DNA of 64,000 bases. It comes from an uncultured bacterium (GTDB lineage: Bacteria > Macinerneyibacteriota > Macinerneyibacteria > Macinerneyibacteriales > DSCS01). Under the pieces are notes generated by a model. The model was given only the letters and a program-made list of their open reading frames with translations. It had not been told where the DNA came from and searched no databases. Made by a program: the position numbers and the translations under genes. Location of the stretch: positions 88,346 to 152,345 of the forward strand of contig CAZJQC010000001.1 in NCBI GenBank assembly GCA_964548195.1. Reading direction: 5' to 3'. This document shows, one piece after another, positions 1 to 64,000 of this stretch (position 1 is the first letter of the stretch; every line of letters starts with the position of its first letter).

Positions 1-32
1 TGTATTTTGACATTGCGGAGACCATAAGCGAT

Positions 33-2432
33 TTGAACATGATCATCGACATCGCGAAAAAAAACCGCACTCTGCACGCCGCCGGCGGAGCCCTTCAGAA
101 TCTCATAGAAAGCTACATGGAAATAGGGGATATGAAAAAGGCGTTTGATTCCTTCAGAGTCCTTGCAAGATATGTCATCGCCCCGTCGCACGGAAAAAAC
201 CTGCAGGAGGTCTTTCCGTTTTTCCATTACGGCTCATTATTGAACATCAAGGCCGGCAATACCCGCCTTTCCTTCAGGTTCCTGACCATGTACGCCAGAA
301 AACTCCGCTCGGTCGATGAAGGGCAGCGGATGTTCCACAGGCTCAACTATCTGGCAGCGAAAGCCCAGTATTACAAATATCTGCGCCGCGACGACAAAGC
401 CACCGCCTGTCTGGAACAACTGATCGAATACAACGCGCAAAACCGGGCCGCCGGATTTTCAGCGCTGCCGTATCAGGATATCAGACGCATATTGCTTGAC
501 CTGGCTCTCTCATACGAATCGGCGGGCGATGTCAGGAGGCGCGACGACATCATGAAGACCGTCAATGCGGACTACGGAAGCGAAACGGACCCGAACGGCG
601 AGATAAACTGGGCTTTCTACAGAGCCATAACAGCCGTCGCGGAAGGCGAAAAACGCCGATATCTGGATAAGGCGCTTCGTTTTTGCATCAAAAGAAAAGA
701 TTTTGTGAACATAGACATAGTGGTGGAAAAATACCTCGATCTGTTAAAGAAGCGGGATTTTAAGTTTTTTAATGCCGTTTATCTGCTTTATATCTCATTA
801 AGAAAGTTCTACGACAACCTGCCCGAAGATTATCGCAAGAAATGGCTGTCGCTTCCCTATATATCGCGGATGACAGATGTCCTGAAAACGCATCTCGGCC
901 TTTCAGGCGCCCAACTGGTCTCAGACGAGGCGGATGTGCCGAAAAAAATATCCGGCCTCTTTTCAGCCGACCTTATGGCGAACAACATAAAGATGATACA
1001 AAAACTGAACAACGAGATATGGGACGCCCCTTCGGAGAAATTGATACCGGTCATCCTTAAGTTCATGAAAAAATACTTCATGGCCCAGAGGATCGTCCTG
1101 AGATCGCGCCCCGAGCAGAATTCGGGGGAGGAGATCAACATCAAGTATTACAGCAAAGACCTTTACGCGCAAAGGGACCGTATTGACGAGACGCTGGTAC
1201 AGCGCAGTTTCCGCGACGGTGATTTTGTCACGGCAGACAGCAAGGATTTCGGGGAGCCGTTGTCAACGATGGTGATACCGATACTTAATCCTCTCAAGAA
1301 AAGACCCTCCTGCGACACGGACAAAAGGGTAAAAAACATCACCTACAGCGACCTTTATCTGGGTTACATATACATAGACACCAAGTTCCCCCTCTCAAAC
1401 ATCAACGAATCAGCGTTGTCTATCTCAAGGATATGCGTGGAACTGATAGGGTCGACCATGGTGCATGACCAGATCAACAGGAACATGATGCAGGACCAGA
1501 CCACGGGAATAATGAACCGCCACTTCTTTTTAAACGAACTTAAAAGAAAGATGTCCCTGAGAAATAAGGAACAGACAAATCTGGTCTTTCTCATGGTGGA
1601 TATCGACCACTTTAAAAAAGTCAACGACCGTTACGGGCATCAGAAGGGCGACATCGTCCTCAATAAGATCGCGGCACTGCTGAAAAAAGGGATCAGAAAA
1701 AATGACCTGATCGGCCGATACGGCGGGGAAGAGTTCATCATAGTACTGTTCGATATCTCCGAGGAAGAAGGGCGAAAACGGGCTCTCGCACTTAAGACCT
1801 CGATAGAGAAAGCGTCCATGCTGCCCGGACTGCATCTTACAATAAGCATAGGATGTTCGCAATACCCGAAGGATTCGGAATGGATAAATATTTTGATCAA
1901 TCAGGCCGATACGGCATTGCTGTCCGCGAAAAACCACGGCCGAAACAAAGTGATGTTCTGGAACACAGACCTCTCCGACGAACGCCTTGCAAAAGACCCG
2001 CTGCACGGTATCATCAATGAAGATTTCTCACGATCCGAAAATATAATACGCAATCTTCTCGGTTTCATCGATTATGAACAAAAATCCACTTTAGATGCGT
2101 TTAAGGAAATGATGCGGTGTATAAGCACCGCAATCCCTCATAAACACGCTTATTACGAAATATATATAAACGGCAAAAAGTATTCTAAAAATGAAAACGG
2201 ATACATACATTCAGACGCCGACATAAGAGCAAGTTCCGGCAAGGTCATCATCAACTGGGGATACATGAAAAAGAACAACGGCCCGCTTCATCACGACCTG
2301 ATATACGGTTTCTCCGTAAAAGGCGTCGAAGGATTCATCATCTATTCCTCACCGGTCAGCGAGACCGAGTACAACGACGGCCATTACAATCTCATTGAAA
2401 AATATTTCAAGCTCTTTTTTTGTAAGATCTAA
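33..2432 (+). CDS. GGDEF-domain protein (putative diguanylate cyclase) with ~500-aa N-terminal helical/GAF-like region and ~220-aa C-terminal extension. The 5' end is uncertain: the frame is open to the window edge, with TTG at 33 and ATG at 39
   Basis: Motifs MVDIDHFKKVNDRYGHQKGD and RYGGEEFIIVLFD (GGEEF active site), NHGRNKV. No TM segments. In-frame with no stop back to position 3. Confidence 0.8.
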   Translation: MNMIIDIAKKNRTLHAAGGALQNLIESYMEIGDMKKAFDSFRVLARYVIAPSHGKNLQEVFPFFHYGSLLNIKAGNTRLSFRFLTMYARKLRSVDEGQRMFHRLNYLAAKAQYYKYLRRDDKATACLEQLIEYNAQNRAAGFSALPYQDIRRILLDLALSYESAGDVRRRDDIMKTVNADYGSETDPNGEINWAFYRAITAVAEGEKRRYLDKALRFCIKRKDFVNIDIVVEKYLDLLKKRDFKFFNAVYLLYISLRKFYDNLPEDYRKKWLSLPYISRMTDVLKTHLGLSGAQLVSDEADVPKKISGLFSADLMANNIKMIQKLNNEIWDAPSEKLIPVILKFMKKYFMAQRIVLRSRPEQNSGEEINIKYYSKDLYAQRDRIDETLVQRSFRDGDFVTADSKDFGEPLSTMVIPILNPLKKRPSCDTDKRVKNITYSDLYLGYIYIDTKFPLSNINESALSISRICVELIGSTMVHDQINRNMMQDQTTGIMNRHFFLNELKRKMSLRNKEQTNLVFLMVDIDHFKKVNDRYGHQKGDIVLNKIAALLKKGIRKNDLIGRYGGEEFIIVLFDISEEEGRKRALALKTSIEKASMLPGLHLTISIGCSQYPKDSEWINILINQADTALLSAKNHGRNKVMFWNTDLSDERLAKDPLHGIINEDFSRSENIIRNLLGFIDYEQKSTLDAFKEMMRCISTAIPHKHAYYEIYINGKKYSKNENGYIHSDADIRASSGKVIINWGYMKKNNGPLHHDLIYGFSVKGVEGFIIYSSPVSETEYNDGHYNLIEKYFKLFFCKI

Positions 2433-4780
2433 ACGCCGAATGCCTGAGGGTCGACGTCGGTGTAGACGGAAGAGGTCAATGCCCCCGCCGCATGTTCTAT
2501 TCTCATGAGTATCCCTTTTCCGGCCCCCCTCTTCCCCGTCCTGATGATAAAAGAGTAGCGGTATCTGTCCGTTCTTTTGTAGATGTCTCTGATATCGGCG
2601 AACAAGACCATGTCCTTTTCCGGCAGGAACTCCAAAACAGCTTTTTTCAATATATGGATCTCATCCGTCAGCGCTTTTTTGTCCCTGTTTTCAAGTATGA
2701 CCCTCACGAGATATGAAAAAGGCGGATATCCCATTTCCTTTCGGTATGTCAGTTCGGAATCATAAAAACCGCGATAGTCGTGTCTTATGGCATTTGTGAT
2801 GGTATAATGCCCGGGGGAATAGGTCTGTATGAAGGCAAGCCCGGGTTTTGCGCCTCTCCCCGCTCTGCCGGAGACCTGGCTGATCAGCTGATATGTACGC
2901 TCGTTTGCCCTGAAATCGGGGATGTTCATCATGGAATCGGCGTTGACAATACCCACGAAAGTGACATTCTCAAAGTCGATTCCCTTTGCTATCATCTGCG
3001 TACCGATAAGTATGTCGCCTTCCCCCTTGCCGAATCTGTCAAAGATATCCTTTACAGTATCATAATTGCGCGTCACAGAACCGTCCATCCTGATCAGTCT
3101 CACGCCGGGAAGCAGTTCCGTCAGCCTTTCCGCGATCTTCTCGGTACCCATGCCGCGCATGGCAAACTCAGTTTTTCCGCATTTGCCGCAGGTATATTCG
3201 CTCAGGGGCGCGGAGGCTCCGCACAAGTTGCATTTCAGCAATGATTCCCCCTTATAATATGTCAGCAGTTTTGAACAGTGGGCGCATTCGGCCGGTTCTC
3301 CGCAGGAGTTGCAGATCATATGCGTATCATATCCTTTTCTGTTGATGAATATGATGCTCTGCTCGCGGCGCTCCATCCTTTTCCCCAGTTCGGCCAGCAT
3401 GGACTCTGAAAACGGATATGTCCGCCCCCCATTAAAGACATCGGTGGAGATATCGATGATCCGTACCGCCGGGAGTTCGGCTTTATTGAACCTGCTGCTC
3501 AGGTTATGAAGCGTATATCTGCCGTTGACCGCGTTATAATATGATTCCACCGACGGCGTGGCGCTGCCCAGCACTACCGGCACATCTTCAATCTTTGCGC
3601 GGTATATGGCGGTATCCCTGCCGTTATAACGCGGAGCGTCGTCCTGCTTATAAGACCCTTCATGCTCTTCGTCCACAATGATCAGCCCGAGACGGGGCAA
3701 CGGGGAAAAAACGGCGGAACGCGGCCCCACCATCACAGTCCCTCCTCCGTTAAATGCGGCCCGCCAGGAATCATATCGCTCACCGGCTTTCATGTAGCCA
3801 TGGGTGAGCACAGCCCTGTCGCCGAACACATCCTTTATACGCGACATCAGATGTGTCGTCAAGGCCACTTCGGGGACAAGATAGATGGCGTCTCTCCCCT
3901 GCCTTACCACGGCCTCTATCAGTTTTAAGTAGATCTCCGTCTTGCCGCTTCCGGTGACTCCGTGCAATAGATGCACGGAAAAACCGCTCTCTATGTGAGG
4001 TATTATTTCTTCAAAGACCTGACGCTGTTCCACGTTAAGCGTGCCTGTGGATGTATTCATACCTTTGTCCGGCATGATCATCTCACTTTCCCGAAGATCT
4101 ATGTATACAAGTCCCTTTTTTACCAGTTCCCTCAATATCCTTCCGTCGAACTCCTCCGCGGGGGCTTCCCCTCCCATAGCAGAGAGTCTGCTGAAGGCGC
4201 CTCTCTGTGCGTAGGCGCGGGGGGAAAGGACATCGTCATGGGGTATTCCTGTGACAACGGCATATCTCCGCATGCGTTTCCCGTCGCTTACCGTCTTTTT
4301 TCTTTCTACGTAGCCCTTTGCTACCAGTTCCTCAAGAAAAGCCCCGTCCGTCCCGGTGATATTTATAAACTCGCGCCTGTCGAATTTGCCGGGCAGCGGC
4401 GCCCCTGCCGAAGGGTTGTCATCAGCGTCGAAAAGGCCAGTTTTTGAGTAAAGGTCTTTGACTTTCAGCCTCGCTGAGGGCGGATAGAATGAGTGCAGCG
4501 TCCTGCCCAGGTCTTCGCGGTAATACTCCGCCATCCAAAGCGCAAGCTCAAATAGTCCGGCCGGGATTACGGGCAATATGACTCTGTCCACGGGTCTTAC
4601 CCGCTTAACCCCTTTCGGGGGAGCCTCTTCCGCTTTAACGACATATCCCGTCCTGTATGTGTTTTTAAAGGGCACAACCACCCGCGCCCCGGGTTGAACG
4701 GTCTCTCTGTCAAATGTATACGTAAAGCTTTTTCCGGGCAGATCAGGAAATACGACGGCTGCGAATACGGGCTCTTTCAT
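2429..4780 (-). CDS. priA: Primosomal protein N' (replication restart helicase PriA)
   Basis: Walker A GVTGSGKTEIY, DEAH-like IIVDEEHEGSYKQ, C-terminal Cys cluster CNSCGEPAECAHCSKLL...CNLCG...CGKCG, 783 aa. Confidence 0.9.
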   Translation of the reverse strand: MKEPVFAAVVFPDLPGKSFTYTFDRETVQPGARVVVPFKNTYRTGYVVKAEEAPPKGVKRVRPVDRVILPVIPAGLFELALWMAEYYREDLGRTLHSFYPPSARLKVKDLYSKTGLFDADDNPSAGAPLPGKFDRREFINITGTDGAFLEELVAKGYVERKKTVSDGKRMRRYAVVTGIPHDDVLSPRAYAQRGAFSRLSAMGGEAPAEEFDGRILRELVKKGLVYIDLRESEMIMPDKGMNTSTGTLNVEQRQVFEEIIPHIESGFSVHLLHGVTGSGKTEIYLKLIEAVVRQGRDAIYLVPEVALTTHLMSRIKDVFGDRAVLTHGYMKAGERYDSWRAAFNGGGTVMVGPRSAVFSPLPRLGLIIVDEEHEGSYKQDDAPRYNGRDTAIYRAKIEDVPVVLGSATPSVESYYNAVNGRYTLHNLSSRFNKAELPAVRIIDISTDVFNGGRTYPFSESMLAELGKRMERREQSIIFINRKGYDTHMICNSCGEPAECAHCSKLLTYYKGESLLKCNLCGASAPLSEYTCGKCGKTEFAMRGMGTEKIAERLTELLPGVRLIRMDGSVTRNYDTVKDIFDRFGKGEGDILIGTQMIAKGIDFENVTFVGIVNADSMMNIPDFRANERTYQLISQVSGRAGRGAKPGLAFIQTYSPGHYTITNAIRHDYRGFYDSELTYRKEMGYPPFSYLVRVILENRDKKALTDEIHILKKAVLEFLPEKDMVLFADIRDIYKRTDRYRYSFIIRTGKRGAGKGILMRIEHAAGALTSSVYTDVDPQAFGV

Positions 4781-5553
4781 GGCCGGAGGTCTTCCGAATA
4801 GGTTTTCAGCAGCCGGTCAAACCTTGCCCTGTCGCGCTCGAGCTCCCCGGAGGAGAGAAAAGATACCGTTCCGGAGGCGGACGCGCCGGCACATGTGATG
4901 CCGGAAACACGCATCAGCTGCCGCACCGTGCCGGCATTGCCGTCGATCACGTCAGTGCCTTCCGGAAAAAAAGCCTTTATTGCCGTACGAAAAAACGGGA
5001 AATGGGTGCATCCGAGCACTACTGTACCGTAATCGGACGTATTCACATGTGAAAAGGATTCTCTCAAATATGACACAACGCCAGCTCCGTCCAAAACGGA
5101 ATTTTCCACAAATTCCACCAGGCGCGGCAACGCCACGGAATCGACAATGCCCGCCGGATCCAATAGGGAGACAAGTCCGCTGAACTTTTTTTCCTTCAAC
5201 GTCAGTTCGGTCGCGAGCACAAGCACGCGTTTTCCCCTGCTGTTTTCATGTTCGACCGCGGGCTTCACCGCGGGCTCCATGCCGATAATAGGAAAATCAT
5301 AGATCTTTCTGAGGGACGCCACGCTCACGCTGGTAGCGGTATTACACGCCAGGAGCAGCGCCTGTACATCGCAGGCCTCATATATGCGCTTTACGGCGGC
5401 ATCCACCAAAGCGGCGACATCGCTGCGGGGCCTGCTCCCGTAAGGAACATGCCCCGTATCCGCATAATAAAGGAAATCCGCGCAGGGAAGGGCGTCGAGC
5501 GCCTCTCTGAGCACGGTTATACCTCCCATGCCGGAATCAAACAGCGCTATCAT
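4777..5553 (-). CDS. murI: Glutamate racemase
   Basis: MIALFDSGMGGITVL, LLLACNTAT, VLGCTHFP motifs. Start placed at the Met of MIALFDSG (5553) because the longer ORF to 5622 would run through the tRNA-Ser gene. Confidence 0.85.
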   Translation of the reverse strand: MIALFDSGMGGITVLREALDALPCADFLYYADTGHVPYGSRPRSDVAALVDAAVKRIYEACDVQALLLACNTATSVSVASLRKIYDFPIIGMEPAVKPAVEHENSRGKRVLVLATELTLKEKKFSGLVSLLDPAGIVDSVALPRLVEFVENSVLDGAGVVSYLRESFSHVNTSDYGTVVLGCTHFPFFRTAIKAFFPEGTDVIDGNAGTVRQLMRVSGITCAGASASGTVSFLSSGELERDRARFDRLLKTYSEDLRP

Positions 5554-5577
5554 GACGACCCGCCGCGCAAAACAAAA

Positions 5578-5665
5578 CGGAGAGGGTGGGATTCGAACCC
5601 ACGGTACATGAAACATGTACAACAGATTTCGAGTCTGCCGCCTTCGTCCACTCAGCCACCTCTCC
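5578..5665 (-). tRNA. tRNA-Ser (anticodon CGA), class II with long variable arm; no encoded CCA
   Basis: Cloverleaf read by eye: acceptor GGAGAGG/CCTCTCC, anticodon loop CUCGAAA, variable arm GTACATGTTTCATGTAC, T-arm GTGGGTTCGAATCCCAC. Confidence 0.85.
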
Positions 5666-6510
5666 TACAGGACGATAAAACCAAATATCACGGGCATATC
5701 TTCCCGTTCGGGATACTCCGTAACGTTATAAAAGAAGAACATCATCGACAGATAAAGGAAAACATAAAAGGGCAATAGTATAAGGACTCTCATGCCGTTA
5801 AATGCTATTATCTCACCAACGGTGTTCAAAACGCCATATGGAGTTCCAAACTTAAATTCAATGCCGAAAAAATACCTGGCCAGAAGTCCGTCAAACAGAT
5901 TGACAAGAAGCCATCCGGTTAAAAAGACAGCCCCAAAGACAATATATTTGCCCAGATTTTCCTGAAATATGATAAATGCTTTTTTCACTTTCGTAAAGTA
6001 ATTTCTGCCTTCATGCAGAAGAAGCATGAAAATATTCCATTTGATCACCACGAACACGACGATCACAAGATAAAACAATGCTGTTTGCATCACTGTCGTC
6101 GCCGCCGCGCTGAGGGTGTTTTTCGCAGAGATGGCTCCCAGTGCGGAAATCACATATTTATGAAAAAAATGTATGAAAGCGAGATAGATTACATCAAGCA
6201 GCGTCATGAAGAGCGCGGGCCGGGCGTATGATTTAAAATATCTTTTAATATCGGGCTTGTTTCCGCCCAGCGACCGGACAAAGACAAATTCAAACAGCCT
6301 GTCTATTATTATGAAAAGGAGCACTATGGAATAGGCCGTCCATCTTGACGCGCAGCATTGAAAAAACTCTCGTTTGTAAAAACGGGCGTCAAGCAATACA
6401 AATGAAAATAACACTGACAGCGACAGCCATCTGATGGCGCCGCCCCCGGTAAACAATATCTCCCTGGCCGCGTAAAATGCCTGTCTCAGGCTTAAAAACA
6501 CTTTTCTCAT
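5665..6510 (-). CDS. Polytopic integral membrane protein of unknown function; first gene transcribed after the polysaccharide locus
   Basis: 6-8 hydrophobic helices, no recognisable catalytic motif. Its ATG overlaps the stop of the upstream dehydrogenase gene (ATGA), suggesting translational coupling; its stop overlaps the tRNA-Ser 5' nucleotide. Confidence 0.55.
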   Translation of the reverse strand: MRKVFLSLRQAFYAAREILFTGGGAIRWLSLSVLFSFVLLDARFYKREFFQCCASRWTAYSIVLLFIIIDRLFEFVFVRSLGGNKPDIKRYFKSYARPALFMTLLDVIYLAFIHFFHKYVISALGAISAKNTLSAAATTVMQTALFYLVIVVFVVIKWNIFMLLLHEGRNYFTKVKKAFIIFQENLGKYIVFGAVFLTGWLLVNLFDGLLARYFFGIEFKFGTPYGVLNTVGEIIAFNGMRVLILLPFYVFLYLSMMFFFYNVTEYPEREDMPVIFGFIVL

Positions 6511-7820
6511 AATCGTTCCAGATTTTCCCGGAACAGTCCTTTTGTAATATTGCGCGTGTCAAATACCGCCGGAGCGTGTTCCGTTATAAACAACGGGTCA
6601 TACTGCGCATGATCCGTTATTATGATTACCAGATCCGAACGCCTCAGGTTTTCCGCGTTCGCATCGACCGATTCATACTTCTGATCCCATAAAACGACAT
6701 CTTTCACATAGGGGTCGTTATAGGATATGACGGCGCCCTTTTTCAGCAGACCGGCGATCACTTTCAAAGCAGGGCTCTCCCTCATGTCGGATATGCCTTT
6801 TTTATAGGCCATGCCAAGTATTAATATTTTTGAGCCCTTCATCGGTTTTTGATATTTATTGAGTATGGACATGGCTCTTTCCACAACAAACTCAGGCATA
6901 TAATTGTTTATCTCCGAACTTATTTCTATGAGCCTGGTATGATAATCAAATTCCCTGGCCTTCCATGTGAGATAAAACGGGTCTATGGGAATGCAATGCC
7001 CCCCTATGCCGGGCCCGGGATAGAAGGGCATAAATCCGTACGGTTTTGTGGATGCCGCCTCTATCACCTCCCATATGTCTATGCCCATCCTATGGCATAA
7101 TATGCTCATCTCGTTCATAAGCCCTATATTTATATTTCTGAACGTGTTTTCAAGTATCTTTTCCATTTCCGCGACTTTCGGGCTGCTCACTATGAATACC
7201 CGGGCTTTCAGGACCGACCTGTAGAAAAGTCCGGACAGCTCGCCGCAGTCTTTTGTAAGTCCTCCGACGACTTTCGGCGTATTGCCCGTGTTGTAATCCG
7301 TATTGCCGGGGTCCACTCTCTCCGGCGAAAATGCGATAAAGATATCATCCCCCGGCGAAAAGCCCCTTTCCTTAAAAATAGGCGCGACCACCTCTTCGGT
7401 CGTGCCGGGGTATGTAGTGCTTTCCAGTATTATCATGGCGCCTTTTTTTACATGTGACGCTATATCCATGGACGAAGAGACCACGTATCTGACATCAGGC
7501 TGCTGGAACCTGTCCAGCGGCGTGGGAACGGCAATGCATATCACATCGCAAAGGGCTATCTTTGAATAATCGGCTGTCGCCTCCAGCCGCCCCGAGCCGA
7601 CTGCGGCCCGCAAGTCTTCTCCGGAAACATCCCCTATATAGCTTTCACATCTGTTCACGGACAATACCCTGGATTCCTGAATATCAAAGCCTATGACCTT
7701 AAATCCCGATGCGGCGACCACGACGGAAAGCGGCAATCCCACATACCCCAGTCCCACAACGCCGATAACAGCGGTCTTTTTTTTCAATCTCTCTTCAAGT
7801 ATAACGGAAAAATCGTTCAT
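6507..7820 (-). CDS. UDP-N-acetyl-D-mannosamine/glucosamine 6-dehydrogenase family (WecC/WbpA-like nucleotide-sugar dehydrogenase)
   Basis: N-terminal Rossmann VIGVVGLGYVGLPLS, catalytic GGHCIPIDPFYL, 437 aa. Confidence 0.8.
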   Translation of the reverse strand: MNDFSVILEERLKKKTAVIGVVGLGYVGLPLSVVVAASGFKVIGFDIQESRVLSVNRCESYIGDVSGEDLRAAVGSGRLEATADYSKIALCDVICIAVPTPLDRFQQPDVRYVVSSSMDIASHVKKGAMIILESTTYPGTTEEVVAPIFKERGFSPGDDIFIAFSPERVDPGNTDYNTGNTPKVVGGLTKDCGELSGLFYRSVLKARVFIVSSPKVAEMEKILENTFRNINIGLMNEMSILCHRMGIDIWEVIEAASTKPYGFMPFYPGPGIGGHCIPIDPFYLTWKAREFDYHTRLIEISSEINNYMPEFVVERAMSILNKYQKPMKGSKILILGMAYKKGISDMRESPALKVIAGLLKKGAVISYNDPYVKDVVLWDQKYESVDANAENLRRSDLVIIITDHAQYDPLFITEHAPAVFDTRNITKGLFRENLERL

Positions 7821-7821
7821 C

Positions 7822-8592
7822 TCAGATCTCCTCCTCGATGCCCTTTAACATATCCACTATTTTAAATTCCACAGACATCGCGGATATGCCCGTTAAAAGA
7901 GCTATATAGAACCCGTATTTTCCGTCTCTGAAAGCGCCCCGGGATATCAGTTTGTCAAGAAACCTGTGCCAGAACCTTAAAACAGCCCTTGAATATGCTT
8001 TTTTTACCGTTATTCCCGGATCTTCCTTTATTTTCTGCCTAGCCAACAGTGAGGAATATACATTCATCTTTCTTATATATTCGGCAATATTTGTATATGA
8101 AAAGTGAAGCATCGGCTCCCTCAGACTGCCCACCGGGCCGTCTATCAGTACTTTTTCATGTACTTCCCTCTCCAGCGTCATGCGTCCTTTTTCCTTCAAA
8201 AAAAGCCTGAGGCTTCTGCCCGGCCACATATGTTTCATCTCTTTGCCGAAAGCAAACGTTTTTCTCGGGATCTCGTATCCGCAGTATTCCTGTTTTTCAC
8301 CACGGGTCACCTCTGTTATTCTTGCCTGCAGCGCGTCCGTTACGCGTTCATCGGCGTCCACCATAAGCACCCAGTCCCGCGAGCATTTTTTTATGCCGAA
8401 ATCCCTCTGCGCGGCGAAACCCGGCCATTTGTTCCTTATCACTTTTGCTCCGCTGCGCTCGGCAATATCCACTGTATTGTCCGAAGAAAAGGAATCCACC
8501 ACCAGTATCTCGTCACAAAAAGAGACAGAGTCAATACACTCTTTTATATTATTTTCCTCATTATGAGTCAATATCAACGCGCTCACTGACAT
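7822..8592 (-). CDS. Family 2 glycosyltransferase
   Basis: LILTHNEENNI, VVDSFSSDNT, DADERV (DxD) motifs typical of the GT2 fold. Confidence 0.8.
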   Translation of the reverse strand: MSVSALILTHNEENNIKECIDSVSFCDEILVVDSFSSDNTVDIAERSGAKVIRNKWPGFAAQRDFGIKKCSRDWVLMVDADERVTDALQARITEVTRGEKQEYCGYEIPRKTFAFGKEMKHMWPGRSLRLFLKEKGRMTLEREVHEKVLIDGPVGSLREPMLHFSYTNIAEYIRKMNVYSSLLARQKIKEDPGITVKKAYSRAVLRFWHRFLDKLISRGAFRDGKYGFYIALLTGISAMSVEFKIVDMLKGIEEEI

Positions 8593-8596
8593 ATTT

Positions 8597-9691
8597 CTAC
8601 CTCTTCCTTAAAAGCAGTTCACTGTATTTATCCGCCATCCTTTGTCCGGGCGGCGGTTCCTCCGCTTTTTTGTCCCGCCATTCAGCGCAATTTTTCTTAA
8701 TCATATCATACATATCCCTGTTATTAAACATCTTAATGACAGTATCCGCTATCTGCGCGGGGTCGCGCGGCTCAAACATCACGCCGTTGACGCCGTCTTC
8801 TATTATTTCGGGTATGCCCCCTATGCGCGAGGCCGCCACCGGCACTTCATAAAACAGTGATTCCATTACTCCGGGGGCGATACCCTCGTTAAGCGTTGGA
8901 AAAACGGACAGGTCCATATCCGCATAAAAATCCCATATATCATCACGGAACCCCGTGAATATGACCCTGTCTGATACGCCGATTTCGCCGGCAAGCCTTT
9001 TTATCTCAGGAAGATAAGGCCCTTCCCCCACGATGAAGAAGACGATGTCTTTTATTTTTTTTGTGATAAGAGGTATGGCTTCCAGCAGAAAACGATGTCC
9101 CTTGTTGTCCACGATACGGGTTATTGTCGATACGCATCTGGTGGCTTTATCTATGTTAAATTCCTCTCTGATCTTTCCGGGAGTCCCCCATTTTTCGGGA
9201 TAGTTGAATGTGAGTATGGGCTGGAATTTATTCGGATCAAATAAAGGGTCGGCTCCAAGAGACCTTATCATAGTGTCTTTTATGCTTTTGCAGCTTGTAA
9301 ATGTATGTACGGGACATCTCACGTACATAAACCTGCTGATTTTATTGAATCCCACGCTAAAATCCACATGCCTTGTATGGACAAGCATCGGCTTTCTGAA
9401 TATCCTGGTTGCCAGACACCCCATCCAATGATCATGATGCGAATGGGTATGTATTATATCCGGCTTTTCCTTTGCTATCACATACAATATCTTTAAAAAA
9501 GTAAAGATGTCAATATCACCTAAATAAGGGGCGGTATAAACTTTTCCGGGAAAATATTCATTGACCTTTGCGTTTTTTTTAGAAACAAGCAGAAGTTCAT
9601 GCCCCTGAAGGGAGATGAATTTTGAGATGTTAAGGTATCTTTTTTGGCCGCCTCCGAATTTATCAAAAGAATCAAGATGCAGTATTTTCAT
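8597..9691 (-). CDS. Family 4 (GT-B) glycosyltransferase
   Basis: C-terminal EGIAPGVMESLFYEVPVAASRIGGIPEIIEDGVNG (E-x7-E GT4 motif). Confidence 0.8.
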   Translation of the reverse strand: MKILHLDSFDKFGGGQKRYLNISKFISLQGHELLLVSKKNAKVNEYFPGKVYTAPYLGDIDIFTFLKILYVIAKEKPDIIHTHSHHDHWMGCLATRIFRKPMLVHTRHVDFSVGFNKISRFMYVRCPVHTFTSCKSIKDTMIRSLGADPLFDPNKFQPILTFNYPEKWGTPGKIREEFNIDKATRCVSTITRIVDNKGHRFLLEAIPLITKKIKDIVFFIVGEGPYLPEIKRLAGEIGVSDRVIFTGFRDDIWDFYADMDLSVFPTLNEGIAPGVMESLFYEVPVAASRIGGIPEIIEDGVNGVMFEPRDPAQIADTVIKMFNNRDMYDMIKKNCAEWRDKKAEEPPPGQRMADKYSELLLRKR

Positions 9692-9703
9692 TTTATTATT
9701 TCC

Positions 9704-11026
9704 TCATTTCAGCCCCACGGCATGATATTTGAACAATTTCCTTATATTAGTGTCATTTGAATAGATGTTTCTGAGATCGAACAAAAAACGGTCTTTCATC
9801 ATATCCCTGATCTTGTCTATGTTCATACCTCTGAACTGGTTCCATTCCGTCAATATTACCAGGGCATCGCTTCCGCTGGCAGCGGAATATTCATCCTTGC
9901 AATAATCAATGCTTTTTTCATATTCCTTCAGCCTCCATTGGGATTCTTTAAATCCCTGAGGGCAGAACACCCTTATTCTGGCTCCCTTTTTTATCAGTCC
10001 GGGTATTATTGTAAGCGAAGGAGCTTCTCTCATATCATCGGTATCTGGTTTAAATGTAAGTCCGAGTATGGAAATAGTCTTTCCTTCAAGGTCGCCCATA
10101 GCTTTCTCTATTTTTTCCACCATCTTTATTTTTTGTGTATTGTTGGCTTCTATAGCGGCATTTACCACTTTTAAATCCACGCCGTTTTTTCTGCCTATGT
10201 CATACAGCGCTTTTGTGTCTTTTGGAAAACAGCTTCCGCCGTAACCGGGCCCGGCATGGAGAAACTTGGGGGATATCCTGCCGTCCATGCCCATGGCTCC
10301 GGCTATATCCTGCACGTTTGCCCCTACTTTTTCTGCAAGAAGGGACATCTCGTTAATAAAACTTATCTTGACGGCAAGAAAGGCGTTTGACGCGTATTTT
10401 GTCATCTCCGCCGTCTCTATGTCCGTAAAGACAAAAGGCGTCTTGTTTATATAAAGGACTCTGTACACTTCTTTCATAATATCCGCGGCTTTTTTTGTCT
10501 CCGAGCCAAGCACCACCCTGTCGGGATGGGTAAAATCATGTATGGCTTTTCCCTCTCTCAGGAATTCGGGGTTTGATACCACGTCAAACTCAAAATCCTC
10601 ATTCCTTTTCTTTATCTCTTCCCTGATCTTTTTCATTACTTTACGCCCGGTTCCCACGGGCACAGTGGATTTGTCCACTATCACTTTATAGCCGTTTATA
10701 TAACGGCCGATGCTTTCCGCCACCTGCATCACATATTTCAGGTCGGCTGAACCGTCATCCTGCGGCGGGGTACCCACCGCTATGAATATTACGTCGCTCT
10801 CTTCGACGGTCTTTTTCATATCACTGGTTATCTGCAGCCTTTTATAATAGATGTTCCGCTCCACAAGCTCTTCGAGCCCCGGCTCATATATGGGCACACC
10901 TCCGTTATTAAGAAGGTCCACCTTGTTTTCATCCACATCCATGCATATGACTTCCGTTCCGAAATCGGCAAGACACACGCCTGTAACCAGTCCCACATAA
11001 CCGGTACCCACCACGCCTATTTTCAT
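9704..11026 (-). CDS. ugd: UDP-glucose 6-dehydrogenase
   Basis: MKIGVVGTGYVGLVTGVCLA, GGSCFPKDTKAL catalytic Cys, 440 aa. Confidence 0.88.
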   Translation of the reverse strand: MKIGVVGTGYVGLVTGVCLADFGTEVICMDVDENKVDLLNNGGVPIYEPGLEELVERNIYYKRLQITSDMKKTVEESDVIFIAVGTPPQDDGSADLKYVMQVAESIGRYINGYKVIVDKSTVPVGTGRKVMKKIREEIKKRNEDFEFDVVSNPEFLREGKAIHDFTHPDRVVLGSETKKAADIMKEVYRVLYINKTPFVFTDIETAEMTKYASNAFLAVKISFINEMSLLAEKVGANVQDIAGAMGMDGRISPKFLHAGPGYGGSCFPKDTKALYDIGRKNGVDLKVVNAAIEANNTQKIKMVEKIEKAMGDLEGKTISILGLTFKPDTDDMREAPSLTIIPGLIKKGARIRVFCPQGFKESQWRLKEYEKSIDYCKDEYSAASGSDALVILTEWNQFRGMNIDKIRDMMKDRFLFDLRNIYSNDTNIRKLFKYHAVGLK

Positions 11027-12060
11027 CTGTTCTCCTTATGGCAATCTTTTCCGTAATACCTTCCGCACCAGTCAACAAAGATCTCCAACCCTTTTTCTAT
11101 GGGAGTGCTGGGATCATAACCCAAAATATTTTTAGCCTTTGATATATCGGCGAAAGTCCTCTTGACGTCGCCAGGCTGTTCATCGGCCCATTTTACGACG
11201 GCTTTTACTCCGATGTTTTTTTCCAGCATCATGATCAGTTCGTCAAGCCTTACCGTCCTGCTTTCTCCGAGATTAAACACCTCGTATATGCCTTCTCCGC
11301 TGTTTACATGATCCATGGCTTTTACGGTGCCGTCTATTATATCGTCAATATAGGTGTAATCCCTCTCCATGCTGCCGTCCCCGAATGCCGTTATCCCGGA
11401 ACCTTCCATCATCAGCCTGGTAAACTTATGTATGGCAAGATCAGGGCGCTGCCCGGGGCCGTAAACGGTAAAGAACCTGAGCAGGGCCATATCGATTCCG
11501 TAAAGATGATGATATACATGGGACAACACTTCCACTGTCTTTTTTGTGGCGGCGTAAGGAGATATGGGCCTATCCACATTCATATCCTCCCTGAACGGAG
11601 CCTCTTTGCAGTTTCCGTACACAGACGAGGAGGAAGCGGTCACTATCTTACTTATTCCTTTTTTCACCATGTTTTCAAGTATATTTAATGTGCCGGTGAC
11701 ATTTACCTCGTTGTATAATAACGGTTGTTCTATGGAAGGCCGGACGCCGGCCATTGCGGCCATATGAAAAACTGCATCTATATGACGGGAAGCAAACATG
11801 TCATCCAATGACGCTTTGTCTCTTATATCGACATTGCATATGGTGTAACGGGGATTTTTATCCGCTATTTTTTTAAGCGACTCAATATCACAGACATCAT
11901 GTTGTACGCCCAAAGTCCTTTTAACGTTGTCGATCTTATATTCCAAGGGGTAAAAATCACAAAAATTATCAACATTTATCACGTTGTGGCCGTCTTTGAG
12001 AAGCCTTCCGCATAAATGCGAACCTATAAATCCCGAGCCGCCGGTAACACAAAAATCCAT
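11023..12060 (-). CDS. NAD-dependent epimerase/dehydratase, probably UDP-glucuronate 4-epimerase or related (short-chain dehydrogenase/reductase family)
   Basis: TGGSGFIGSHL Rossmann motif, YAATKK (YxxxK) catalytic motif, 4-bp overlap with ugd. Confidence 0.8.
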   Translation of the reverse strand: MDFCVTGGSGFIGSHLCGRLLKDGHNVINVDNFCDFYPLEYKIDNVKRTLGVQHDVCDIESLKKIADKNPRYTICNVDIRDKASLDDMFASRHIDAVFHMAAMAGVRPSIEQPLLYNEVNVTGTLNILENMVKKGISKIVTASSSSVYGNCKEAPFREDMNVDRPISPYAATKKTVEVLSHVYHHLYGIDMALLRFFTVYGPGQRPDLAIHKFTRLMMEGSGITAFGDGSMERDYTYIDDIIDGTVKAMDHVNSGEGIYEVFNLGESRTVRLDELIMMLEKNIGVKAVVKWADEQPGDVKRTFADISKAKNILGYDPSTPIEKGLEIFVDWCGRYYGKDCHKENR

Positions 12061-12213
12061 AATACACCTCCTATGCAGGATATTGAAAAATAAGCGCTAT
12101 GTCAACACAAATAGGAAAAAGGGAAATCGGTGAAATGCAAACTGAAAGCCGCTACTCATTATTATTTGACATATAAAAATAAGTGTTATAGCGGCGGTCT
12201 TGACTAAAAAAGA

Positions 12214-12296
12214 CGGAGAGGGTGGGATTCGAACCCACGGTGCCGGTAGGCACACACGAGTTCCAGTCGTGCCGATTCAACCACTCTCGCACCTCC
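12214..12296 (-). tRNA. tRNA-Ser (anticodon GGA)
   Basis: Anticodon stem CACGA/TCGTG with loop CUGGAAC, long variable arm, T-arm GTGGGTTCGAATCCCAC. One acceptor-stem mismatch as read by eye, so the ends are +/-1 nt. Confidence 0.75.
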
Positions 12297-12300
12297 CCAA

Positions 12301-12392
12301 CGGAGAGAGTGGGATTCGAACCCACGGAGGCGCCTTTTAGCGCCTCACACGATTAGCAATCGTGCGCCTTCAGCCTGCTCGGCCATCTCTCC
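12301..12392 (-). tRNA. tRNA-Ser (anticodon GCT)
   Basis: Perfect acceptor GGAGAGA/TCTCTCC, anticodon loop UUGCUAA, 21-nt variable arm, T-arm GTGGGTTCGAATCCCAC. Confidence 0.85.
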
Positions 12393-12402
12393 ATATCTGC
12401 AA

Positions 12403-12487
12403 CGGAGGAGGTAGGATTCGAACCCACGGTACCTTGCAGTACAACGGTTTTCAAGACCGCCGCTTTCGACCTCTCAGCCACTCCTCC
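12403..12487 (-). tRNA. tRNA-Ser (anticodon TGA)
   Basis: Acceptor GGAGGAG/CTCCTCC, anticodon loop CUUGAAA, variable arm, T-arm GTGGGTTCGAATCCTAC. Confidence 0.85.
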
Positions 12488-13024
12488 ATTGATGAAAAAT
12501 TATCAAACTAACGTCATAATGTCAAGATAAAAATCATATATGATCATTGATATGGGAATGTACTACTATTATTATATTAAAATAGCAGCAGTAGTAGTGT
12601 GTGTGAATATGTTAATAAGAATGTAAGGTGCTGATAAAAAGGACTTTTGGATACAATTGCGTGTGAAGAAGTGATGGTGTATAGATGTTTGCGTATGTGT
12701 GTAAAAAAATGGCGGAAAAAAGAAGGGCGGATGAAGCGGGTGTTGTGCACAAAATACAAACATTTGCAAATTTGAGTTTAAAATTATAATTGTGAATAAA
12801 GTGTGTTCAAGATGTAAAAATATAGGGGTGTAAATAGGTTTAAACGGCGTATCATGTTGCTGTGAGGTGAGATAGAGCGCGAAAAAACGGATTAAAAAAG
12901 CGTATGAAAATGTTAATAAGGATTACGACATATTATAAATTGTTGATATTTATGAAGATATTGAATGTAGAAAAAATGCTTGCGGTTCGGATTGCCGGGT
13001 ATATTATATTGAAGTGGTCAGGAT
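12488..13024. other. Candidate chromosomal replication origin (oriC): DnaA-box cluster plus AT-rich unwinding region upstream of dnaA
   Basis: TGTGAATAA at 12791-12799 is a perfect reverse-complement DnaA box (TTATTCACA). One-mismatch boxes at 12602, 12610, 12662, 12743 (palindromic TTGTGCACAA), 12911 and 13026, all in the same orientation. AT-rich stretches at 12520-12600 and 12920-13000. The plus strand is almost C-free over 12540-12800. Confidence 0.7.
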
Positions 13025-13051
13025 GTGTTAATAAACAGAACAAAGGACGAG

Positions 13052-14377
13052 ATGGTGGATATTAGAACATACATAATGGACAGGCTTGCCAGCAAGATGG
13101 ACCGGAGCAATCTGGAAAATCTGTTTGAGACGGTGAGTATTGTAAAAAAAGGCAACAATATCGCTTTTGAGTCCTATGACGAGATCTTTCTTCACAGAAT
13201 AAAAATACTGTTTCAGGAAGACATCGGCCTTATGCTCAGGGAAGGCATAGGCGGCGATGTGTCAGTGGAATTCAAGACCATCGACCGCGTTTCTTCGGAG
13301 GCGGTGGTCCGGGACGGCATCCGTTGTGAGCCGGGCCGGGTGGCGAGCAATTTTGACGAGGATTTTAATTTTTCGAACTTTATCATAGGCAGGTCAAATG
13401 AGATGGCCTATTCCGCGGCGATGGCAGTGGCCCAGAGTTATTCAAAATCCATATACAACCCTCTGTTCATATACGGGGAATCCGGATTGGGCAAGACGCA
13501 TCTGATGCAGGCCATAGGCAATAAGATAAGGCAATATGAGCGTAACGCCACTTGTTTTTACGTAACGGCGGACAAGTTCAGAAACGAGCTGATCGAGGCT
13601 ATAAAAAACAGGTCCACCGATTCCTTCCGCGAAAAATACAGAAAAGTGGATGTGCTGCTTATAGACGACATACATGTCATTGAAAAATCGGAGTCTGTTC
13701 AGGAAGAGTTTTTCCATACATTCAACGATCTTTACAAGCTTAAAAACCAGATCGTCATCACAAGCGACCGGCCGCCTGCGGAAATCAACATTGAAAAAAG
13801 GCTTATCACGAGGTTTGAATGGGGCCTTGTGACGGATATAAAAAAGCCGGAGCTGGAGACCCGTGTGGCTATTTTAAAGAAAAAAGCCGAAAACATGGGT
13901 GTCGACATCTCTCCGGAACTGATGTTTTACATAGGGGAAAACGTCACAAGCAATGTAAGGAAACTTGAGGGTTGTCTGCGCAGAATAACCTTTTATAACA
14001 AAATATCCGGCAAAGGGGGGACGCTTAACAGAAGCGATGTCACCAATCTTTTGTCGGAGTTTTTCGACAACAACCTCAAGGACCTTACCGCAGAAAACAT
14101 AAAAAAACAGGTGGCGGCTTATTTTAACATCACAGTCAAGATGCTTGAAAGCAAAAGAAGGAACAAGGAAATAGTGCATCCCCGGTTCATTGCGATGTTC
14201 CTCTGCAGAAAATACACGGGAGAGACCCTTCAGGGCATAGGGCGTTCCTTCGGCGGGCGGGACCATGCGGCCGTAATAAACGCATGCAATAAGATAGAGG
14301 CCCGTATCAATGAGGATATTGTATTCAGAAACGAAATAGACAAAGTGGTCAGTTTTTTAAATAACGGGGGGTATTGA
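13052..14377 (+). CDS. dnaA: Chromosomal replication initiator protein DnaA
   Basis: Walker A GESGLGKTHLMQAIGN, DVLLIDDIHVI, ITSDRPP, C-terminal DNA-binding HPRFIAMFLCRKYTGETLQGIG. Start chosen at ATG 13052 (AGGA 5 nt upstream); the ORF track's GTG at 13025 is an alternative. Confidence 0.9.
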   Translation: MVDIRTYIMDRLASKMDRSNLENLFETVSIVKKGNNIAFESYDEIFLHRIKILFQEDIGLMLREGIGGDVSVEFKTIDRVSSEAVVRDGIRCEPGRVASNFDEDFNFSNFIIGRSNEMAYSAAMAVAQSYSKSIYNPLFIYGESGLGKTHLMQAIGNKIRQYERNATCFYVTADKFRNELIEAIKNRSTDSFREKYRKVDVLLIDDIHVIEKSESVQEEFFHTFNDLYKLKNQIVITSDRPPAEINIEKRLITRFEWGLVTDIKKPELETRVAILKKKAENMGVDISPELMFYIGENVTSNVRKLEGCLRRITFYNKISGKGGTLNRSDVTNLLSEFFDNNLKDLTAENIKKQVAAYFNITVKMLESKRRNKEIVHPRFIAMFLCRKYTGETLQGIGRSFGGRDHAAVINACNKIEARINEDIVFRNEIDKVVSFLNNGGY

Positions 14378-14379
14378 AT

Positions 14380-15483
14380 ATGAAATTCACATTAAAAAAA
14401 AGTGAGATATTAAAACCGCTTAACAAAGTGAGAAACATAATTAACATCAAATCGATGAAACCGGTGCTGCAGAACATGCTCGTGGACCTTAAAGACGGCG
14501 TTATGGTCATAGAGGGCTCGGACCTTGAGGTCGGCATAAGGTATAAGATCGATATCTCCGGCATAGAGGATGAGGGGCGTACGACGTTTCCCGCGGAAAA
14601 ACTTGTGAAGATCGTGACGGAGGCCCCGGACGAGAACATTGCCGTGCTCGTGGAGGACGACAAGGCTTATATAGCATCCGGCAGCGCAAAATTCGAACTT
14701 TCTGTGCTGTCTGCGGACGATTATCCCGAATTTCCGGAGTTTGAGAGTTCCGGGAAGCTTACGGTGTCATTCAAAAAGTTAAAAGAGATGATAAACAGGA
14801 CGATCATAGGGACCGCCATGGACAGCGCGAGGTATGTTTTCAGGGGCATATTGTTCGAGTATGAGGACGGCGTGTTCAACCTCGTGGCCACCGATTCACA
14901 TATACTCGCCAAGGCTTCCGCGGCGCCGGGAGACTGTTCCATACAGGAACCCATGAAAGTCGTGGTCCCCCGAAAAGTACTTGAAGAGCTCCTGAAGTTT
15001 GATTATGAGGGCAACATCGACATCTCCTTCAACAATCAAAATATAAGATTTGACTTTGATGATGTCGTCCTTGTATCAAGGCTGATCGACGCCAAATACC
15101 CCAAATACGACAAGGTGATACCCACCATAAACAACAAGGAAGCGTTTGTTCCGAGAGGCGAACTGCTTGATTCCTTTAAAAGAGTATCCGTGTTTATCAA
15201 CAGGGAATCCGGCCGTTCCTCGCTTGCCTTCACGGCGAACAAACTCAGGGTCACCGCGCGTTTGTCGGACATAGGTACGGCAGAAGATGTGATTCCCGTG
15301 GAATATGACGGCGAGGAGCTTCGCATTGATTTTAACTACAAGTATTTAAAGGACATACTCGGCACCCTTGAGGATGACAAAATATCATTCGGGATGTACA
15401 ACAATGAGAGCGCCGTGATAGTCAGGCCTCAGGGCGGCGGGGATTATATATGGGTGGTAATGCCTTTGGTGATGCTTGACTGA
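14380..15483 (+). CDS. dnaN: DNA polymerase III beta sliding clamp
   Basis: 369-aa three-domain clamp. Position immediately after dnaA, with the stop overlapping. GGGGGG RBS 9 nt before the ATG. Confidence 0.88.
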   Translation: MKFTLKKSEILKPLNKVRNIINIKSMKPVLQNMLVDLKDGVMVIEGSDLEVGIRYKIDISGIEDEGRTTFPAEKLVKIVTEAPDENIAVLVEDDKAYIASGSAKFELSVLSADDYPEFPEFESSGKLTVSFKKLKEMINRTIIGTAMDSARYVFRGILFEYEDGVFNLVATDSHILAKASAAPGDCSIQEPMKVVVPRKVLEELLKFDYEGNIDISFNNQNIRFDFDDVVLVSRLIDAKYPKYDKVIPTINNKEAFVPRGELLDSFKRVSVFINRESGRSSLAFTANKLRVTARLSDIGTAEDVIPVEYDGEELRIDFNYKYLKDILGTLEDDKISFGMYNNESAVIVRPQGGGDYIWVVMPLVMLD

Positions 15484-15498
15484 AATGCGGGCCGCGGT

Positions 15499-16545
15499 AT
15501 GTCAGTCAAGTCTCTGAGTATTCTAAATTTCAGGAATATCGGGGAACTGACCTTATCGCCTTCGGAAGAATTTAATTTTTTGATAGGCCCCAACGGGTCG
15601 GGCAAGAGCAATCTGCTTGAGTCCATTTATCTGTTTTTCAACGGGCGCAGTTTCAGAAAGGCCCGTTTTCAGGATATGTTGAACCACGGATCCCCGTTTT
15701 TCCGTCTTTCCGCGGCCATGGGCGACGCGCCGGCCCGGAGGTTTATCTATTATGAATGTGACGGGCGGCCCAAATACGGTTATGAGGGCGCGGAATCTTC
15801 AAGGGGAGAGTTTTTCGGGGATTTTCACCCGTTTGTGCTCAGCAGAGAGATCTTCAACCTGTTTTATTACGGAAGCGCCGACACCAGACGCTTTTTTGAC
15901 GGTTATGCCGGCATGTTTGACCCTTCTTACAGAAGGGATCTGGCCCGGTTCAACCGGGTGCTGCGGGAGCGCAATGCGTTGCTGAAGACGGAATTCCCCG
16001 ATCCGGAGGAGCTGAAGATATGGGATCAGTATTTTTCCAGGTACGCGGCCCTTGTAGAAAAGGGCAGGCGCGGGTTCTGTGCGATGATAAACGACGGGCT
16101 GAGCGGTATTTTTTCGGGGCTGTTCGCCGATATAAGGGATGCAACCATCGTGTATGAGCCGTCGCTTGACGGACGGGATCCGTCCGATTTTATAAGCGAG
16201 GACCTTCGCCGCAGGGCCACGACCCGCGGCCCCCACCGGGATAACTACCGTCTGGTGACTGGGGGCAGGGATATGTGCGCGCACGCTTCGCAGGGACAGA
16301 TGAAAAGTTTTGTGATCTCTTTCCTGCTCGGCGTGGCGGACCTGCTTGAAGCGCAGCGGGATGCCGAGGCGGTGATACTTCTTGATGATATTTTTGAGGA
16401 ACTGGACCCGGGAAGAAAGGATGCCGTTTATGAACGGATACGGGGATCCGGCAGGCAGGTGTTTTTGACAATGGCGGAAGACGCTTTTTCCGCCGGGTCC
16501 GGAGACGCCGTCTTCCGGGTCGAGGGCGGGGCCGTGCATGGCTGA
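15499..16545 (+). CDS. recF: DNA replication and repair protein RecF
   Basis: LSILNFRNIGELTLSPSEEFNFLIGPNGSGKSNLLESI Walker A and conserved dnaA-dnaN-recF synteny. Confidence 0.9.
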   Translation: MSVKSLSILNFRNIGELTLSPSEEFNFLIGPNGSGKSNLLESIYLFFNGRSFRKARFQDMLNHGSPFFRLSAAMGDAPARRFIYYECDGRPKYGYEGAESSRGEFFGDFHPFVLSREIFNLFYYGSADTRRFFDGYAGMFDPSYRRDLARFNRVLRERNALLKTEFPDPEELKIWDQYFSRYAALVEKGRRGFCAMINDGLSGIFSGLFADIRDATIVYEPSLDGRDPSDFISEDLRRRATTRGPHRDNYRLVTGGRDMCAHASQGQMKSFVISFLLGVADLLEAQRDAEAVILLDDIFEELDPGRKDAVYERIRGSGRQVFLTMAEDAFSAGSGDAVFRVEGGAVHG

Positions 16546-16807
16546 CCTGTCGCGTATATTAAAAGATATAATATCCCGCGACTTCAGCGCCGACATCGTC
16601 ATGGTAAGCGAGGTATGGGACAAATGCGTGGGCGTGGCTAACGCCGAAAAGGCCAGGCCGCTGTATCTGAAGGCGGGCAGGCTTACCGTCAGCTGCGACT
16701 CCTCTTCATGCCTGTTTGAGATGAGGCGCATAAAACACACTATCATCGACCGGCTGAATGATTATCTGGGAAACGGTAAAATAAAAGACATATATTTCAG
16801 GCAATAG
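16538..16807 (+). CDS. DUF721-family small protein commonly found downstream of recF
   Basis: 89 aa, overlaps recF stop. VWDKCVGVANAEKARPLYLKAGRLTVSCDSSSCLFEM resembles DUF721. Confidence 0.65.
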   Translation: MADLSRILKDIISRDFSADIVMVSEVWDKCVGVANAEKARPLYLKAGRLTVSCDSSSCLFEMRRIKHTIIDRLNDYLGNGKIKDIYFRQ

Positions 16808-16815
16808 GAGGAGAT

Positions 16816-17508
16816 ATGGAAAAGATCCTCATAATAGAAGACGAAGAGAAGATCGCTTCTCTCATAAAGGCGTATTGCGAGAGGGCCGGTTTTCTGACCA
16901 AAACGGCGCTTGACGGCAGAGAGGGCGTAAGGCAGTTTGAGATGTTCGAACCGGACCTTGTGGTGCTCGACAGGATGCTGCCGGGCAAAAGCGGGGAAGA
17001 GGTGTTTGCCTGGATAAAAAAAAGGCGGGCGGTGCCGGTAATAATGGTCACGGCCAGGGACAGGGAGACAGACATACTTGAGGGGTACCGGATGGGCACG
17101 GACGATTATGTCACGAAGCCGTTCAGCCCGAACGTGCTTATGGCCAAGATCACGGCTATCATGCGCAGGACCACTGCCCCGAGGTTTCGGGAAAAGCTTT
17201 TTTTCCGGGACATAGAGATACATCCGGAATCCGGGTCCGCGCTGGTCTCCGGAGAGGAGCGCAACCTTTCGCATCATGAATTTGAGATACTGTATCTGCT
17301 TGCGGCAAATCCCGGAAGGGTCTTTTCCCGGGAGATGATAGTGGATTCCGCCTTTGGCGGGGATTATGAGTCGTACGAGAGGACCATAGACTCACATATA
17401 AAGAACCTTCGAAAAAAGATAGAGAGAGACACAAAAAAACCGGAATATATACACACGGTATACGGCATGGGTTATAAATTCGAGGAAAAGTACGATGAGA
17501 AGCCTTAA
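16816..17508 (+). CDS. OmpR-family two-component response regulator
   Basis: Receiver ILIIEDEE...LVVLDRMLPGKSGEE...VIMVTAR plus winged-helix C-terminus YIHTVYGMGYKF. Confidence 0.9.
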   Translation: MEKILIIEDEEKIASLIKAYCERAGFLTKTALDGREGVRQFEMFEPDLVVLDRMLPGKSGEEVFAWIKKRRAVPVIMVTARDRETDILEGYRMGTDDYVTKPFSPNVLMAKITAIMRRTTAPRFREKLFFRDIEIHPESGSALVSGEERNLSHHEFEILYLLAANPGRVFSREMIVDSAFGGDYESYERTIDSHIKNLRKKIERDTKKPEYIHTVYGMGYKFEEKYDEKP

Positions 17509-18787
17509 GGCCGAGATATTTTATTATTTTGTAATGCCGGCTGTCCTGGTGTTTCTGATCTTTTATTTTTCAATCATGGCTTTTTTTAATTTTAAATTCA
17601 AGCAGAATGTGATCGCCCGCGCCAGAAAAGAGCTGCCTGAGATCGTCTCGTATATTGCGGATCATTATGAGGAGCCTGCCGATGATGGCGGCAGTCCGCG
17701 GGGAAACGGGCCGCGGAGGATGCCGAATCTGCCGTTCGGGTATGTGATAAAGGACGCTTCCGGCCGCGTGATAGCTCAGAAACCGGCTGTGATAGACAAA
17801 AAACGTTTTATCCGGCTGAATGAGGAGGCTGAATATGACGCAAAAAGGGATATATACATCGATGTGTATATAAGAGAAAACAGGATGTTTGACGAGCTGG
17901 AGAGTATGATGTCGCGGAGTTTCAGATTATTCATAACGCTTGACGTGCTGATGCTCACGATACTGTTTTTTTATGCCGCCGGAAAATTTTCAAAAAGGAT
18001 AATAAAGGCAAATAAAAAGAATGTGGACGAGCTGATACGTATCGCCAACGGAGACTACGAACATGAATATAAACCGCAGTTCACGGAATTTCTGCCCTTT
18101 AAGGAGGGGGTGGAAAACATGGCGACGCTGTTAAAGAACGAAGACAAGCGCAAAAACGATTTTGTCACCAATCTGTCCCATGACATGCGCACTCCAGTGA
18201 CCATAGTCCGGGGCATGCTGGAGGCGGTGCATGACGGAGTGATGAAAGACGACCGGAAGACATATGCGGATATTATGGAGGAAGTCCGCCGCATAGAGGA
18301 ACTGCTTGACAAAATAGGGGATTTCGGACGGCGCAGGGAATCGCCGGAAAAGGGATCCTTTCCCGGGGGCATAGTCGCGCATTTTCAAAAAAGATATGCC
18401 AGGCTCATGAAAATAGAAGCGGATATACCGGCCGGGTTTGAAATACCGCTGAGAGAGGATGAACTGCGCACGGTACTTGACAATCTTTTATCCAATGCAT
18501 ACAAATACAACCGCAACGAAGAAAAAAGATGCAGCGTGACCTGCAGCCTCGACGAGGGCAGGCGCGTCATAAAGGTGAGAGACAACGGCATCGGCATAGG
18601 CTGCAAGGAACTCCCGTTCATATTCGACAAGTTCTACCGCGGGGACTCGTCAAGAAGCGGCGGAAACGGATCGGGCGTGGGGCTTGCCATAACGAGGGAG
18701 ATCGTGATCGCGGCCGGCGGTTCCATCAACGCGGCTTCGGTGCCGGGGGAATACACTGAGTTCACAATAACATTCGGGGAGGTGTAG
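17495..18787 (+). CDS. Sensor histidine kinase (two TM helices, periplasmic loop, HisKA + HATPase_c)
   Basis: H-box [12 protein letters not shown]-box [10 protein letters not shown]-boxes DNGIGIG and [11 protein letters not shown]. 14-nt overlap with the regulator gene. Confidence 0.88.
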
Positions 18788-18788
18788 G

Positions 18789-19535
18789 ATGTCCGTTTCA
18801 AAGGAGGCGCGCCTGGGAAAAGATGTGGCCGTCGGGGAGTATTCGGTCGTAGAAAAAGACGTTGTCATCGGAGACGGCTGCGAGATCGGCAGCAACGCCG
18901 TGATACACTCCGGCACGGTGCTTGGCCGCGGCGTGCGCGTCGGGGACCATGCCGTTTTGGGAAAAATGCCGGCAAAGGCGCTGAACAGCGCCGTCACCCG
19001 TGAGGGCGTCCCCGAAGCGCTGAGCGTGGGGGACGGGAGCATCATAGGCGCCGGAGCGGTCCTCTATAGAGGGGCTGTCATCGGGGACGAAGTGTTTGCG
19101 GCGGATATGTGCTCTGTCCGGGAGCGTGTTTCAGTGGGCCGGCGTACGATAATCGGCAGAGGGGTGTGCGTCGAGAACGACTGCCGCATCGGGGATTTTG
19201 TGAAGTTGGAGACCAATGCATATATTGCGGCGTATACGGTCATTGAGGACAGGGCTTTTATCGCCCCCGGCGTGGTGACGTCAAATGACAATTACGCGGG
19301 GAGGACGGAAAAACGTTTCAGCTGTTTTGCCGGAGCCACCGTACGCCGCGGGGGGCGTATCGGGGCCGGCGCCGTATTATTGCCCGGAGTGACTGTGGGT
19401 GAGGACGCGCTTGTCGGAGCCGGGTCCGTGGTGACAAGGGATGTGCCGCCCGCGAAGATCGCATACGGAAACCCAGCAAGGGTGCGCGGAGACGTCCCTG
19501 CGGAACAGCTGCTTGAAAACCAGGGCTGGGAATAA
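18789..19535 (+). CDS. Hexapeptide-repeat (left-handed beta-helix) acyl/acetyltransferase
   Basis: Repeated [LIV]G-x4 hexapeptides: [33 protein letters not shown] etc. Specific substrate not assignable. Confidence 0.75.
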
Positions 19536-19536
19536 T

Positions 19537-21282
19537 ATGAAAATACACGGACGCATGGCGCTGTTGATATGTCTGGCGCTTTTCATGTTTTCATCGGTTT
19601 TCGCCGCCGTCGAACCCGCCGGATCCGATTTTTACGATTTTGCCGCCAAATTACGGGCAAAATACGGCATAGGAGCATACAGGACGTCAAGGCCGTGGAC
19701 GTCTTCACAGATGGAGGCTTTTCTGAGATCCGCGCAGTCATCGGGAGAAAGGATGACCGCCACGGAAAAAAAGACGCTGGCCGGGTTTTTGAAGCGAATT
19801 TCAGGAGCCGGGAGAGTGTCTCTTTTACATGCCGGGACTGGTGAATATCAGACCGGCATAAACCTCTCCGGAAGGCTGGGGTATGTGGGCGGCGAATACG
19901 TGGCGGGGATCAAGGAGAGTGCGGATTACGTCATATATACCAGCGGCATCACGGCATCCGGCACCCTCGGAAAGACAGCTGAATACTTTATGAGTTTCAA
20001 TGACGAGACCGCCAGCGGCGCGGGCGCCCTGTTGGGCTCCGTGCGTTCGCTGACTTACGACGACGGAGCCGGCGGCACTGTGACCGACAGCCGCAGCGGG
20101 CTTTTTTATTTTAAAAGGGCGCATGGATACGGATGGTTCAACTTTAATACCGAAAGGGACGAGGCCTATTTCGACAGAACGGATGTGATCTTTGAGATAA
20201 AGCTGCCGTTTTGTGCTGTAAGCGCCGGCAAGTTTTCAGACTCATGGGGGCCGGCGGCGTGGGACAACCTTATGCTGTCGGAGAACGCCACGTCCTTCAA
20301 TCAGATAAGGTTTGTCTTTGAGACGGGCCCGCTTACGCTGATATCGCTTTCCGGAGGACTGAGGACAGAGGAGCTCGACCCGGGCAGCGGCATAGAAGTG
20401 GCCAACGGGGACGTTAAATACAGCTACAGAAAAAAATACCTCGCGGCCCATCGGCTTGAAGCCGACCTGGGACGGCTCTCCCTGGGGTTCAACGAAGCGG
20501 TCGTTTACACGGACAAGGACCTGCAGCTTGGATATATGATACCGATGAACATATACTGGAGTGAGCAGCATTATGAGGGCGACCGTGACAATACTGTAAT
20601 GGGCATGGATTTTTCCTATGTCCCCGCGGACGGAATACATCTTTACGGCGAACTGTTTTTGGACGACCTGAGCCTGAGGCAACTCGGCGATTACAGGCAT
20701 ACCAAAGCCGCGTATATAATAGGGGCGTCTGTTTATCCGTCATTTGCAAAGGATGTCGCAATAAGAGCGGAATATTCAAGGGTAAACCCCTTTGTTTATA
20801 CGCACAGGTTTGTAACTGATTCGTACACCCATTATTACACGGGGCTTGGCTCGCAGCTTATGCCCAATTCCGACAGGATAAAGGCCGCGGCCGAATGGAC
20901 TCCGCTGCCGGGACTGGACATAACCCTGTCCGGCAGTCTGACGCGGCACGGCGACGTGTATGTGGATGAAGACGGGGCCTTTGTCAACACAGGCGGCGAT
21001 CTGTCGTATCCCGATATTGCGGGTGATTCGGATGACGCGGCTGATCTTTGTTTTCTCAAAGGAGAGCGCAGCGGAATATTGTCGGCCGGCATACATTTTC
21101 GTTACGCGCTGAGGGACGTGTTTATTCCTCCGGGCATACCCGCGGGCCTCTTCACCGTGGAGGGTGGAGTGAGCCGCGACCGTGTGAAGTATGACTATCC
21201 CGGGGACGGGGGGACGCCGGCGCCGGACGATCTTGCGCAATGGGGCGTGTATTTTATGTTGGGCTACAATTATGGATATTGA
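19537..21282 (+). CDS. Secreted outer-membrane beta-barrel-like protein of unknown function
   Basis: Signal peptide MKIHGRMALLICLALFMFSSVFAAVEP, alternating amphipathic strands, C-terminal aromatic residue (...GYNYGY) typical of OMP beta-signals. Confidence 0.65.
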   Translation: MKIHGRMALLICLALFMFSSVFAAVEPAGSDFYDFAAKLRAKYGIGAYRTSRPWTSSQMEAFLRSAQSSGERMTATEKKTLAGFLKRISGAGRVSLLHAGTGEYQTGINLSGRLGYVGGEYVAGIKESADYVIYTSGITASGTLGKTAEYFMSFNDETASGAGALLGSVRSLTYDDGAGGTVTDSRSGLFYFKRAHGYGWFNFNTERDEAYFDRTDVIFEIKLPFCAVSAGKFSDSWGPAAWDNLMLSENATSFNQIRFVFETGPLTLISLSGGLRTEELDPGSGIEVANGDVKYSYRKKYLAAHRLEADLGRLSLGFNEAVVYTDKDLQLGYMIPMNIYWSEQHYEGDRDNTVMGMDFSYVPADGIHLYGELFLDDLSLRQLGDYRHTKAAYIIGASVYPSFAKDVAIRAEYSRVNPFVYTHRFVTDSYTHYYTGLGSQLMPNSDRIKAAAEWTPLPGLDITLSGSLTRHGDVYVDEDGAFVNTGGDLSYPDIAGDSDDAADLCFLKGERSGILSAGIHFRYALRDVFIPPGIPAGLFTVEGGVSRDRVKYDYPGDGGTPAPDDLAQWGVYFMLGYNYGY

Positions 21283-21799
21283 TGACGGCTTTCGGGTGGC
21301 GCCGGTCTTTAACCCGTATATATGGTATCTTCGCAGCATAAGGTATTTCCTGCCGGCCGCGGCTGCGGTGGGTGTGCTGTTTCTCGGGCCCTGGTCGGCC
21401 GAACTGGATCTTGACGCCGTATTCAGGGGATGGCAGCGTCTGTTTCCCCTGTATATACTTTTTGTCACAGCTTTTTTCATACTGCCGGGATATAACACGG
21501 CTTTGCGGAAAAGGGATTATCAGCTCACCTCATACCGGATAAAAAGAGGGGCGGTCGAAGCCCGCATCTGCCTGAGCGGACGCATATACAGTCTGGACAT
21601 GAAGCTTGAAAGTGGCGTTGTCGTGAAGACAAGGCGGTCGCCGTTGCAGCGTATTGCGGGGATCGGAGATGTCCTGCTGATAAACGGGAAAGCTCATCTG
21701 CGGCTTTCCGACATCCCCGATCCCCTTTTTGTGTCTCAATCGGTCAGACAGGACATCTCCGGCATACAGGCCGCGCGTTCACTCGGCAAAAGGGTATGA
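21272..21799 (+). CDS. Membrane protein with bacterial PH-like (YdbS/DUF304-type) domain
   Basis: Two TM helices followed by a soluble domain. ATG overlaps the stop of the OMP gene. Start inferred. Confidence 0.5.
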   Translation: MDIDDGFRVAPVFNPYIWYLRSIRYFLPAAAAVGVLFLGPWSAELDLDAVFRGWQRLFPLYILFVTAFFILPGYNTALRKRDYQLTSYRIKRGAVEARICLSGRIYSLDMKLESGVVVKTRRSPLQRIAGIGDVLLINGKAHLRLSDIPDPLFVSQSVRQDISGIQAARSLGKRV

Positions 21800-23404
21800 T
21801 ACGCCGCGGGCCGGCAGGAAGTTTTCCTTTATCGTCCTGGGGCTTGTCCACCGCAGCAGATTCAGCGCGGACCCGGCCTTGTCATTGGTGCCGGAACCGC
21901 GTGAGCCGCCAAAAGGCTGCTGACCCACCACAGCGCCTGTGGGTTTGTCGTTGATGTAGAAGTTTCCCGCCGCATGGCTGAGGGCCCGGCGCGCCAGGAT
22001 AACGGCGTCGCGCGTGGAAGCAAAGACCGCGCCGGTCAGGCCGTACGGCGATGTCGTATCGCATAGTTCAAGGGTCTCCTCATATTTGTCGTCCTCATAG
22101 AAGTAAAGGGTGAGGACCGGCCCGAAGATCTCCTCTTTCATGGATCTGTATAAGGGGGTCCTTGCCTCGATGACGGTGGGCTCTATGAAATATCCTTTGG
22201 AATCGTCGCCCGAGCCTCCCATAAGTATTTGAGCGTCGTCGGATTCCCTGGCGTGTTCTATGTAAGACATTATCGAGCCGTATGAGGCGGAATCGATGAC
22301 GGCGTTAAAATATGCGGACATCGATTCGGGAGCGGAGGGGGCCATATGCGACAGCATCGTCTTCATCTCAGCCAGCAGCTCTGTTTTCATGGAGCGCGGT
22401 ATATAGCCGCGCGAAGCCGCTGAGCATTTCTGTCCCTGATATTCGAAGGCGCCCCGCACAAGAGCCGAGGCGACTTCGCGCGGGTCGGCTGACTGATGAG
22501 CGAAGACAAAATCCTTTCCGCCGGTCTCTCCCACTATGCGCGGATAGGATGTATAACTGCCGATATTGCCGCCGATCGTCTGCCAGATATGGTTGAACAC
22601 ACCCGTGGAGCCGGTGAAGTGCACGCCGGCCAGCTCTTTTCGGCGAAGAGCCGCGCCGCCTATGGTCGAGCCGCTTCCTGGTATGAAATTAATGACGCCG
22701 GGCGGGAAGCCCGCCTCCGTGAATATCTTCATAAGCAGGTAGTTTGAAAGCACCGCGGTTGACGCGGGCTTCCAGAGCACGGTGTTCCCCATCAGGGCGG
22801 GAGCGGTCGGGAGGTTTCCGCCTATGGCTGTGAAGTTGAAGGGCGTTATCGCAAGCACAAAACCCTCGAGCGGCCGGTAATCGGTGATGTTCAACGTGGC
22901 GGATGAAGACCGCAGCGGCTGGTTTGCGTATATTTCAGACATGTAATATGCATTGAACCTGAGGAAATCAGCCATTTCACATACGGCGTCGATCTCAGCC
23001 TGATAGACATCCTTGCTTTGTCCCGACATTGTCGCGGCATTCAGTTCCGCTCTGTATTTTTTTGTGATCAGGTCCGCGGCTTTCAACGCTATGGCCGCCC
23101 TGTCCATGTACCCGACACGCTCCCATTCCTTTTTGGCCTCAAGGGCGGCGTCTACTGCCATCGCCACCTCTTTTTCGCCGGCTTTGTGGTAACGCGCGAG
23201 CACATGCGCGTGGTCATGCGGCATTCTTATTTCACCGGTATTGCCGGTGCGTATTTCCTTGCCTCCTATTATAAGAGGTATGTCGGCCGTTTCGGAGCCG
23301 ATCTTTTCCAAAGCTTTTTTGAGCGAATCCCGCTCATGCGAGCCTTTCCGGTATTCAAACACAGGCTCGTTTTCGGGAACAGTCATTAAAAAAAGAGTAT
23401 TCAT
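21779..23404 (-). CDS. L-glutamate gamma-semialdehyde (1-pyrroline-5-carboxylate) dehydrogenase, aldehyde dehydrogenase superfamily
   Basis: FTGSTGVFNHIW, catalytic GQKCSAASR, EIFGPVLTLYFYEDD. Start placed at MNTLFLM (23404), which has a GGAGGTG RBS. Confidence 0.85.
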   Translation of the reverse strand: MNTLFLMTVPENEPVFEYRKGSHERDSLKKALEKIGSETADIPLIIGGKEIRTGNTGEIRMPHDHAHVLARYHKAGEKEVAMAVDAALEAKKEWERVGYMDRAAIALKAADLITKKYRAELNAATMSGQSKDVYQAEIDAVCEMADFLRFNAYYMSEIYANQPLRSSSATLNITDYRPLEGFVLAITPFNFTAIGGNLPTAPALMGNTVLWKPASTAVLSNYLLMKIFTEAGFPPGVINFIPGSGSTIGGAALRRKELAGVHFTGSTGVFNHIWQTIGGNIGSYTSYPRIVGETGGKDFVFAHQSADPREVASALVRGAFEYQGQKCSAASRGYIPRSMKTELLAEMKTMLSHMAPSAPESMSAYFNAVIDSASYGSIMSYIEHARESDDAQILMGGSGDDSKGYFIEPTVIEARTPLYRSMKEEIFGPVLTLYFYEDDKYEETLELCDTTSPYGLTGAVFASTRDAVILARRALSHAAGNFYINDKPTGAVVGQQPFGGSRGSGTNDKAGSALNLLRWTSPRTIKENFLPARGVSYPFAE

Positions 23405-23410
23405 AAGCAC

Positions 23411-23440
23411 CTCCGATATGTTTGTTAAAACATATCGGAG
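23411..23440 (-). promoter_or_regulatory. 13-bp perfect inverted repeat (CTCCGATATGTTT-gtta-AAACATATCGGAG) in the 5' leader of the P5C dehydrogenase gene, overlapping its putative Shine-Dalgarno element
   Basis: Read directly. The arms are exact reverse complements. The 3' arm on the mRNA contains the GGAG of the GGAGGTG RBS, 6 nt before the ATG. Confidence 0.6.
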
Positions 23441-23470
23441 GATAGCGGGTTTGCTCTGTCGTGTCAATAT

Positions 23471-23502
23471 AAAAGCGGGGGTTGCCGGCCGGCGCCCCCC
23501 GC
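23471..23502 (-). terminator. Rho-independent terminator downstream of the S9 peptidase gene
   Basis: On the minus strand, GCGGGGG-gcgccggccggcaa-CCCCCGC followed by TTTTAT. Confidence 0.7.
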
Positions 23503-23511
23503 TCGAAGGTC

Positions 23512-25506
23512 TTATCCTTTAAGGTATTTGTCGAACCAGCCCGAGATCAGCTCAAGCCTCTTGATCCTTCGGTCCGTTCGCCCCTGACGGGAAAGTCCGT
23601 GAGATTCTTCCGGGAAACGGATAAAACGGGTATCGACACCCAGGTATTTAAGGGCGACATATACCTGCTCGCCCTGTTCCGCCGAACAGCGGAAATCGTT
23701 TTCACTGTGTATGATCATGGTGGGTGTTTTCGCGTTTCCCATATACTTCATGGGTGACTGGCGCCAGTAATTATCTGTGTCCTCCCATGGAGGCGTCTCT
23801 CCGAACTCATACTGGAAGTTCCAGTTTACGTCGCTTGTGCCCCACATGCTGATAAGGTTTGAGACGCTTCTCTGTGAGACCGCGGCGGCAAAGCGGTGGG
23901 TGTGGCCTATGATCCAGTTGGTCATGTAGCCTCCGTAACTGCCGCCGGTCACGCCCATTTTTTCCATGTCTATGTAGGGTTTGGCTGCCATGATGTCAGC
24001 GAATCTCATGAGGTCCTCAAAATCCACGGTGCCCCAGTTGTTCCATATCGAGGCCGTGTGTTTTTCGCCGTAGCCCTGGCTGCCGCGGGGGTTGCAGAAA
24101 TAGACCACATAGCCCTGCGAGGCAAGGTAGTTGAACTCATGCATAAAATGGTATCCGTATTGCAGTCTCGGGCCGCCGTGTATTTCCAGTATGGACGGGT
24201 ATTTTTTAGAAGGGTCAAAACCAGGAGGCTTCATGATCCATCCCTGTATGGATGTCCCTGATGCGGATTCGAACTCGATCTCTTCCACCGCGGGCAATGT
24301 CTTTTTCCGGAGCATGGCGCCGTTGATCTCCGCCACCAATGTCTTTGCCGGTGCGCCAGGCTCGAAAAAGGCGATCTCATAAGGGCGGGACATATCCCCG
24401 AATATATATGCGCCGCGACGTCCCGATCCGTCTAAAGACAGGCCGCCCATGACCCCCTTTTCCCGCATGAGTTCGCGGACCTCTCCCGTCGAAGGGTCGG
24501 CCGAACAGATGAAGGTGGCTCCCCTTGCGGATACCTGAAAGAGTATGCGTTTTCCCTGATCCGCCCATACCGGGCCGAATCCGGGCACTCCGCCCGAATC
24601 GTTCAGCGTCAGAGAGCCGAGGGTGAAGTCATGGTCTTTTGTAAGAGAGACGCAGGTTCCCGTCCCGGCGAGGTCTTTCAGCCACAATTCGGTCTTTTTC
24701 CACCATTTTCCACGGCCTTCCGTTCCCTCAAAGGCCAGCCACTTACCGTCCGGGGAAAGCGAAAAAGCGCCTTTGCTGCCGTTTATCGTTGTTATCGGCG
24801 CAATATTTCCGCCCTTTGCGGGTATACTGTAATATTCCCATTCATAGGGATTAAGGCCCGGGTCGTCCGACCTGTTCGAATAGAAGACGATGTCTTTTCC
24901 GTCGGGTGTCCATACGGGCATGAACTCCTCGTGTTCGCCGTGTGTCAGGGCCGTTGTCTTGCCCGACTTGACGTTTACGGTGAGTATATGCCATTTCTCC
25001 GCGGGGATATAACCCGCGCCGTCCGCTTTAAAGAAGACCTTGTCATAGTCTCTGAACAGCGGAAGGCTGTCGCGTTCTTTTTCATGCCCCTTGTCGTCCC
25101 CGGCGGGTTTTTCCCGGTAACAAAAGGCTATGGACCTGCCGTCAGGGCTCCATGCGGGGGCGGAAAAAGCGCCGTCTTTTATCGTAAGGGGGCGCGCCTC
25201 CCCGCCGTCTGCGGGTATGATGTAAAGTCCCGGTCTGCCGTTGTCCCGGTCTGAGACAAAAGCCAGCTCTCTGCCGTCCGGCGACCATGCCGGCGATGTG
25301 TCGTTCCAGTTGCCATATGTGAAACGTCTGATAAGGGATTTTTTTTCTCCGGACGCCATATAGATGTTTTGCCGCGTCTTCCCGCTTTCTTTGTCGGCGG
25401 CTTTGACCGTGTATGCGACGCAGCGTCCGTCAGGCGACATGCGGGCTGCGGTGATGGAATTGAACAGATACAGGTCTGAAGCCGAAACAATCTTTTCAAC
25501 AGTCAT
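23512..25506 (-). CDS. S9-family serine peptidase (prolyl oligopeptidase/acylaminoacyl-peptidase-like) with N-terminal TolB-like beta-propeller
   Basis: Propeller repeats (SPDGR..., WSPDG x3), catalytic GGSYGGYMT (GxSxG), C-terminal alpha/beta-hydrolase Asp/His region. Confidence 0.85.
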   Translation of the reverse strand: MTVEKIVSASDLYLFNSITAARMSPDGRCVAYTVKAADKESGKTRQNIYMASGEKKSLIRRFTYGNWNDTSPAWSPDGRELAFVSDRDNGRPGLYIIPADGGEARPLTIKDGAFSAPAWSPDGRSIAFCYREKPAGDDKGHEKERDSLPLFRDYDKVFFKADGAGYIPAEKWHILTVNVKSGKTTALTHGEHEEFMPVWTPDGKDIVFYSNRSDDPGLNPYEWEYYSIPAKGGNIAPITTINGSKGAFSLSPDGKWLAFEGTEGRGKWWKKTELWLKDLAGTGTCVSLTKDHDFTLGSLTLNDSGGVPGFGPVWADQGKRILFQVSARGATFICSADPSTGEVRELMREKGVMGGLSLDGSGRRGAYIFGDMSRPYEIAFFEPGAPAKTLVAEINGAMLRKKTLPAVEEIEFESASGTSIQGWIMKPPGFDPSKKYPSILEIHGGPRLQYGYHFMHEFNYLASQGYVVYFCNPRGSQGYGEKHTASIWNNWGTVDFEDLMRFADIMAAKPYIDMEKMGVTGGSYGGYMTNWIIGHTHRFAAAVSQRSVSNLISMWGTSDVNWNFQYEFGETPPWEDTDNYWRQSPMKYMGNAKTPTMIIHSENDFRCSAEQGEQVYVALKYLGVDTRFIRFPEESHGLSRQGRTDRRIKRLELISGWFDKYLKG

Positions 25507-25613
25507 GAGAACTCCTTTCGTGTAAGGGCCTTAATATAATAATATAACAGTCGCGGCCGCTGTAAAGGATAAAGACGTCTTGACAAATGGCCATAAAGTA
25601 TTAATTTTTGAAT

Positions 25614-26171
25614 ATGCAAAACGGACTTTTTGAGAAATACGGCGTGAGCGCCGACAGAAGGCTTCATATGGAATCCGTAGCGGACGAGATGGAAAAAGCC
25701 GCGCCTTCTTTCGGCGTCGATCCGCGATCGGCTTACATTGCGGGATTGTACCATGACCTTGCCAGGGACCTGCCGGAGGAGACGCTGATACGGCTGTCGC
25801 TGGAGACGGGACATCAGCCGGACAGTTATGAACGTTCGCATCCGCTGCTGCTGCATACCTATGCGTCGGCCCGGCTTATAAGCGAAGAGGGTATTTCCGA
25901 TGACGCCGAACTGCTGAAAGCCGTCTGCGAACATGCGGTCGGCGGCACGGGCATGAGCAGCCTTTCAAAACTGCTGTATGTGACGGATATGTCAGAACCC
26001 CTGAGGACGTATGCGGAAGCCCCGATCATAAGGAGGCTGCTGGAGTCCGGCCTTGACGCGGCCCTTTTTAAAGCAGTGATTGTATCGATCGGGTATATAA
26101 TGAGATCGGAACGGGTGATCCATCCCGCTACGCTGGGATTGTACAATGAACTGGCGGGAGGCCGGCGATGA
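25614..26171 (+). CDS. HD-domain hydrolase, YqeK-like (putative Ap4A hydrolase family)
   Basis: RRLHMESVADEM...AGLYHDLAR HD motif spacing matches YqeK. The ORF track has TTG at 25608; ATG 25614 preferred. Confidence 0.7.
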   Translation: MQNGLFEKYGVSADRRLHMESVADEMEKAAPSFGVDPRSAYIAGLYHDLARDLPEETLIRLSLETGHQPDSYERSHPLLLHTYASARLISEEGISDDAELLKAVCEHAVGGTGMSSLSKLLYVTDMSEPLRTYAEAPIIRRLLESGLDAALFKAVIVSIGYIMRSERVIHPATLGLYNELAGGRR

Positions 26172-26608
26172 GTGAAAAGGGCCCCTGTCCCCATTGCGGC
26201 CGCTGGCTTAACCGTCCCGTGGTGGTGGACGGCGTCGTACTCAATGCCGGCAATCAGGTCCTTCTCATAAAGAGGGGGCGCGACCCCGAGATGGGGAAAT
26301 ACGCTCTGCCGGGGGGTTTTGTGGATTGGGACGAGACTGCGTCGGCGGCTGTCATAAGGGAGCTGCGGGAAGAGACGGGACTGAGCTGCGCGGTGCGCGG
26401 TTTCGTAGGCTATTATGACGCCCTGTCAAGAGATCCGTCAAGAAGAACGGTCTCTCTTGCGTTTTATTGCGTCGCGGAAGAGGGGCGGAAGGCTCTGGCC
26501 GGGGACGACGCCGCGGAATGCCGCTGGTTTTCACTTGATTCGCTCCCCGAACTGGCTTTTGACCACAGCGCCATAATAAGGGACTTTCGCCGGGTTTTTC
26601 AGATCTGA
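26168..26608 (+). CDS. NUDIX hydrolase with N-terminal zinc-ribbon
   Basis: CPHCGRW ribbon; Nudix box GGFVDWDETASAAVIRELREETGL. Confidence 0.8.
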   Translation: MSEKGPCPHCGRWLNRPVVVDGVVLNAGNQVLLIKRGRDPEMGKYALPGGFVDWDETASAAVIRELREETGLSCAVRGFVGYYDALSRDPSRRTVSLAFYCVAEEGRKALAGDDAAECRWFSLDSLPELAFDHSAIIRDFRRVFQI

Positions 26609-26621
26609 AAAAAAGTTTGTC

Positions 26622-26649
26622 TTGAATAATAACGGAGCGCTTGTATAAT
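26622..26649 (+). promoter_or_regulatory. Sigma-70-type promoter for the RHH-pheST-zapBA operon
   Basis: TTGAAT (26622-26627), 16-nt spacer, extended -10 TGTATAAT (TATAAT 26644-26649). Only ~50 nt of leader before the first ORF. Confidence 0.6.
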
Positions 26650-26701
26650 GTTTCATAAGAGTGAAAACATTGACTCTTTCTAACTTACGGAGGTGGTTCC
26701 C

Positions 26702-26899
26702 ATGCACAGATTGACTACGGTAGCGGTATCTACTTATCTTGTTGAAGAACTTGACAAACTCATAGGACCGGACGGGGTTTATGAAAACAGGACAAAAGCG
26801 ATGAATGCTATACTCGATGAGTATATTAAAAGATATAAAATGGCCAAGGTGTCTGAGGAGAACTGGGAAAAAGCGCAAAGAACGGGTGAGGCGGGATGA
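26702..26899 (+). CDS. Small ribbon-helix-helix (CopG/Arc/MetJ-like) protein, first gene of the pheST operon
   Basis: 65 aa. Predicted N-terminal beta-strand RLTTVAVSTYLVEELDKL followed by two helices. GGAGGTG RBS 6 nt upstream. Its stop overlaps the pheS ATG (ATGA). Confidence 0.5.
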   Translation: MHRLTTVAVSTYLVEELDKLIGPDGVYENRTKAMNAILDEYIKRYKMAKVSEENWEKAQRTGEAG

Positions 26900-27903
26900 A
26901 AGAAACCGATACACTGAAGAGCTTGCGCGGCCGCTTTGACGAGGCCGCGGCCGGCATCGGGGACAAACAGCTCTGGAACGAGGCAAGGGTGCGGTTCCTG
27001 GGGAAAAAAAGCGAGATCAACGGGCTGATGAGGTCTCTCAGAGAACTGGCGCCCGAGGAAAAAAAAACAGCCGGCAAAGAGATCAATGCCCTGAAGCAAT
27101 ACATGGAGGAACGCTTAAGTGACATTCTGGCAGGTATTGGGGTGTCCGGGGTCTCCGTATCGGATCCGACGCTGCCCGGCAGGGCCGCGGAACTCGGGAG
27201 GGAGCACCCTCTCACGACGGTGACAAAGCGCATTGAGGAGATATTCGTACGCATGGGGTTTCAGGTAAAACGGGGCCCGGAGGTGGAATCCGAATGGCAT
27301 TGTTTCGACGCGCTGAACATACCGGAAAGCCATCCCGCCAGGGATGAACAGGACACGTTCTATGTCGACAGGGAAAAGACCGTGCTCAGAACCCATACGT
27401 CCCCGGTTCAGATCAGGACCATGCTTGCCGAAAAACCGCCAATTTACATGATCGCTCCGGGCCGGGTGTATAGAAGCGATGTGCTGGATGCCAGCCATTC
27501 CCCCGTGTTCCGGCAGGTGGAGTCGCTTGCGGTCGACAAGGGCATCTCCTTCGGAGATCTTAAGGGAGTCATATATAATTTTTTGAGCGAACTGTTCGGA
27601 AGTTCAGTAAAGACGCGCTTTGACAACTCCTTCTTTCCCTTCACGGAGCCTTCGGCCGAGGTATACATGGGCTGTTTCTGCGGCGGAAAGGGATGCAGCG
27701 TGTGCAAAGGCAGCGGCTGGCTGGAGATCGGCGGCGCCGGCATGGTCGACCCCGAGGTGTTCCGGTCGGTGGGCATCGACCCGGAAGCCTACAGCGGTTT
27801 TGCCTTCGGCTTTGGCATCGAACGCATGGCCATGCTCATGTACGGGGTGCCCGACATAAGATATTTTTATGAGAATGATTTGAGAATGCTGCGCAATATG
27901 TAG
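26896..27903 (+). CDS. pheS: Phenylalanine--tRNA ligase alpha subunit
   Basis: Class II aaRS motifs FRVPSHPARD-like (ESHPARDEQDTFY), GAGMVDPEV, FGFGIERMAML. Confidence 0.92.
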   Translation: MKETDTLKSLRGRFDEAAAGIGDKQLWNEARVRFLGKKSEINGLMRSLRELAPEEKKTAGKEINALKQYMEERLSDILAGIGVSGVSVSDPTLPGRAAELGREHPLTTVTKRIEEIFVRMGFQVKRGPEVESEWHCFDALNIPESHPARDEQDTFYVDREKTVLRTHTSPVQIRTMLAEKPPIYMIAPGRVYRSDVLDASHSPVFRQVESLAVDKGISFGDLKGVIYNFLSELFGSSVKTRFDNSFFPFTEPSAEVYMGCFCGGKGCSVCKGSGWLEIGGAGMVDPEVFRSVGIDPEAYSGFAFGFGIERMAMLMYGVPDIRYFYENDLRMLRNM

Positions 27904-27920
27904 GGAAGGATGATAGACAC

Positions 27921-30293
27921 ATGAAGGTTACATGGAACTGGCTTAATGAATTTGTGGACCTTGAAGGTCTTGACATAAAGGATATTGAGGACAGGCTTGC
28001 GTCACAGGGCATACATGTGGAAGAAGTCACCAGGCCGGGAGAGTCGATAACGGAAGTCTATGCAGGCCTTATACTCTCGGTCGAAAAACATCCGGATGCG
28101 GACAGGCTGCAGATATGCACCGTGGACATGGGCGCGGAGACGCTGACGATCGTGACCGCTGCGCCTAATGTGAGATCCGGTGTTTATGTGCCTGTCGCGG
28201 TGCACGGGGCGACGTTGCATGGTGGCATGAAGATAAAAAGGGCCAAGCTGAGAGGCGTGGCTTCCGACGGGATGTTCTGCTCCCTCCAGGAATTGGGCCT
28301 TGCTGAAAAATCAGACGGAATACATATCATGGAGGGGGAGCCGGAGAAGGGCAGCCCGGTCCATCCTTACGCCGGACTGGATGATACTGTCATCGATTTT
28401 GAGATCACGGCGAACCGGCCGGACTGTCTGTCCGTCTATGGCATAGCCAGGGAGGTCGCCGTTGCCTCCGGCAGGGAGCTGCGGCCTTTAAACAGGCGGG
28501 TCTTTGCCGGCGACGATGCCGCTCCCGGCGTGAGCGTCAGCGTTAAGGATGCAGACAGATGCCTGCGCTATACCGCGAGACGTCTTGTCGGCGTCAACGT
28601 GTCCGAATCGCCGATACGGATCAGAACGCGCCTTGAGCTTGTGGGGTTGAGAAGCATCAACAACGCGGTTGATATTACAAACTACGTGATGTGGGAATAC
28701 GGGCTTCCGTTGCATGCCTTTGACGCCGGGAAGACCGGCGCGGCCATAGAAGTGCGGAGAGCGGCGGACGGAGAGCCTTTCAAAACACTTTACGGCGACG
28801 ACCTCAAACTTGACGGCGAGGACCTTTTGATAGCGGACGGCAAAAAAGGTATAGCCCTTGCCGGCGTCATAGGCGGCGAGAACTCCGGCGTGTCCGCGGA
28901 TACAAAAGAGATCATACTCGAAGCCGCGCTTTTTGAGCCTTCCGGCGTAAGAGCGACAGCCAAAAGACACGGGCAGAGAACGGATTCCTCATACAGGTTT
29001 GAGCGGGGACTTGACTTTGCCCTGACGGAGATCGCCTCTGCCAGGGCCGCCGGGCTGTTCATGGAACTTGCCGGCGCATCGCTGAGCGGAGGGATCGCGG
29101 ATATTAAAAACCCTCTTTTTGAGCCGGAGCGCGAAGTCTCCCTTCGATGGAAAAGGATGAAGGAAATAATCGGGATCGAAATACCCCGCAAGGAGGCCAG
29201 ACAATATTTTGAAAAGCTTTCATACGGCGTTACGGACACGCCGGACGGCCTTTCTCTGCGCGTGCCTTCATCCAGGTACTGGGATATATGCAGGGAGATA
29301 GACCTGATAGAAGAGGTGGCGAGGTTCTACGGCTATGACAAGATACCTGAGACATTGCCGCTGATGCGCATGAGAAAAGGGTCTGTGGCCGGGGAAGAAC
29401 TTCTGGAAGATGAAGCTATGCGCATAGCCGAGGGAAACGGATTCTTTGAGGTGTACACCTTTCCCATGATGTCCGCGGATCTGCTTAATATCACGGGCCA
29501 CAAAGCGGAATCATGCTACCGTGTGACAAACCCGCTGAACATAGAGATGGAATACATGACGCCGGAGCCCCTGGTCGGGCTGCTTAAGGTCGCTGAGACG
29601 AATATAAAACGCGGGGTCCGGGATGTCAGGATATACGAGAGGACAAGAAGTTTTGCCGTTTCCGAAGGCGAACGCGATGTCATCTCATTTTTGTGTGCAG
29701 GCGAGGCGGTGAAGCGTTTTCACCGCAAAGACGAGACGCTGGGATTTTTCGACATGAAGGGGCTTGTGGATGAGCTGGGAAAGATGTTCCCCGAGGACAA
29801 GCGGGAATGGGCGTCCGTGCGGAAAGAGATCTGGGAGGAAGGTACGGGTACCGTCCTTCTCGTCGAAGGCTGTCCGGTGGCCGAGTTCGGGGCTGTAAAA
29901 GGGGCCGTGGCGGGAGCGTTTGACCTGAAGCAGGAGGTCTGGGCGGGATATTTCTACACCCATGACGCGGCAGAGCATTATGATGACAGGCGCCGGTTCA
30001 AACCCTTTTCACAGTATCCTCCGATGCTTTATGATCTCGCCTTTGTCGTGGATGAGTGTGTAAAGGCCGGGGAGATGAGGGATTTTATCGCTGAAAAAAG
30101 CGGCGCCCTGCTTCAACGCATATGGATATTTGACCTTTACCAGGGCAAGAGCCTTGAGCAGGGGAAGAAGAGCATAGCCTTTTCCCTGGAGTTCAGGTCC
30201 GGAGAGAGGACTTTGAATGAAAAAGAGATAGGTGCTATAATAGAGAGACTGGTGAAAGAGGTGTCCGGACAATATGGCGCCGTATTGAGGTGA
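27921..30293 (+). CDS. pheT: Phenylalanine--tRNA ligase beta subunit
   Basis: 790 aa, N-terminal tRNA-binding domain MKVTWNWLNEFVDL, B3/4 and B5 domains, C-terminal FDLYQGKSL...SIAFSLEFR. Confidence 0.92.
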   Translation: MKVTWNWLNEFVDLEGLDIKDIEDRLASQGIHVEEVTRPGESITEVYAGLILSVEKHPDADRLQICTVDMGAETLTIVTAAPNVRSGVYVPVAVHGATLHGGMKIKRAKLRGVASDGMFCSLQELGLAEKSDGIHIMEGEPEKGSPVHPYAGLDDTVIDFEITANRPDCLSVYGIAREVAVASGRELRPLNRRVFAGDDAAPGVSVSVKDADRCLRYTARRLVGVNVSESPIRIRTRLELVGLRSINNAVDITNYVMWEYGLPLHAFDAGKTGAAIEVRRAADGEPFKTLYGDDLKLDGEDLLIADGKKGIALAGVIGGENSGVSADTKEIILEAALFEPSGVRATAKRHGQRTDSSYRFERGLDFALTEIASARAAGLFMELAGASLSGGIADIKNPLFEPEREVSLRWKRMKEIIGIEIPRKEARQYFEKLSYGVTDTPDGLSLRVPSSRYWDICREIDLIEEVARFYGYDKIPETLPLMRMRKGSVAGEELLEDEAMRIAEGNGFFEVYTFPMMSADLLNITGHKAESCYRVTNPLNIEMEYMTPEPLVGLLKVAETNIKRGVRDVRIYERTRSFAVSEGERDVISFLCAGEAVKRFHRKDETLGFFDMKGLVDELGKMFPEDKREWASVRKEIWEEGTGTVLLVEGCPVAEFGAVKGAVAGAFDLKQEVWAGYFYTHDAAEHYDDRRRFKPFSQYPPMLYDLAFVVDECVKAGEMRDFIAEKSGALLQRIWIFDLYQGKSLEQGKKSIAFSLEFRSGERTLNEKEIGAIIERLVKEVSGQYGAVLR

Positions 30294-30297
30294 GTGG

Positions 30298-30477
30298 ATG
30301 GAGAATGCCGTTGAACTTTTGGAGAGACAGGTCAATGCTTTAATAGACCGCCTGGAACATCTCAACGGCGAGATAAAGAAATTGGAGAACGAGAACCGCG
30401 CTTTGAGGGAAAAACAGAGGCTCGGGCTGCTGAAACTGCGTAAATTGCTTGACACCCTTGATAATCTGGGTTTGTGA
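30298..30477 (+). CDS. ZapB-like small coiled-coil protein (59 aa). Absent from the supplied ORF track because it falls below the 60-aa cutoff
   Basis: Translated by eye: MENAVELLERQVNALIDRLEHLNGEIKKLENENRALREKQRLGLLKLRKLLDTLDNLGL. Heptad leucine pattern. Sits between pheT and zapA. Confidence 0.5.
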   Translation: MENAVELLERQVNALIDRLEHLNGEIKKLENENRALREKQRLGLLKLRKLLDTLDNLGL

Positions 30478-30482
30478 GGACG

Positions 30483-30746
30483 ATGAACACGATTGAACTT
30501 GAAATACTTGGAAAAACATATAAGATTAATTCAGACAAGGATGTGCGCGAGATCGCGGCCATAGCGGATTTTCTGAAAGGCAAGATCGAGGGGATCCGGG
30601 CGGAAAGCGGTATTGAGTCGTCCAAGGACCTGTTGGTGCTGACGTTGCTGACAGTGATTGAGGAATATTGGGACTTGAGGGAGGAGCACGAAAAAATTAA
30701 CTTGGAAATCGATGAAATAGAAAAAACGATAGAAAGACACCTATGA
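30483..30746 (+). CDS. zapA: Cell division protein ZapA
   Basis: NTIELEILGKTYKINSDKDVREIAAIADFLKGKIEGI matches the ZapA N-terminal fold pattern, with a C-terminal coiled coil. The ORF track's start (GTG 30474) is an alternative. Confidence 0.75.
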   Translation: MNTIELEILGKTYKINSDKDVREIAAIADFLKGKIEGIRAESGIESSKDLLVLTLLTVIEEYWDLREEHEKINLEIDEIEKTIERHL

Positions 30747-30999
30747 TGAATTATATTGCACATACTTTTTACACGTGTTATCATATAACTGCCTGCGGTG
30801 CCAGAGGGGGCCTATTTTTGTTGAGCCAACATAATTCCCAGGGAAGCTTTTCGCGAATGGTGGAGCTTGATGCAAAGCCGTTTATAAAGCGTCCACGTTG
30901 AATAAGGGACTCAACTAAAAGGGTGTACCACTGTATCGCGGGCATCTTTCTTCGATTTCATCTGCTTCTCACTAGAGTTAATCACATACGGAGGTGAGC

Positions 31000-32553
31000 A
31001 TGATGAATCCTTTATTTATTATCGGAGCCCTTGGCGCCGGTATATTTGCGGGTTACTTCATAAGGATCTTTATAAGCGGAAAATTAAAACAGAGTCTCGA
31101 GTCGCAGGCGAAAAACATCATCAGCGAGGCGCATACGGAATCAGAGTCCATAAAGAGAGAGGCCAAGCTTGTCGCGAAAAGCGAGATGTACGAGCTGAGG
31201 AACAAGTTCGAACAGGAGAAAGACGAAAAAAACAAGTCGCTTCAGAAGTTTGAGCAGCGCCTTATGCAGAAGGAAGAAAACCTTGACAAAAGAATAAACA
31301 CATTGGAAAAACGCGAGCGTGAGCTGATCGATTCCGAAAAAGCCCTGGAAGCCAGGAACCGCAAGATCGAGGAAAAAGCCGGAGAACTTGATGCCATACG
31401 CGAACAGGAGATCGAGGAGCTGAGCAAAATATCTGGTATGAACCGCGAAGAGGCAACCGACCATTTTCTTGCCAAGGTGGCCGAAGAAGCCCAGGACGAA
31501 GCGGAGCATCTTGCCAAAAAGATCAAAGACGAGATCGTTGAAAAGGCGGAAAGCGAAGCCACCAAGATAATAGTCGAGGCGATTCAGCGCACGGCGGTGG
31601 ACACCGTCTCCGACCACACTGTCTCCGTGGTCTCATTGCCCAATGACGAGATGAAAGGGCGCATAATCGGAAGAGAAGGCCGTAACATCAGGACTCTGCA
31701 GCGTGTGACCGGGGTGGACATAATCATAGACGACACTCCCGAAGCGGTCACGCTTTCGGGATACGACCCCGTAAGAAGAGAAGTCGCAAGACAGGCGCTG
31801 GAAAAGCTCATTGTCGACGGCAGGATACATCCGAGCCGCATAGAGGATATCGTCGCAAAAAGCCGTAAGGAGATAGACAAGAAGATCCGCGAGGAAGGCG
31901 AAAAAGCGGTCATCGACCTCAATATACCCCATGTACATAAGGAAATAGTCAGACTCATAGGCAGGCTTCAGTTCAGGACGAGTTACGGCCAGAACGTGCT
32001 CAACCACAGCAAGGAAGTCTCCATAGTAATGGGTATAATGGCAGGCGAGCTGGGATTGAAGGTCAGTCTGGCGAAGAGAATAGGGCTTCTTCACGACATA
32101 GGAAAAGCTGTCGATTTTGAGATGGAGGGGACTCATGCCCAGATAGGAAGCGACCTGTCCAAAAAGTACGGCGAAAAACCCATATTGTATAACGCTGTCG
32201 CGGCCCATCACGGAGAGATCGAATGCGATTCCGTATACGCCGTCCTTCTGATGGCCGCGGATGCTATTTCGGCCGCCCGTCCCGGCGCCCGGAGGGAAAG
32301 CCTCGAATCATATATAAAAAGGCTTGAAAAACTTGAGGGGATCGCCACGGGATTCGCGGGTGTCGAAAAGGCCTATGCGATACAGGCCGGCCGGGAAGTC
32401 AGGATCATCATCTCGCCGGATGATGTGGACGACATAAAGGCGGGAAAGATCGCAAAGGAGATCGCCGCAAAAATAGAGGGCGAACTCGATTATCCCGGCA
32501 TGATAAAAGTGAACGTGATCAGGGAAAAAAGATATATAGAGTATGCGAAGTAA
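31000..32553 (+). CDS. rny: Ribonuclease Y
   Basis: N-terminal TM helix, long coiled coil, KH domain ([12 protein letters not shown]), HD domain ([10 protein letters not shown]...AAHHGE). Confidence 0.92.
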
Positions 32554-33361
32554 TATAAGAGTCCTCTTCCTGGGGGACATCTACGCGGGGCCGGGCAGGG
32601 AGGCCGTCAAGCGCCTTCTTCCCTCCCTGAAGGATGAAAGAAAGATCGATTTCGCAGTGGTCAACGGGGAGAATCTGGCCGGCGGGTCCGGCATAACCTC
32701 TTCCACCGTGAACGAGATGTTCGCGGCGGGGGTGGACTGCATCACCTCGGGAAACCACGTGTGGAGACAGAAGGAAGCCTTTGTCCTCCTGGAGGAGGAC
32801 CGGCGCCTGATACGCCCTTTCAACTACCCTCCGGGCACGCCCGGGCGGGGATGGTCCGTGTTTACCGTGCGGGGGAAGAAGGTGGCCGTGGTCAACCTTC
32901 TGGGGAGAATATTCATGGATCCGGTCGATTGCCCCTTCCGCGCCGCGGATGCGGCTCTGGCGGAGATCGGAGAAGAGACAAAGATCATATTATGTGACAT
33001 ACACGCGGAGGCGACTTCGGAAAAGATCGCGCTCAGCTGGTATCTTGACGGAAGGGTGTCCGCCGTGATAGGCACCCATACCCATGTACAGACCTCTGAT
33101 GAACGCATACTTCCCGGCGGCACGTCGGCGATCACCGATGCCGGTATGACAGGAAGCCATGACTCTGTAATAGGTGTCGAAAAGGATATCATAATACGCC
33201 GTTTCCTGACCGGATTGCCGGAAAGGTTCGTTCAGGGAAAAGAGGATATATGGATCAGCGGCGTCATCGTCGAGATCGACGCGCTCAGCGGCACTGCGGT
33301 TGGCATAGAACGCATTCAGGAAAGAGGAGTTGACAGAAATGGCTATTTTATTAAGAGGTAA
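32543..33361 (+). CDS. YmdB-like 2',3'-cyclic-nucleotide phosphodiesterase (TIGR00282-type metallophosphoesterase)
   Basis: [39 protein letters not shown] metallophosphatase motifs. Conserved rny-ymdB pairing. Confidence 0.85.
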
Positions 33362-34172
33362 GCCGGTTGCCGATGCGCTAAAGACGGAAATCACCGATTT
33401 TTCACGGGAGCACAGGATCACCATAGCCGTCATACAAGTGGGAAACGACGAGGCATCGACCGCCTACAGGAAGGCCAAGACAAGAAGGGCCGTTGAACTG
33501 GGCATACGGTTCGAGGAATATCTTTTTGACGTTTTTGTGCCCATTGAAGACATACTCTCCCTTATAGAACGGCTTAACGCAAGGGATGAGATCAACGGCA
33601 TCTTTGTGGAGCAGCCATTGCCCCGCGGCTTTGACAAAGAGGCCATCGCAGATGCCATACGCCCTGACAAGGACATCGACGGCTCTACAAAAGGCAATTC
33701 CGCCGCCCTTTATTTGGGAAAAAAAGGCATATTCCCGGCCACGGCCGAAGCGGTCATGGCGATCTTAAGATATTATGACGTGCAGCCCGGAGGCCGGACA
33801 GCAGTCGTAGTGGGCCGCAGCAACGTGGTGGGCAAACCCCTTTCCATGATGCTTCTCCATGCGGATGCGACCGTTACTGTCTGTCATTCAAAGACCGCGG
33901 ACCTTAGCGGGGTCGTCTCCCGGGGCGATATAGTGGTGGCTGCCGTTGGCAAAGCGGGCCTGATAGGAGCCGGCCATATCAAAGAGGGGGCCGTTGTCAT
34001 CGATGCCGGATACAATGTGGGCGCGGAAGGAGTGTCCGGAGACGTCGATTTTAAAAATGCCGAAACAAAGGCGGAGATGATCACGCCGGTTCCGGGCGGG
34101 GTGGGTTCGGTGACAAATGTCATGGTATTTTCAAACCTCGTAAAAGCCTATAAGATCCAGCATGGATTATAA
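33339..34172 (+). CDS. folD: Bifunctional methylenetetrahydrofolate dehydrogenase/cyclohydrolase
   Basis: [52 protein letters not shown] 9 nt upstream. Confidence 0.9.
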   Translation: MAILLRGKPVADALKTEITDFSREHRITIAVIQVGNDEASTAYRKAKTRRAVELGIRFEEYLFDVFVPIEDILSLIERLNARDEINGIFVEQPLPRGFDKEAIADAIRPDKDIDGSTKGNSAALYLGKKGIFPATAEAVMAILRYYDVQPGGRTAVVVGRSNVVGKPLSMMLLHADATVTVCHSKTADLSGVVSRGDIVVAAVGKAGLIGAGHIKEGAVVIDAGYNVGAEGVSGDVDFKNAETKAEMITPVPGGVGSVTNVMVFSNLVKAYKIQHGL

Positions 34173-35604
34173 GGTATATTCTGTCACTGAGTTAAACGGG
34201 CAGATCAAACATCTTATAGAAGATTCTTTTTCGCTCAACCTCTATTTGGAGGGCGAGATCACCGATTATAAAAAAAGTTCCTCCGGACATGTGTATTTTA
34301 CTCTGTCGGACGAAAAAAGCCGCATAAACTGTGTGATGTGGCGTTTCAGGGCGTCGGCGATGCCGGCAACCCTTGAAAAAGGGACCTATGTCATCATAAA
34401 AGGCAAACTCAATGTATACGCAGAGGGCGGATATTATTCCTTCATAGCGGATAAACTCGATATATCGGGCGAAGGCGTCAAAAGACTCAAACTGGAACAG
34501 CTCAAAAAAAAGCTCCGGGAAGAGGGGCTTTTTTCGCCCGACCGTAAAAAGCGGCTTCCGCTTTTGCCGAAAAAAGTCGGCGTGGTGACCGCTGAGACCG
34601 GAGCCGCATTCCGGGATATTGTAAAGGTGCTCGGCAGGCGTAACGGTTTCGCGGATATAATTCTTGCCCCGTGCGCGGTGCAGGGCCCCGGCGCTCCGGA
34701 GTCGATAGCAGCCGCCATAGAGGCCCAGAACAAATTGGGGCTTGCGGACGTCCTTATCGTGGGGCGTGGCGGGGGAGGCAGTGAAGACCTCTCGGCTTTC
34801 GACGATGAAAGGGTCGTCAGGGCGGTCGCGGCCTCACGCATACCCGTCGTCTCGGCGGTGGGACATGAGACGGATAATTCCCTTACCGACCTTGCCGCGG
34901 ACCTGAGGGCCGAAACACCCTCTTCGGCGGCGGAGAAAGTCATGGAAAACCTTGTCTCTCTTGAGGATAAATTGCTTGTTTCTTTCAGCAGGCTGCGCGG
35001 AGCCGCGTCGCATGCGCTGAATGGGGCAAGAGAGTATTCATACGGCATGGAAAGGCGGCTCTTCGGCCGGGAGCCGCGAAAGATGTTCGGGGACATGAGA
35101 AGACAGCTTAACGACACAGCCGGACGGATGTTCAGGATATCCGATATGATAGCAGAGGATAAAAGAAGAGATTTTTCAGAACTGAAAAAAAGAACCGGCG
35201 CGGCTGCCGCGACGATGATAGGGGTGCCGTCTGAAAAAAACGATATGCTGCGCAGGGAATTGATGCATCTGGCACCGGACATGCCTCTTTGCGTCAGCGG
35301 ACTGAAGAACCTGAGGGACCGGCTGGCTTCATCCGCGGAAGCCCAGTCCGGGCAAAAAAGGGGGGACTTTGCGGTGCGCGTTTCGGGACTGCGCGGCAAA
35401 AGCCCGCTTTCAATACTGGAGAAAGGTTACTCGCTTGTCTTTAAGGGAGGCGCGCCCGCGGGAGACATATCCGTGCTTTCACCGGGGGACGAGATCACCG
35501 TGATACTGCATGACGGTGCGGTATACGGCGAGGTGAAGGGTATTAAAAAGACAGGGAAAGGAGGATTGATTGAATACTTACGAGGAGAAGATGAAAAGGC
35601 TTGA
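34162..35604 (+). CDS. xseA: Exodeoxyribonuclease VII large subunit
   Basis: N-terminal OB fold YSVTELNGQIKHLIE...GEITDYKKSSSGHVYFTLSDEKSRINCVMW, catalytic core VGVVTAETGAAFRDI, 480 aa. Confidence 0.9.
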   Translation: MDYKVYSVTELNGQIKHLIEDSFSLNLYLEGEITDYKKSSSGHVYFTLSDEKSRINCVMWRFRASAMPATLEKGTYVIIKGKLNVYAEGGYYSFIADKLDISGEGVKRLKLEQLKKKLREEGLFSPDRKKRLPLLPKKVGVVTAETGAAFRDIVKVLGRRNGFADIILAPCAVQGPGAPESIAAAIEAQNKLGLADVLIVGRGGGGSEDLSAFDDERVVRAVAASRIPVVSAVGHETDNSLTDLAADLRAETPSSAAEKVMENLVSLEDKLLVSFSRLRGAASHALNGAREYSYGMERRLFGREPRKMFGDMRRQLNDTAGRMFRISDMIAEDKRRDFSELKKRTGAAAATMIGVPSEKNDMLRRELMHLAPDMPLCVSGLKNLRDRLASSAEAQSGQKRGDFAVRVSGLRGKSPLSILEKGYSLVFKGGAPAGDISVLSPGDEITVILHDGAVYGEVKGIKKTGKGGLIEYLRGEDEKA

Positions 35605-35803
35605 AGAGATAGTCGAAAGGCTGGAGATGAGAGACGTGCCCCTTAACGAGGCGCTGGAGATCTTTGAGGAAGGCGTCCGGCTGGTCAGGGAAATAGACGC
35701 GATGCTGCATGGAGCAGAGGGCAAAATACAGAAACTCATGGAGGGGCTGAGACTTCAGTCCGCAGATGAGACTACAGACAGCGGGAGTGGCATTGAAGCA
35801 TGA
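35570..35803 (+). CDS. xseB: Exodeoxyribonuclease VII small subunit
   Basis: YEEKMKRLEEIVERLEMRDVPLNEALEIFEEGVRLVR matches the XseB helical hairpin. TTG start with AGGAGG RBS 5 nt upstream; overlaps xseA. Confidence 0.8.
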   Translation: MNTYEEKMKRLEEIVERLEMRDVPLNEALEIFEEGVRLVREIDAMLHGAEGKIQKLMEGLRLQSADETTDSGSGIEA

Positions 35804-36662
35804 CAGGAGAACCGCTGTATTCTACATGATACTCTCTTCTGCCTCTTTTGCCCTCATGGGGGGGTGTGTCAAACTTGCCGGAGACGTCCCTCTTTTCATG
35901 AAAGTCTTTGTCCGCAATCTGGTGATCATGGTGATCATTTTCATCTCGGCCGGCAAAGCGGGACGGCGAAACATCAGGGGCGAAAGGCGGAACCTGCCGG
36001 CGCTGCTGGCCAGGGCTTTTTTCGGCCTTACCGCCGTGGTCTTTTACTTTTATTCCATAAGATACCTGCCGCTTTCCGATTCCGCCATGCTCAACAGGAT
36101 CTCCCCTTTTTTCGTGACTGTCTTTGCGGTGTTTTTTCTTAAGGAAAAAGCGTCCGCGCTGCAATGGCCGCTTCTGGCGGCTGCTTTCGCGGGAGCCGTC
36201 ATGATCATCAAACCCGGTTTTGACCTTTCGCTTATGCCGGCTGTCGCCGGGTTTTTTTCCGCGGTGCTGGCAGGGGCGGCCTACACACTGGTGCGGCATC
36301 TTGGCGTTAAGGGGGAAAAGCCCTTTACCATAATATTCTATTTTTCCGTGGTGTCTTTTGCGGCCACGCTGCCGGCAGCCGTATTGACGTTTCGGATGCC
36401 GACGCTGTTTCAGGCCCTGTTGCTTGGCCTTACGGGGTTGTTCGCCGCGGGAGGGCAGTATTATCTCACCGCCGCATACTCAAAAGCGCCGGCCAATGAA
36501 ATATCCATATACAACTATATGAACGTGTTGTTTGCCGCCATAATAGGATTTTTTCTATGGGGGGAAGTGCCCGATATGATGTCGGCGGCCGGGGCGCTGC
36601 TGATCGTTCTCAGCGCATATATGATGTTCAGGACCACAGCTTTGAAAAGAGGTGTACGATGA
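35766..36662 (+). CDS. EamA/DMT-superfamily transporter (start uncertain; alternative ATG at 35826)
   Basis: Ten hydrophobic helices in two repeated halves, typical of EamA. The 35766 start overlaps xseB; the 35826 start lacks an RBS. Confidence 0.7.
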   Translation: MRLQTAGVALKHDRRTAVFYMILSSASFALMGGCVKLAGDVPLFMKVFVRNLVIMVIIFISAGKAGRRNIRGERRNLPALLARAFFGLTAVVFYFYSIRYLPLSDSAMLNRISPFFVTVFAVFFLKEKASALQWPLLAAAFAGAVMIIKPGFDLSLMPAVAGFFSAVLAGAAYTLVRHLGVKGEKPFTIIFYFSVVSFAATLPAAVLTFRMPTLFQALLLGLTGLFAAGGQYYLTAAYSKAPANEISIYNYMNVLFAAIIGFFLWGEVPDMMSAAGALLIVLSAYMMFRTTALKRGVR

Positions 36663-37777
36663 TATTGGCAGCAGTCTGTTCTTTTGGTATGGAAACGGCT
36701 TTGTCCGGCGAAATAAAACGCGCGGGGCTGAAAAAGACCTTTTCCGACGACGGATTCATCTGCTTTGAAGGGGAGGAGCGCGACCTGGCGGCCTCGCTGA
36801 TGATGTTCAGGACGGCCGACAGGCTGTTTGTCTCCGCCGGGGATTTCGACGCCCGCGATTTTGACGGCCTCTACGAGGGGCTGCGCTACATCGAATGGGA
36901 GCGCTACATACGTATGGATGATAAGATCGTGGTGAATGCCTCCATAAAAAAGAGCCCTTTTAAAAGCGAGCGGTATTGCCAGGCGACCGCCAAAAAAGCC
37001 CTGACGGACAGGCTTGGAGCCTATTACGGGCTCAGCCGCATGCCGGAGACCGGGGAGCGGGCGGATATCCTCCTCAGAATACGGGGGGAAAGGGTGAGCG
37101 TTCTTGTGGATGCCGGAGGGGGCGGACTGCATAACAGGGGATACTCACTGAAAAGAGGACTTGCTCCCATGCGGGAGACGCTCGCGGCGGGCATGGTGCT
37201 TCTCAGCAGATGGCGCGGCAAAGAGACCATAACAGACCCGTTTTGCGGCTCAGGCACGATCGCAATAGAGGCCGCAATGATAGCCGCGGACATCGCTCCC
37301 GGCTGTAAAAGAAAAAACGCGGCGGAAAACTGGCCCTCCTCCGACCCCGCCCTGTGGAGCTCCGTGAGGGAAGAGATGGAAGGCCGCGGCAGGAAGCCCG
37401 GCGTTGATATAGTCGCGCGGGACATAAATCCCGTGATAATAGAGGCCGCCAAAGAAAATGCCCGCAGGGCGGGCGTGGACGGCATGATACGCTTTGAAGC
37501 GGGAGACGCGGCCGATATAGTGCTCGGACCCGGCCCCGGACTGATAATAGCAAATCCTCCGTTCGGGATCAGGCTTCAGGATGAACAGGAGGCCGCCGCC
37601 ATCTATGAGGCGTTCGGCGAAGTGTATATGAAGGCGGAGAGATGGGACCTTTCTCTTATCACATCCTATGAAGGGTTCGAACACGTGTTCGGCGCCCGGG
37701 CTTCACGCAACCGAAAACTTTATAACGGCAGGATAAAAAGTTATCTTTATTTTTACTATGGTGCGGACAATGGCTGA
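36659..37777 (+). CDS. THUMP-domain class I SAM-dependent RNA methyltransferase (RlmL/YpsC-like N-methylase)
   Basis: SAM-binding DPFCGSGTIAIEAA, catalytic IANPPFG (D/NPPF/Y). ATGA overlap with the preceding gene, AGAGGTG RBS. Confidence 0.8.
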   Translation: MILAAVCSFGMETALSGEIKRAGLKKTFSDDGFICFEGEERDLAASLMMFRTADRLFVSAGDFDARDFDGLYEGLRYIEWERYIRMDDKIVVNASIKKSPFKSERYCQATAKKALTDRLGAYYGLSRMPETGERADILLRIRGERVSVLVDAGGGGLHNRGYSLKRGLAPMRETLAAGMVLLSRWRGKETITDPFCGSGTIAIEAAMIAADIAPGCKRKNAAENWPSSDPALWSSVREEMEGRGRKPGVDIVARDINPVIIEAAKENARRAGVDGMIRFEAGDAADIVLGPGPGLIIANPPFGIRLQDEQEAAAIYEAFGEVYMKAERWDLSLITSYEGFEHVFGARASRNRKLYNGRIKSYLYFYYGADNG

Positions 37778-38693
37778 AAAATGGTTTTTGGCGGTGAACC
37801 CGCACGCGGGGTCGGACAAGGGCATCCGGCGCTGGGACAGTATTGAGCGCGCCCTTGTCGAAGCGGGCGTGGATTTTTCCTTTCTCTTTACCGGAAAACG
37901 TCTTGACGCCCGGGAGATGGTGAAAGAGGCCATAGGCGACGGCTGGCGGAATATTGCGGCGGTCGGCGGCGACGGTACCGTAAACGAGGTGGTGAACGGG
38001 ATATTCAGCCAGGATGTCGTGCCTGCCGGGGCGATACGCTTCGGCCTGATACAGGTGGGAACGGGCAATGACTGGGCGCGTTCTGTCGCGCGGGCAAACG
38101 GACTCCCGGGCGGCGTGAACGCCCTCCTTTCAGAAAAAGAGGCCGTTCAGGACGTGGGGTATGCGGATTACCGTACATCGGGGGGAAAAGAACGCAGATA
38201 TTTTGTCAACATGGCGGGTTTCGGCTTTGACGCGGAAGTGGCATTTAGGACCAATCGCTCAAAAGACCTGGGAAAAGGCGGCCGCTTTTCCTACTTAAGA
38301 AACCTGCTGGCCGCCCTGATCCGATATCGCCCCGCGGAAACGGAACTGGTCATCGACGGGGTGAGGCATGAGAGGGTCTTGTTCTCTCTTGCCGCGGGCA
38401 TCGGCAGGTTCAATGGAAACGGCATGGAACAGCTTCCCCGCGCCGTGATGGATGACGGTTATCTTGACTATGTGATATACGGTGACTTGAAGCGCCTCGA
38501 GATAGCGGCTAATATTAAAAAGCTTTATCGAGGCGGCCTGGAAGGGCACCCCAAAGTGGAGTACGGACGATGCCGGGCCATGATGATACGGGGAAACAGA
38601 GACCTTAGATGCGAATGTGACGGGGAGATGGTGGAAGAGGGTCCCTATGAGATCGGCCTGATACCCCGCGCGCTGCGGGTGGCTGTTCCGTGA
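37758..38693 (+). CDS. Diacylglycerol-kinase-family lipid kinase (YegS/BmrU-like)
   Basis: FLAVNPHAGSDKG, AVGGDGTVNEVVNG, GTGNDWARS. Confidence 0.85.
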   Translation: MVRTMAEKWFLAVNPHAGSDKGIRRWDSIERALVEAGVDFSFLFTGKRLDAREMVKEAIGDGWRNIAAVGGDGTVNEVVNGIFSQDVVPAGAIRFGLIQVGTGNDWARSVARANGLPGGVNALLSEKEAVQDVGYADYRTSGGKERRYFVNMAGFGFDAEVAFRTNRSKDLGKGGRFSYLRNLLAALIRYRPAETELVIDGVRHERVLFSLAAGIGRFNGNGMEQLPRAVMDDGYLDYVIYGDLKRLEIAANIKKLYRGGLEGHPKVEYGRCRAMMIRGNRDLRCECDGEMVEEGPYEIGLIPRALRVAVP

Positions 38694-38703
38694 GAGAGAG
38701 GGG

Positions 38704-39591
38704 ATGGATGTGACGCTGAAAGAAGAGTTGGCGCATGTCGCCAGACGTACTGAGGAATATCTTGACCTTGTGCTTCCTGATGAGAGGCATTTCCCCGAGG
38801 GGCTTTACAAGGCCATGCGTTACGCATTGTTTTCGGGCGGGAAGCGGATAAGGCCCTATCTTGCGTTTAAGTCATACAGCCTTTTTTCTGAGGATACTGA
38901 CGCGATAATGCCTTTTTGCGCGGCCCTTGAGATGATACACACATATTCTCTGATACATGACGATCTGCCGTGCATGGATGACGATGAACTGAGAAGGGGG
39001 CGTCCCACCTGCCACACCGTGTTCGGCGAGGCCCGGGCGCTTCTTGCGGGCGACGCCCTGCTGACGCACGCTTTTTACACCATGGCGAGATATTCGGAGC
39101 TTTCCGGCGGCATCGTCCTTTCGGCCGTGGAAGCCCTTGCCCGCGCGGCCGGCCATGCCGGCATGGTGGGAGGGCAGTTCGCGGATATTGAAAGCCAGGG
39201 CGCGGAAGCGGATCTGCCGGTGCTGGAGTACATACATATGAACAAGACGGGTGAACTGATACGCGTGTCCTGTGAGATCGGAGCCATGGCCGCCGGCGCC
39301 GGCCCGGCGCAGAGGGAACAGATGAACGAGTACGGAAAAAGGGTCGGGATGGCCTTTCAGATCATAGATGACATACTGGATGAGACAGGTAGCACCGCGT
39401 TGCTGGGCAAGACCGCAGGAAAAGACAAAAAGGCGGGGAAGATGACATACCCTGCCGTGTTCGGACTGGAAGAGTCAAAAAAAATGGCCGCCGACTATAC
39501 CGCGCAGGCCAATGCCGCGCTTAAAGGTCTTCCCGGCGATATCTCCGGGCTGATGGAGTTTGCCCTGTCCATGGCGGAAAGAGTGAGGTGA
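38704..39591 (+). CDS. ispA: (2E,6E)-farnesyl diphosphate synthase / geranyltranstransferase
   Basis: First DDxxD LIHDDLPCMDDDELRRGRPT, second FQIIDDILD, KTAGKD. Classic xseAB-ispA neighbourhood with a four-gene insertion. Confidence 0.9.
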   Translation: MDVTLKEELAHVARRTEEYLDLVLPDERHFPEGLYKAMRYALFSGGKRIRPYLAFKSYSLFSEDTDAIMPFCAALEMIHTYSLIHDDLPCMDDDELRRGRPTCHTVFGEARALLAGDALLTHAFYTMARYSELSGGIVLSAVEALARAAGHAGMVGGQFADIESQGAEADLPVLEYIHMNKTGELIRVSCEIGAMAAGAGPAQREQMNEYGKRVGMAFQIIDDILDETGSTALLGKTAGKDKKAGKMTYPAVFGLEESKKMAADYTAQANAALKGLPGDISGLMEFALSMAERVR

Positions 39592-39598
39592 TGGCGCG

Positions 39599-41302
39599 GT
39601 GTTTTTGCCTGTATCCGTAAAGGAGATGCAGTCGAGGGGATGGGACCGATGCGACGTCATAATGGTCACGGGAGACGCTTATGTGGACCATCCCTCTTTC
39701 GGCGCAGCGGTCATATCGCGCTATCTTGAGTCATTGGGCTATAAAACGGGCGTCATATCGCAGCCGGACCTTGACGACCCCGCAGCAATATCCGTATTGG
39801 GCAAGCCCCGGCTTTTTTGGGGCATCACTTCCGGCAACGTGGATTCCATGATAGCAAACTATACCGCATCCGGACGCTACCGGACCGATGACCCCTATTC
39901 GGGCGGGAACGAGGCCTTTCGAATATCCGCCGCGGGGAACAGGATAAGGAAGAGGCCTGACAGAAGCCTGAACGCATACGCGCAGGCCGTGAGGCATTAT
40001 GACAAGGAGGCTGTCGTCGTGCTGGGCGGAGTCGAAGCTTCAATGAGAAGGCTTTCGCATTGGGATTATATACAGAACAAGATCCGTCATTCGGTCATCA
40101 TCGACACCAAGGCGGACCTGCTGGTCTATGGCATGGGGGAAAGGGCGGCCGGCGAGGCGGCCCGGCGGCTTGCGGCCGGCGAGGGGCTTGACGGGATAAA
40201 GGGGACGGTGACGCGTATGGCCAGGGACTTGTTTGACGCTCCCGGCGCGGAACTGCCTTCACATGAAGATATCGTCGCCAGCCGCGAGGGGCTGCTGACT
40301 CAAAACACGTTGCTGAATTCTGCGGGATGGCGGGACGACAAGGCGCTTTATCAGAACGACGGGGCCTGGACGGTCGTCCATAATCCTCCCGCCGCCCCCC
40401 TGTCTCCGCAGGAGCTTGACGCCATCTACACGCTTCCTTTTGAAAGAGCTGTGCACCCGTCACACGGCAGCGTCCCCGCGTTTGATATGATAAAATTTTC
40501 AGTCACGTCACACCGCGGCTGTTCCGGCGGATGCGCGTTCTGCGGCATAGGCCTGCACCAGGGAAAGACTGTGGTCTCCAGGTCCGAGGAATCGGTGCTG
40601 AAAGAGATCGGACTCATCCGAAAACGGAACGACTTCAAAGGCCATATCACAGATATAGGGGGGCCATCCGCCGATATGTACGGTTCGCACTGTGCCGGGG
40701 ACCCGGCGCGATGCGTAAGACGCTCATGCCTTTATCCATCCAGATGCCCCAATTACAGGGATGATATCCGACGCTATTTGAGATTGCTTGAGAGGGCCTC
40801 CGGCATGGTCAAAAAAGTGAGCATAGGCAGCGGCCTGAGGCTTGACCTGGCCCTGGACAGCGAGGACGCCCTTAAAAAGATAACGGAAAGGTATCTCTCG
40901 GGCTATCTGAATGCCGCGCCCGAACATAATGACGCTGATGTGCTCCGATACATGGGGAAATTTTCTCCCGGCGCCTTTATGAGGTTCATAAACAGAATCA
41001 AAAAAAACAAGGCCGGCCGTTTCAGGCTACGGCCCTATTTTATAGCCGGTCATCCGGGCGAGACCGAAGAAGCAAACAGCAGGCTTGTCTCTTTTCTTCG
41101 TAAAAACCCCATGGACACCAGGGCCGTTCAGGTGTTTGTGCCCACCCCCATGACGCTTTCCACGGCTTATTACGCTTCCGGAAAGGATCTTGACGGCGCA
41201 GCCGTCCACATACCATCTCCCGGGGAAGCCGAGTCCTTTAAAAGGAATATACTGAAAGCGGGGCTGTTCACGGGCCACGTGGGGAACAAAAAGAAAAGAT
41301 AA
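39599..41302 (+). CDS. YgiQ-family radical SAM protein (UPF0313)
   Basis: N-terminus GWDRCDVIMVTGDAYVDHPSFG nearly identical in pattern to E. coli YgiQ. Radical-SAM HRGCSGGCAFCGI. GTG start with GAGGTGA RBS. Confidence 0.85.
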   Translation: MFLPVSVKEMQSRGWDRCDVIMVTGDAYVDHPSFGAAVISRYLESLGYKTGVISQPDLDDPAAISVLGKPRLFWGITSGNVDSMIANYTASGRYRTDDPYSGGNEAFRISAAGNRIRKRPDRSLNAYAQAVRHYDKEAVVVLGGVEASMRRLSHWDYIQNKIRHSVIIDTKADLLVYGMGERAAGEAARRLAAGEGLDGIKGTVTRMARDLFDAPGAELPSHEDIVASREGLLTQNTLLNSAGWRDDKALYQNDGAWTVVHNPPAAPLSPQELDAIYTLPFERAVHPSHGSVPAFDMIKFSVTSHRGCSGGCAFCGIGLHQGKTVVSRSEESVLKEIGLIRKRNDFKGHITDIGGPSADMYGSHCAGDPARCVRRSCLYPSRCPNYRDDIRRYLRLLERASGMVKKVSIGSGLRLDLALDSEDALKKITERYLSGYLNAAPEHNDADVLRYMGKFSPGAFMRFINRIKKNKAGRFRLRPYFIAGHPGETEEANSRLVSFLRKNPMDTRAVQVFVPTPMTLSTAYYASGKDLDGAAVHIPSPGEAESFKRNILKAGLFTGHVGNKKKR

Positions 41303-41425
41303 GACTTGCGGTTTTTCGCCGATGAAAAGATCAGGACACTCTATTTTTAAGCTGCAGTTGCGAGAATATGCTTGCTCCGGACACCCGGTTCAGTATAATC
41401 GGTAAATCTGGAAAAGAGGTGTGCC

Positions 41426-42232
41426 GTGAGTATGATCGAATATTTTGACAGTAATTGCTTTGATGTGGAAGACAAGATATCGGACGGGGCCGAGGTGCTT
41501 GACCTGATCGCGGAGCGGGTGCATAAGTCAATGGGCGACCTGTCCCCGGGACTGGAGACGATCAGGACGTCTTTTGAACAGCGTGAAAAGATGGGGTCGA
41601 CCGCTTTTGGAGATGCATATGCCATACCCCATTGCAGACTTGAGGGCGCCGGCGGATTTGTGACAGGCGTGCTTAAAACGTCAAGGGAGATCGCGTTCGG
41701 ATCAAAAAGCGGCAAAGGGACGCGCCTCTTCGTATACATGGCGGGCCCGCGCGAGGAGAGAGCCGAACATATCAGGGTGCTTTCCCGGCTGGCGGGACTT
41801 TTATCCGACCGAAAGTGCGTGGACAGCCTTCTCCATGCTGAAAACAAGGAAAAATTAAAGGAGGCCGTATACGCTTTTTTTGAGGATGATGATGAGTCGC
41901 GTGAATCCGGCGGCAGGACAGCTCTGTTTTCGGTTTTTTTGAACGACGAGACGGTCCTGCAGGAGGTGCTTTCGGTGTTTGCCGGATGCGCGCGCGGGAA
42001 TGTGCGTGTGATACAGACTGAAAAAGCCGACAGCTATCTCTACAAGATGCCGCTTTTTTCAGCGTATTGGACCGATCAGGGCGATTCCTTCGGGAGGATG
42101 GTCATAGCCGCCGTCCCGCACGCCGGCATAAACGATGCCATAAGAAGGCTGACCGTGAAAGAGGACGGCTCCAGGCGGCGCATCTCGATCGCGGTGCAGG
42201 AACTTTCATTCTTTCTGCCGGAGACCCTCTGA
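41426..42232 (+). CDS. PTS EIIA type-2-like (EIIA-Ntr/fructose-family) regulatory domain protein with ~110-aa C-terminal extension
   Basis: GSTAFGDAYAIPHCRL contains the EIIA-2 phospho-His context (AIPH). No EIIB/EIIC partner in the window. Stop overlaps the antiporter ATG. Confidence 0.65.
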   Translation: MSMIEYFDSNCFDVEDKISDGAEVLDLIAERVHKSMGDLSPGLETIRTSFEQREKMGSTAFGDAYAIPHCRLEGAGGFVTGVLKTSREIAFGSKSGKGTRLFVYMAGPREERAEHIRVLSRLAGLLSDRKCVDSLLHAENKEKLKEAVYAFFEDDDESRESGGRTALFSVFLNDETVLQEVLSVFAGCARGNVRVIQTEKADSYLYKMPLFSAYWTDQGDSFGRMVIAAVPHAGINDAIRRLTVKEDGSRRRISIAVQELSFFLPETL

Positions 42233-43470
42233 TGTTTCATGCCGTGCATGCGGCGCTTTGCTCGCATCCTCTTCTCACTGTGGGCATCATGACGCTGGCA
42301 GGCCTTTATATGGGCCGGGCTGCTCAGAAAATAAAGCTTCCGTCCATAATAGGATTTATGGTGCTCGGGGTGCTGCTGGGGCCGTCGGCGGCCGGCATAC
42401 TTGACGCGCAGCTCTTTGAGGACCTTTCTTTCATTTCGGACATTGCATTGGGTTTTGTGGCCCTGAGCATCGGGCTGGAGCTTAACATAGGCTCGTTGAG
42501 ACAGCTGGGCAGAGGGATAGCCGTTATAATATTTGCGGAGTCCGCGGCCGCCTTTATCGTGGTCTTCGGCTGTGTTTTTGCCCTTACGCGCGATCTGCCC
42601 ATGTCCCTTATTTTTGGAGCCATAGCGCCGGCAAGCGCTCCGGCGGGGACGGTGGCCGTGATCAGGGAATACGGCGCCAGCGGGCCTCTTACAAAAGCCC
42701 TCTATGCCGTTGTCGGATTTGATGACGGGCTGGGAATAATAATATTCGGTTTTGCTTCATCCGTGGCCAAGAGCCTGCTCGCGGGAGGCCATTCTGATCT
42801 CGGGTCGCTTGTTTCCGGGCCCATGACTGAAATAGCCCTGAGCATAGGGGCCGGCATATTGATCGCGATCCTTTTCGGAGCGCTGGCTTCACGGGCAAAG
42901 AACCCCTCCGAGCTGATCATATTGCTTTTTTCGGCGGTGCTTGCCGGTTCCGGCCTCAGCAACGCCCTTAGCCTGTCGCTTATACTGACCAACATGACTA
43001 TGGGCATGGTTATAAGCAACAGCGGCATTCACGGACTGGTGAACAGGATATCATCGGAACTTGTACGCATAATGCCGCTGCTTTTTGTCATGTTCTTTAT
43101 CATGGCCGGGGCGAACCTCCACGTGGACGCGCTTCCTTCACTGGGGGTTCTGGGCATGGTCTACGTGCTGTCAAGAACGGCCGGGCTTATGGGCGGAGCC
43201 TTTCTGGGCGCGGCGGCGGGGAAGACCGCTCCCGTGATAAGAAAGTACCTCGGCATGGGAATATTAAGCCAGGCGGGCGTCGCCATAGGGCTTGCGCTTA
43301 TTGTCAAACAGCAGTTTTCGCCTTTGGGGGAAGCCGGCGAGCGCATCGGCGGCGCGGTCATCACCACGGTCACGGCGACATGCATATTCTTTGAGATAAT
43401 AGGGCCGCTGTTGACCAAAAGGGCTCTTGAAAAAGCCGGGGAGACGGGCGCCGTTAAAAGTGTCGATTGA
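42232..43470 (+). CDS. Cation:proton antiporter (CPA-superfamily Na+/H+ or K+/H+ exchanger)
   Basis: SIIGFMVLGVLLGPS signature helix, ~12 TM helices, 412 aa. Start at 42232 (TGATG overlap); the longer ORF from 42067 is a read-through artefact. Confidence 0.8.
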   Translation: MFHAVHAALCSHPLLTVGIMTLAGLYMGRAAQKIKLPSIIGFMVLGVLLGPSAAGILDAQLFEDLSFISDIALGFVALSIGLELNIGSLRQLGRGIAVIIFAESAAAFIVVFGCVFALTRDLPMSLIFGAIAPASAPAGTVAVIREYGASGPLTKALYAVVGFDDGLGIIIFGFASSVAKSLLAGGHSDLGSLVSGPMTEIALSIGAGILIAILFGALASRAKNPSELIILLFSAVLAGSGLSNALSLSLILTNMTMGMVISNSGIHGLVNRISSELVRIMPLLFVMFFIMAGANLHVDALPSLGVLGMVYVLSRTAGLMGGAFLGAAAGKTAPVIRKYLGMGILSQAGVAIGLALIVKQQFSPLGEAGERIGGAVITTVTATCIFFEIIGPLLTKRALEKAGETGAVKSVD

Positions 43471-43515
43471 CATGGACATGAAAGTACATATAATTTATTA
43501 TGAACAGGAGGTTGT

Positions 43516-43749
43516 ATGACCGCAAAGAGACATAAGCTTTATTTGATGATATCCGGAGGCGGCGCCTTCGTGATGTCGCTGGTGAACGTCAGTGTGGCGG
43601 TTGCGTTTATCGTGTCTTTCATCTGGTACGGATATGCCTGGAAAAAAGAGGAAAGGCCGGAGTTCAGGGGGCGTGTGCTGTGGTATTTGGCCGGAGCCGC
43701 CGGGATAGTGATCGCGATCACAAGGACATTTCTTCTCAATCTCAAATGA
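43516..43749 (+). CDS. Small two-TM membrane protein, possibly a short NfeD-like partner of the downstream SPFH protein
   Basis: 77 aa, two hydrophobic helices, 23 nt upstream of the SPFH gene. Confidence 0.45.
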   Translation: MTAKRHKLYLMISGGGAFVMSLVNVSVAVAFIVSFIWYGYAWKKEERPEFRGRVLWYLAGAAGIVIAITRTFLLNLK

Positions 43750-43772
43750 GACAATAAAAACGGAGGTGTAAT

Positions 43773-44711
43773 ATGGGTGTTGTTTTTACATTGGCATTGG
43801 CCATAGTGTTTTTGTCGGTATATATAGGCAGAAAAAAAAGGGAAGCCCAGGATGTAAGGGCCAGGGGCGTGAATAACATACTGCTTGTCTTTACTGTCGT
43901 ATTCTTTCTGATCACATTGTCCAACTTTATCGTTATCATAGATGCCGGCGAGGTCGGCGTGCAGATACTGTTCGGGAAGGTGCAGCAGCGTACGCTGAAA
44001 GCGGGCATCAATGTCGTAAACCCCTTCATAAACATCGTAAAATACCCCACGAGGGTACAGGAATACACGATGAGCATAGCAACCGGGGAAGGCAGGAAAA
44101 GCGGCGACGACAGTATAAAGGTCAGGACGCTTGACGGCCTTGAGGTCAGCGTGGACCTCACAGTGTGGTGGCTGATCGATCCCGAAAGCGTGAACAACAT
44201 GTATGCGAACCTTGCAAAAAGCGTGTATGAGCTGGAATTGAAGATCATAAGGCCGGCCATAAGGACCGTCGTGCGGGATACGGCAGCGGTGTACAAGATG
44301 GATGCGCTTTACACAAGCAAAAGGACGGAGTTTACCGAAAGGGTGGACCGCGACCTGAAAGAGATGTTCATGTCAAAGAACGTGCGCGTCGACCGGGTGC
44401 TTGTGAGAAACATAAACCTGCCGCAGATGGTGGAAAAGGCCATACAGGAGAAGATGCGTTCAAAACAGGAAGAAGAGGCCATGGAATATAAAAAGAACAT
44501 AGCGATGCGTGAAGCCGAGATAAAGGAAGTGGAGGCCCGCGGCCTCGCCAACGCCCAGCGCATCATAAACAGCACGCTGTCGGACAAATATCTGCAGCAT
44601 GAAGCGATCATGGCGTATGAGAAACTCGCGAACTCACCAAACACGACATTTGTGATATTGCCCACGTCGCCCACCGCGACGGGTATGCCGCTTATACTCG
44701 GCGGCAAATAG
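43773..44711 (+). CDS. SPFH/Band-7 (prohibitin/stomatin-like) domain membrane protein
   Basis: N-terminal TM anchor, then IIDAGEVGVQILFGKVQQRTLKAGINVVNPFI SPFH core and a coiled-coil C-terminus. Confidence 0.85.
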   Translation: MGVVFTLALAIVFLSVYIGRKKREAQDVRARGVNNILLVFTVVFFLITLSNFIVIIDAGEVGVQILFGKVQQRTLKAGINVVNPFINIVKYPTRVQEYTMSIATGEGRKSGDDSIKVRTLDGLEVSVDLTVWWLIDPESVNNMYANLAKSVYELELKIIRPAIRTVVRDTAAVYKMDALYTSKRTEFTERVDRDLKEMFMSKNVRVDRVLVRNINLPQMVEKAIQEKMRSKQEEEAMEYKKNIAMREAEIKEVEARGLANAQRIINSTLSDKYLQHEAIMAYEKLANSPNTTFVILPTSPTATGMPLILGGK

Positions 44712-44723
44712 AGGCATTGAGTA

Positions 44724-44749
44724 AGGCGCCTGAAAAGGCGCCTTTTTTA
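44724..44749 (+). terminator. Rho-independent terminator after the SPFH gene
   Basis: AGGCGCC-tgaaaa-GGCGCCT followed by TTTTTT. Confidence 0.8.
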
Positions 44750-44822
44750 TCGTTCAGTATCCGCGAAAAAGGCGGGGACGGCGCCTGCAGGGGGCCGGCT
44801 CTGTTCCGAAAGGAGACTGCGC

Positions 44823-46271
44823 ATGGGTAAGACAAGATATTTTAACGGGAAGGTCTATTGCGGGGGCGGCCTGTTTTCGGACGAGTTTTTTGTCGAAGAC
44901 GGACGTTTCGCGGCCCCCGGCCCCTGCGAGGCCGAGCAGGACCTGCACAAGCGCCTTGTGCTGCCCGGGTTTATAGATTCACACACACATATCGTATCTG
45001 CCGGCCTTAATACTCTGGGTGCGGACTGTTCCACGGCAAAAGACATGGAGGAGCTTCTCCACGTAATATCCGGCTACATCGCGCATGCCGGCATCACGCA
45101 GCCCTTCGGGCGGGGTTTCGACGAGACCATGATAAAGGAGAGGCGTTTTCCCACGCCGGAAGAGTTTGAGTCGGCCACAGGCGGAGTGCCGTTTTACATG
45201 GTGCGTGTCGACCTTCATTCCATGATGGTGAACTCTTCTTTTGAGGCAAGATACGGCTTTCAAGGCAGCGGAGGCATCATAAGGGGCGAGGAGTATGACC
45301 GGGCTGTTATCGCATTGGGAGACATCGCGTCCGCCGAAGACAGGCTGAAAGGGCTGGCGGAGATGCAGCGGCGCGCTTTCAGTGCGGGGGTGACGACTGT
45401 CCATACGATGGAGGGCTGGCATACAGACATGACAAATGTGGATTTTATACTTGAACACGGAGGGGACTTTGACCTCGACATGGTATTGTATCCGCAGGTG
45501 TATGATGTAAGCGGCGTTGCCGGGCGCGGCCTTAAGCGCATAGGAGGCTGCATACTCGTGGACGGATCGCTGGGTTCGCGCACCGCGGCCCTTGGCGAAA
45601 GCTATGCGGATATGCCGGGCAATTTCGGACGTCTGTATCACGGCGAAGAGGAACTGGCCGATTTCGCCGGCAGGGCTCATGAGCTGGGCCTTCAGATGAG
45701 TTTTCACGCCATCGGGGACGCGGCGGTCCGGCAGATAACGGATGTGTATGAACGGGTGTTCTCAAAACACGGCAGGGGAAAACAGCGCCACAGGATCGAA
45801 CACTGCGTACTTGCATCCGATAAGGAACTTGACCGAATCGCGGCCATGGGCCTGTGGCTTGACTTCCAACCCGCTTTTCACGCCCGCTGGGCGGGAGCCG
45901 GGGGGCTTTACGAACAGCGCCTGGGCGCCGAACGGGTGCTTCGGGTAAATCCGATGGCGTCCGCGGTGCGCCGCGGGATACCGGTTGCGTTCGGGTCCGA
46001 CTGTGATGTGACGCCGCTTGATCCGCTGGGCGGCATACGGGCCGCGGTGACAGCAGACCGCAGGGGCGAGTCGGTGGACATCTTCACGGCTGTTGACGCT
46101 TTTACGGTCAATGCGGCCGCTATCGCCGGTGATGAGTGTGAACACGGGTCTTTCCGGCCCGGAAACAAGGCTGATTTTGTGATACTGGACGGTGATCTCT
46201 TCGACCCCTGGATGATAGACGATGTCGGGATCATAAACACATATAAAGGAGGCAGACCTTGGCTGAGATAA
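44823..46271 (+). CDS. Amidohydrolase-family metal-dependent hydrolase (YtcJ/amidohydrolase_3-like)
   Basis: LPGFIDSHTHIVSAGL metal-binding HxH, C-terminal GSDCDVTPLDPL. Substrate unknown. Confidence 0.75.
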   Translation: MGKTRYFNGKVYCGGGLFSDEFFVEDGRFAAPGPCEAEQDLHKRLVLPGFIDSHTHIVSAGLNTLGADCSTAKDMEELLHVISGYIAHAGITQPFGRGFDETMIKERRFPTPEEFESATGGVPFYMVRVDLHSMMVNSSFEARYGFQGSGGIIRGEEYDRAVIALGDIASAEDRLKGLAEMQRRAFSAGVTTVHTMEGWHTDMTNVDFILEHGGDFDLDMVLYPQVYDVSGVAGRGLKRIGGCILVDGSLGSRTAALGESYADMPGNFGRLYHGEEELADFAGRAHELGLQMSFHAIGDAAVRQITDVYERVFSKHGRGKQRHRIEHCVLASDKELDRIAAMGLWLDFQPAFHARWAGAGGLYEQRLGAERVLRVNPMASAVRRGIPVAFGSDCDVTPLDPLGGIRAAVTADRRGESVDIFTAVDAFTVNAAAIAGDECEHGSFRPGNKADFVILDGDLFDPWMIDDVGIINTYKGGRPWLR

Positions 46272-47578
46272 CGGGACATTTTGACGACAGACGGTGGTTT
46301 TCCGATGCTCGCGCGGCGATGGCGGCCGACCTTGACCTGCTTATACGCGCTGAAAGCGTTGAGTCCGAAGGAGCCGAAGGCGCACCTTTCGGCGGCGGGG
46401 TGAGGGACGCGCTTGACGCGGCCATGAGACTGTTCCAAAGAGAAGGGTTTTCCATCATCGCGACCGAAGGGCTGTTTGGCGCCGCCGACTGGGGCGCGGG
46501 CAAAGAGACTGTCGCCGCGTTGTGCCATTGCGACGTGGTGCCTCCGGGCAACGGCTGGACGGTGGCGCCTTTTAAACTTACCGTAAAAGAGGGCAAATGG
46601 TTTGGACGCGGCGTGGTGGACGACAAAGGGCCGCTGATCATGCTTTTATACGCTGTAAAATACCTTAAGGAGTCCGGATTCGTCCCTTCGCGGCGGTTAA
46701 GAGTGATAGTGGGAACAAATGAAGAGACCGGGTGGAAGGGTATAGCCCGGTACAAGGAATTGCATGAGGAACCCGATTTCGCATTCGCTCCCGATGCCGT
46801 ATTTCCCGTCATCAATGCGGAGAAAGGCATACTGCATTTGAAGATAAGGACGGCTGTCGGCATAAAGGGCCTTGTCTCGCTGACGGGCGGCGACGCTCCC
46901 AACATGGTGGCGGGCCACGCCGAAGCCGTTTTTGATTCGCGGCCTTTGTGCGCGGAAGACAAGGATATAATATCACGCAGCGAGGGCGGGATGTGGATGA
47001 TAGGGGCCCGCGGGAAAACGGCTCACGCCAGTCTGCCTGAAACGGGAGAAAACGCCATCGACAAACTATTCGATGTGCTGGGCAGGTATTACAGCTCGCC
47101 CGCGGCCGGTATGCTGAAGGCATTAAATGGAGAATGGAAAAAAGATTTTCATGACGATATCAGCGGAGAACTCACGGTAAACACCGGGATGGCGGGCGAC
47201 GACGGATTTTCCGTCGACATACGATATCCTGTCACGAGATCCAGCGAAGAGGTGTTGAAAGCATTGGCGAAGGCGCTGGGCTCCGGGGCCGAGATCACGG
47301 TGGAGGACGACACCGCTCCGCACAGTGTCGACGGAGAAAACCGCTTTGTAAAGGCGCTTGGCGAGGCGTACGGAGAGGTCACGGGAAAGGGTTTCCGGCC
47401 CCCGGAATCGATGGGAGGCGGCACATACGGGAGAGCGTTTAAGAACGGTGTCGCTTTCGGCCCGCTTTTTCCGGATGATGAGGAGACCGCTCATCAGGCC
47501 GACGAGTATCTTAAGGAGAGCTCTTTTGTCAACGGATGCGTGGTGTACGCATCCGCGCTCAGGAAGTTGCTGAGCTGA
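46259..47578 (+). CDS. M20-family dipeptidase (PepV/Sapep-like)
   Basis: LCHCDVVPPGNGW (HxDVVP), GRGVVDDKGP, C-terminal metal-ligand region. TTG start with AGGAGG RBS. Confidence 0.8.
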   Translation: MAEITGHFDDRRWFSDARAAMAADLDLLIRAESVESEGAEGAPFGGGVRDALDAAMRLFQREGFSIIATEGLFGAADWGAGKETVAALCHCDVVPPGNGWTVAPFKLTVKEGKWFGRGVVDDKGPLIMLLYAVKYLKESGFVPSRRLRVIVGTNEETGWKGIARYKELHEEPDFAFAPDAVFPVINAEKGILHLKIRTAVGIKGLVSLTGGDAPNMVAGHAEAVFDSRPLCAEDKDIISRSEGGMWMIGARGKTAHASLPETGENAIDKLFDVLGRYYSSPAAGMLKALNGEWKKDFHDDISGELTVNTGMAGDDGFSVDIRYPVTRSSEEVLKALAKALGSGAEITVEDDTAPHSVDGENRFVKALGEAYGEVTGKGFRPPESMGGGTYGRAFKNGVAFGPLFPDDEETAHQADEYLKESSFVNGCVVYASALRKLLS

Positions 47579-48833
47579 GCGCGGCGTGCAGATATGAATC
47601 GAGGAAGTCGAGTGCTTTTTCGAAATCGGCGGGCGCTATGTTCATAAACGAGAGCCTGAAGTAGGAGTCAAAGTCCGGAGAATAGGAAAACCGGTCGCCG
47701 GGTGTCCAGGGCGGAGCGCTGCCGAACAGCGGGGCCCCGCTGTTCACCCAGAGGTTGTGGCCGGAGGTGCCCTCTTCGACGGAAAGTCCGGGATGTTTCT
47801 TGAGCAGGGAGACGAGTTTTTTTCGCCTGGCAGCCATTTCTGAGGCGGTCGAAGCTATGAAGGAAGCATAATCTCCGCTTTTTATAAAATTATCCACAAG
47901 GCGCTGAGCCAGCCCCGAGGTCGCGATGTCGGTCTTGTATTTGGCCATAAGAGCGGCCTCGAACAGATCGGCGGGACATATGATCAGGCCGAGGCGTATG
48001 CCCGAGGCGAGTGTCTTTGAAAGGGATTTGACGTATATTGTCCTTTCCGGGATTATGTCTATGAAACGGGGCCTTGGCGAGGGCACGAACTCGGAATCGT
48101 GGTCATCCTCTATAACATACAGCCCGTTATCCGCGATTATTTCAGCCGTGCGGCCCAGGGACTGTTCGCTGTAGGAAAATCCGGTGGGGTTGTGTACGGC
48201 GGGCATGGAATAGAAGGCGCCGCATTCGCCGGATTCCGCCAGGGACCTGAGTCTGCCGGTATCCGGGCCGTCCTTTCCCATGCGTATAAAGTCGGATGGC
48301 CTGAACAGAGAAGCCGCCCCAGGGTACGAGGGGTCTTCGAAGATGACGCGCGAGGACTTATGCGGCCCCAGCGCTTTTTTTGTTATGTCGAGTCCCTGCT
48401 GCGCCCCGGAGACTATGATCATCCTGTCGGCCGGTATATTGTAGAAGGATGAGACCGTGTCTATCAGCGATGGCATGCCTTTTACGGGCGGCTGTGAGAA
48501 AGCCGCCGCGCCGTCCCTCTCCATCATGCCGGAAAAGATATCGGCGAAAGTCCTGTAGGGAAAGAGCTCATGCGAGATATACGCGTTTTTGAAATCATAG
48601 GCGGAGACGGACTCCGGCATGTATTCGGGATAGCGTATGTATGAGCCGCTGCCGACGGTGTTTTCGAGTATCCCCTCCGACTTCAGTATGTCGAAAGCCT
48701 TCTGCACTGTTATCTTGTTGCATCCGAAATCAAGGGCCAGTTCCCGTATGGAGGGTATTTTTTCGCCCGGCCGGTACACGCCCTTGCGTATGCGCGACTT
48801 CAGCTCATAGGCTATGGCCTCAAATAAAGACAT
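47559..48833 (-). CDS. MocR/GabR-type regulator (GntR wHTH fused to PLP-dependent aminotransferase-like domain), probable PdxR
   Basis: N-terminal SIRELALDFGCNKITVQKAFDILKSEGIL wHTH, ~350-aa fold-type I domain, divergent from pdxST. Confidence 0.8.
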   Translation of the reverse strand: MSLFEAIAYELKSRIRKGVYRPGEKIPSIRELALDFGCNKITVQKAFDILKSEGILENTVGSGSYIRYPEYMPESVSAYDFKNAYISHELFPYRTFADIFSGMMERDGAAAFSQPPVKGMPSLIDTVSSFYNIPADRMIIVSGAQQGLDITKKALGPHKSSRVIFEDPSYPGAASLFRPSDFIRMGKDGPDTGRLRSLAESGECGAFYSMPAVHNPTGFSYSEQSLGRTAEIIADNGLYVIEDDHDSEFVPSPRPRFIDIIPERTIYVKSLSKTLASGIRLGLIICPADLFEAALMAKYKTDIATSGLAQRLVDNFIKSGDYASFIASTASEMAARRKKLVSLLKKHPGLSVEEGTSGHNLWVNSGAPLFGSAPPWTPGDRFSYSPDFDSYFRLSFMNIAPADFEKALDFLDSYLHAALSSATS

Positions 48834-48842
48834 AAAATCTCC

Positions 48843-48868
48843 TTGACAAATAGTACACTTGGTATAAT
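48843..48868 (+). promoter_or_regulatory. Putative pdxS promoter (TTGACA ... TGGTATAAT) within the pdxR/pdxS divergent control region
   Basis: TTGACA 48843-48848 and TATAAT 48863-48868 with extended -10 TG. The spacer is only 14 nt, so -35 register is uncertain. Confidence 0.45.
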
Positions 48869-48943
48869 GTCCTATCACATTAATGATTTGTTATATGGAT
48901 TATAGCATGTTTTGGCGGAAATCAAAGAGAGAAGGAGGCTGTT

Positions 48944-49810
48944 ATGGAAAAAAGAGCTGATGTCAACAGAGGGTTCGCGGAGATGTTCAAGGGCGGCGTG
49001 ATCATGGATGTGACTACGCCCGAGGAGGCGGTTTTGGCCCAGGAGGCCGGAGCCTGCGCCGTGATGGCGCTTGAAAGAGTGCCGGCCGATATACGCGCGC
49101 AGGGCGGGGTGGCAAGGATGAGCGATCCCGGCATGATCAAAAAGATCATGGACGCCGTCTCAATACCGGTGATGGCAAAGGCCAGGATAGGCCATTTGGC
49201 CGAGGCTGCCGTGCTGGAGGCCTGCGGCGTGGATTTTATTGACGAAAGCGAGGTCCTTACCCCCGCCGACAATGAGTATCATATAGACAAACGCGCCTTC
49301 AGGGTGCCTTTTGTCTGCGGCGCCAGGGACCTCGGCGAGGCTTTGCGGCGGATCGAAGAAGGGGCTTCCATGATAAGGACAAAAGGCGAAGCGGGCACGG
49401 GCAATATAGCGGAGGCCGTGAGGCATATGAGAGCCGTAAGGAAGGGTATAGAAGGACTGCGCGGACTGGATGAAAAAGGCATCGGGAAAGCCGCCGCAGA
49501 AATGGGCGTTTCACGGGAAACCGTGCGTCGGACATGCGATCTGGGGCGGCTTCCCGTGGTCAACTTTTCAGCCGGCGGCGTCGCGACTCCGGCAGATGCC
49601 GCGCTGATGATGATGCTCGGGGCGGACGGGGTCTTTGTGGGCTCGGGGATCTTTAAATCAGAGTTTCCGCGCCGAACCGCCGAAGCCATCGTCCGGGCGG
49701 TGACCGGTTTCGACGACGCAGCGTCTTTGCTGAGTGTCTCCGAAGGGCTTGGCACGGCCATGAAAGGCGACGATGGCCCGGAGGTCCTATACGCCGAAAG
49801 AGGCGTTTAA
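48944..49810 (+). CDS. pdxS: Pyridoxal 5'-phosphate synthase lyase subunit
   Basis: [43 protein letters not shown], near-invariant PdxS/SNZ sequence. Confidence 0.92.
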
Positions 49811-49811
49811 C

Positions 49812-50381
49812 GTGGTCGTCGGCCTGCTGGGCGTACAGGGCGCCTTCAGGGATCACATACCCATGGTTGAAAAAAGGGGGCTGGGCTGGGCCGTTATAAA
49901 GAGGGCCCCCTTTCCCCGCGAAATGAAAGGGCTGATCATACCCGGCGGCGAAAGCACCGTCATGATGAAGTATTTGCGGGATACCGGCCTGGATCTCGAG
50001 ATACGCGACTTCGCAGCGTCCGGAGGGGCGGTCTGGGGCATATGCGCAGGGGCCGCCGTGCTCGCCGCCGCCTGGAAGGGCGGCGGCGGCGGGCTCGGAC
50101 TGCTTAATATGGCCGTGCTCAGAAACGGCAACGGAAGGCATGAGGCCAGCGGTTTTCGCCGGGTGGAATATGCGCCGGCAGCCGGCGGAGGCGACTCAAG
50201 AGAGGTCTTTATAAGAGAGCCTTTGCTTGATGTCGAGATGCGCGGCATGGATGTCCTCGCCCGCTCGGACGGCCTTCCCGTCTGGATAGCGAAGGGGCGG
50301 GTGACGGCCATGACATTTCATCCCGAACTGACCGGATGCGCCCGCCCATATGACTATTTTCAGTCGCTGCTAAAAAACTAG
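49812..50381 (+). CDS. pdxT: Pyridoxal 5'-phosphate synthase glutaminase subunit
   Basis: VVGLLGVQGAFRDH, GICAGAAVL (catalytic Cys), TFHPELT. GTG start 2 nt after the pdxS stop. Confidence 0.85.
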   Translation: MVVGLLGVQGAFRDHIPMVEKRGLGWAVIKRAPFPREMKGLIIPGGESTVMMKYLRDTGLDLEIRDFAASGGAVWGICAGAAVLAAAWKGGGGGLGLLNMAVLRNGNGRHEASGFRRVEYAPAAGGGDSREVFIREPLLDVEMRGMDVLARSDGLPVWIAKGRVTAMTFHPELTGCARPYDYFQSLLKN

Positions 50382-50442
50382 CTTGACGGTAACATTAAAC
50401 GGCCTTATTATTATATCGACAATTAACGATTTAAGGAGCCGT

Positions 50443-50778
50443 ATGCTGGTTGACGCGTTGAAAGCGCTTGCCGAAGAACACCGTCTTTTTATGCTGGCCT
50501 CCTGCAGCCAGCATGAGGTATATACCTGTCAGTTTGTCGACGTGACCGGCATGTCTCAGTCGACGGTATCCAGCCATATCAAGGCGCTCAGATCCGCAGG
50601 ACTCCTGGCGCAGAACAAGCAGAAGACCTGGACGGGATATTATCTGAACCCGGATATGGACAGTGATATCGCGGTTGTGGTCCGGGCCGTCCTGGCCCGG
50701 GTATACAAAGACCCTCTTTGGCAGGCGTTTCATGAAAGGCTGCTCGATTCCGCGGTCAGCGGCCCCTGCGATGACTGA
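50443..50778 (+). CDS. ArsR/SmtB-family metalloregulator-type transcription factor
   Basis: LKALAEEHRLFMLASC...VYTCQFVDVTGMSQSTVSSHIKALRSAGLL wHTH. AAGGAG RBS 3 nt upstream. Confidence 0.7.
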   Translation: MLVDALKALAEEHRLFMLASCSQHEVYTCQFVDVTGMSQSTVSSHIKALRSAGLLAQNKQKTWTGYYLNPDMDSDIAVVVRAVLARVYKDPLWQAFHERLLDSAVSGPCDD

Positions 50779-50789
50779 AAGGAGAAAAA

Positions 50790-51467
50790 ATGGCTTTTTT
50801 CAAGGAAGATGACAGAAAGCAGATAAAGACAATACTCAAGGAGAAGATGTCCGGCAGGATCGTGGCCGACCTGTTCATAAAAAAAGATTCCAGAATATTG
50901 ATACCGGGCCGTGCGGAGGAGGAGTGTCCTTACTGCGAGTCCCTGGTGGAGATGTTTGAAGAGCTGTCCGGGCTTTGCGATGACTTGGAGTACAAGGTGC
51001 ATGTCCTGGGCGAGGATGCCGCGTCGGATAAGGCTCTCGGCGTGACGGAGGTGCCCGCCATAGTCTTCAACGGAAAGAAAAAGGGAAGGATGGTCTTTTA
51101 CGGCATCCCCTCGGGCTATGAGTTCGCAAGCCTTCTCGAGGTGCTTGGCGCGGTCTCTTCCGGCAAAGAGTCAGTCTTTTCCCCCGAAATGGCGGCTTAT
51201 CTTGAAAAACTGGATAAAAAACTGGACTTCAAGGTCTTTGTGACGCCCTCCTGCCCCTATTGTCCGGCGGCGGCCCTTTCCGCGTTGCTGGCGGCAAGGC
51301 TCAACGAGAATATCAGCGCGGAGGTCTATGAGGTGTCGGAGTTCTCGGAAATCGGCAGAAAATACCACGTCGAGGGGGTGCCTAAGACCGTTATAAACGA
51401 ACGGGTGGAGATCGTGGGCGGCTATCCCGAGAGCGTGCTGAGGGAAAAGATAGAAAACGAGCTTTAA
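50790..51467 (+). CDS. Tandem thioredoxin-fold protein with two CPYC redox motifs (glutaredoxin-like protein-disulfide oxidoreductase type)
   Basis: CPYCESL and CPYCPAA motifs in two ~100-aa halves; 12 nt downstream of arsR. Confidence 0.65.
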   Translation: MAFFKEDDRKQIKTILKEKMSGRIVADLFIKKDSRILIPGRAEEECPYCESLVEMFEELSGLCDDLEYKVHVLGEDAASDKALGVTEVPAIVFNGKKKGRMVFYGIPSGYEFASLLEVLGAVSSGKESVFSPEMAAYLEKLDKKLDFKVFVTPSCPYCPAAALSALLAARLNENISAEVYEVSEFSEIGRKYHVEGVPKTVINERVEIVGGYPESVLREKIENEL

Positions 51468-51473
51468 AAGGGT

Positions 51474-51508
51474 TTCGGGGGCGTTGCCCCCGCCCTCTTT
51501 TTTTAATT
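51474..51508 (+). terminator. Probable intrinsic terminator after the thioredoxin-fold gene
   Basis: GGGGGC-gtt-GCCCCC hairpin followed (after GCCCTC) by TTTTTTT. Confidence 0.55.
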
Positions 51509-51556
51509 TTAAATCAATGACTTGTCTTAAGATACGGTCATTATCATTGACAGACG

Positions 51557-51584
51557 GACATCCAAGTATATAATCCGGTTAAAG
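51557..51584 (+). promoter_or_regulatory. Sigma-70-type promoter for the PBP1A gene
   Basis: TTGACA 51557-51562, 16-nt spacer, TATAAT 51579-51584. Confidence 0.6.
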
Positions 51585-51617
51585 GATTTTACTTTACAAG
51601 GAAGGGGTACTCTCGGG

Positions 51618-53900
51618 ATGAAATATGCTTACACCGCCAAAAAAAACGTTTATATACTGTTCTCACTGACATTTTTACTGCCTTTGACGATTATTGCCGC
51701 GTTTGTATTAGTCATGGCTGCGGATCTGCCCTCGTCGGCCGCAATATACGCTTTTGAGCCCTCCGTAGGCACGAAGATATATGACATCAACGACGAGCTG
51801 GTCTATGAGTTCTTTAACGAAAAGAGGATAATACTGGAGGAGGAGCAGATACCGCCGATGCTTGAGGCCGCCTTCCTCTCCATAGAGGACTCTTTATTCT
51901 ACAGCCATTCGGCCATAGACCTGTTCGGCATAATGCGCGCGGTGCTGCAGAACATTTTCAAGGGGCAGCTGGTTCAGGGCGGAAGCACCATAACCCAGCA
52001 GCTGGCCCGAAACATGTATTTGGGGCATGAAAGGACCATGACCCGAAAGCTCAAAGAGATGATACTTGCTTTCAAGATAGAGTTTAATTTTCCGAAACAA
52101 GAGATCATGAAGATGTATCTCAACCAGATATACCTGGCGAACAGCTCTTACGGAGCCGGCGCGGCCGCCAGAAATTATTTCGACAAATCAGTGGACGAGC
52201 TTACCGTGCCCGAGATCGCAATGCTCGCCGCTCTTGCAAAAGGGCCTGTTTATTCCCCGTACGTGAATCCCGACCTGGCGCTGGGCAGGCGCAACCTTGT
52301 GCTGTACAAAATGGCCGAGAACGGCTATATATCGCAGGCGGATTATGAGTCATACAGGGAAACGCCACTTGAGGTCATCCCGAAAAAACCGCATCTGAAT
52401 GAGACGGCGCCTTATTTTATCGAGGAAGTGCGGCGGATGCTTGTGAAAGAATATGGCGATGACGTGATCTTTAACGGCGGCCTGAAGGTGTACACCACCC
52501 TGGACCCGAAAGTGCAGGAACTCGCCAACGCTGCCGTGGCGGCGAACCTCGAAGGCGTGAGCCGGCGCAACAGATACAAGCCGTATGAGCTCAAAAATTT
52601 TAAAGACCTTGAAAAAGAACTGATCCCCAACATGATACTTCAGGGCACCGTAAAGGAAGTGCGGGAAAAGACCATGGAGATAGACATGGGAAAGGGTTAT
52701 ACGGGTATCATAAGCATCACCGCCAGAGACTGGGCCTGGGATGTCGTGCCGGGTGAGTTCTTCAAGCCGGGCGATAAGATCACCGTCAAATACAGATGGG
52801 CCAACCATGAGGAAAAAATAATGGGGGTCCTTTGGGAAAGAGAGCCTTTCCCGCAGGCCGCCTTCGTCGGCATGGACCCCAAAACGGGTTATGTGACGGC
52901 TCTCATAGGCGGCGCCGACTTCAGGGAAAGCCAGTTCAACAGGGCTACCCAGTCCACCCTTCAGATAGGGTCCACAATAAAACCGCTTTTTTATACGGCG
53001 GCCATAGACACAAAGAAATATACCATGGCGTCTGTTTTCATAGACGCTCCTTTTGTATGGAAACTTCCGGATCAGAACCCGCCGGAGTGGAAGGTCAGAA
53101 ACTATAACGAGGAGTTCCGGGGGCCCATGACATTGCGTACGGCTATCGGCCTCTCGGTGAATGTCGTGTCGGCGAAGCTCATGAAGGAGCTGGGCCCGAC
53201 CACGGCGGTGAATTATCTCCATCGGCTGGGCATTGAAAGCGACGTCGCCGCCGTGCCCTCCCTTTCCGTGGGCATCGCGGAAGTCTCTCCCCTCGAGCTT
53301 GCCAAGACATTCTGCACGTTTGCAAACATGGGAAGCCGTGTGAAACCGATATTTATCCGCAGAATACTCGACCCCGACGGCAATGTGATAGAGGAGAACG
53401 AGCCGCAGCTGATCAAAGTGCTCTCCGACCAGACAGCTTACATAATGATAAGCATGATGAAGGCTCCCTTTGACAGCGGCACGGCCGCTTTTCTGCGAAA
53501 CGAGTATTACGGACTCAAGGGTGTGGTCGCCGGCAAGACAGGGACTACAGACAATGCGTCCGATCTTTGGCTTGTGACATTCACGCCGGATTTTCTGCTC
53601 TGTTCGTGGATGGGGTTCGATTACAAAGGCAGCCTTGGCGAAAAGGAATATGCAGGGCTTGCGCATGGAGAGGGTTTTGTCCCCATGATCAATGCTTTGC
53701 TTGAAGAAAAGGAAGGGCTTGACTGGCAGATGCCCGAAGGCCTCGTGGCGGTCAAAGTCGATCCGTGGACGGGGCGGCGCGTCCCCGGAGACGATCCCGC
53801 CGCAGGCGGCGTGACGATGTATTTCTACCCGGGCACGGAACCGGGACTGTATCAGGGAAACATATCCGGCGGTTCCGATGTGGATATAACGGATATTTAG
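51618..53900 (+). CDS. Class A penicillin-binding protein (bifunctional transglycosylase/transpeptidase, PBP1A)
   Basis: GT51 motifs EDSLFYSHSAID and GSTITQQLARN, transpeptidase STIKP, SVN and KTGT triads; N-terminal TM anchor. Confidence 0.9.
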   Translation: MKYAYTAKKNVYILFSLTFLLPLTIIAAFVLVMAADLPSSAAIYAFEPSVGTKIYDINDELVYEFFNEKRIILEEEQIPPMLEAAFLSIEDSLFYSHSAIDLFGIMRAVLQNIFKGQLVQGGSTITQQLARNMYLGHERTMTRKLKEMILAFKIEFNFPKQEIMKMYLNQIYLANSSYGAGAAARNYFDKSVDELTVPEIAMLAALAKGPVYSPYVNPDLALGRRNLVLYKMAENGYISQADYESYRETPLEVIPKKPHLNETAPYFIEEVRRMLVKEYGDDVIFNGGLKVYTTLDPKVQELANAAVAANLEGVSRRNRYKPYELKNFKDLEKELIPNMILQGTVKEVREKTMEIDMGKGYTGIISITARDWAWDVVPGEFFKPGDKITVKYRWANHEEKIMGVLWEREPFPQAAFVGMDPKTGYVTALIGGADFRESQFNRATQSTLQIGSTIKPLFYTAAIDTKKYTMASVFIDAPFVWKLPDQNPPEWKVRNYNEEFRGPMTLRTAIGLSVNVVSAKLMKELGPTTAVNYLHRLGIESDVAAVPSLSVGIAEVSPLELAKTFCTFANMGSRVKPIFIRRILDPDGNVIEENEPQLIKVLSDQTAYIMISMMKAPFDSGTAAFLRNEYYGLKGVVAGKTGTTDNASDLWLVTFTPDFLLCSWMGFDYKGSLGEKEYAGLAHGEGFVPMINALLEEKEGLDWQMPEGLVAVKVDPWTGRRVPGDDPAAGGVTMYFYPGTEPGLYQGNISGGSDVDITDI

Positions 53901-53909
53901 GAGGCACGG

Positions 53910-54359
53910 ATGAAAACCTTTATGGGAAGTGATCACCGCGGAATCAGGCTGAAGGGTCTTATCTCACATGTCTTTGCCGCAAAGGGGTGGGACATCACGG
54001 ACCTGGGGCCATATGAAGAGACTCCCGGAGTCGATTATCCCGATTTCGCCCTCAGGGTCTGCGATGCCGTCACGGGCGATACCGACGCGAAAGGTATACT
54101 TATATGCGGCACCGGAGTGGGCATGTCCATAGCCGCCAATAAATTCAACGGCATCAGAGCCGCCTTATGCTGCAATGTCGAAGTCGCGGCTATGACCAGG
54201 CGCCATAATGACGCGAATGTGCTGGTGCTATCGGCTGACTATACGGACGAGGCGACACTGGAACAGCTTCTGGAGGCTTTTTTTACCACGGAGTTCGAGG
54301 GCGGCAGACATGCCCGGAGGCTGGAGAAGATCAAAGATAGCGAACGCAGGGATTCATAA
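53910..54359 (+). CDS. rpiB: Ribose-5-phosphate isomerase B
   Basis: [30 protein letters not shown]. Confidence 0.85.
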
Positions 54360-54376
54360 ATTATCAAGGAGGCATT

Positions 54377-55681
54377 ATGCTGAAAAACGATCTTAAAACA
54401 TCTGATCCGGAAATCCATGCTTTGATGCAGGATGAGATCAAAAGGCAGTCGTTCGGCCTTGAACTGATCGCGTCGGAAAACTTTGTTTCCGAAGCCGTCA
54501 TGGAGGCCGTCGGTTCGGTTATGACAAACAAGTATGCCGAGGGCTACCCCTATTACAGGTTCAAGGAGGCGCCCGAAGAGAGAAATTATTCAAGGAACGG
54601 CCGATACTACGGCGGATGCGAAGTGGTGGACAAGGCCGAGAGGCTCGCCATCGACAGGGCCATTGAGATCTTCGGCGCCGAGCATGCCAATGTGCAGCCC
54701 CATTCAGGCTCACAGGCAAATATGGCCGTCTATCACGCCGTGGTGGATCCCGGCGACACCGTGATGGGGATGGACCTTTCGCATGGCGGACATCTGACAC
54801 ACGGCAGCCCGGTGAATTTTTCGGGCATATTCTACAACATCGTGCCTTACGGCGTTAGCGAGGGAGCGGAGACCATTGATTATGACAAAGTGCGGGAGAT
54901 CGCAAAAAAATGCAATCCCAAGATGATAGTCGTCGGCGCCAGCGCCTATCCCCGTATAATAGACTTCAAGGCATTTCGCGATATTGCGGATGAGACCGGC
55001 GCAAAAATCATGGTGGATATGGCGCATATTGCCGGACTGGTCGCCACGGGGCATCACCCGAACCCGGTGCCCTATGCGGATTTCGTGACCACTACCACCC
55101 ATAAGACGCTCAGAGGCCCCAGAGGCGGCATGATACTGTGCAAAAACGAATACGCAAAAGAGATAGACATGAAGGTCTTCCCCGGAATACAGGGCGGCCC
55201 TCTCATGCATGTGATCGCCGGAAAAGCCGTGGCTTTTAAGGAGGCGATGTCCCCCGGTTTTAAGGAATACCAGGGACAGGTGGTCAAAAACGCGGCGGCA
55301 CTGGCCGAGGCCCTCATAAGCAAGGGCTACAGGCTCGTTTCGGGAGGCACCGACAACCATCTTATGCTGGTCAACGTGCTTGCGTCCGCAGGCATCAGCG
55401 GCAAAAAGGCTCAGTCTCTACTGGGTGAAGCTGAGATCACAGTCAACAAAAACACCATACCCTTCGACACCAAAAGCCCCTTCGTCACCAGCGGCATCAG
55501 GCTCGGCACGCCCGCTCTCACGTCCAGGGGGATGAAGGAGCCCGAGATGAGGGAAATAGCGGCATTGATAGACAACGTGCTCAGATCGGAAGGCGACGCG
55601 GATATATTGTCAGCGGCAAGGTCCGGAGTGCGCGATCTTTGCGGCCGCTACCCGCTCTATCAGTACAAACTGGAGGTATGA
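54377..55681 (+). CDS. glyA: Serine hydroxymethyltransferase
   Basis: [12 protein letters not shown]-Lys context [14 protein letters not shown], 434 aa. Confidence 0.95.
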
Positions 55682-56130
55682 TGAAAAAAAGACCCGGATG
55701 GGACCATTATTTTTTCGATATCACCAAATTAGTGGCAACAAGAAGCACCTGCCTCCGGAGGGAGGTGGGTGCCGTTATCGTGAAGGACAAACGCATACTC
55801 GCTACGGGTTATAACGGGGCTCCGACCGGCCTGCCCCATTGCATGGACGCAGGCTGTCTCAGGGAACAACTGCATATCCCTTCCGGGGAAAGACAGGAAA
55901 TATGCCGCGGCATACATGCGGAACAGAACGCCCTCATACAGGCGGCGCGTTTCGGCATATCCGTCGACGGGTCCACCATATACGTGACACATCATCCCTG
56001 CATAGTCTGTGCCAAGCTTTTGATCAACGCGGGCATAAAATGCATCAAATACCTTGAGGATTACCCCGATGAACTTGCCAAACAGATGCTGAAGGATGCC
56101 GACGTGAAGCTGGAAAGGGCCGAACCGTGA
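55678..56130 (+). CDS. dCMP/cytidine deaminase-family zinc enzyme (ComEB/dCMP deaminase-like)
   Basis: [11 protein letters not shown] (HxE) and [11 protein letters not shown] (PCxxC) zinc ligands. Overlaps the glyA stop. Confidence 0.85.
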
Positions 56131-56579
56131 AATGCCCCCATTGCGGAAACGAAGACAGCAAGGTCGTAAATTCAAGGCCCGGCGAAAAGTCCATACGCAG
56201 GCGGCGGGAATGCCTCAGCTGCGGAAAGCGTTTTACCACCTATGAGACCGTGGTGGAAGCTTTTCCGCATATCATAAAAAAAGACAACCGGCGCGAGGAC
56301 TACGACCGCTCAAAGCTTGAAAAAGGCGTGCGAAAGGCGTTGGAAAAAAGGCCTGTGTCCGAGACCGAAATACGCAAGCTTGTGGATTATGTCGAAGCAG
56401 AACTTTATAAATGCGACAAAAACGAACTGCCGTCCTCTTCCGTGGGCGAACTGGTCATGGAAAGGCTCAGGGAACTTGACCTGGTGGCTTATGTCAGATT
56501 CGCATCCGTATACAGGGAGTTTAAAGATGTGGGTGACTTTGTGGATGAGCTGAAGACGTTCCTCAACAAGAAGAAGTAA
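56127..56579 (+). CDS. nrdR: Transcriptional repressor NrdR
   Basis: [17 protein letters not shown]...[12 protein letters not shown] zinc ribbon plus ATP-cone; 4-bp overlap with the deaminase gene. Confidence 0.9.
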
Positions 56580-56580
56580 T

Positions 56581-57933
56581 ATGTTCGCAGGCGACCTTTT
56601 TTTCAAGGACCTCGGCGGAGAGATCAGAGAACTGACTATAGAATTCCTTTATGACAAAATATTAAACAGAGTGCCGGGCGGTATCGGAGACGATGAGGCG
56701 CGCAATCTCATGGCGGTGATATCATATTATGTGCAGGGCAGAAAAAACGACCTGCTTGTGGACGAAGAAGAGCTTAACGAGCTTATTGACAAGCTGATAC
56801 CGGATGCCGGAGCCGCCGGAAAAGCCGCCGCCCCCGCTGACATTGTCAGCGCGACAGCCGCGGCTTTGGAAAAAGCCGGGGTCAGGCTGCCCGCTGACGT
56901 GCTTCGTTCCGTAGGGGAACGGATGGAAAATATCATGGAGGGCCTGGCCGCCCGGGGGCTTGCCGACCTCTCTTCCGACACGTTCGAGGGTATTCTCGCG
57001 GACCTGCTGGAAAGCATGGGCATCAACCGTAAAAGGAAGGGACGCCTGATCTTTCCCATAGACGAAATACTGCTGGTATATTCAAAGTATTCCCCCTTTG
57101 CCGCCGGCGACTATTTCAGCGATATCGTAAACCTGTATCTTTATAACAACTTTCTTCTGGACCCTGATGTGAAAGACGCCGAAAAAAAGGGAATATTGCG
57201 TGACCATGCCGCGGAGCCCTTCATGGTCGACAGGCTTGATGTCTTTCCGGATGCCCGCATCAGGGATGAGAGGGAACTGAGGCTGGCGCGCACATTTATC
57301 TTCTACAATGAAGAGCTTTTTCACAAGACACCCGCCGCGAACAAGCTGCTTTTCCGGGTCGGCGGCGGCTGTGAAGGCAGCCCGTCAATAGTCTTCGCGG
57401 ACAAATATTTTTACCCCGGGGAAAATGTCCGGGCGCTGACTTTTCAAAAAAATGAAAATTACTCGCTGTTTTCGCTGGATGAGACCGCGTTTCCCGTATA
57501 CCCCTCTTTTTACAACGCCGCCCTCGACTTCAGCGTGCTCGCCGGCATGGATTCCATGGAACAGTTTGACGCCCTTGACAGGCTCGCCAGGGGGCTTAAC
57601 AGGTTTTATCAGAAATATTCGGAATATTTTTACCTGGTCTCTCTGCTGAGCAAACGGAACCTCTACATGAATATAAAGATCGATGCCGGGTCGCCCGACT
57701 ACAACCATCTGCTTTCGACCTATATGAGGCGCACACTGAACAATGAACACATAAGGCTGGTCATGGACGTCAACGGGACGGACCTTGACCTTAAAAGACT
57801 TGCAGTATACGCGTCGGAAGGCTATTCGCTGGAGATTCGCATCGGCCTGCCGCAATGGAACGAGCGGCTTTTTTCGTTCTGCAAGAAAAACCGTGTCTAT
57901 CTTGTAACATTTGACGAAAGGGGAACAATATGA
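56581..57933 (+). CDS. Hypothetical 450-aa soluble protein with no recognisable motif; co-transcribed with nrdR
   Basis: Long ORF with coding-like composition, 1 nt after the nrdR stop and overlapping the next gene by 4 nt. No TM helix, no nucleotide-binding or metal motifs seen. Confidence 0.55.
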   Translation: MFAGDLFFKDLGGEIRELTIEFLYDKILNRVPGGIGDDEARNLMAVISYYVQGRKNDLLVDEEELNELIDKLIPDAGAAGKAAAPADIVSATAAALEKAGVRLPADVLRSVGERMENIMEGLAARGLADLSSDTFEGILADLLESMGINRKRKGRLIFPIDEILLVYSKYSPFAAGDYFSDIVNLYLYNNFLLDPDVKDAEKKGILRDHAAEPFMVDRLDVFPDARIRDERELRLARTFIFYNEELFHKTPAANKLLFRVGGGCEGSPSIVFADKYFYPGENVRALTFQKNENYSLFSLDETAFPVYPSFYNAALDFSVLAGMDSMEQFDALDRLARGLNRFYQKYSEYFYLVSLLSKRNLYMNIKIDAGSPDYNHLLSTYMRRTLNNEHIRLVMDVNGTDLDLKRLAVYASEGYSLEIRIGLPQWNERLFSFCKKNRVYLVTFDERGTI

Positions 57934-58436
57934 AGAAGATGCTTATCGTGATCGGGATCGCCGTCATGCTCGCCGCCTGCACCTCGGGAGGAAACAGGGA
58001 GCCTGAGGCAAAGGCAAAGGGCGGGGAAAAGATGGCCGCTTTCGCGCTGGAGGACCTTGATGGCAATGTCTTTGACTCGTCGCAGCTGTCAGGCAAAGTT
58101 GCGATAATAGATTTTTGGGCGACATGGTGTCCTCCCTGTAAAAAAGAAATACCTCATTTCATAGAGCTCTATGACGAATATGCGGATGACGGACTGGTCA
58201 TCGTCGGCATATCCGTCGATGAGGATATCAACGCGCTTGAGACATTCGTGCCGGAAAACGGCATTAATTACGTGATGCTCAAGGCCGATAAAGAGGGCCG
58301 CGTGGTGAACGATTTCGGCGGCATAACGGGCATACCCACCACATTCCTCATAGACAGAGACGGCAATATAGCGGCAAAGTTTATCGGATACCGCGAAAAG
58401 GCGGTCTTTGAAGAGGCGCTGAAAGAGCTGCTCTAA
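57930..58436 (+). CDS. TlpA/ResA-like thiol:disulfide oxidoreductase lipoprotein
   Basis: Lipobox MLAAC, IIDFWATWCPPCKKEIP thioredoxin active site. Confidence 0.8.
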   Translation: MKKMLIVIGIAVMLAACTSGGNREPEAKAKGGEKMAAFALEDLDGNVFDSSQLSGKVAIIDFWATWCPPCKKEIPHFIELYDEYADDGLVIVGISVDEDINALETFVPENGINYVMLKADKEGRVVNDFGGITGIPTTFLIDRDGNIAAKFIGYREKAVFEEALKELL

Positions 58437-58738
58437 GCCCGTTCGGCGTTGTTTGCGGGCCGGATGAAGTCCTCGCGGTCCCCGAGATATTCGGTGAAGG
58501 GGCCGGGGAGCTCGGTCAGTTCGTTCATCGCCAAAAGAACGCGGGTCAGCGCCAGTTCGTTTTTGAGAAAAGGGCGTTTCCTGAAAAAGCCGGGGGCGTC
58601 CCTTTCCAGCGCCGAGGCGATCGAAAAAAGTTTTCGCTGCGTCTTGAAGACCCGGTCTTCAGCGCCGGAAAGGCTTTCAATATCCGCCAGGATAGTCGAT
58701 ACGATCTCGGAAAGAGCCGTTCGGGAAAAATCGTACAT
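58433..58738 (-). CDS. Hypothetical small protein (101 aa), convergent with and overlapping the tlpA-like stop
   Basis: ORF only; no motif recognised. Could be a shadow ORF. Confidence 0.3.
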   Translation of the reverse strand: MYDFSRTALSEIVSTILADIESLSGAEDRVFKTQRKLFSIASALERDAPGFFRKRPFLKNELALTRVLLAMNELTELPGPFTEYLGDREDFIRPANNAERA

Positions 58739-58786
58739 CTTTTAGTATGTACCGCGGCGGCTCTTTTTTAAACGCAGGGAGATGAT

Positions 58787-59257
58787 ATGAAAAAAATATT
58801 ATTGATCATGGCCGCGGCTCTGATGTGCTTCGCTGCGGCTGAAGCCAAAAGGCTGCTGTCGTTCGAAGCATTGATGGGCGCGCTGCAAGAGGGATGTGAC
58901 GTGAGGATGGTAGTCGATTACGGAGGCTGCGAGCTTTATGTCGGCGGTGAAAAAGCCGACTCCTCCCCGCAGGCCGTCGGGGGCATGCCGCTTGATGTGT
59001 TTGAGTATTTTTCGCCGGGACTGTTCGGAAACGAACGGGGTTTCCTGGCGTTTTCACACCGCAGCTTTATAAGCCTGCGCGGCAGGTATGTCTATAACTA
59101 TGTGAAAGTAAGGGTCTTCGACGACGGCTCAGTCGAAATAAACGCGCAATATCTCAACCCCGGGACACTTGACGCGGAAATGGACGAGACCTTTAAAACC
59201 GCCATCTATGACGGAAGCAAAGGCGCCGCAGCGTTTTTTGCCGCCTCATCGGAATAA
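58787..59257 (+). CDS. Secreted hypothetical protein (signal peptide [20 protein letters not shown])
   Basis: Clear Sec signal and RBS-like GGGAGATGATATG context. No known domain recognised. Confidence 0.55.
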
Positions 59258-59303
59258 AAATATCTTGACAATATAACGCCGCGAAATATACTAATCTGTA
59301 CAG

Positions 59304-59376
<73 letters not shown>

Positions 59377-59394
59377 TTCTTTGTATTATCCTGA

Positions 59395-63155
<3,761 letters not shown>

Positions 63156-63166
<11 letters not shown>

Positions 63167-64000
63167 ATGCATACTGCTTTACCTTGAGACGCCTCATGAT
63201 CAGGGCGATACCGGTGAGCGGGTAAAAGAGATGGTCTCGCTTGTGCGCACGCGCGGCGGCGAGGTCATAGAGACGTTCAGGCAGGCGCGGGACAACCCCG
63301 ATCCGGCTATCTATTTCGGAAAGGGAAAGGTGGAAGAGATCAGCATGTTTCTCGAGAACTTCCCCGATGTCGTGAACGTGGTCGTGGACGGCTTTCTTAC
63401 GCCTGTGCAGCAGAGAAACCTTGAATCGGAATTTGAGCGTACGGTGATCGACAGAGAAGAACTGATACTTGAGATCTTTGCATTGCATGCGATGACGCGG
63501 GAGGCAAAACTGCAGGTCGAGCTGGCCGAACTGGAATACCTGCTGCCTAGACTGCGCAACCTTTGGCCGCATCTTACGGGCCAGCAGGGCGGGTTCAACT
63601 TCCGCGGGCCCGGAGAGACACAGCTTGAGACAGACCGAAGGGCCATCACAAGGCGCATAGCCATGCTGAAGGATAAGCTGCGCCACATAGAAAGAGTCCG
63701 AGCGACACAGCGCAAGGGACGTTCCGGCACCTACAAAGTCTCCATCGTGGGGTATACAAACGCGGGCAAGTCCTCGCTGTTGAGCGAATTGTCGGGAAAA
63801 GGGCTTTATGTGGAGGACAAACTCTTCGCCACACTGGATACGGCCACGAAAAAAGTATATATAGAAGACTGCGGCACGGTGCTGTTTTCAGACACCGTAG
63901 GTTTTATAAGGAACCTTCCCCATCACCTTGTGGCTTCTTTCAAATCCACACTGGAAGAGTTGAAATACGCGGACCTTGTCATGGAAGTGGTGGATGTCTC
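63156..64000 (+). CDS. hflX: GTPase HflX (3' end truncated by the window edge; missing from the ORF track for that reason)
   Basis: Translated by eye: MEDKCILLYLETPH..., HflX N-domain, then G1 VSIVGYTNAGKSSLL and G3 DTVGF motifs. Confidence 0.85.

Follow-up and report, generated by a model that had tools for sequence, protein, structure and literature searches.

A perfect palindrome over the Shine-Dalgarno (SD) sequence of a gene can be read as an RNA hairpin that hides the ribosome-binding site or as a DNA site bound by a protein dimer, and the leader of the pruA gene analysed here raises the question which of the two is correct. The sequence-only reading of this locus favoured a translational switch, either a thermosensor or a hairpin controlled by a metabolite or a protein, and named as the alternative an operator for a dimeric repressor of proline/arginine catabolism. 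The comparisons made within the window (the whole 64-kb stretch of DNA that was analysed), with related genomes and with metagenome contigs lead to a different answer: the palindrome is probably the operator of a ModE-family winged-helix dimer placed on the pruA promoter, a predicted repressor site. The element is of a known kind, a ModE-type box; its target gene, pruA, is unexpected.

Geometry and copy number of the palindrome

The inverted repeat exists but is larger than the 13 bp reported initially, since each arm has one pair more. The 14-bp arms (23410-23423 and 23428-23441) flank a 4-nt centre and are 100 % complementary. No perfect inverted repeat of the 64 kb with a loop of up to 12 nt is longer, the runner-up having arms of 11 bp, and arms of 14 bp are expected by chance about 0.003 times (estimated as 64000 x 13 / 4^14). 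The full GGAGG of the SD sequence lies within the 3' arm as read on the minus strand.

The palindrome is a single-copy element of the window. The search with its 18 core bases, allowing up to three mismatches, returned one site versus 0.03 expected, which rules out a dispersed repeat or mobile element, and no second dyad was seen in the window in a half-site search with two mismatches (40 hits versus 19 expected). An intrinsic terminator was also rejected because the palindrome stem is followed by GTGCTTATG instead of a U-tract; the terminator role is filled by a separate hairpin (23474-23503) with TTTT upstream of the pruA -35 hexamer. Elsewhere in the window an 11-bp perfect palindrome, GAACAGCGGGG/CCCCGCTGTTC (47724-47745), is located inside the coding sequence of a PdxR-like regulator (GntR HTH plus aminotransferase domain, minus strand) which is divergent from pdxS/pdxT (47559-50381).

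The pruA gene and its predicted promoter

The product of pruA is a true P5C dehydrogenase (TIGR01236: 773 bits versus a cut-off of 614). The earlier assignment of the start codon and the contact of the hairpin arm with the ribosome-binding site were both confirmed: the ATG (23404-23402, minus strand) aligns with the starts of the orthologues and the arm includes GGAGG. On the minus strand the leader reads TTGACA-cgacagagcaaacccgc-TATCCT-C-CGATATGTTTTAACAAACATATCG-GAGGTGCTT-ATG.

The TTGACA-17-TATCCT promoter described before as lying upstream of the palindrome is present and is the sole promoter-like site at pruA. The match alone is, however, at chance level for a 1-kb region (1 found versus 0.8 expected), and its -10 hexamer overlaps the 5' arm. 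The arrangement TTGACA-16/17-TAnnnT is kept in all four Mcinerneyibacteriota leaders compared below, the -10 hexamer of the relatives being TACCAT or TACTCT at 16-nt spacing. In these leaders the dyad described below as a box begins 1-7 nt past the -10 hexamer, which places the predicted +1 at box position 0-6. The coordinates of the leader and of the neighbouring genes are given in Table 1.

Table 1. Features of the pruA locus in the window
Feature	Position	Strand	Description or basis
pruA, L-glutamate gamma-semialdehyde (P5C) dehydrogenase, 541 aa	21779..23404	-	Pfam Aldedh; TIGR01236 equivalog above cut-off
Shine-Dalgarno GGAGGTG	23408..23414	-	Invariant in four leaders; the box ends on its first G
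Perfect palindrome, 14 + 4 + 14 bp	23410..23441	.	CCTCCGATATGTTT gtta AAACATATCGGAGG on the + strand
ModE-type box CGATATGTTT-N4-AAACATATCG, CG-N20-CG geometry	23414..23437	.	Template, weight matrix, relatives, E. coli modA layout
Predicted transcription start	23431..23433	-	Inferred, 6-8 nt past the -10; inside the left half-site and the 5' arm
-10-like hexamer TATCCT	23439..23444	-	17-nt spacer; last four bases in the outer 5' arm; ends 1 nt before the box
-35-like hexamer TTGACA	23462..23467	-	Invariant in all four Mcinerneyibacteriota leaders
GC-rich hairpin + TTTT, terminator-like	23471..23503	-	After the upstream gene; the -35 follows directly
S9-family peptidase gene, PD40 propeller + Peptidase_S9	23512..25506	-	Upstream of pruA; syntenic with it in all relatives

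The window also contains a chromosomal replication origin (12000-16545), with a change of GC skew sign near 12000 and the genes dnaA (13025-14377), dnaN (14374-15483) and a recF-like gene (15499-16545). Genes for tRNA-Ser are found at 12212-12488 (four, which differ in their anticodons) and at 5578-5665 (a fifth).

Conservation of the dyad in related genomes

The RNase Y of the window is 64-76 % identical to proteins labelled Candidatus Mcinerneyibacteriota. Three syntenic loci of Mcinerneyibacteriota, L202 (GCA_035391585.1), L203 and L204, with PruA 62-64 % identical, were compared with the window; they are mutually close, and conservation across them represents approximately two independent lineages within the phylum. 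Their common gene order is S9 peptidase, pruA, a 172-aa convergent gene (with a bPH_2 domain in L202) and a Wzi-like gene. The synteny extends in L202 and L204 to HD-NUDIX upstream and to a hexapeptide transferase and a histidine kinase downstream. The closest PruA homologue among the 5.8 billion proteins searched is 64 % identical. A further contig, L201 (ENA ERZ23495300, scaffold_3329, 1-3684), comes from the same organism, with a sequence identical over the 281 nt of the pruA leader region that were aligned, and therefore adds no independent evidence. Its pruA and S9 peptidase genes are each called as two fragments, probably due to assembly frameshifts, which would explain why the protein database holds no 100 % PruA match.

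The alignment of the four leaders contains the invariant blocks TTGACA, CGATATG, ACATA and CGGAGGTG. The conserved part of the dyad is CGATATG-N10-CATAnCG together with the SD sequence, while the spacer and the left flank vary. In the three relatives CGATATG-N10-CATAACG abuts GGAGGTG and the start codon, the region reading CGATATGCAC-N6-(A/T)ACATAACG-GAGGTG, and the 10-nt spacers of the four leaders differ freely (TTTTAACAAA, CACGAGCATA, CACGAATAAA and CACAAAAAAA). Fixed half-sites around a free spacer are the signature of a dimeric DNA-binding protein and not of a stem. The palindrome is consequently not conserved upstream of pruA orthologues in the sense that a hairpin would demand: the two half-sites and the SD sequence are kept in the three relatives, the stem is not. 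Further away, the exact core was not found at 80 genome loci of pruA orthologues, and the box was not found in the non-syntenic close homologues L205, L206 and L208-L212.

The dyad as a probable ModE-type box

The window site matches the box template CGnTAT(A/G)T ... A(T/C)ATAnCG, with the outer CGs 20 bp apart, at 12 of 12 positions and is the only such site in the 64 kb. Its core fits the E. coli ModE consensus ATCGNTATATA-N6-TATATANCGAT (PMC545781). The sequence immediately upstream of modA in E. coli K-12, CGTTATATTGTCGCCTACATAACG, has the same CG-N20-CG frame as the window box and shares its right half, TACATAACG, with the L202 dyad.

A metagenome scan for GATATGTTTN4AAACATATC returned at least 120 loci with the exact 18-base core. 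In 37 of the 120 listed, modA and/or a ModE N-domain gene is located not more than approximately 220 nt away; 23 of the 120 are located directly upstream of modA (local HMM) and 29 lie beside a ModE N-domain gene. The association is also seen among the 45 listed loci with a GC content of at least 55 %, 35 of which adjoin modA and/or a ModE N-domain gene, and many of the listed matches come from contigs of 60-70 % GC, where an AT-rich 18-mer is unexpected. The listed modA-upstream loci often share the layout of the window, CATATC-GGAG-6 nt-start, and in one of the loci (L185) the box is next to a gene for full ModE (HTH_1 + TOBE/Mop) and a TonB receptor gene.

Not all of the listed matches are operators. 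In 30 of the 120 (L085, L087, L097, L122 and 26 other loci) the core is a conserved coding motif, GAT ATG TTT CCn CAA ACA TAT CAT, which encodes DMFPQTYH in the C-terminal part of uracil-5 methyltransferases of the RumA/TrmA type. One low-GC match (L192, 224-283) differs from the operator-type sites in that its palindrome is lengthened by 15 pairs in either direction (aaaaagtcgcccttttta...).

The modE-modA intergenic regions (L086, L091, L092, L109, L123, L195 and others) have two ModE boxes 21-33 nt apart. These two-box modA promoters are of high GC content and presumably proteobacterial; the distal box abuts a -35-like CTTG, and immediately after the proximal one come GGAG and the start codon of modA. 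Fifteen second boxes of such regions, unselected by the search pattern, were used to build a weight matrix. The pruA site of the window scored 26.6 bits, compared with 23-30 for the training boxes, 12.9 for the runner-up site of the window and 16.8 for the maximum over 30 shuffled windows, in a test that is only partly independent since the template of the training boxes was informed partly by the window site. The dyads of L203 (20.2 bits), L204 (19.7) and L202 (15.6) were each the top site of their own locus.

The identification of the dyad as a ModE-family box upholds the operator half of the alternative given by the sequence-only reading and corrects the other half, as it points to a molybdate-type regulator or a ModE-like paralogue and not to a proline/arginine regulator. 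It also accounts for most of the symmetry of the palindrome: the window dyad owes its perfection to the inner TTT/AAA and to the A/T at the N position, and these bases are likewise those of the commonest proteobacterial box. The box does not include the four outer pairs CCTC/GAGG, which are restricted to the window lineage and turn the 5' arm there into an anti-SD sequence. They are the sole part of the window dyad left unexplained.

Predicted action of the regulator

A ModE-family dimer bound over the predicted -10/+1 region would block RNA polymerase and so repress pruA, given that the box starts 1 nt after the predicted -10 hexamer and covers the predicted start. ModE likewise covers the start site at the E. 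coli modA promoter. Canonical ModE binds DNA once it carries molybdate or tungstate; with a regulator of this type, pruA would be repressed in the ligand-bound state. Both the direction of regulation and the signal are predicted here by analogy with canonical ModE.

Neither a tblastn search of the 64 kb and of L201-L207 with two ModE queries nor a Pfam scan of the large ORFs of the window detected a ModE-like gene, and we infer that a ModE-family protein is encoded elsewhere in the genome. The regulators present in the window, an OmpR-type response regulator with its kinase, the PdxR-like GntR/MocR protein and NrdR, were considered as local candidates and rejected, as none of their genes adjoins pruA. 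OmpR-type regulators bind direct repeats, and this candidate was rejected for that reason.

There was no Mo-related gene among the scanned ORFs of the window, and pruA itself is not a Mo gene; to our knowledge it has no link to Mo or W. A literature search found neither a paper linking ModE or molybdate regulation to P5C dehydrogenase nor a useful account of the physiology of Mcinerneyibacteriota. The ModE regulon of Geobacter sulfurreducens has been predicted to reach beyond Mo genes (PMC2700814).

Folding of the leader RNA and alternative regulators

According to the switch model the whole 14-bp hairpin forms in the mRNA and keeps GGAGG inaccessible as long as it is not opened by heat, a metabolite or a protein. 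RNA starting at or before 23441 indeed folds with -23.2 to -23.3 kcal/mol (z from -6.5 to about -7), with the whole SD sequence paired and CCUCC of the 5' arm acting as a perfect anti-SD. The ribosome-binding site thus stays paired in the full-length RNA, as had been anticipated. From the predicted start, which falls within the 5' arm, the 14-bp stem covering the SD sequence is unable to form, and RNA from 23433 reaches only -6.2 kcal/mol, no better than shuffled sequences (z about 0.1). The relatives argue against the switch as well. In L202-L204 the flank opposite the SD sequence is non-complementary, mismatches disrupt the N-position pair as well as the inner pairs, and the folds of these leaders are no better than those of shuffled sequences (z 0.06 to 1.09), without any SD hairpin. 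Among the 14 pairs six are invariant, four are formed only in the window and four are broken in one or two relatives; a single pair is changed on both sides, and the covariation score of 0.095 is close to the shuffled mean of 0.089. A palindrome over the ribosome-binding site was present in none of 76 more distant pruA leaders, and there was no Rfam match at E <= 1 within 22900-24000. Known RNA thermometers rely on weak, mismatched stems, unlike the perfect 14-bp stem found here. The hairpin is missing from the orthologous leaders, both the three syntenic and the 76 distant ones, which the sequence-only reading had itself named as evidence against a switch; as a conserved mechanism the switch model is refuted, and for the window we consider it very improbable. 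What the window lineage has in addition to its relatives are the outer pairs CCTC/GAGG, which may be due to chance or may serve as a secondary silencing of transcripts reading through from the upstream gene. Their role could be a dual one, a protein operator in DNA whose extended palindrome hides the SD sequence in read-through RNA from the S9 peptidase gene, leaving transcripts from the promoter of pruA itself translatable. The position of the predicted +1 inside the 5' arm and the difference between -23 kcal/mol for the full-length RNA and -6 for the promoter-proximal RNA fit such an arrangement, and some read-through is plausible since the terminator-like hairpin upstream is followed by just four T. 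The extension is nevertheless confined to a single lineage, relatives with the same gene order do without it, and four complementary flanking bases are estimated to arise by chance with a probability of about 1/256, or about 1/64 when the -10 hexamer is taken to dictate the T; dual use is in our opinion unlikely.

The dyad could also be recognized by a dimeric regulator of another family, either of the PadR type or a repressor of proline/ornithine catabolism with a ModE-like motif. Other winged-helix families use overlapping motifs, e.g. ATGT-N8-ACAT of PadR, and this motif is present in the window site; moreover, pruA is not a Mo gene, and the similar boxes found before other semialdehyde dehydrogenase genes (see below) suggest a catabolic regulon. 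The relatives, however, carry ATGC-N8-ACAT and not ATGT, and the conserved outer CGATATG and CATAnCG with their CG-N20-CG spacing are in the style of a ModE box. The score of the window site falls within the range of genuine modE-modA boxes, and a regulator gene is adjacent to pruA in none of the four syntenic loci (larger ORFs scanned). A non-ModE regulator therefore seems improbable, and the ModE-family operator remains the reading that we prefer. On this reading, even a perfect palindrome over an SD sequence may serve as a binding site for a protein in the DNA, with a 5' arm that stays outside the transcript.

ModE-type boxes near other semialdehyde dehydrogenase genes

Similar boxes precede semialdehyde dehydrogenase genes in other genomes. 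In a MAG probably of Bacteroidetes (L019) a box matching 12 of 12 positions (2872-2895) is found at -123 of a pair of genes for PruA and an L-piperidine-6-carboxylate (P6C) dehydrogenase (2995-6242); the number of such matches expected by chance across the 76 leaders is estimated at approximately 7e-4. The exact core lies 43 nt before an ALDH-pruA pair in L190 (1-3063), a low-GC metagenome contig which is probably from Bacteroidetes, and in L186 (2812-3312) it overlaps a TATGTT -10 hexamer before a P6C dehydrogenase gene. The case of L116, where an ALDH gene is 335 nt from two boxes, was too loose to count.

A variant dyad, CGAATnGCA-N6-TGCnATTCG, is present in the Bacteroidales-type pruA leaders of L002, L006 and L042. 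It is 24 bp long, with the CG-N20-CG geometry of the ModE box, and lies at -50 to -60 in L002 and L006, forming a perfect 12+12 palindrome in the latter. In L042 (a Bacteroidales MAG, 1554-2040) a gene for a 125-aa protein with only the ModE N-domain is located directly upstream of pruA. There may be a family of Mop-less ModE-like regulators dedicated to pruA.

In L206 (265-5619), whose PruA homologue is 64 % identical, the genes for a class III aminotransferase, a tungsten-type aldehyde:ferredoxin oxidoreductase (AFOR_N/AFOR_C) and PruA stand in a row. This W-enzyme/pruA cluster is without a ModE box.

Taken as a lead and not as proof, these loci suggest a recurring role of ModE-like regulators in the control of amino-acid semialdehyde dehydrogenases. 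The broader proposal, that ModE-family regulators control NAD-dependent P5C/P6C dehydrogenases in several unrelated lineages, is put forward tentatively, as a possibility on the doubtful side. Two types of regulator are conceivable, a Mop-less ModE-like paralogue and canonical ModE that senses Mo/W. The purpose of such control might be cofactor sparing, with the NAD enzyme derepressed once Mo/W-dependent aldehyde oxidation fails. If the palindrome of the window is indeed a ModE-family operator, the reach of a trace-metal regulator extends to the catabolism of amino acids in a candidate phylum of uncultured amino-acid fermenters. Together with the recurrence of the box before P5C and P6C dehydrogenase genes of other lineages, this would provide a testable link of the Mo/W status, or of a ModE-like sensor of another ligand, to the breakdown of proline, ornithine and lysine.

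Comparison with known systems

The full-length fold of the pruA leader resembles RNA thermometers (ROSE, fourU) and other SD-sequestering leaders in the pairing of the SD sequence with an upstream anti-SD. It differs from ROSE and fourU in having a perfect 14-bp stem of -23 kcal/mol with neither conservation nor covariation nor an Rfam match, and this stem is probably not fully transcribed.

Fold-back inhibition of the translation of IS10/IS50 transposases was reportedly described by Davis, Simons and Kleckner in 1985 and by Schulz and Reznikoff in 1991. The likeness consists in a predicted native start located inside the 5' arm of a hairpin sequestering the ribosome-binding site, so that only external transcripts fold. 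In contrast to the insertion sequences, pruA is a housekeeping catabolic gene and not a transposase gene, and the arrangement is a predicted one in a single lineage.

The ModE motif of Methanosarcina acetivorans, RTTATGT-N8-RCATAAY, was verified by EMSA, and the targets of this ModE are nitrogenases and metal transporters, a regulon extending beyond Mo uptake (PMC12327845). The window site, GATATGT-N8-ACATATC, matches this motif at six of seven positions per half-site, and the right half of L202, ACATAAC, at seven of seven. The difference is in position 2 of the half-site, which is A in the window and T in M. acetivorans.

With the ModE operator of E. coli modABC and the Mo-boxes of Rhodobacter MopA/MopB the window site shares a 24-bp dyad with the outer CGs 20 bp apart, as is seen when the boxes of E. 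coli (CGTTATATTGTCGCCTACATAACG), the window (CGATATGTTTTAACAAACATATCG) and L202 (CGATATGCACGAGCATACATAACG) are lined up. Unlike the modABC operator, it precedes pruA and not a gene for a molybdate transporter or a Mo enzyme, it belongs to a candidate phylum in which the presence of ModE is predicted, and its symmetry is perfect and continues for another 4 bp at either end, reaching into the SD sequence. Like the modABC operator, it has half-sites of the TAT(A/G)T type, is located at the (predicted) core promoter directly upstream of the SD sequence, and is expected to mediate repression by the ligand-bound dimer.
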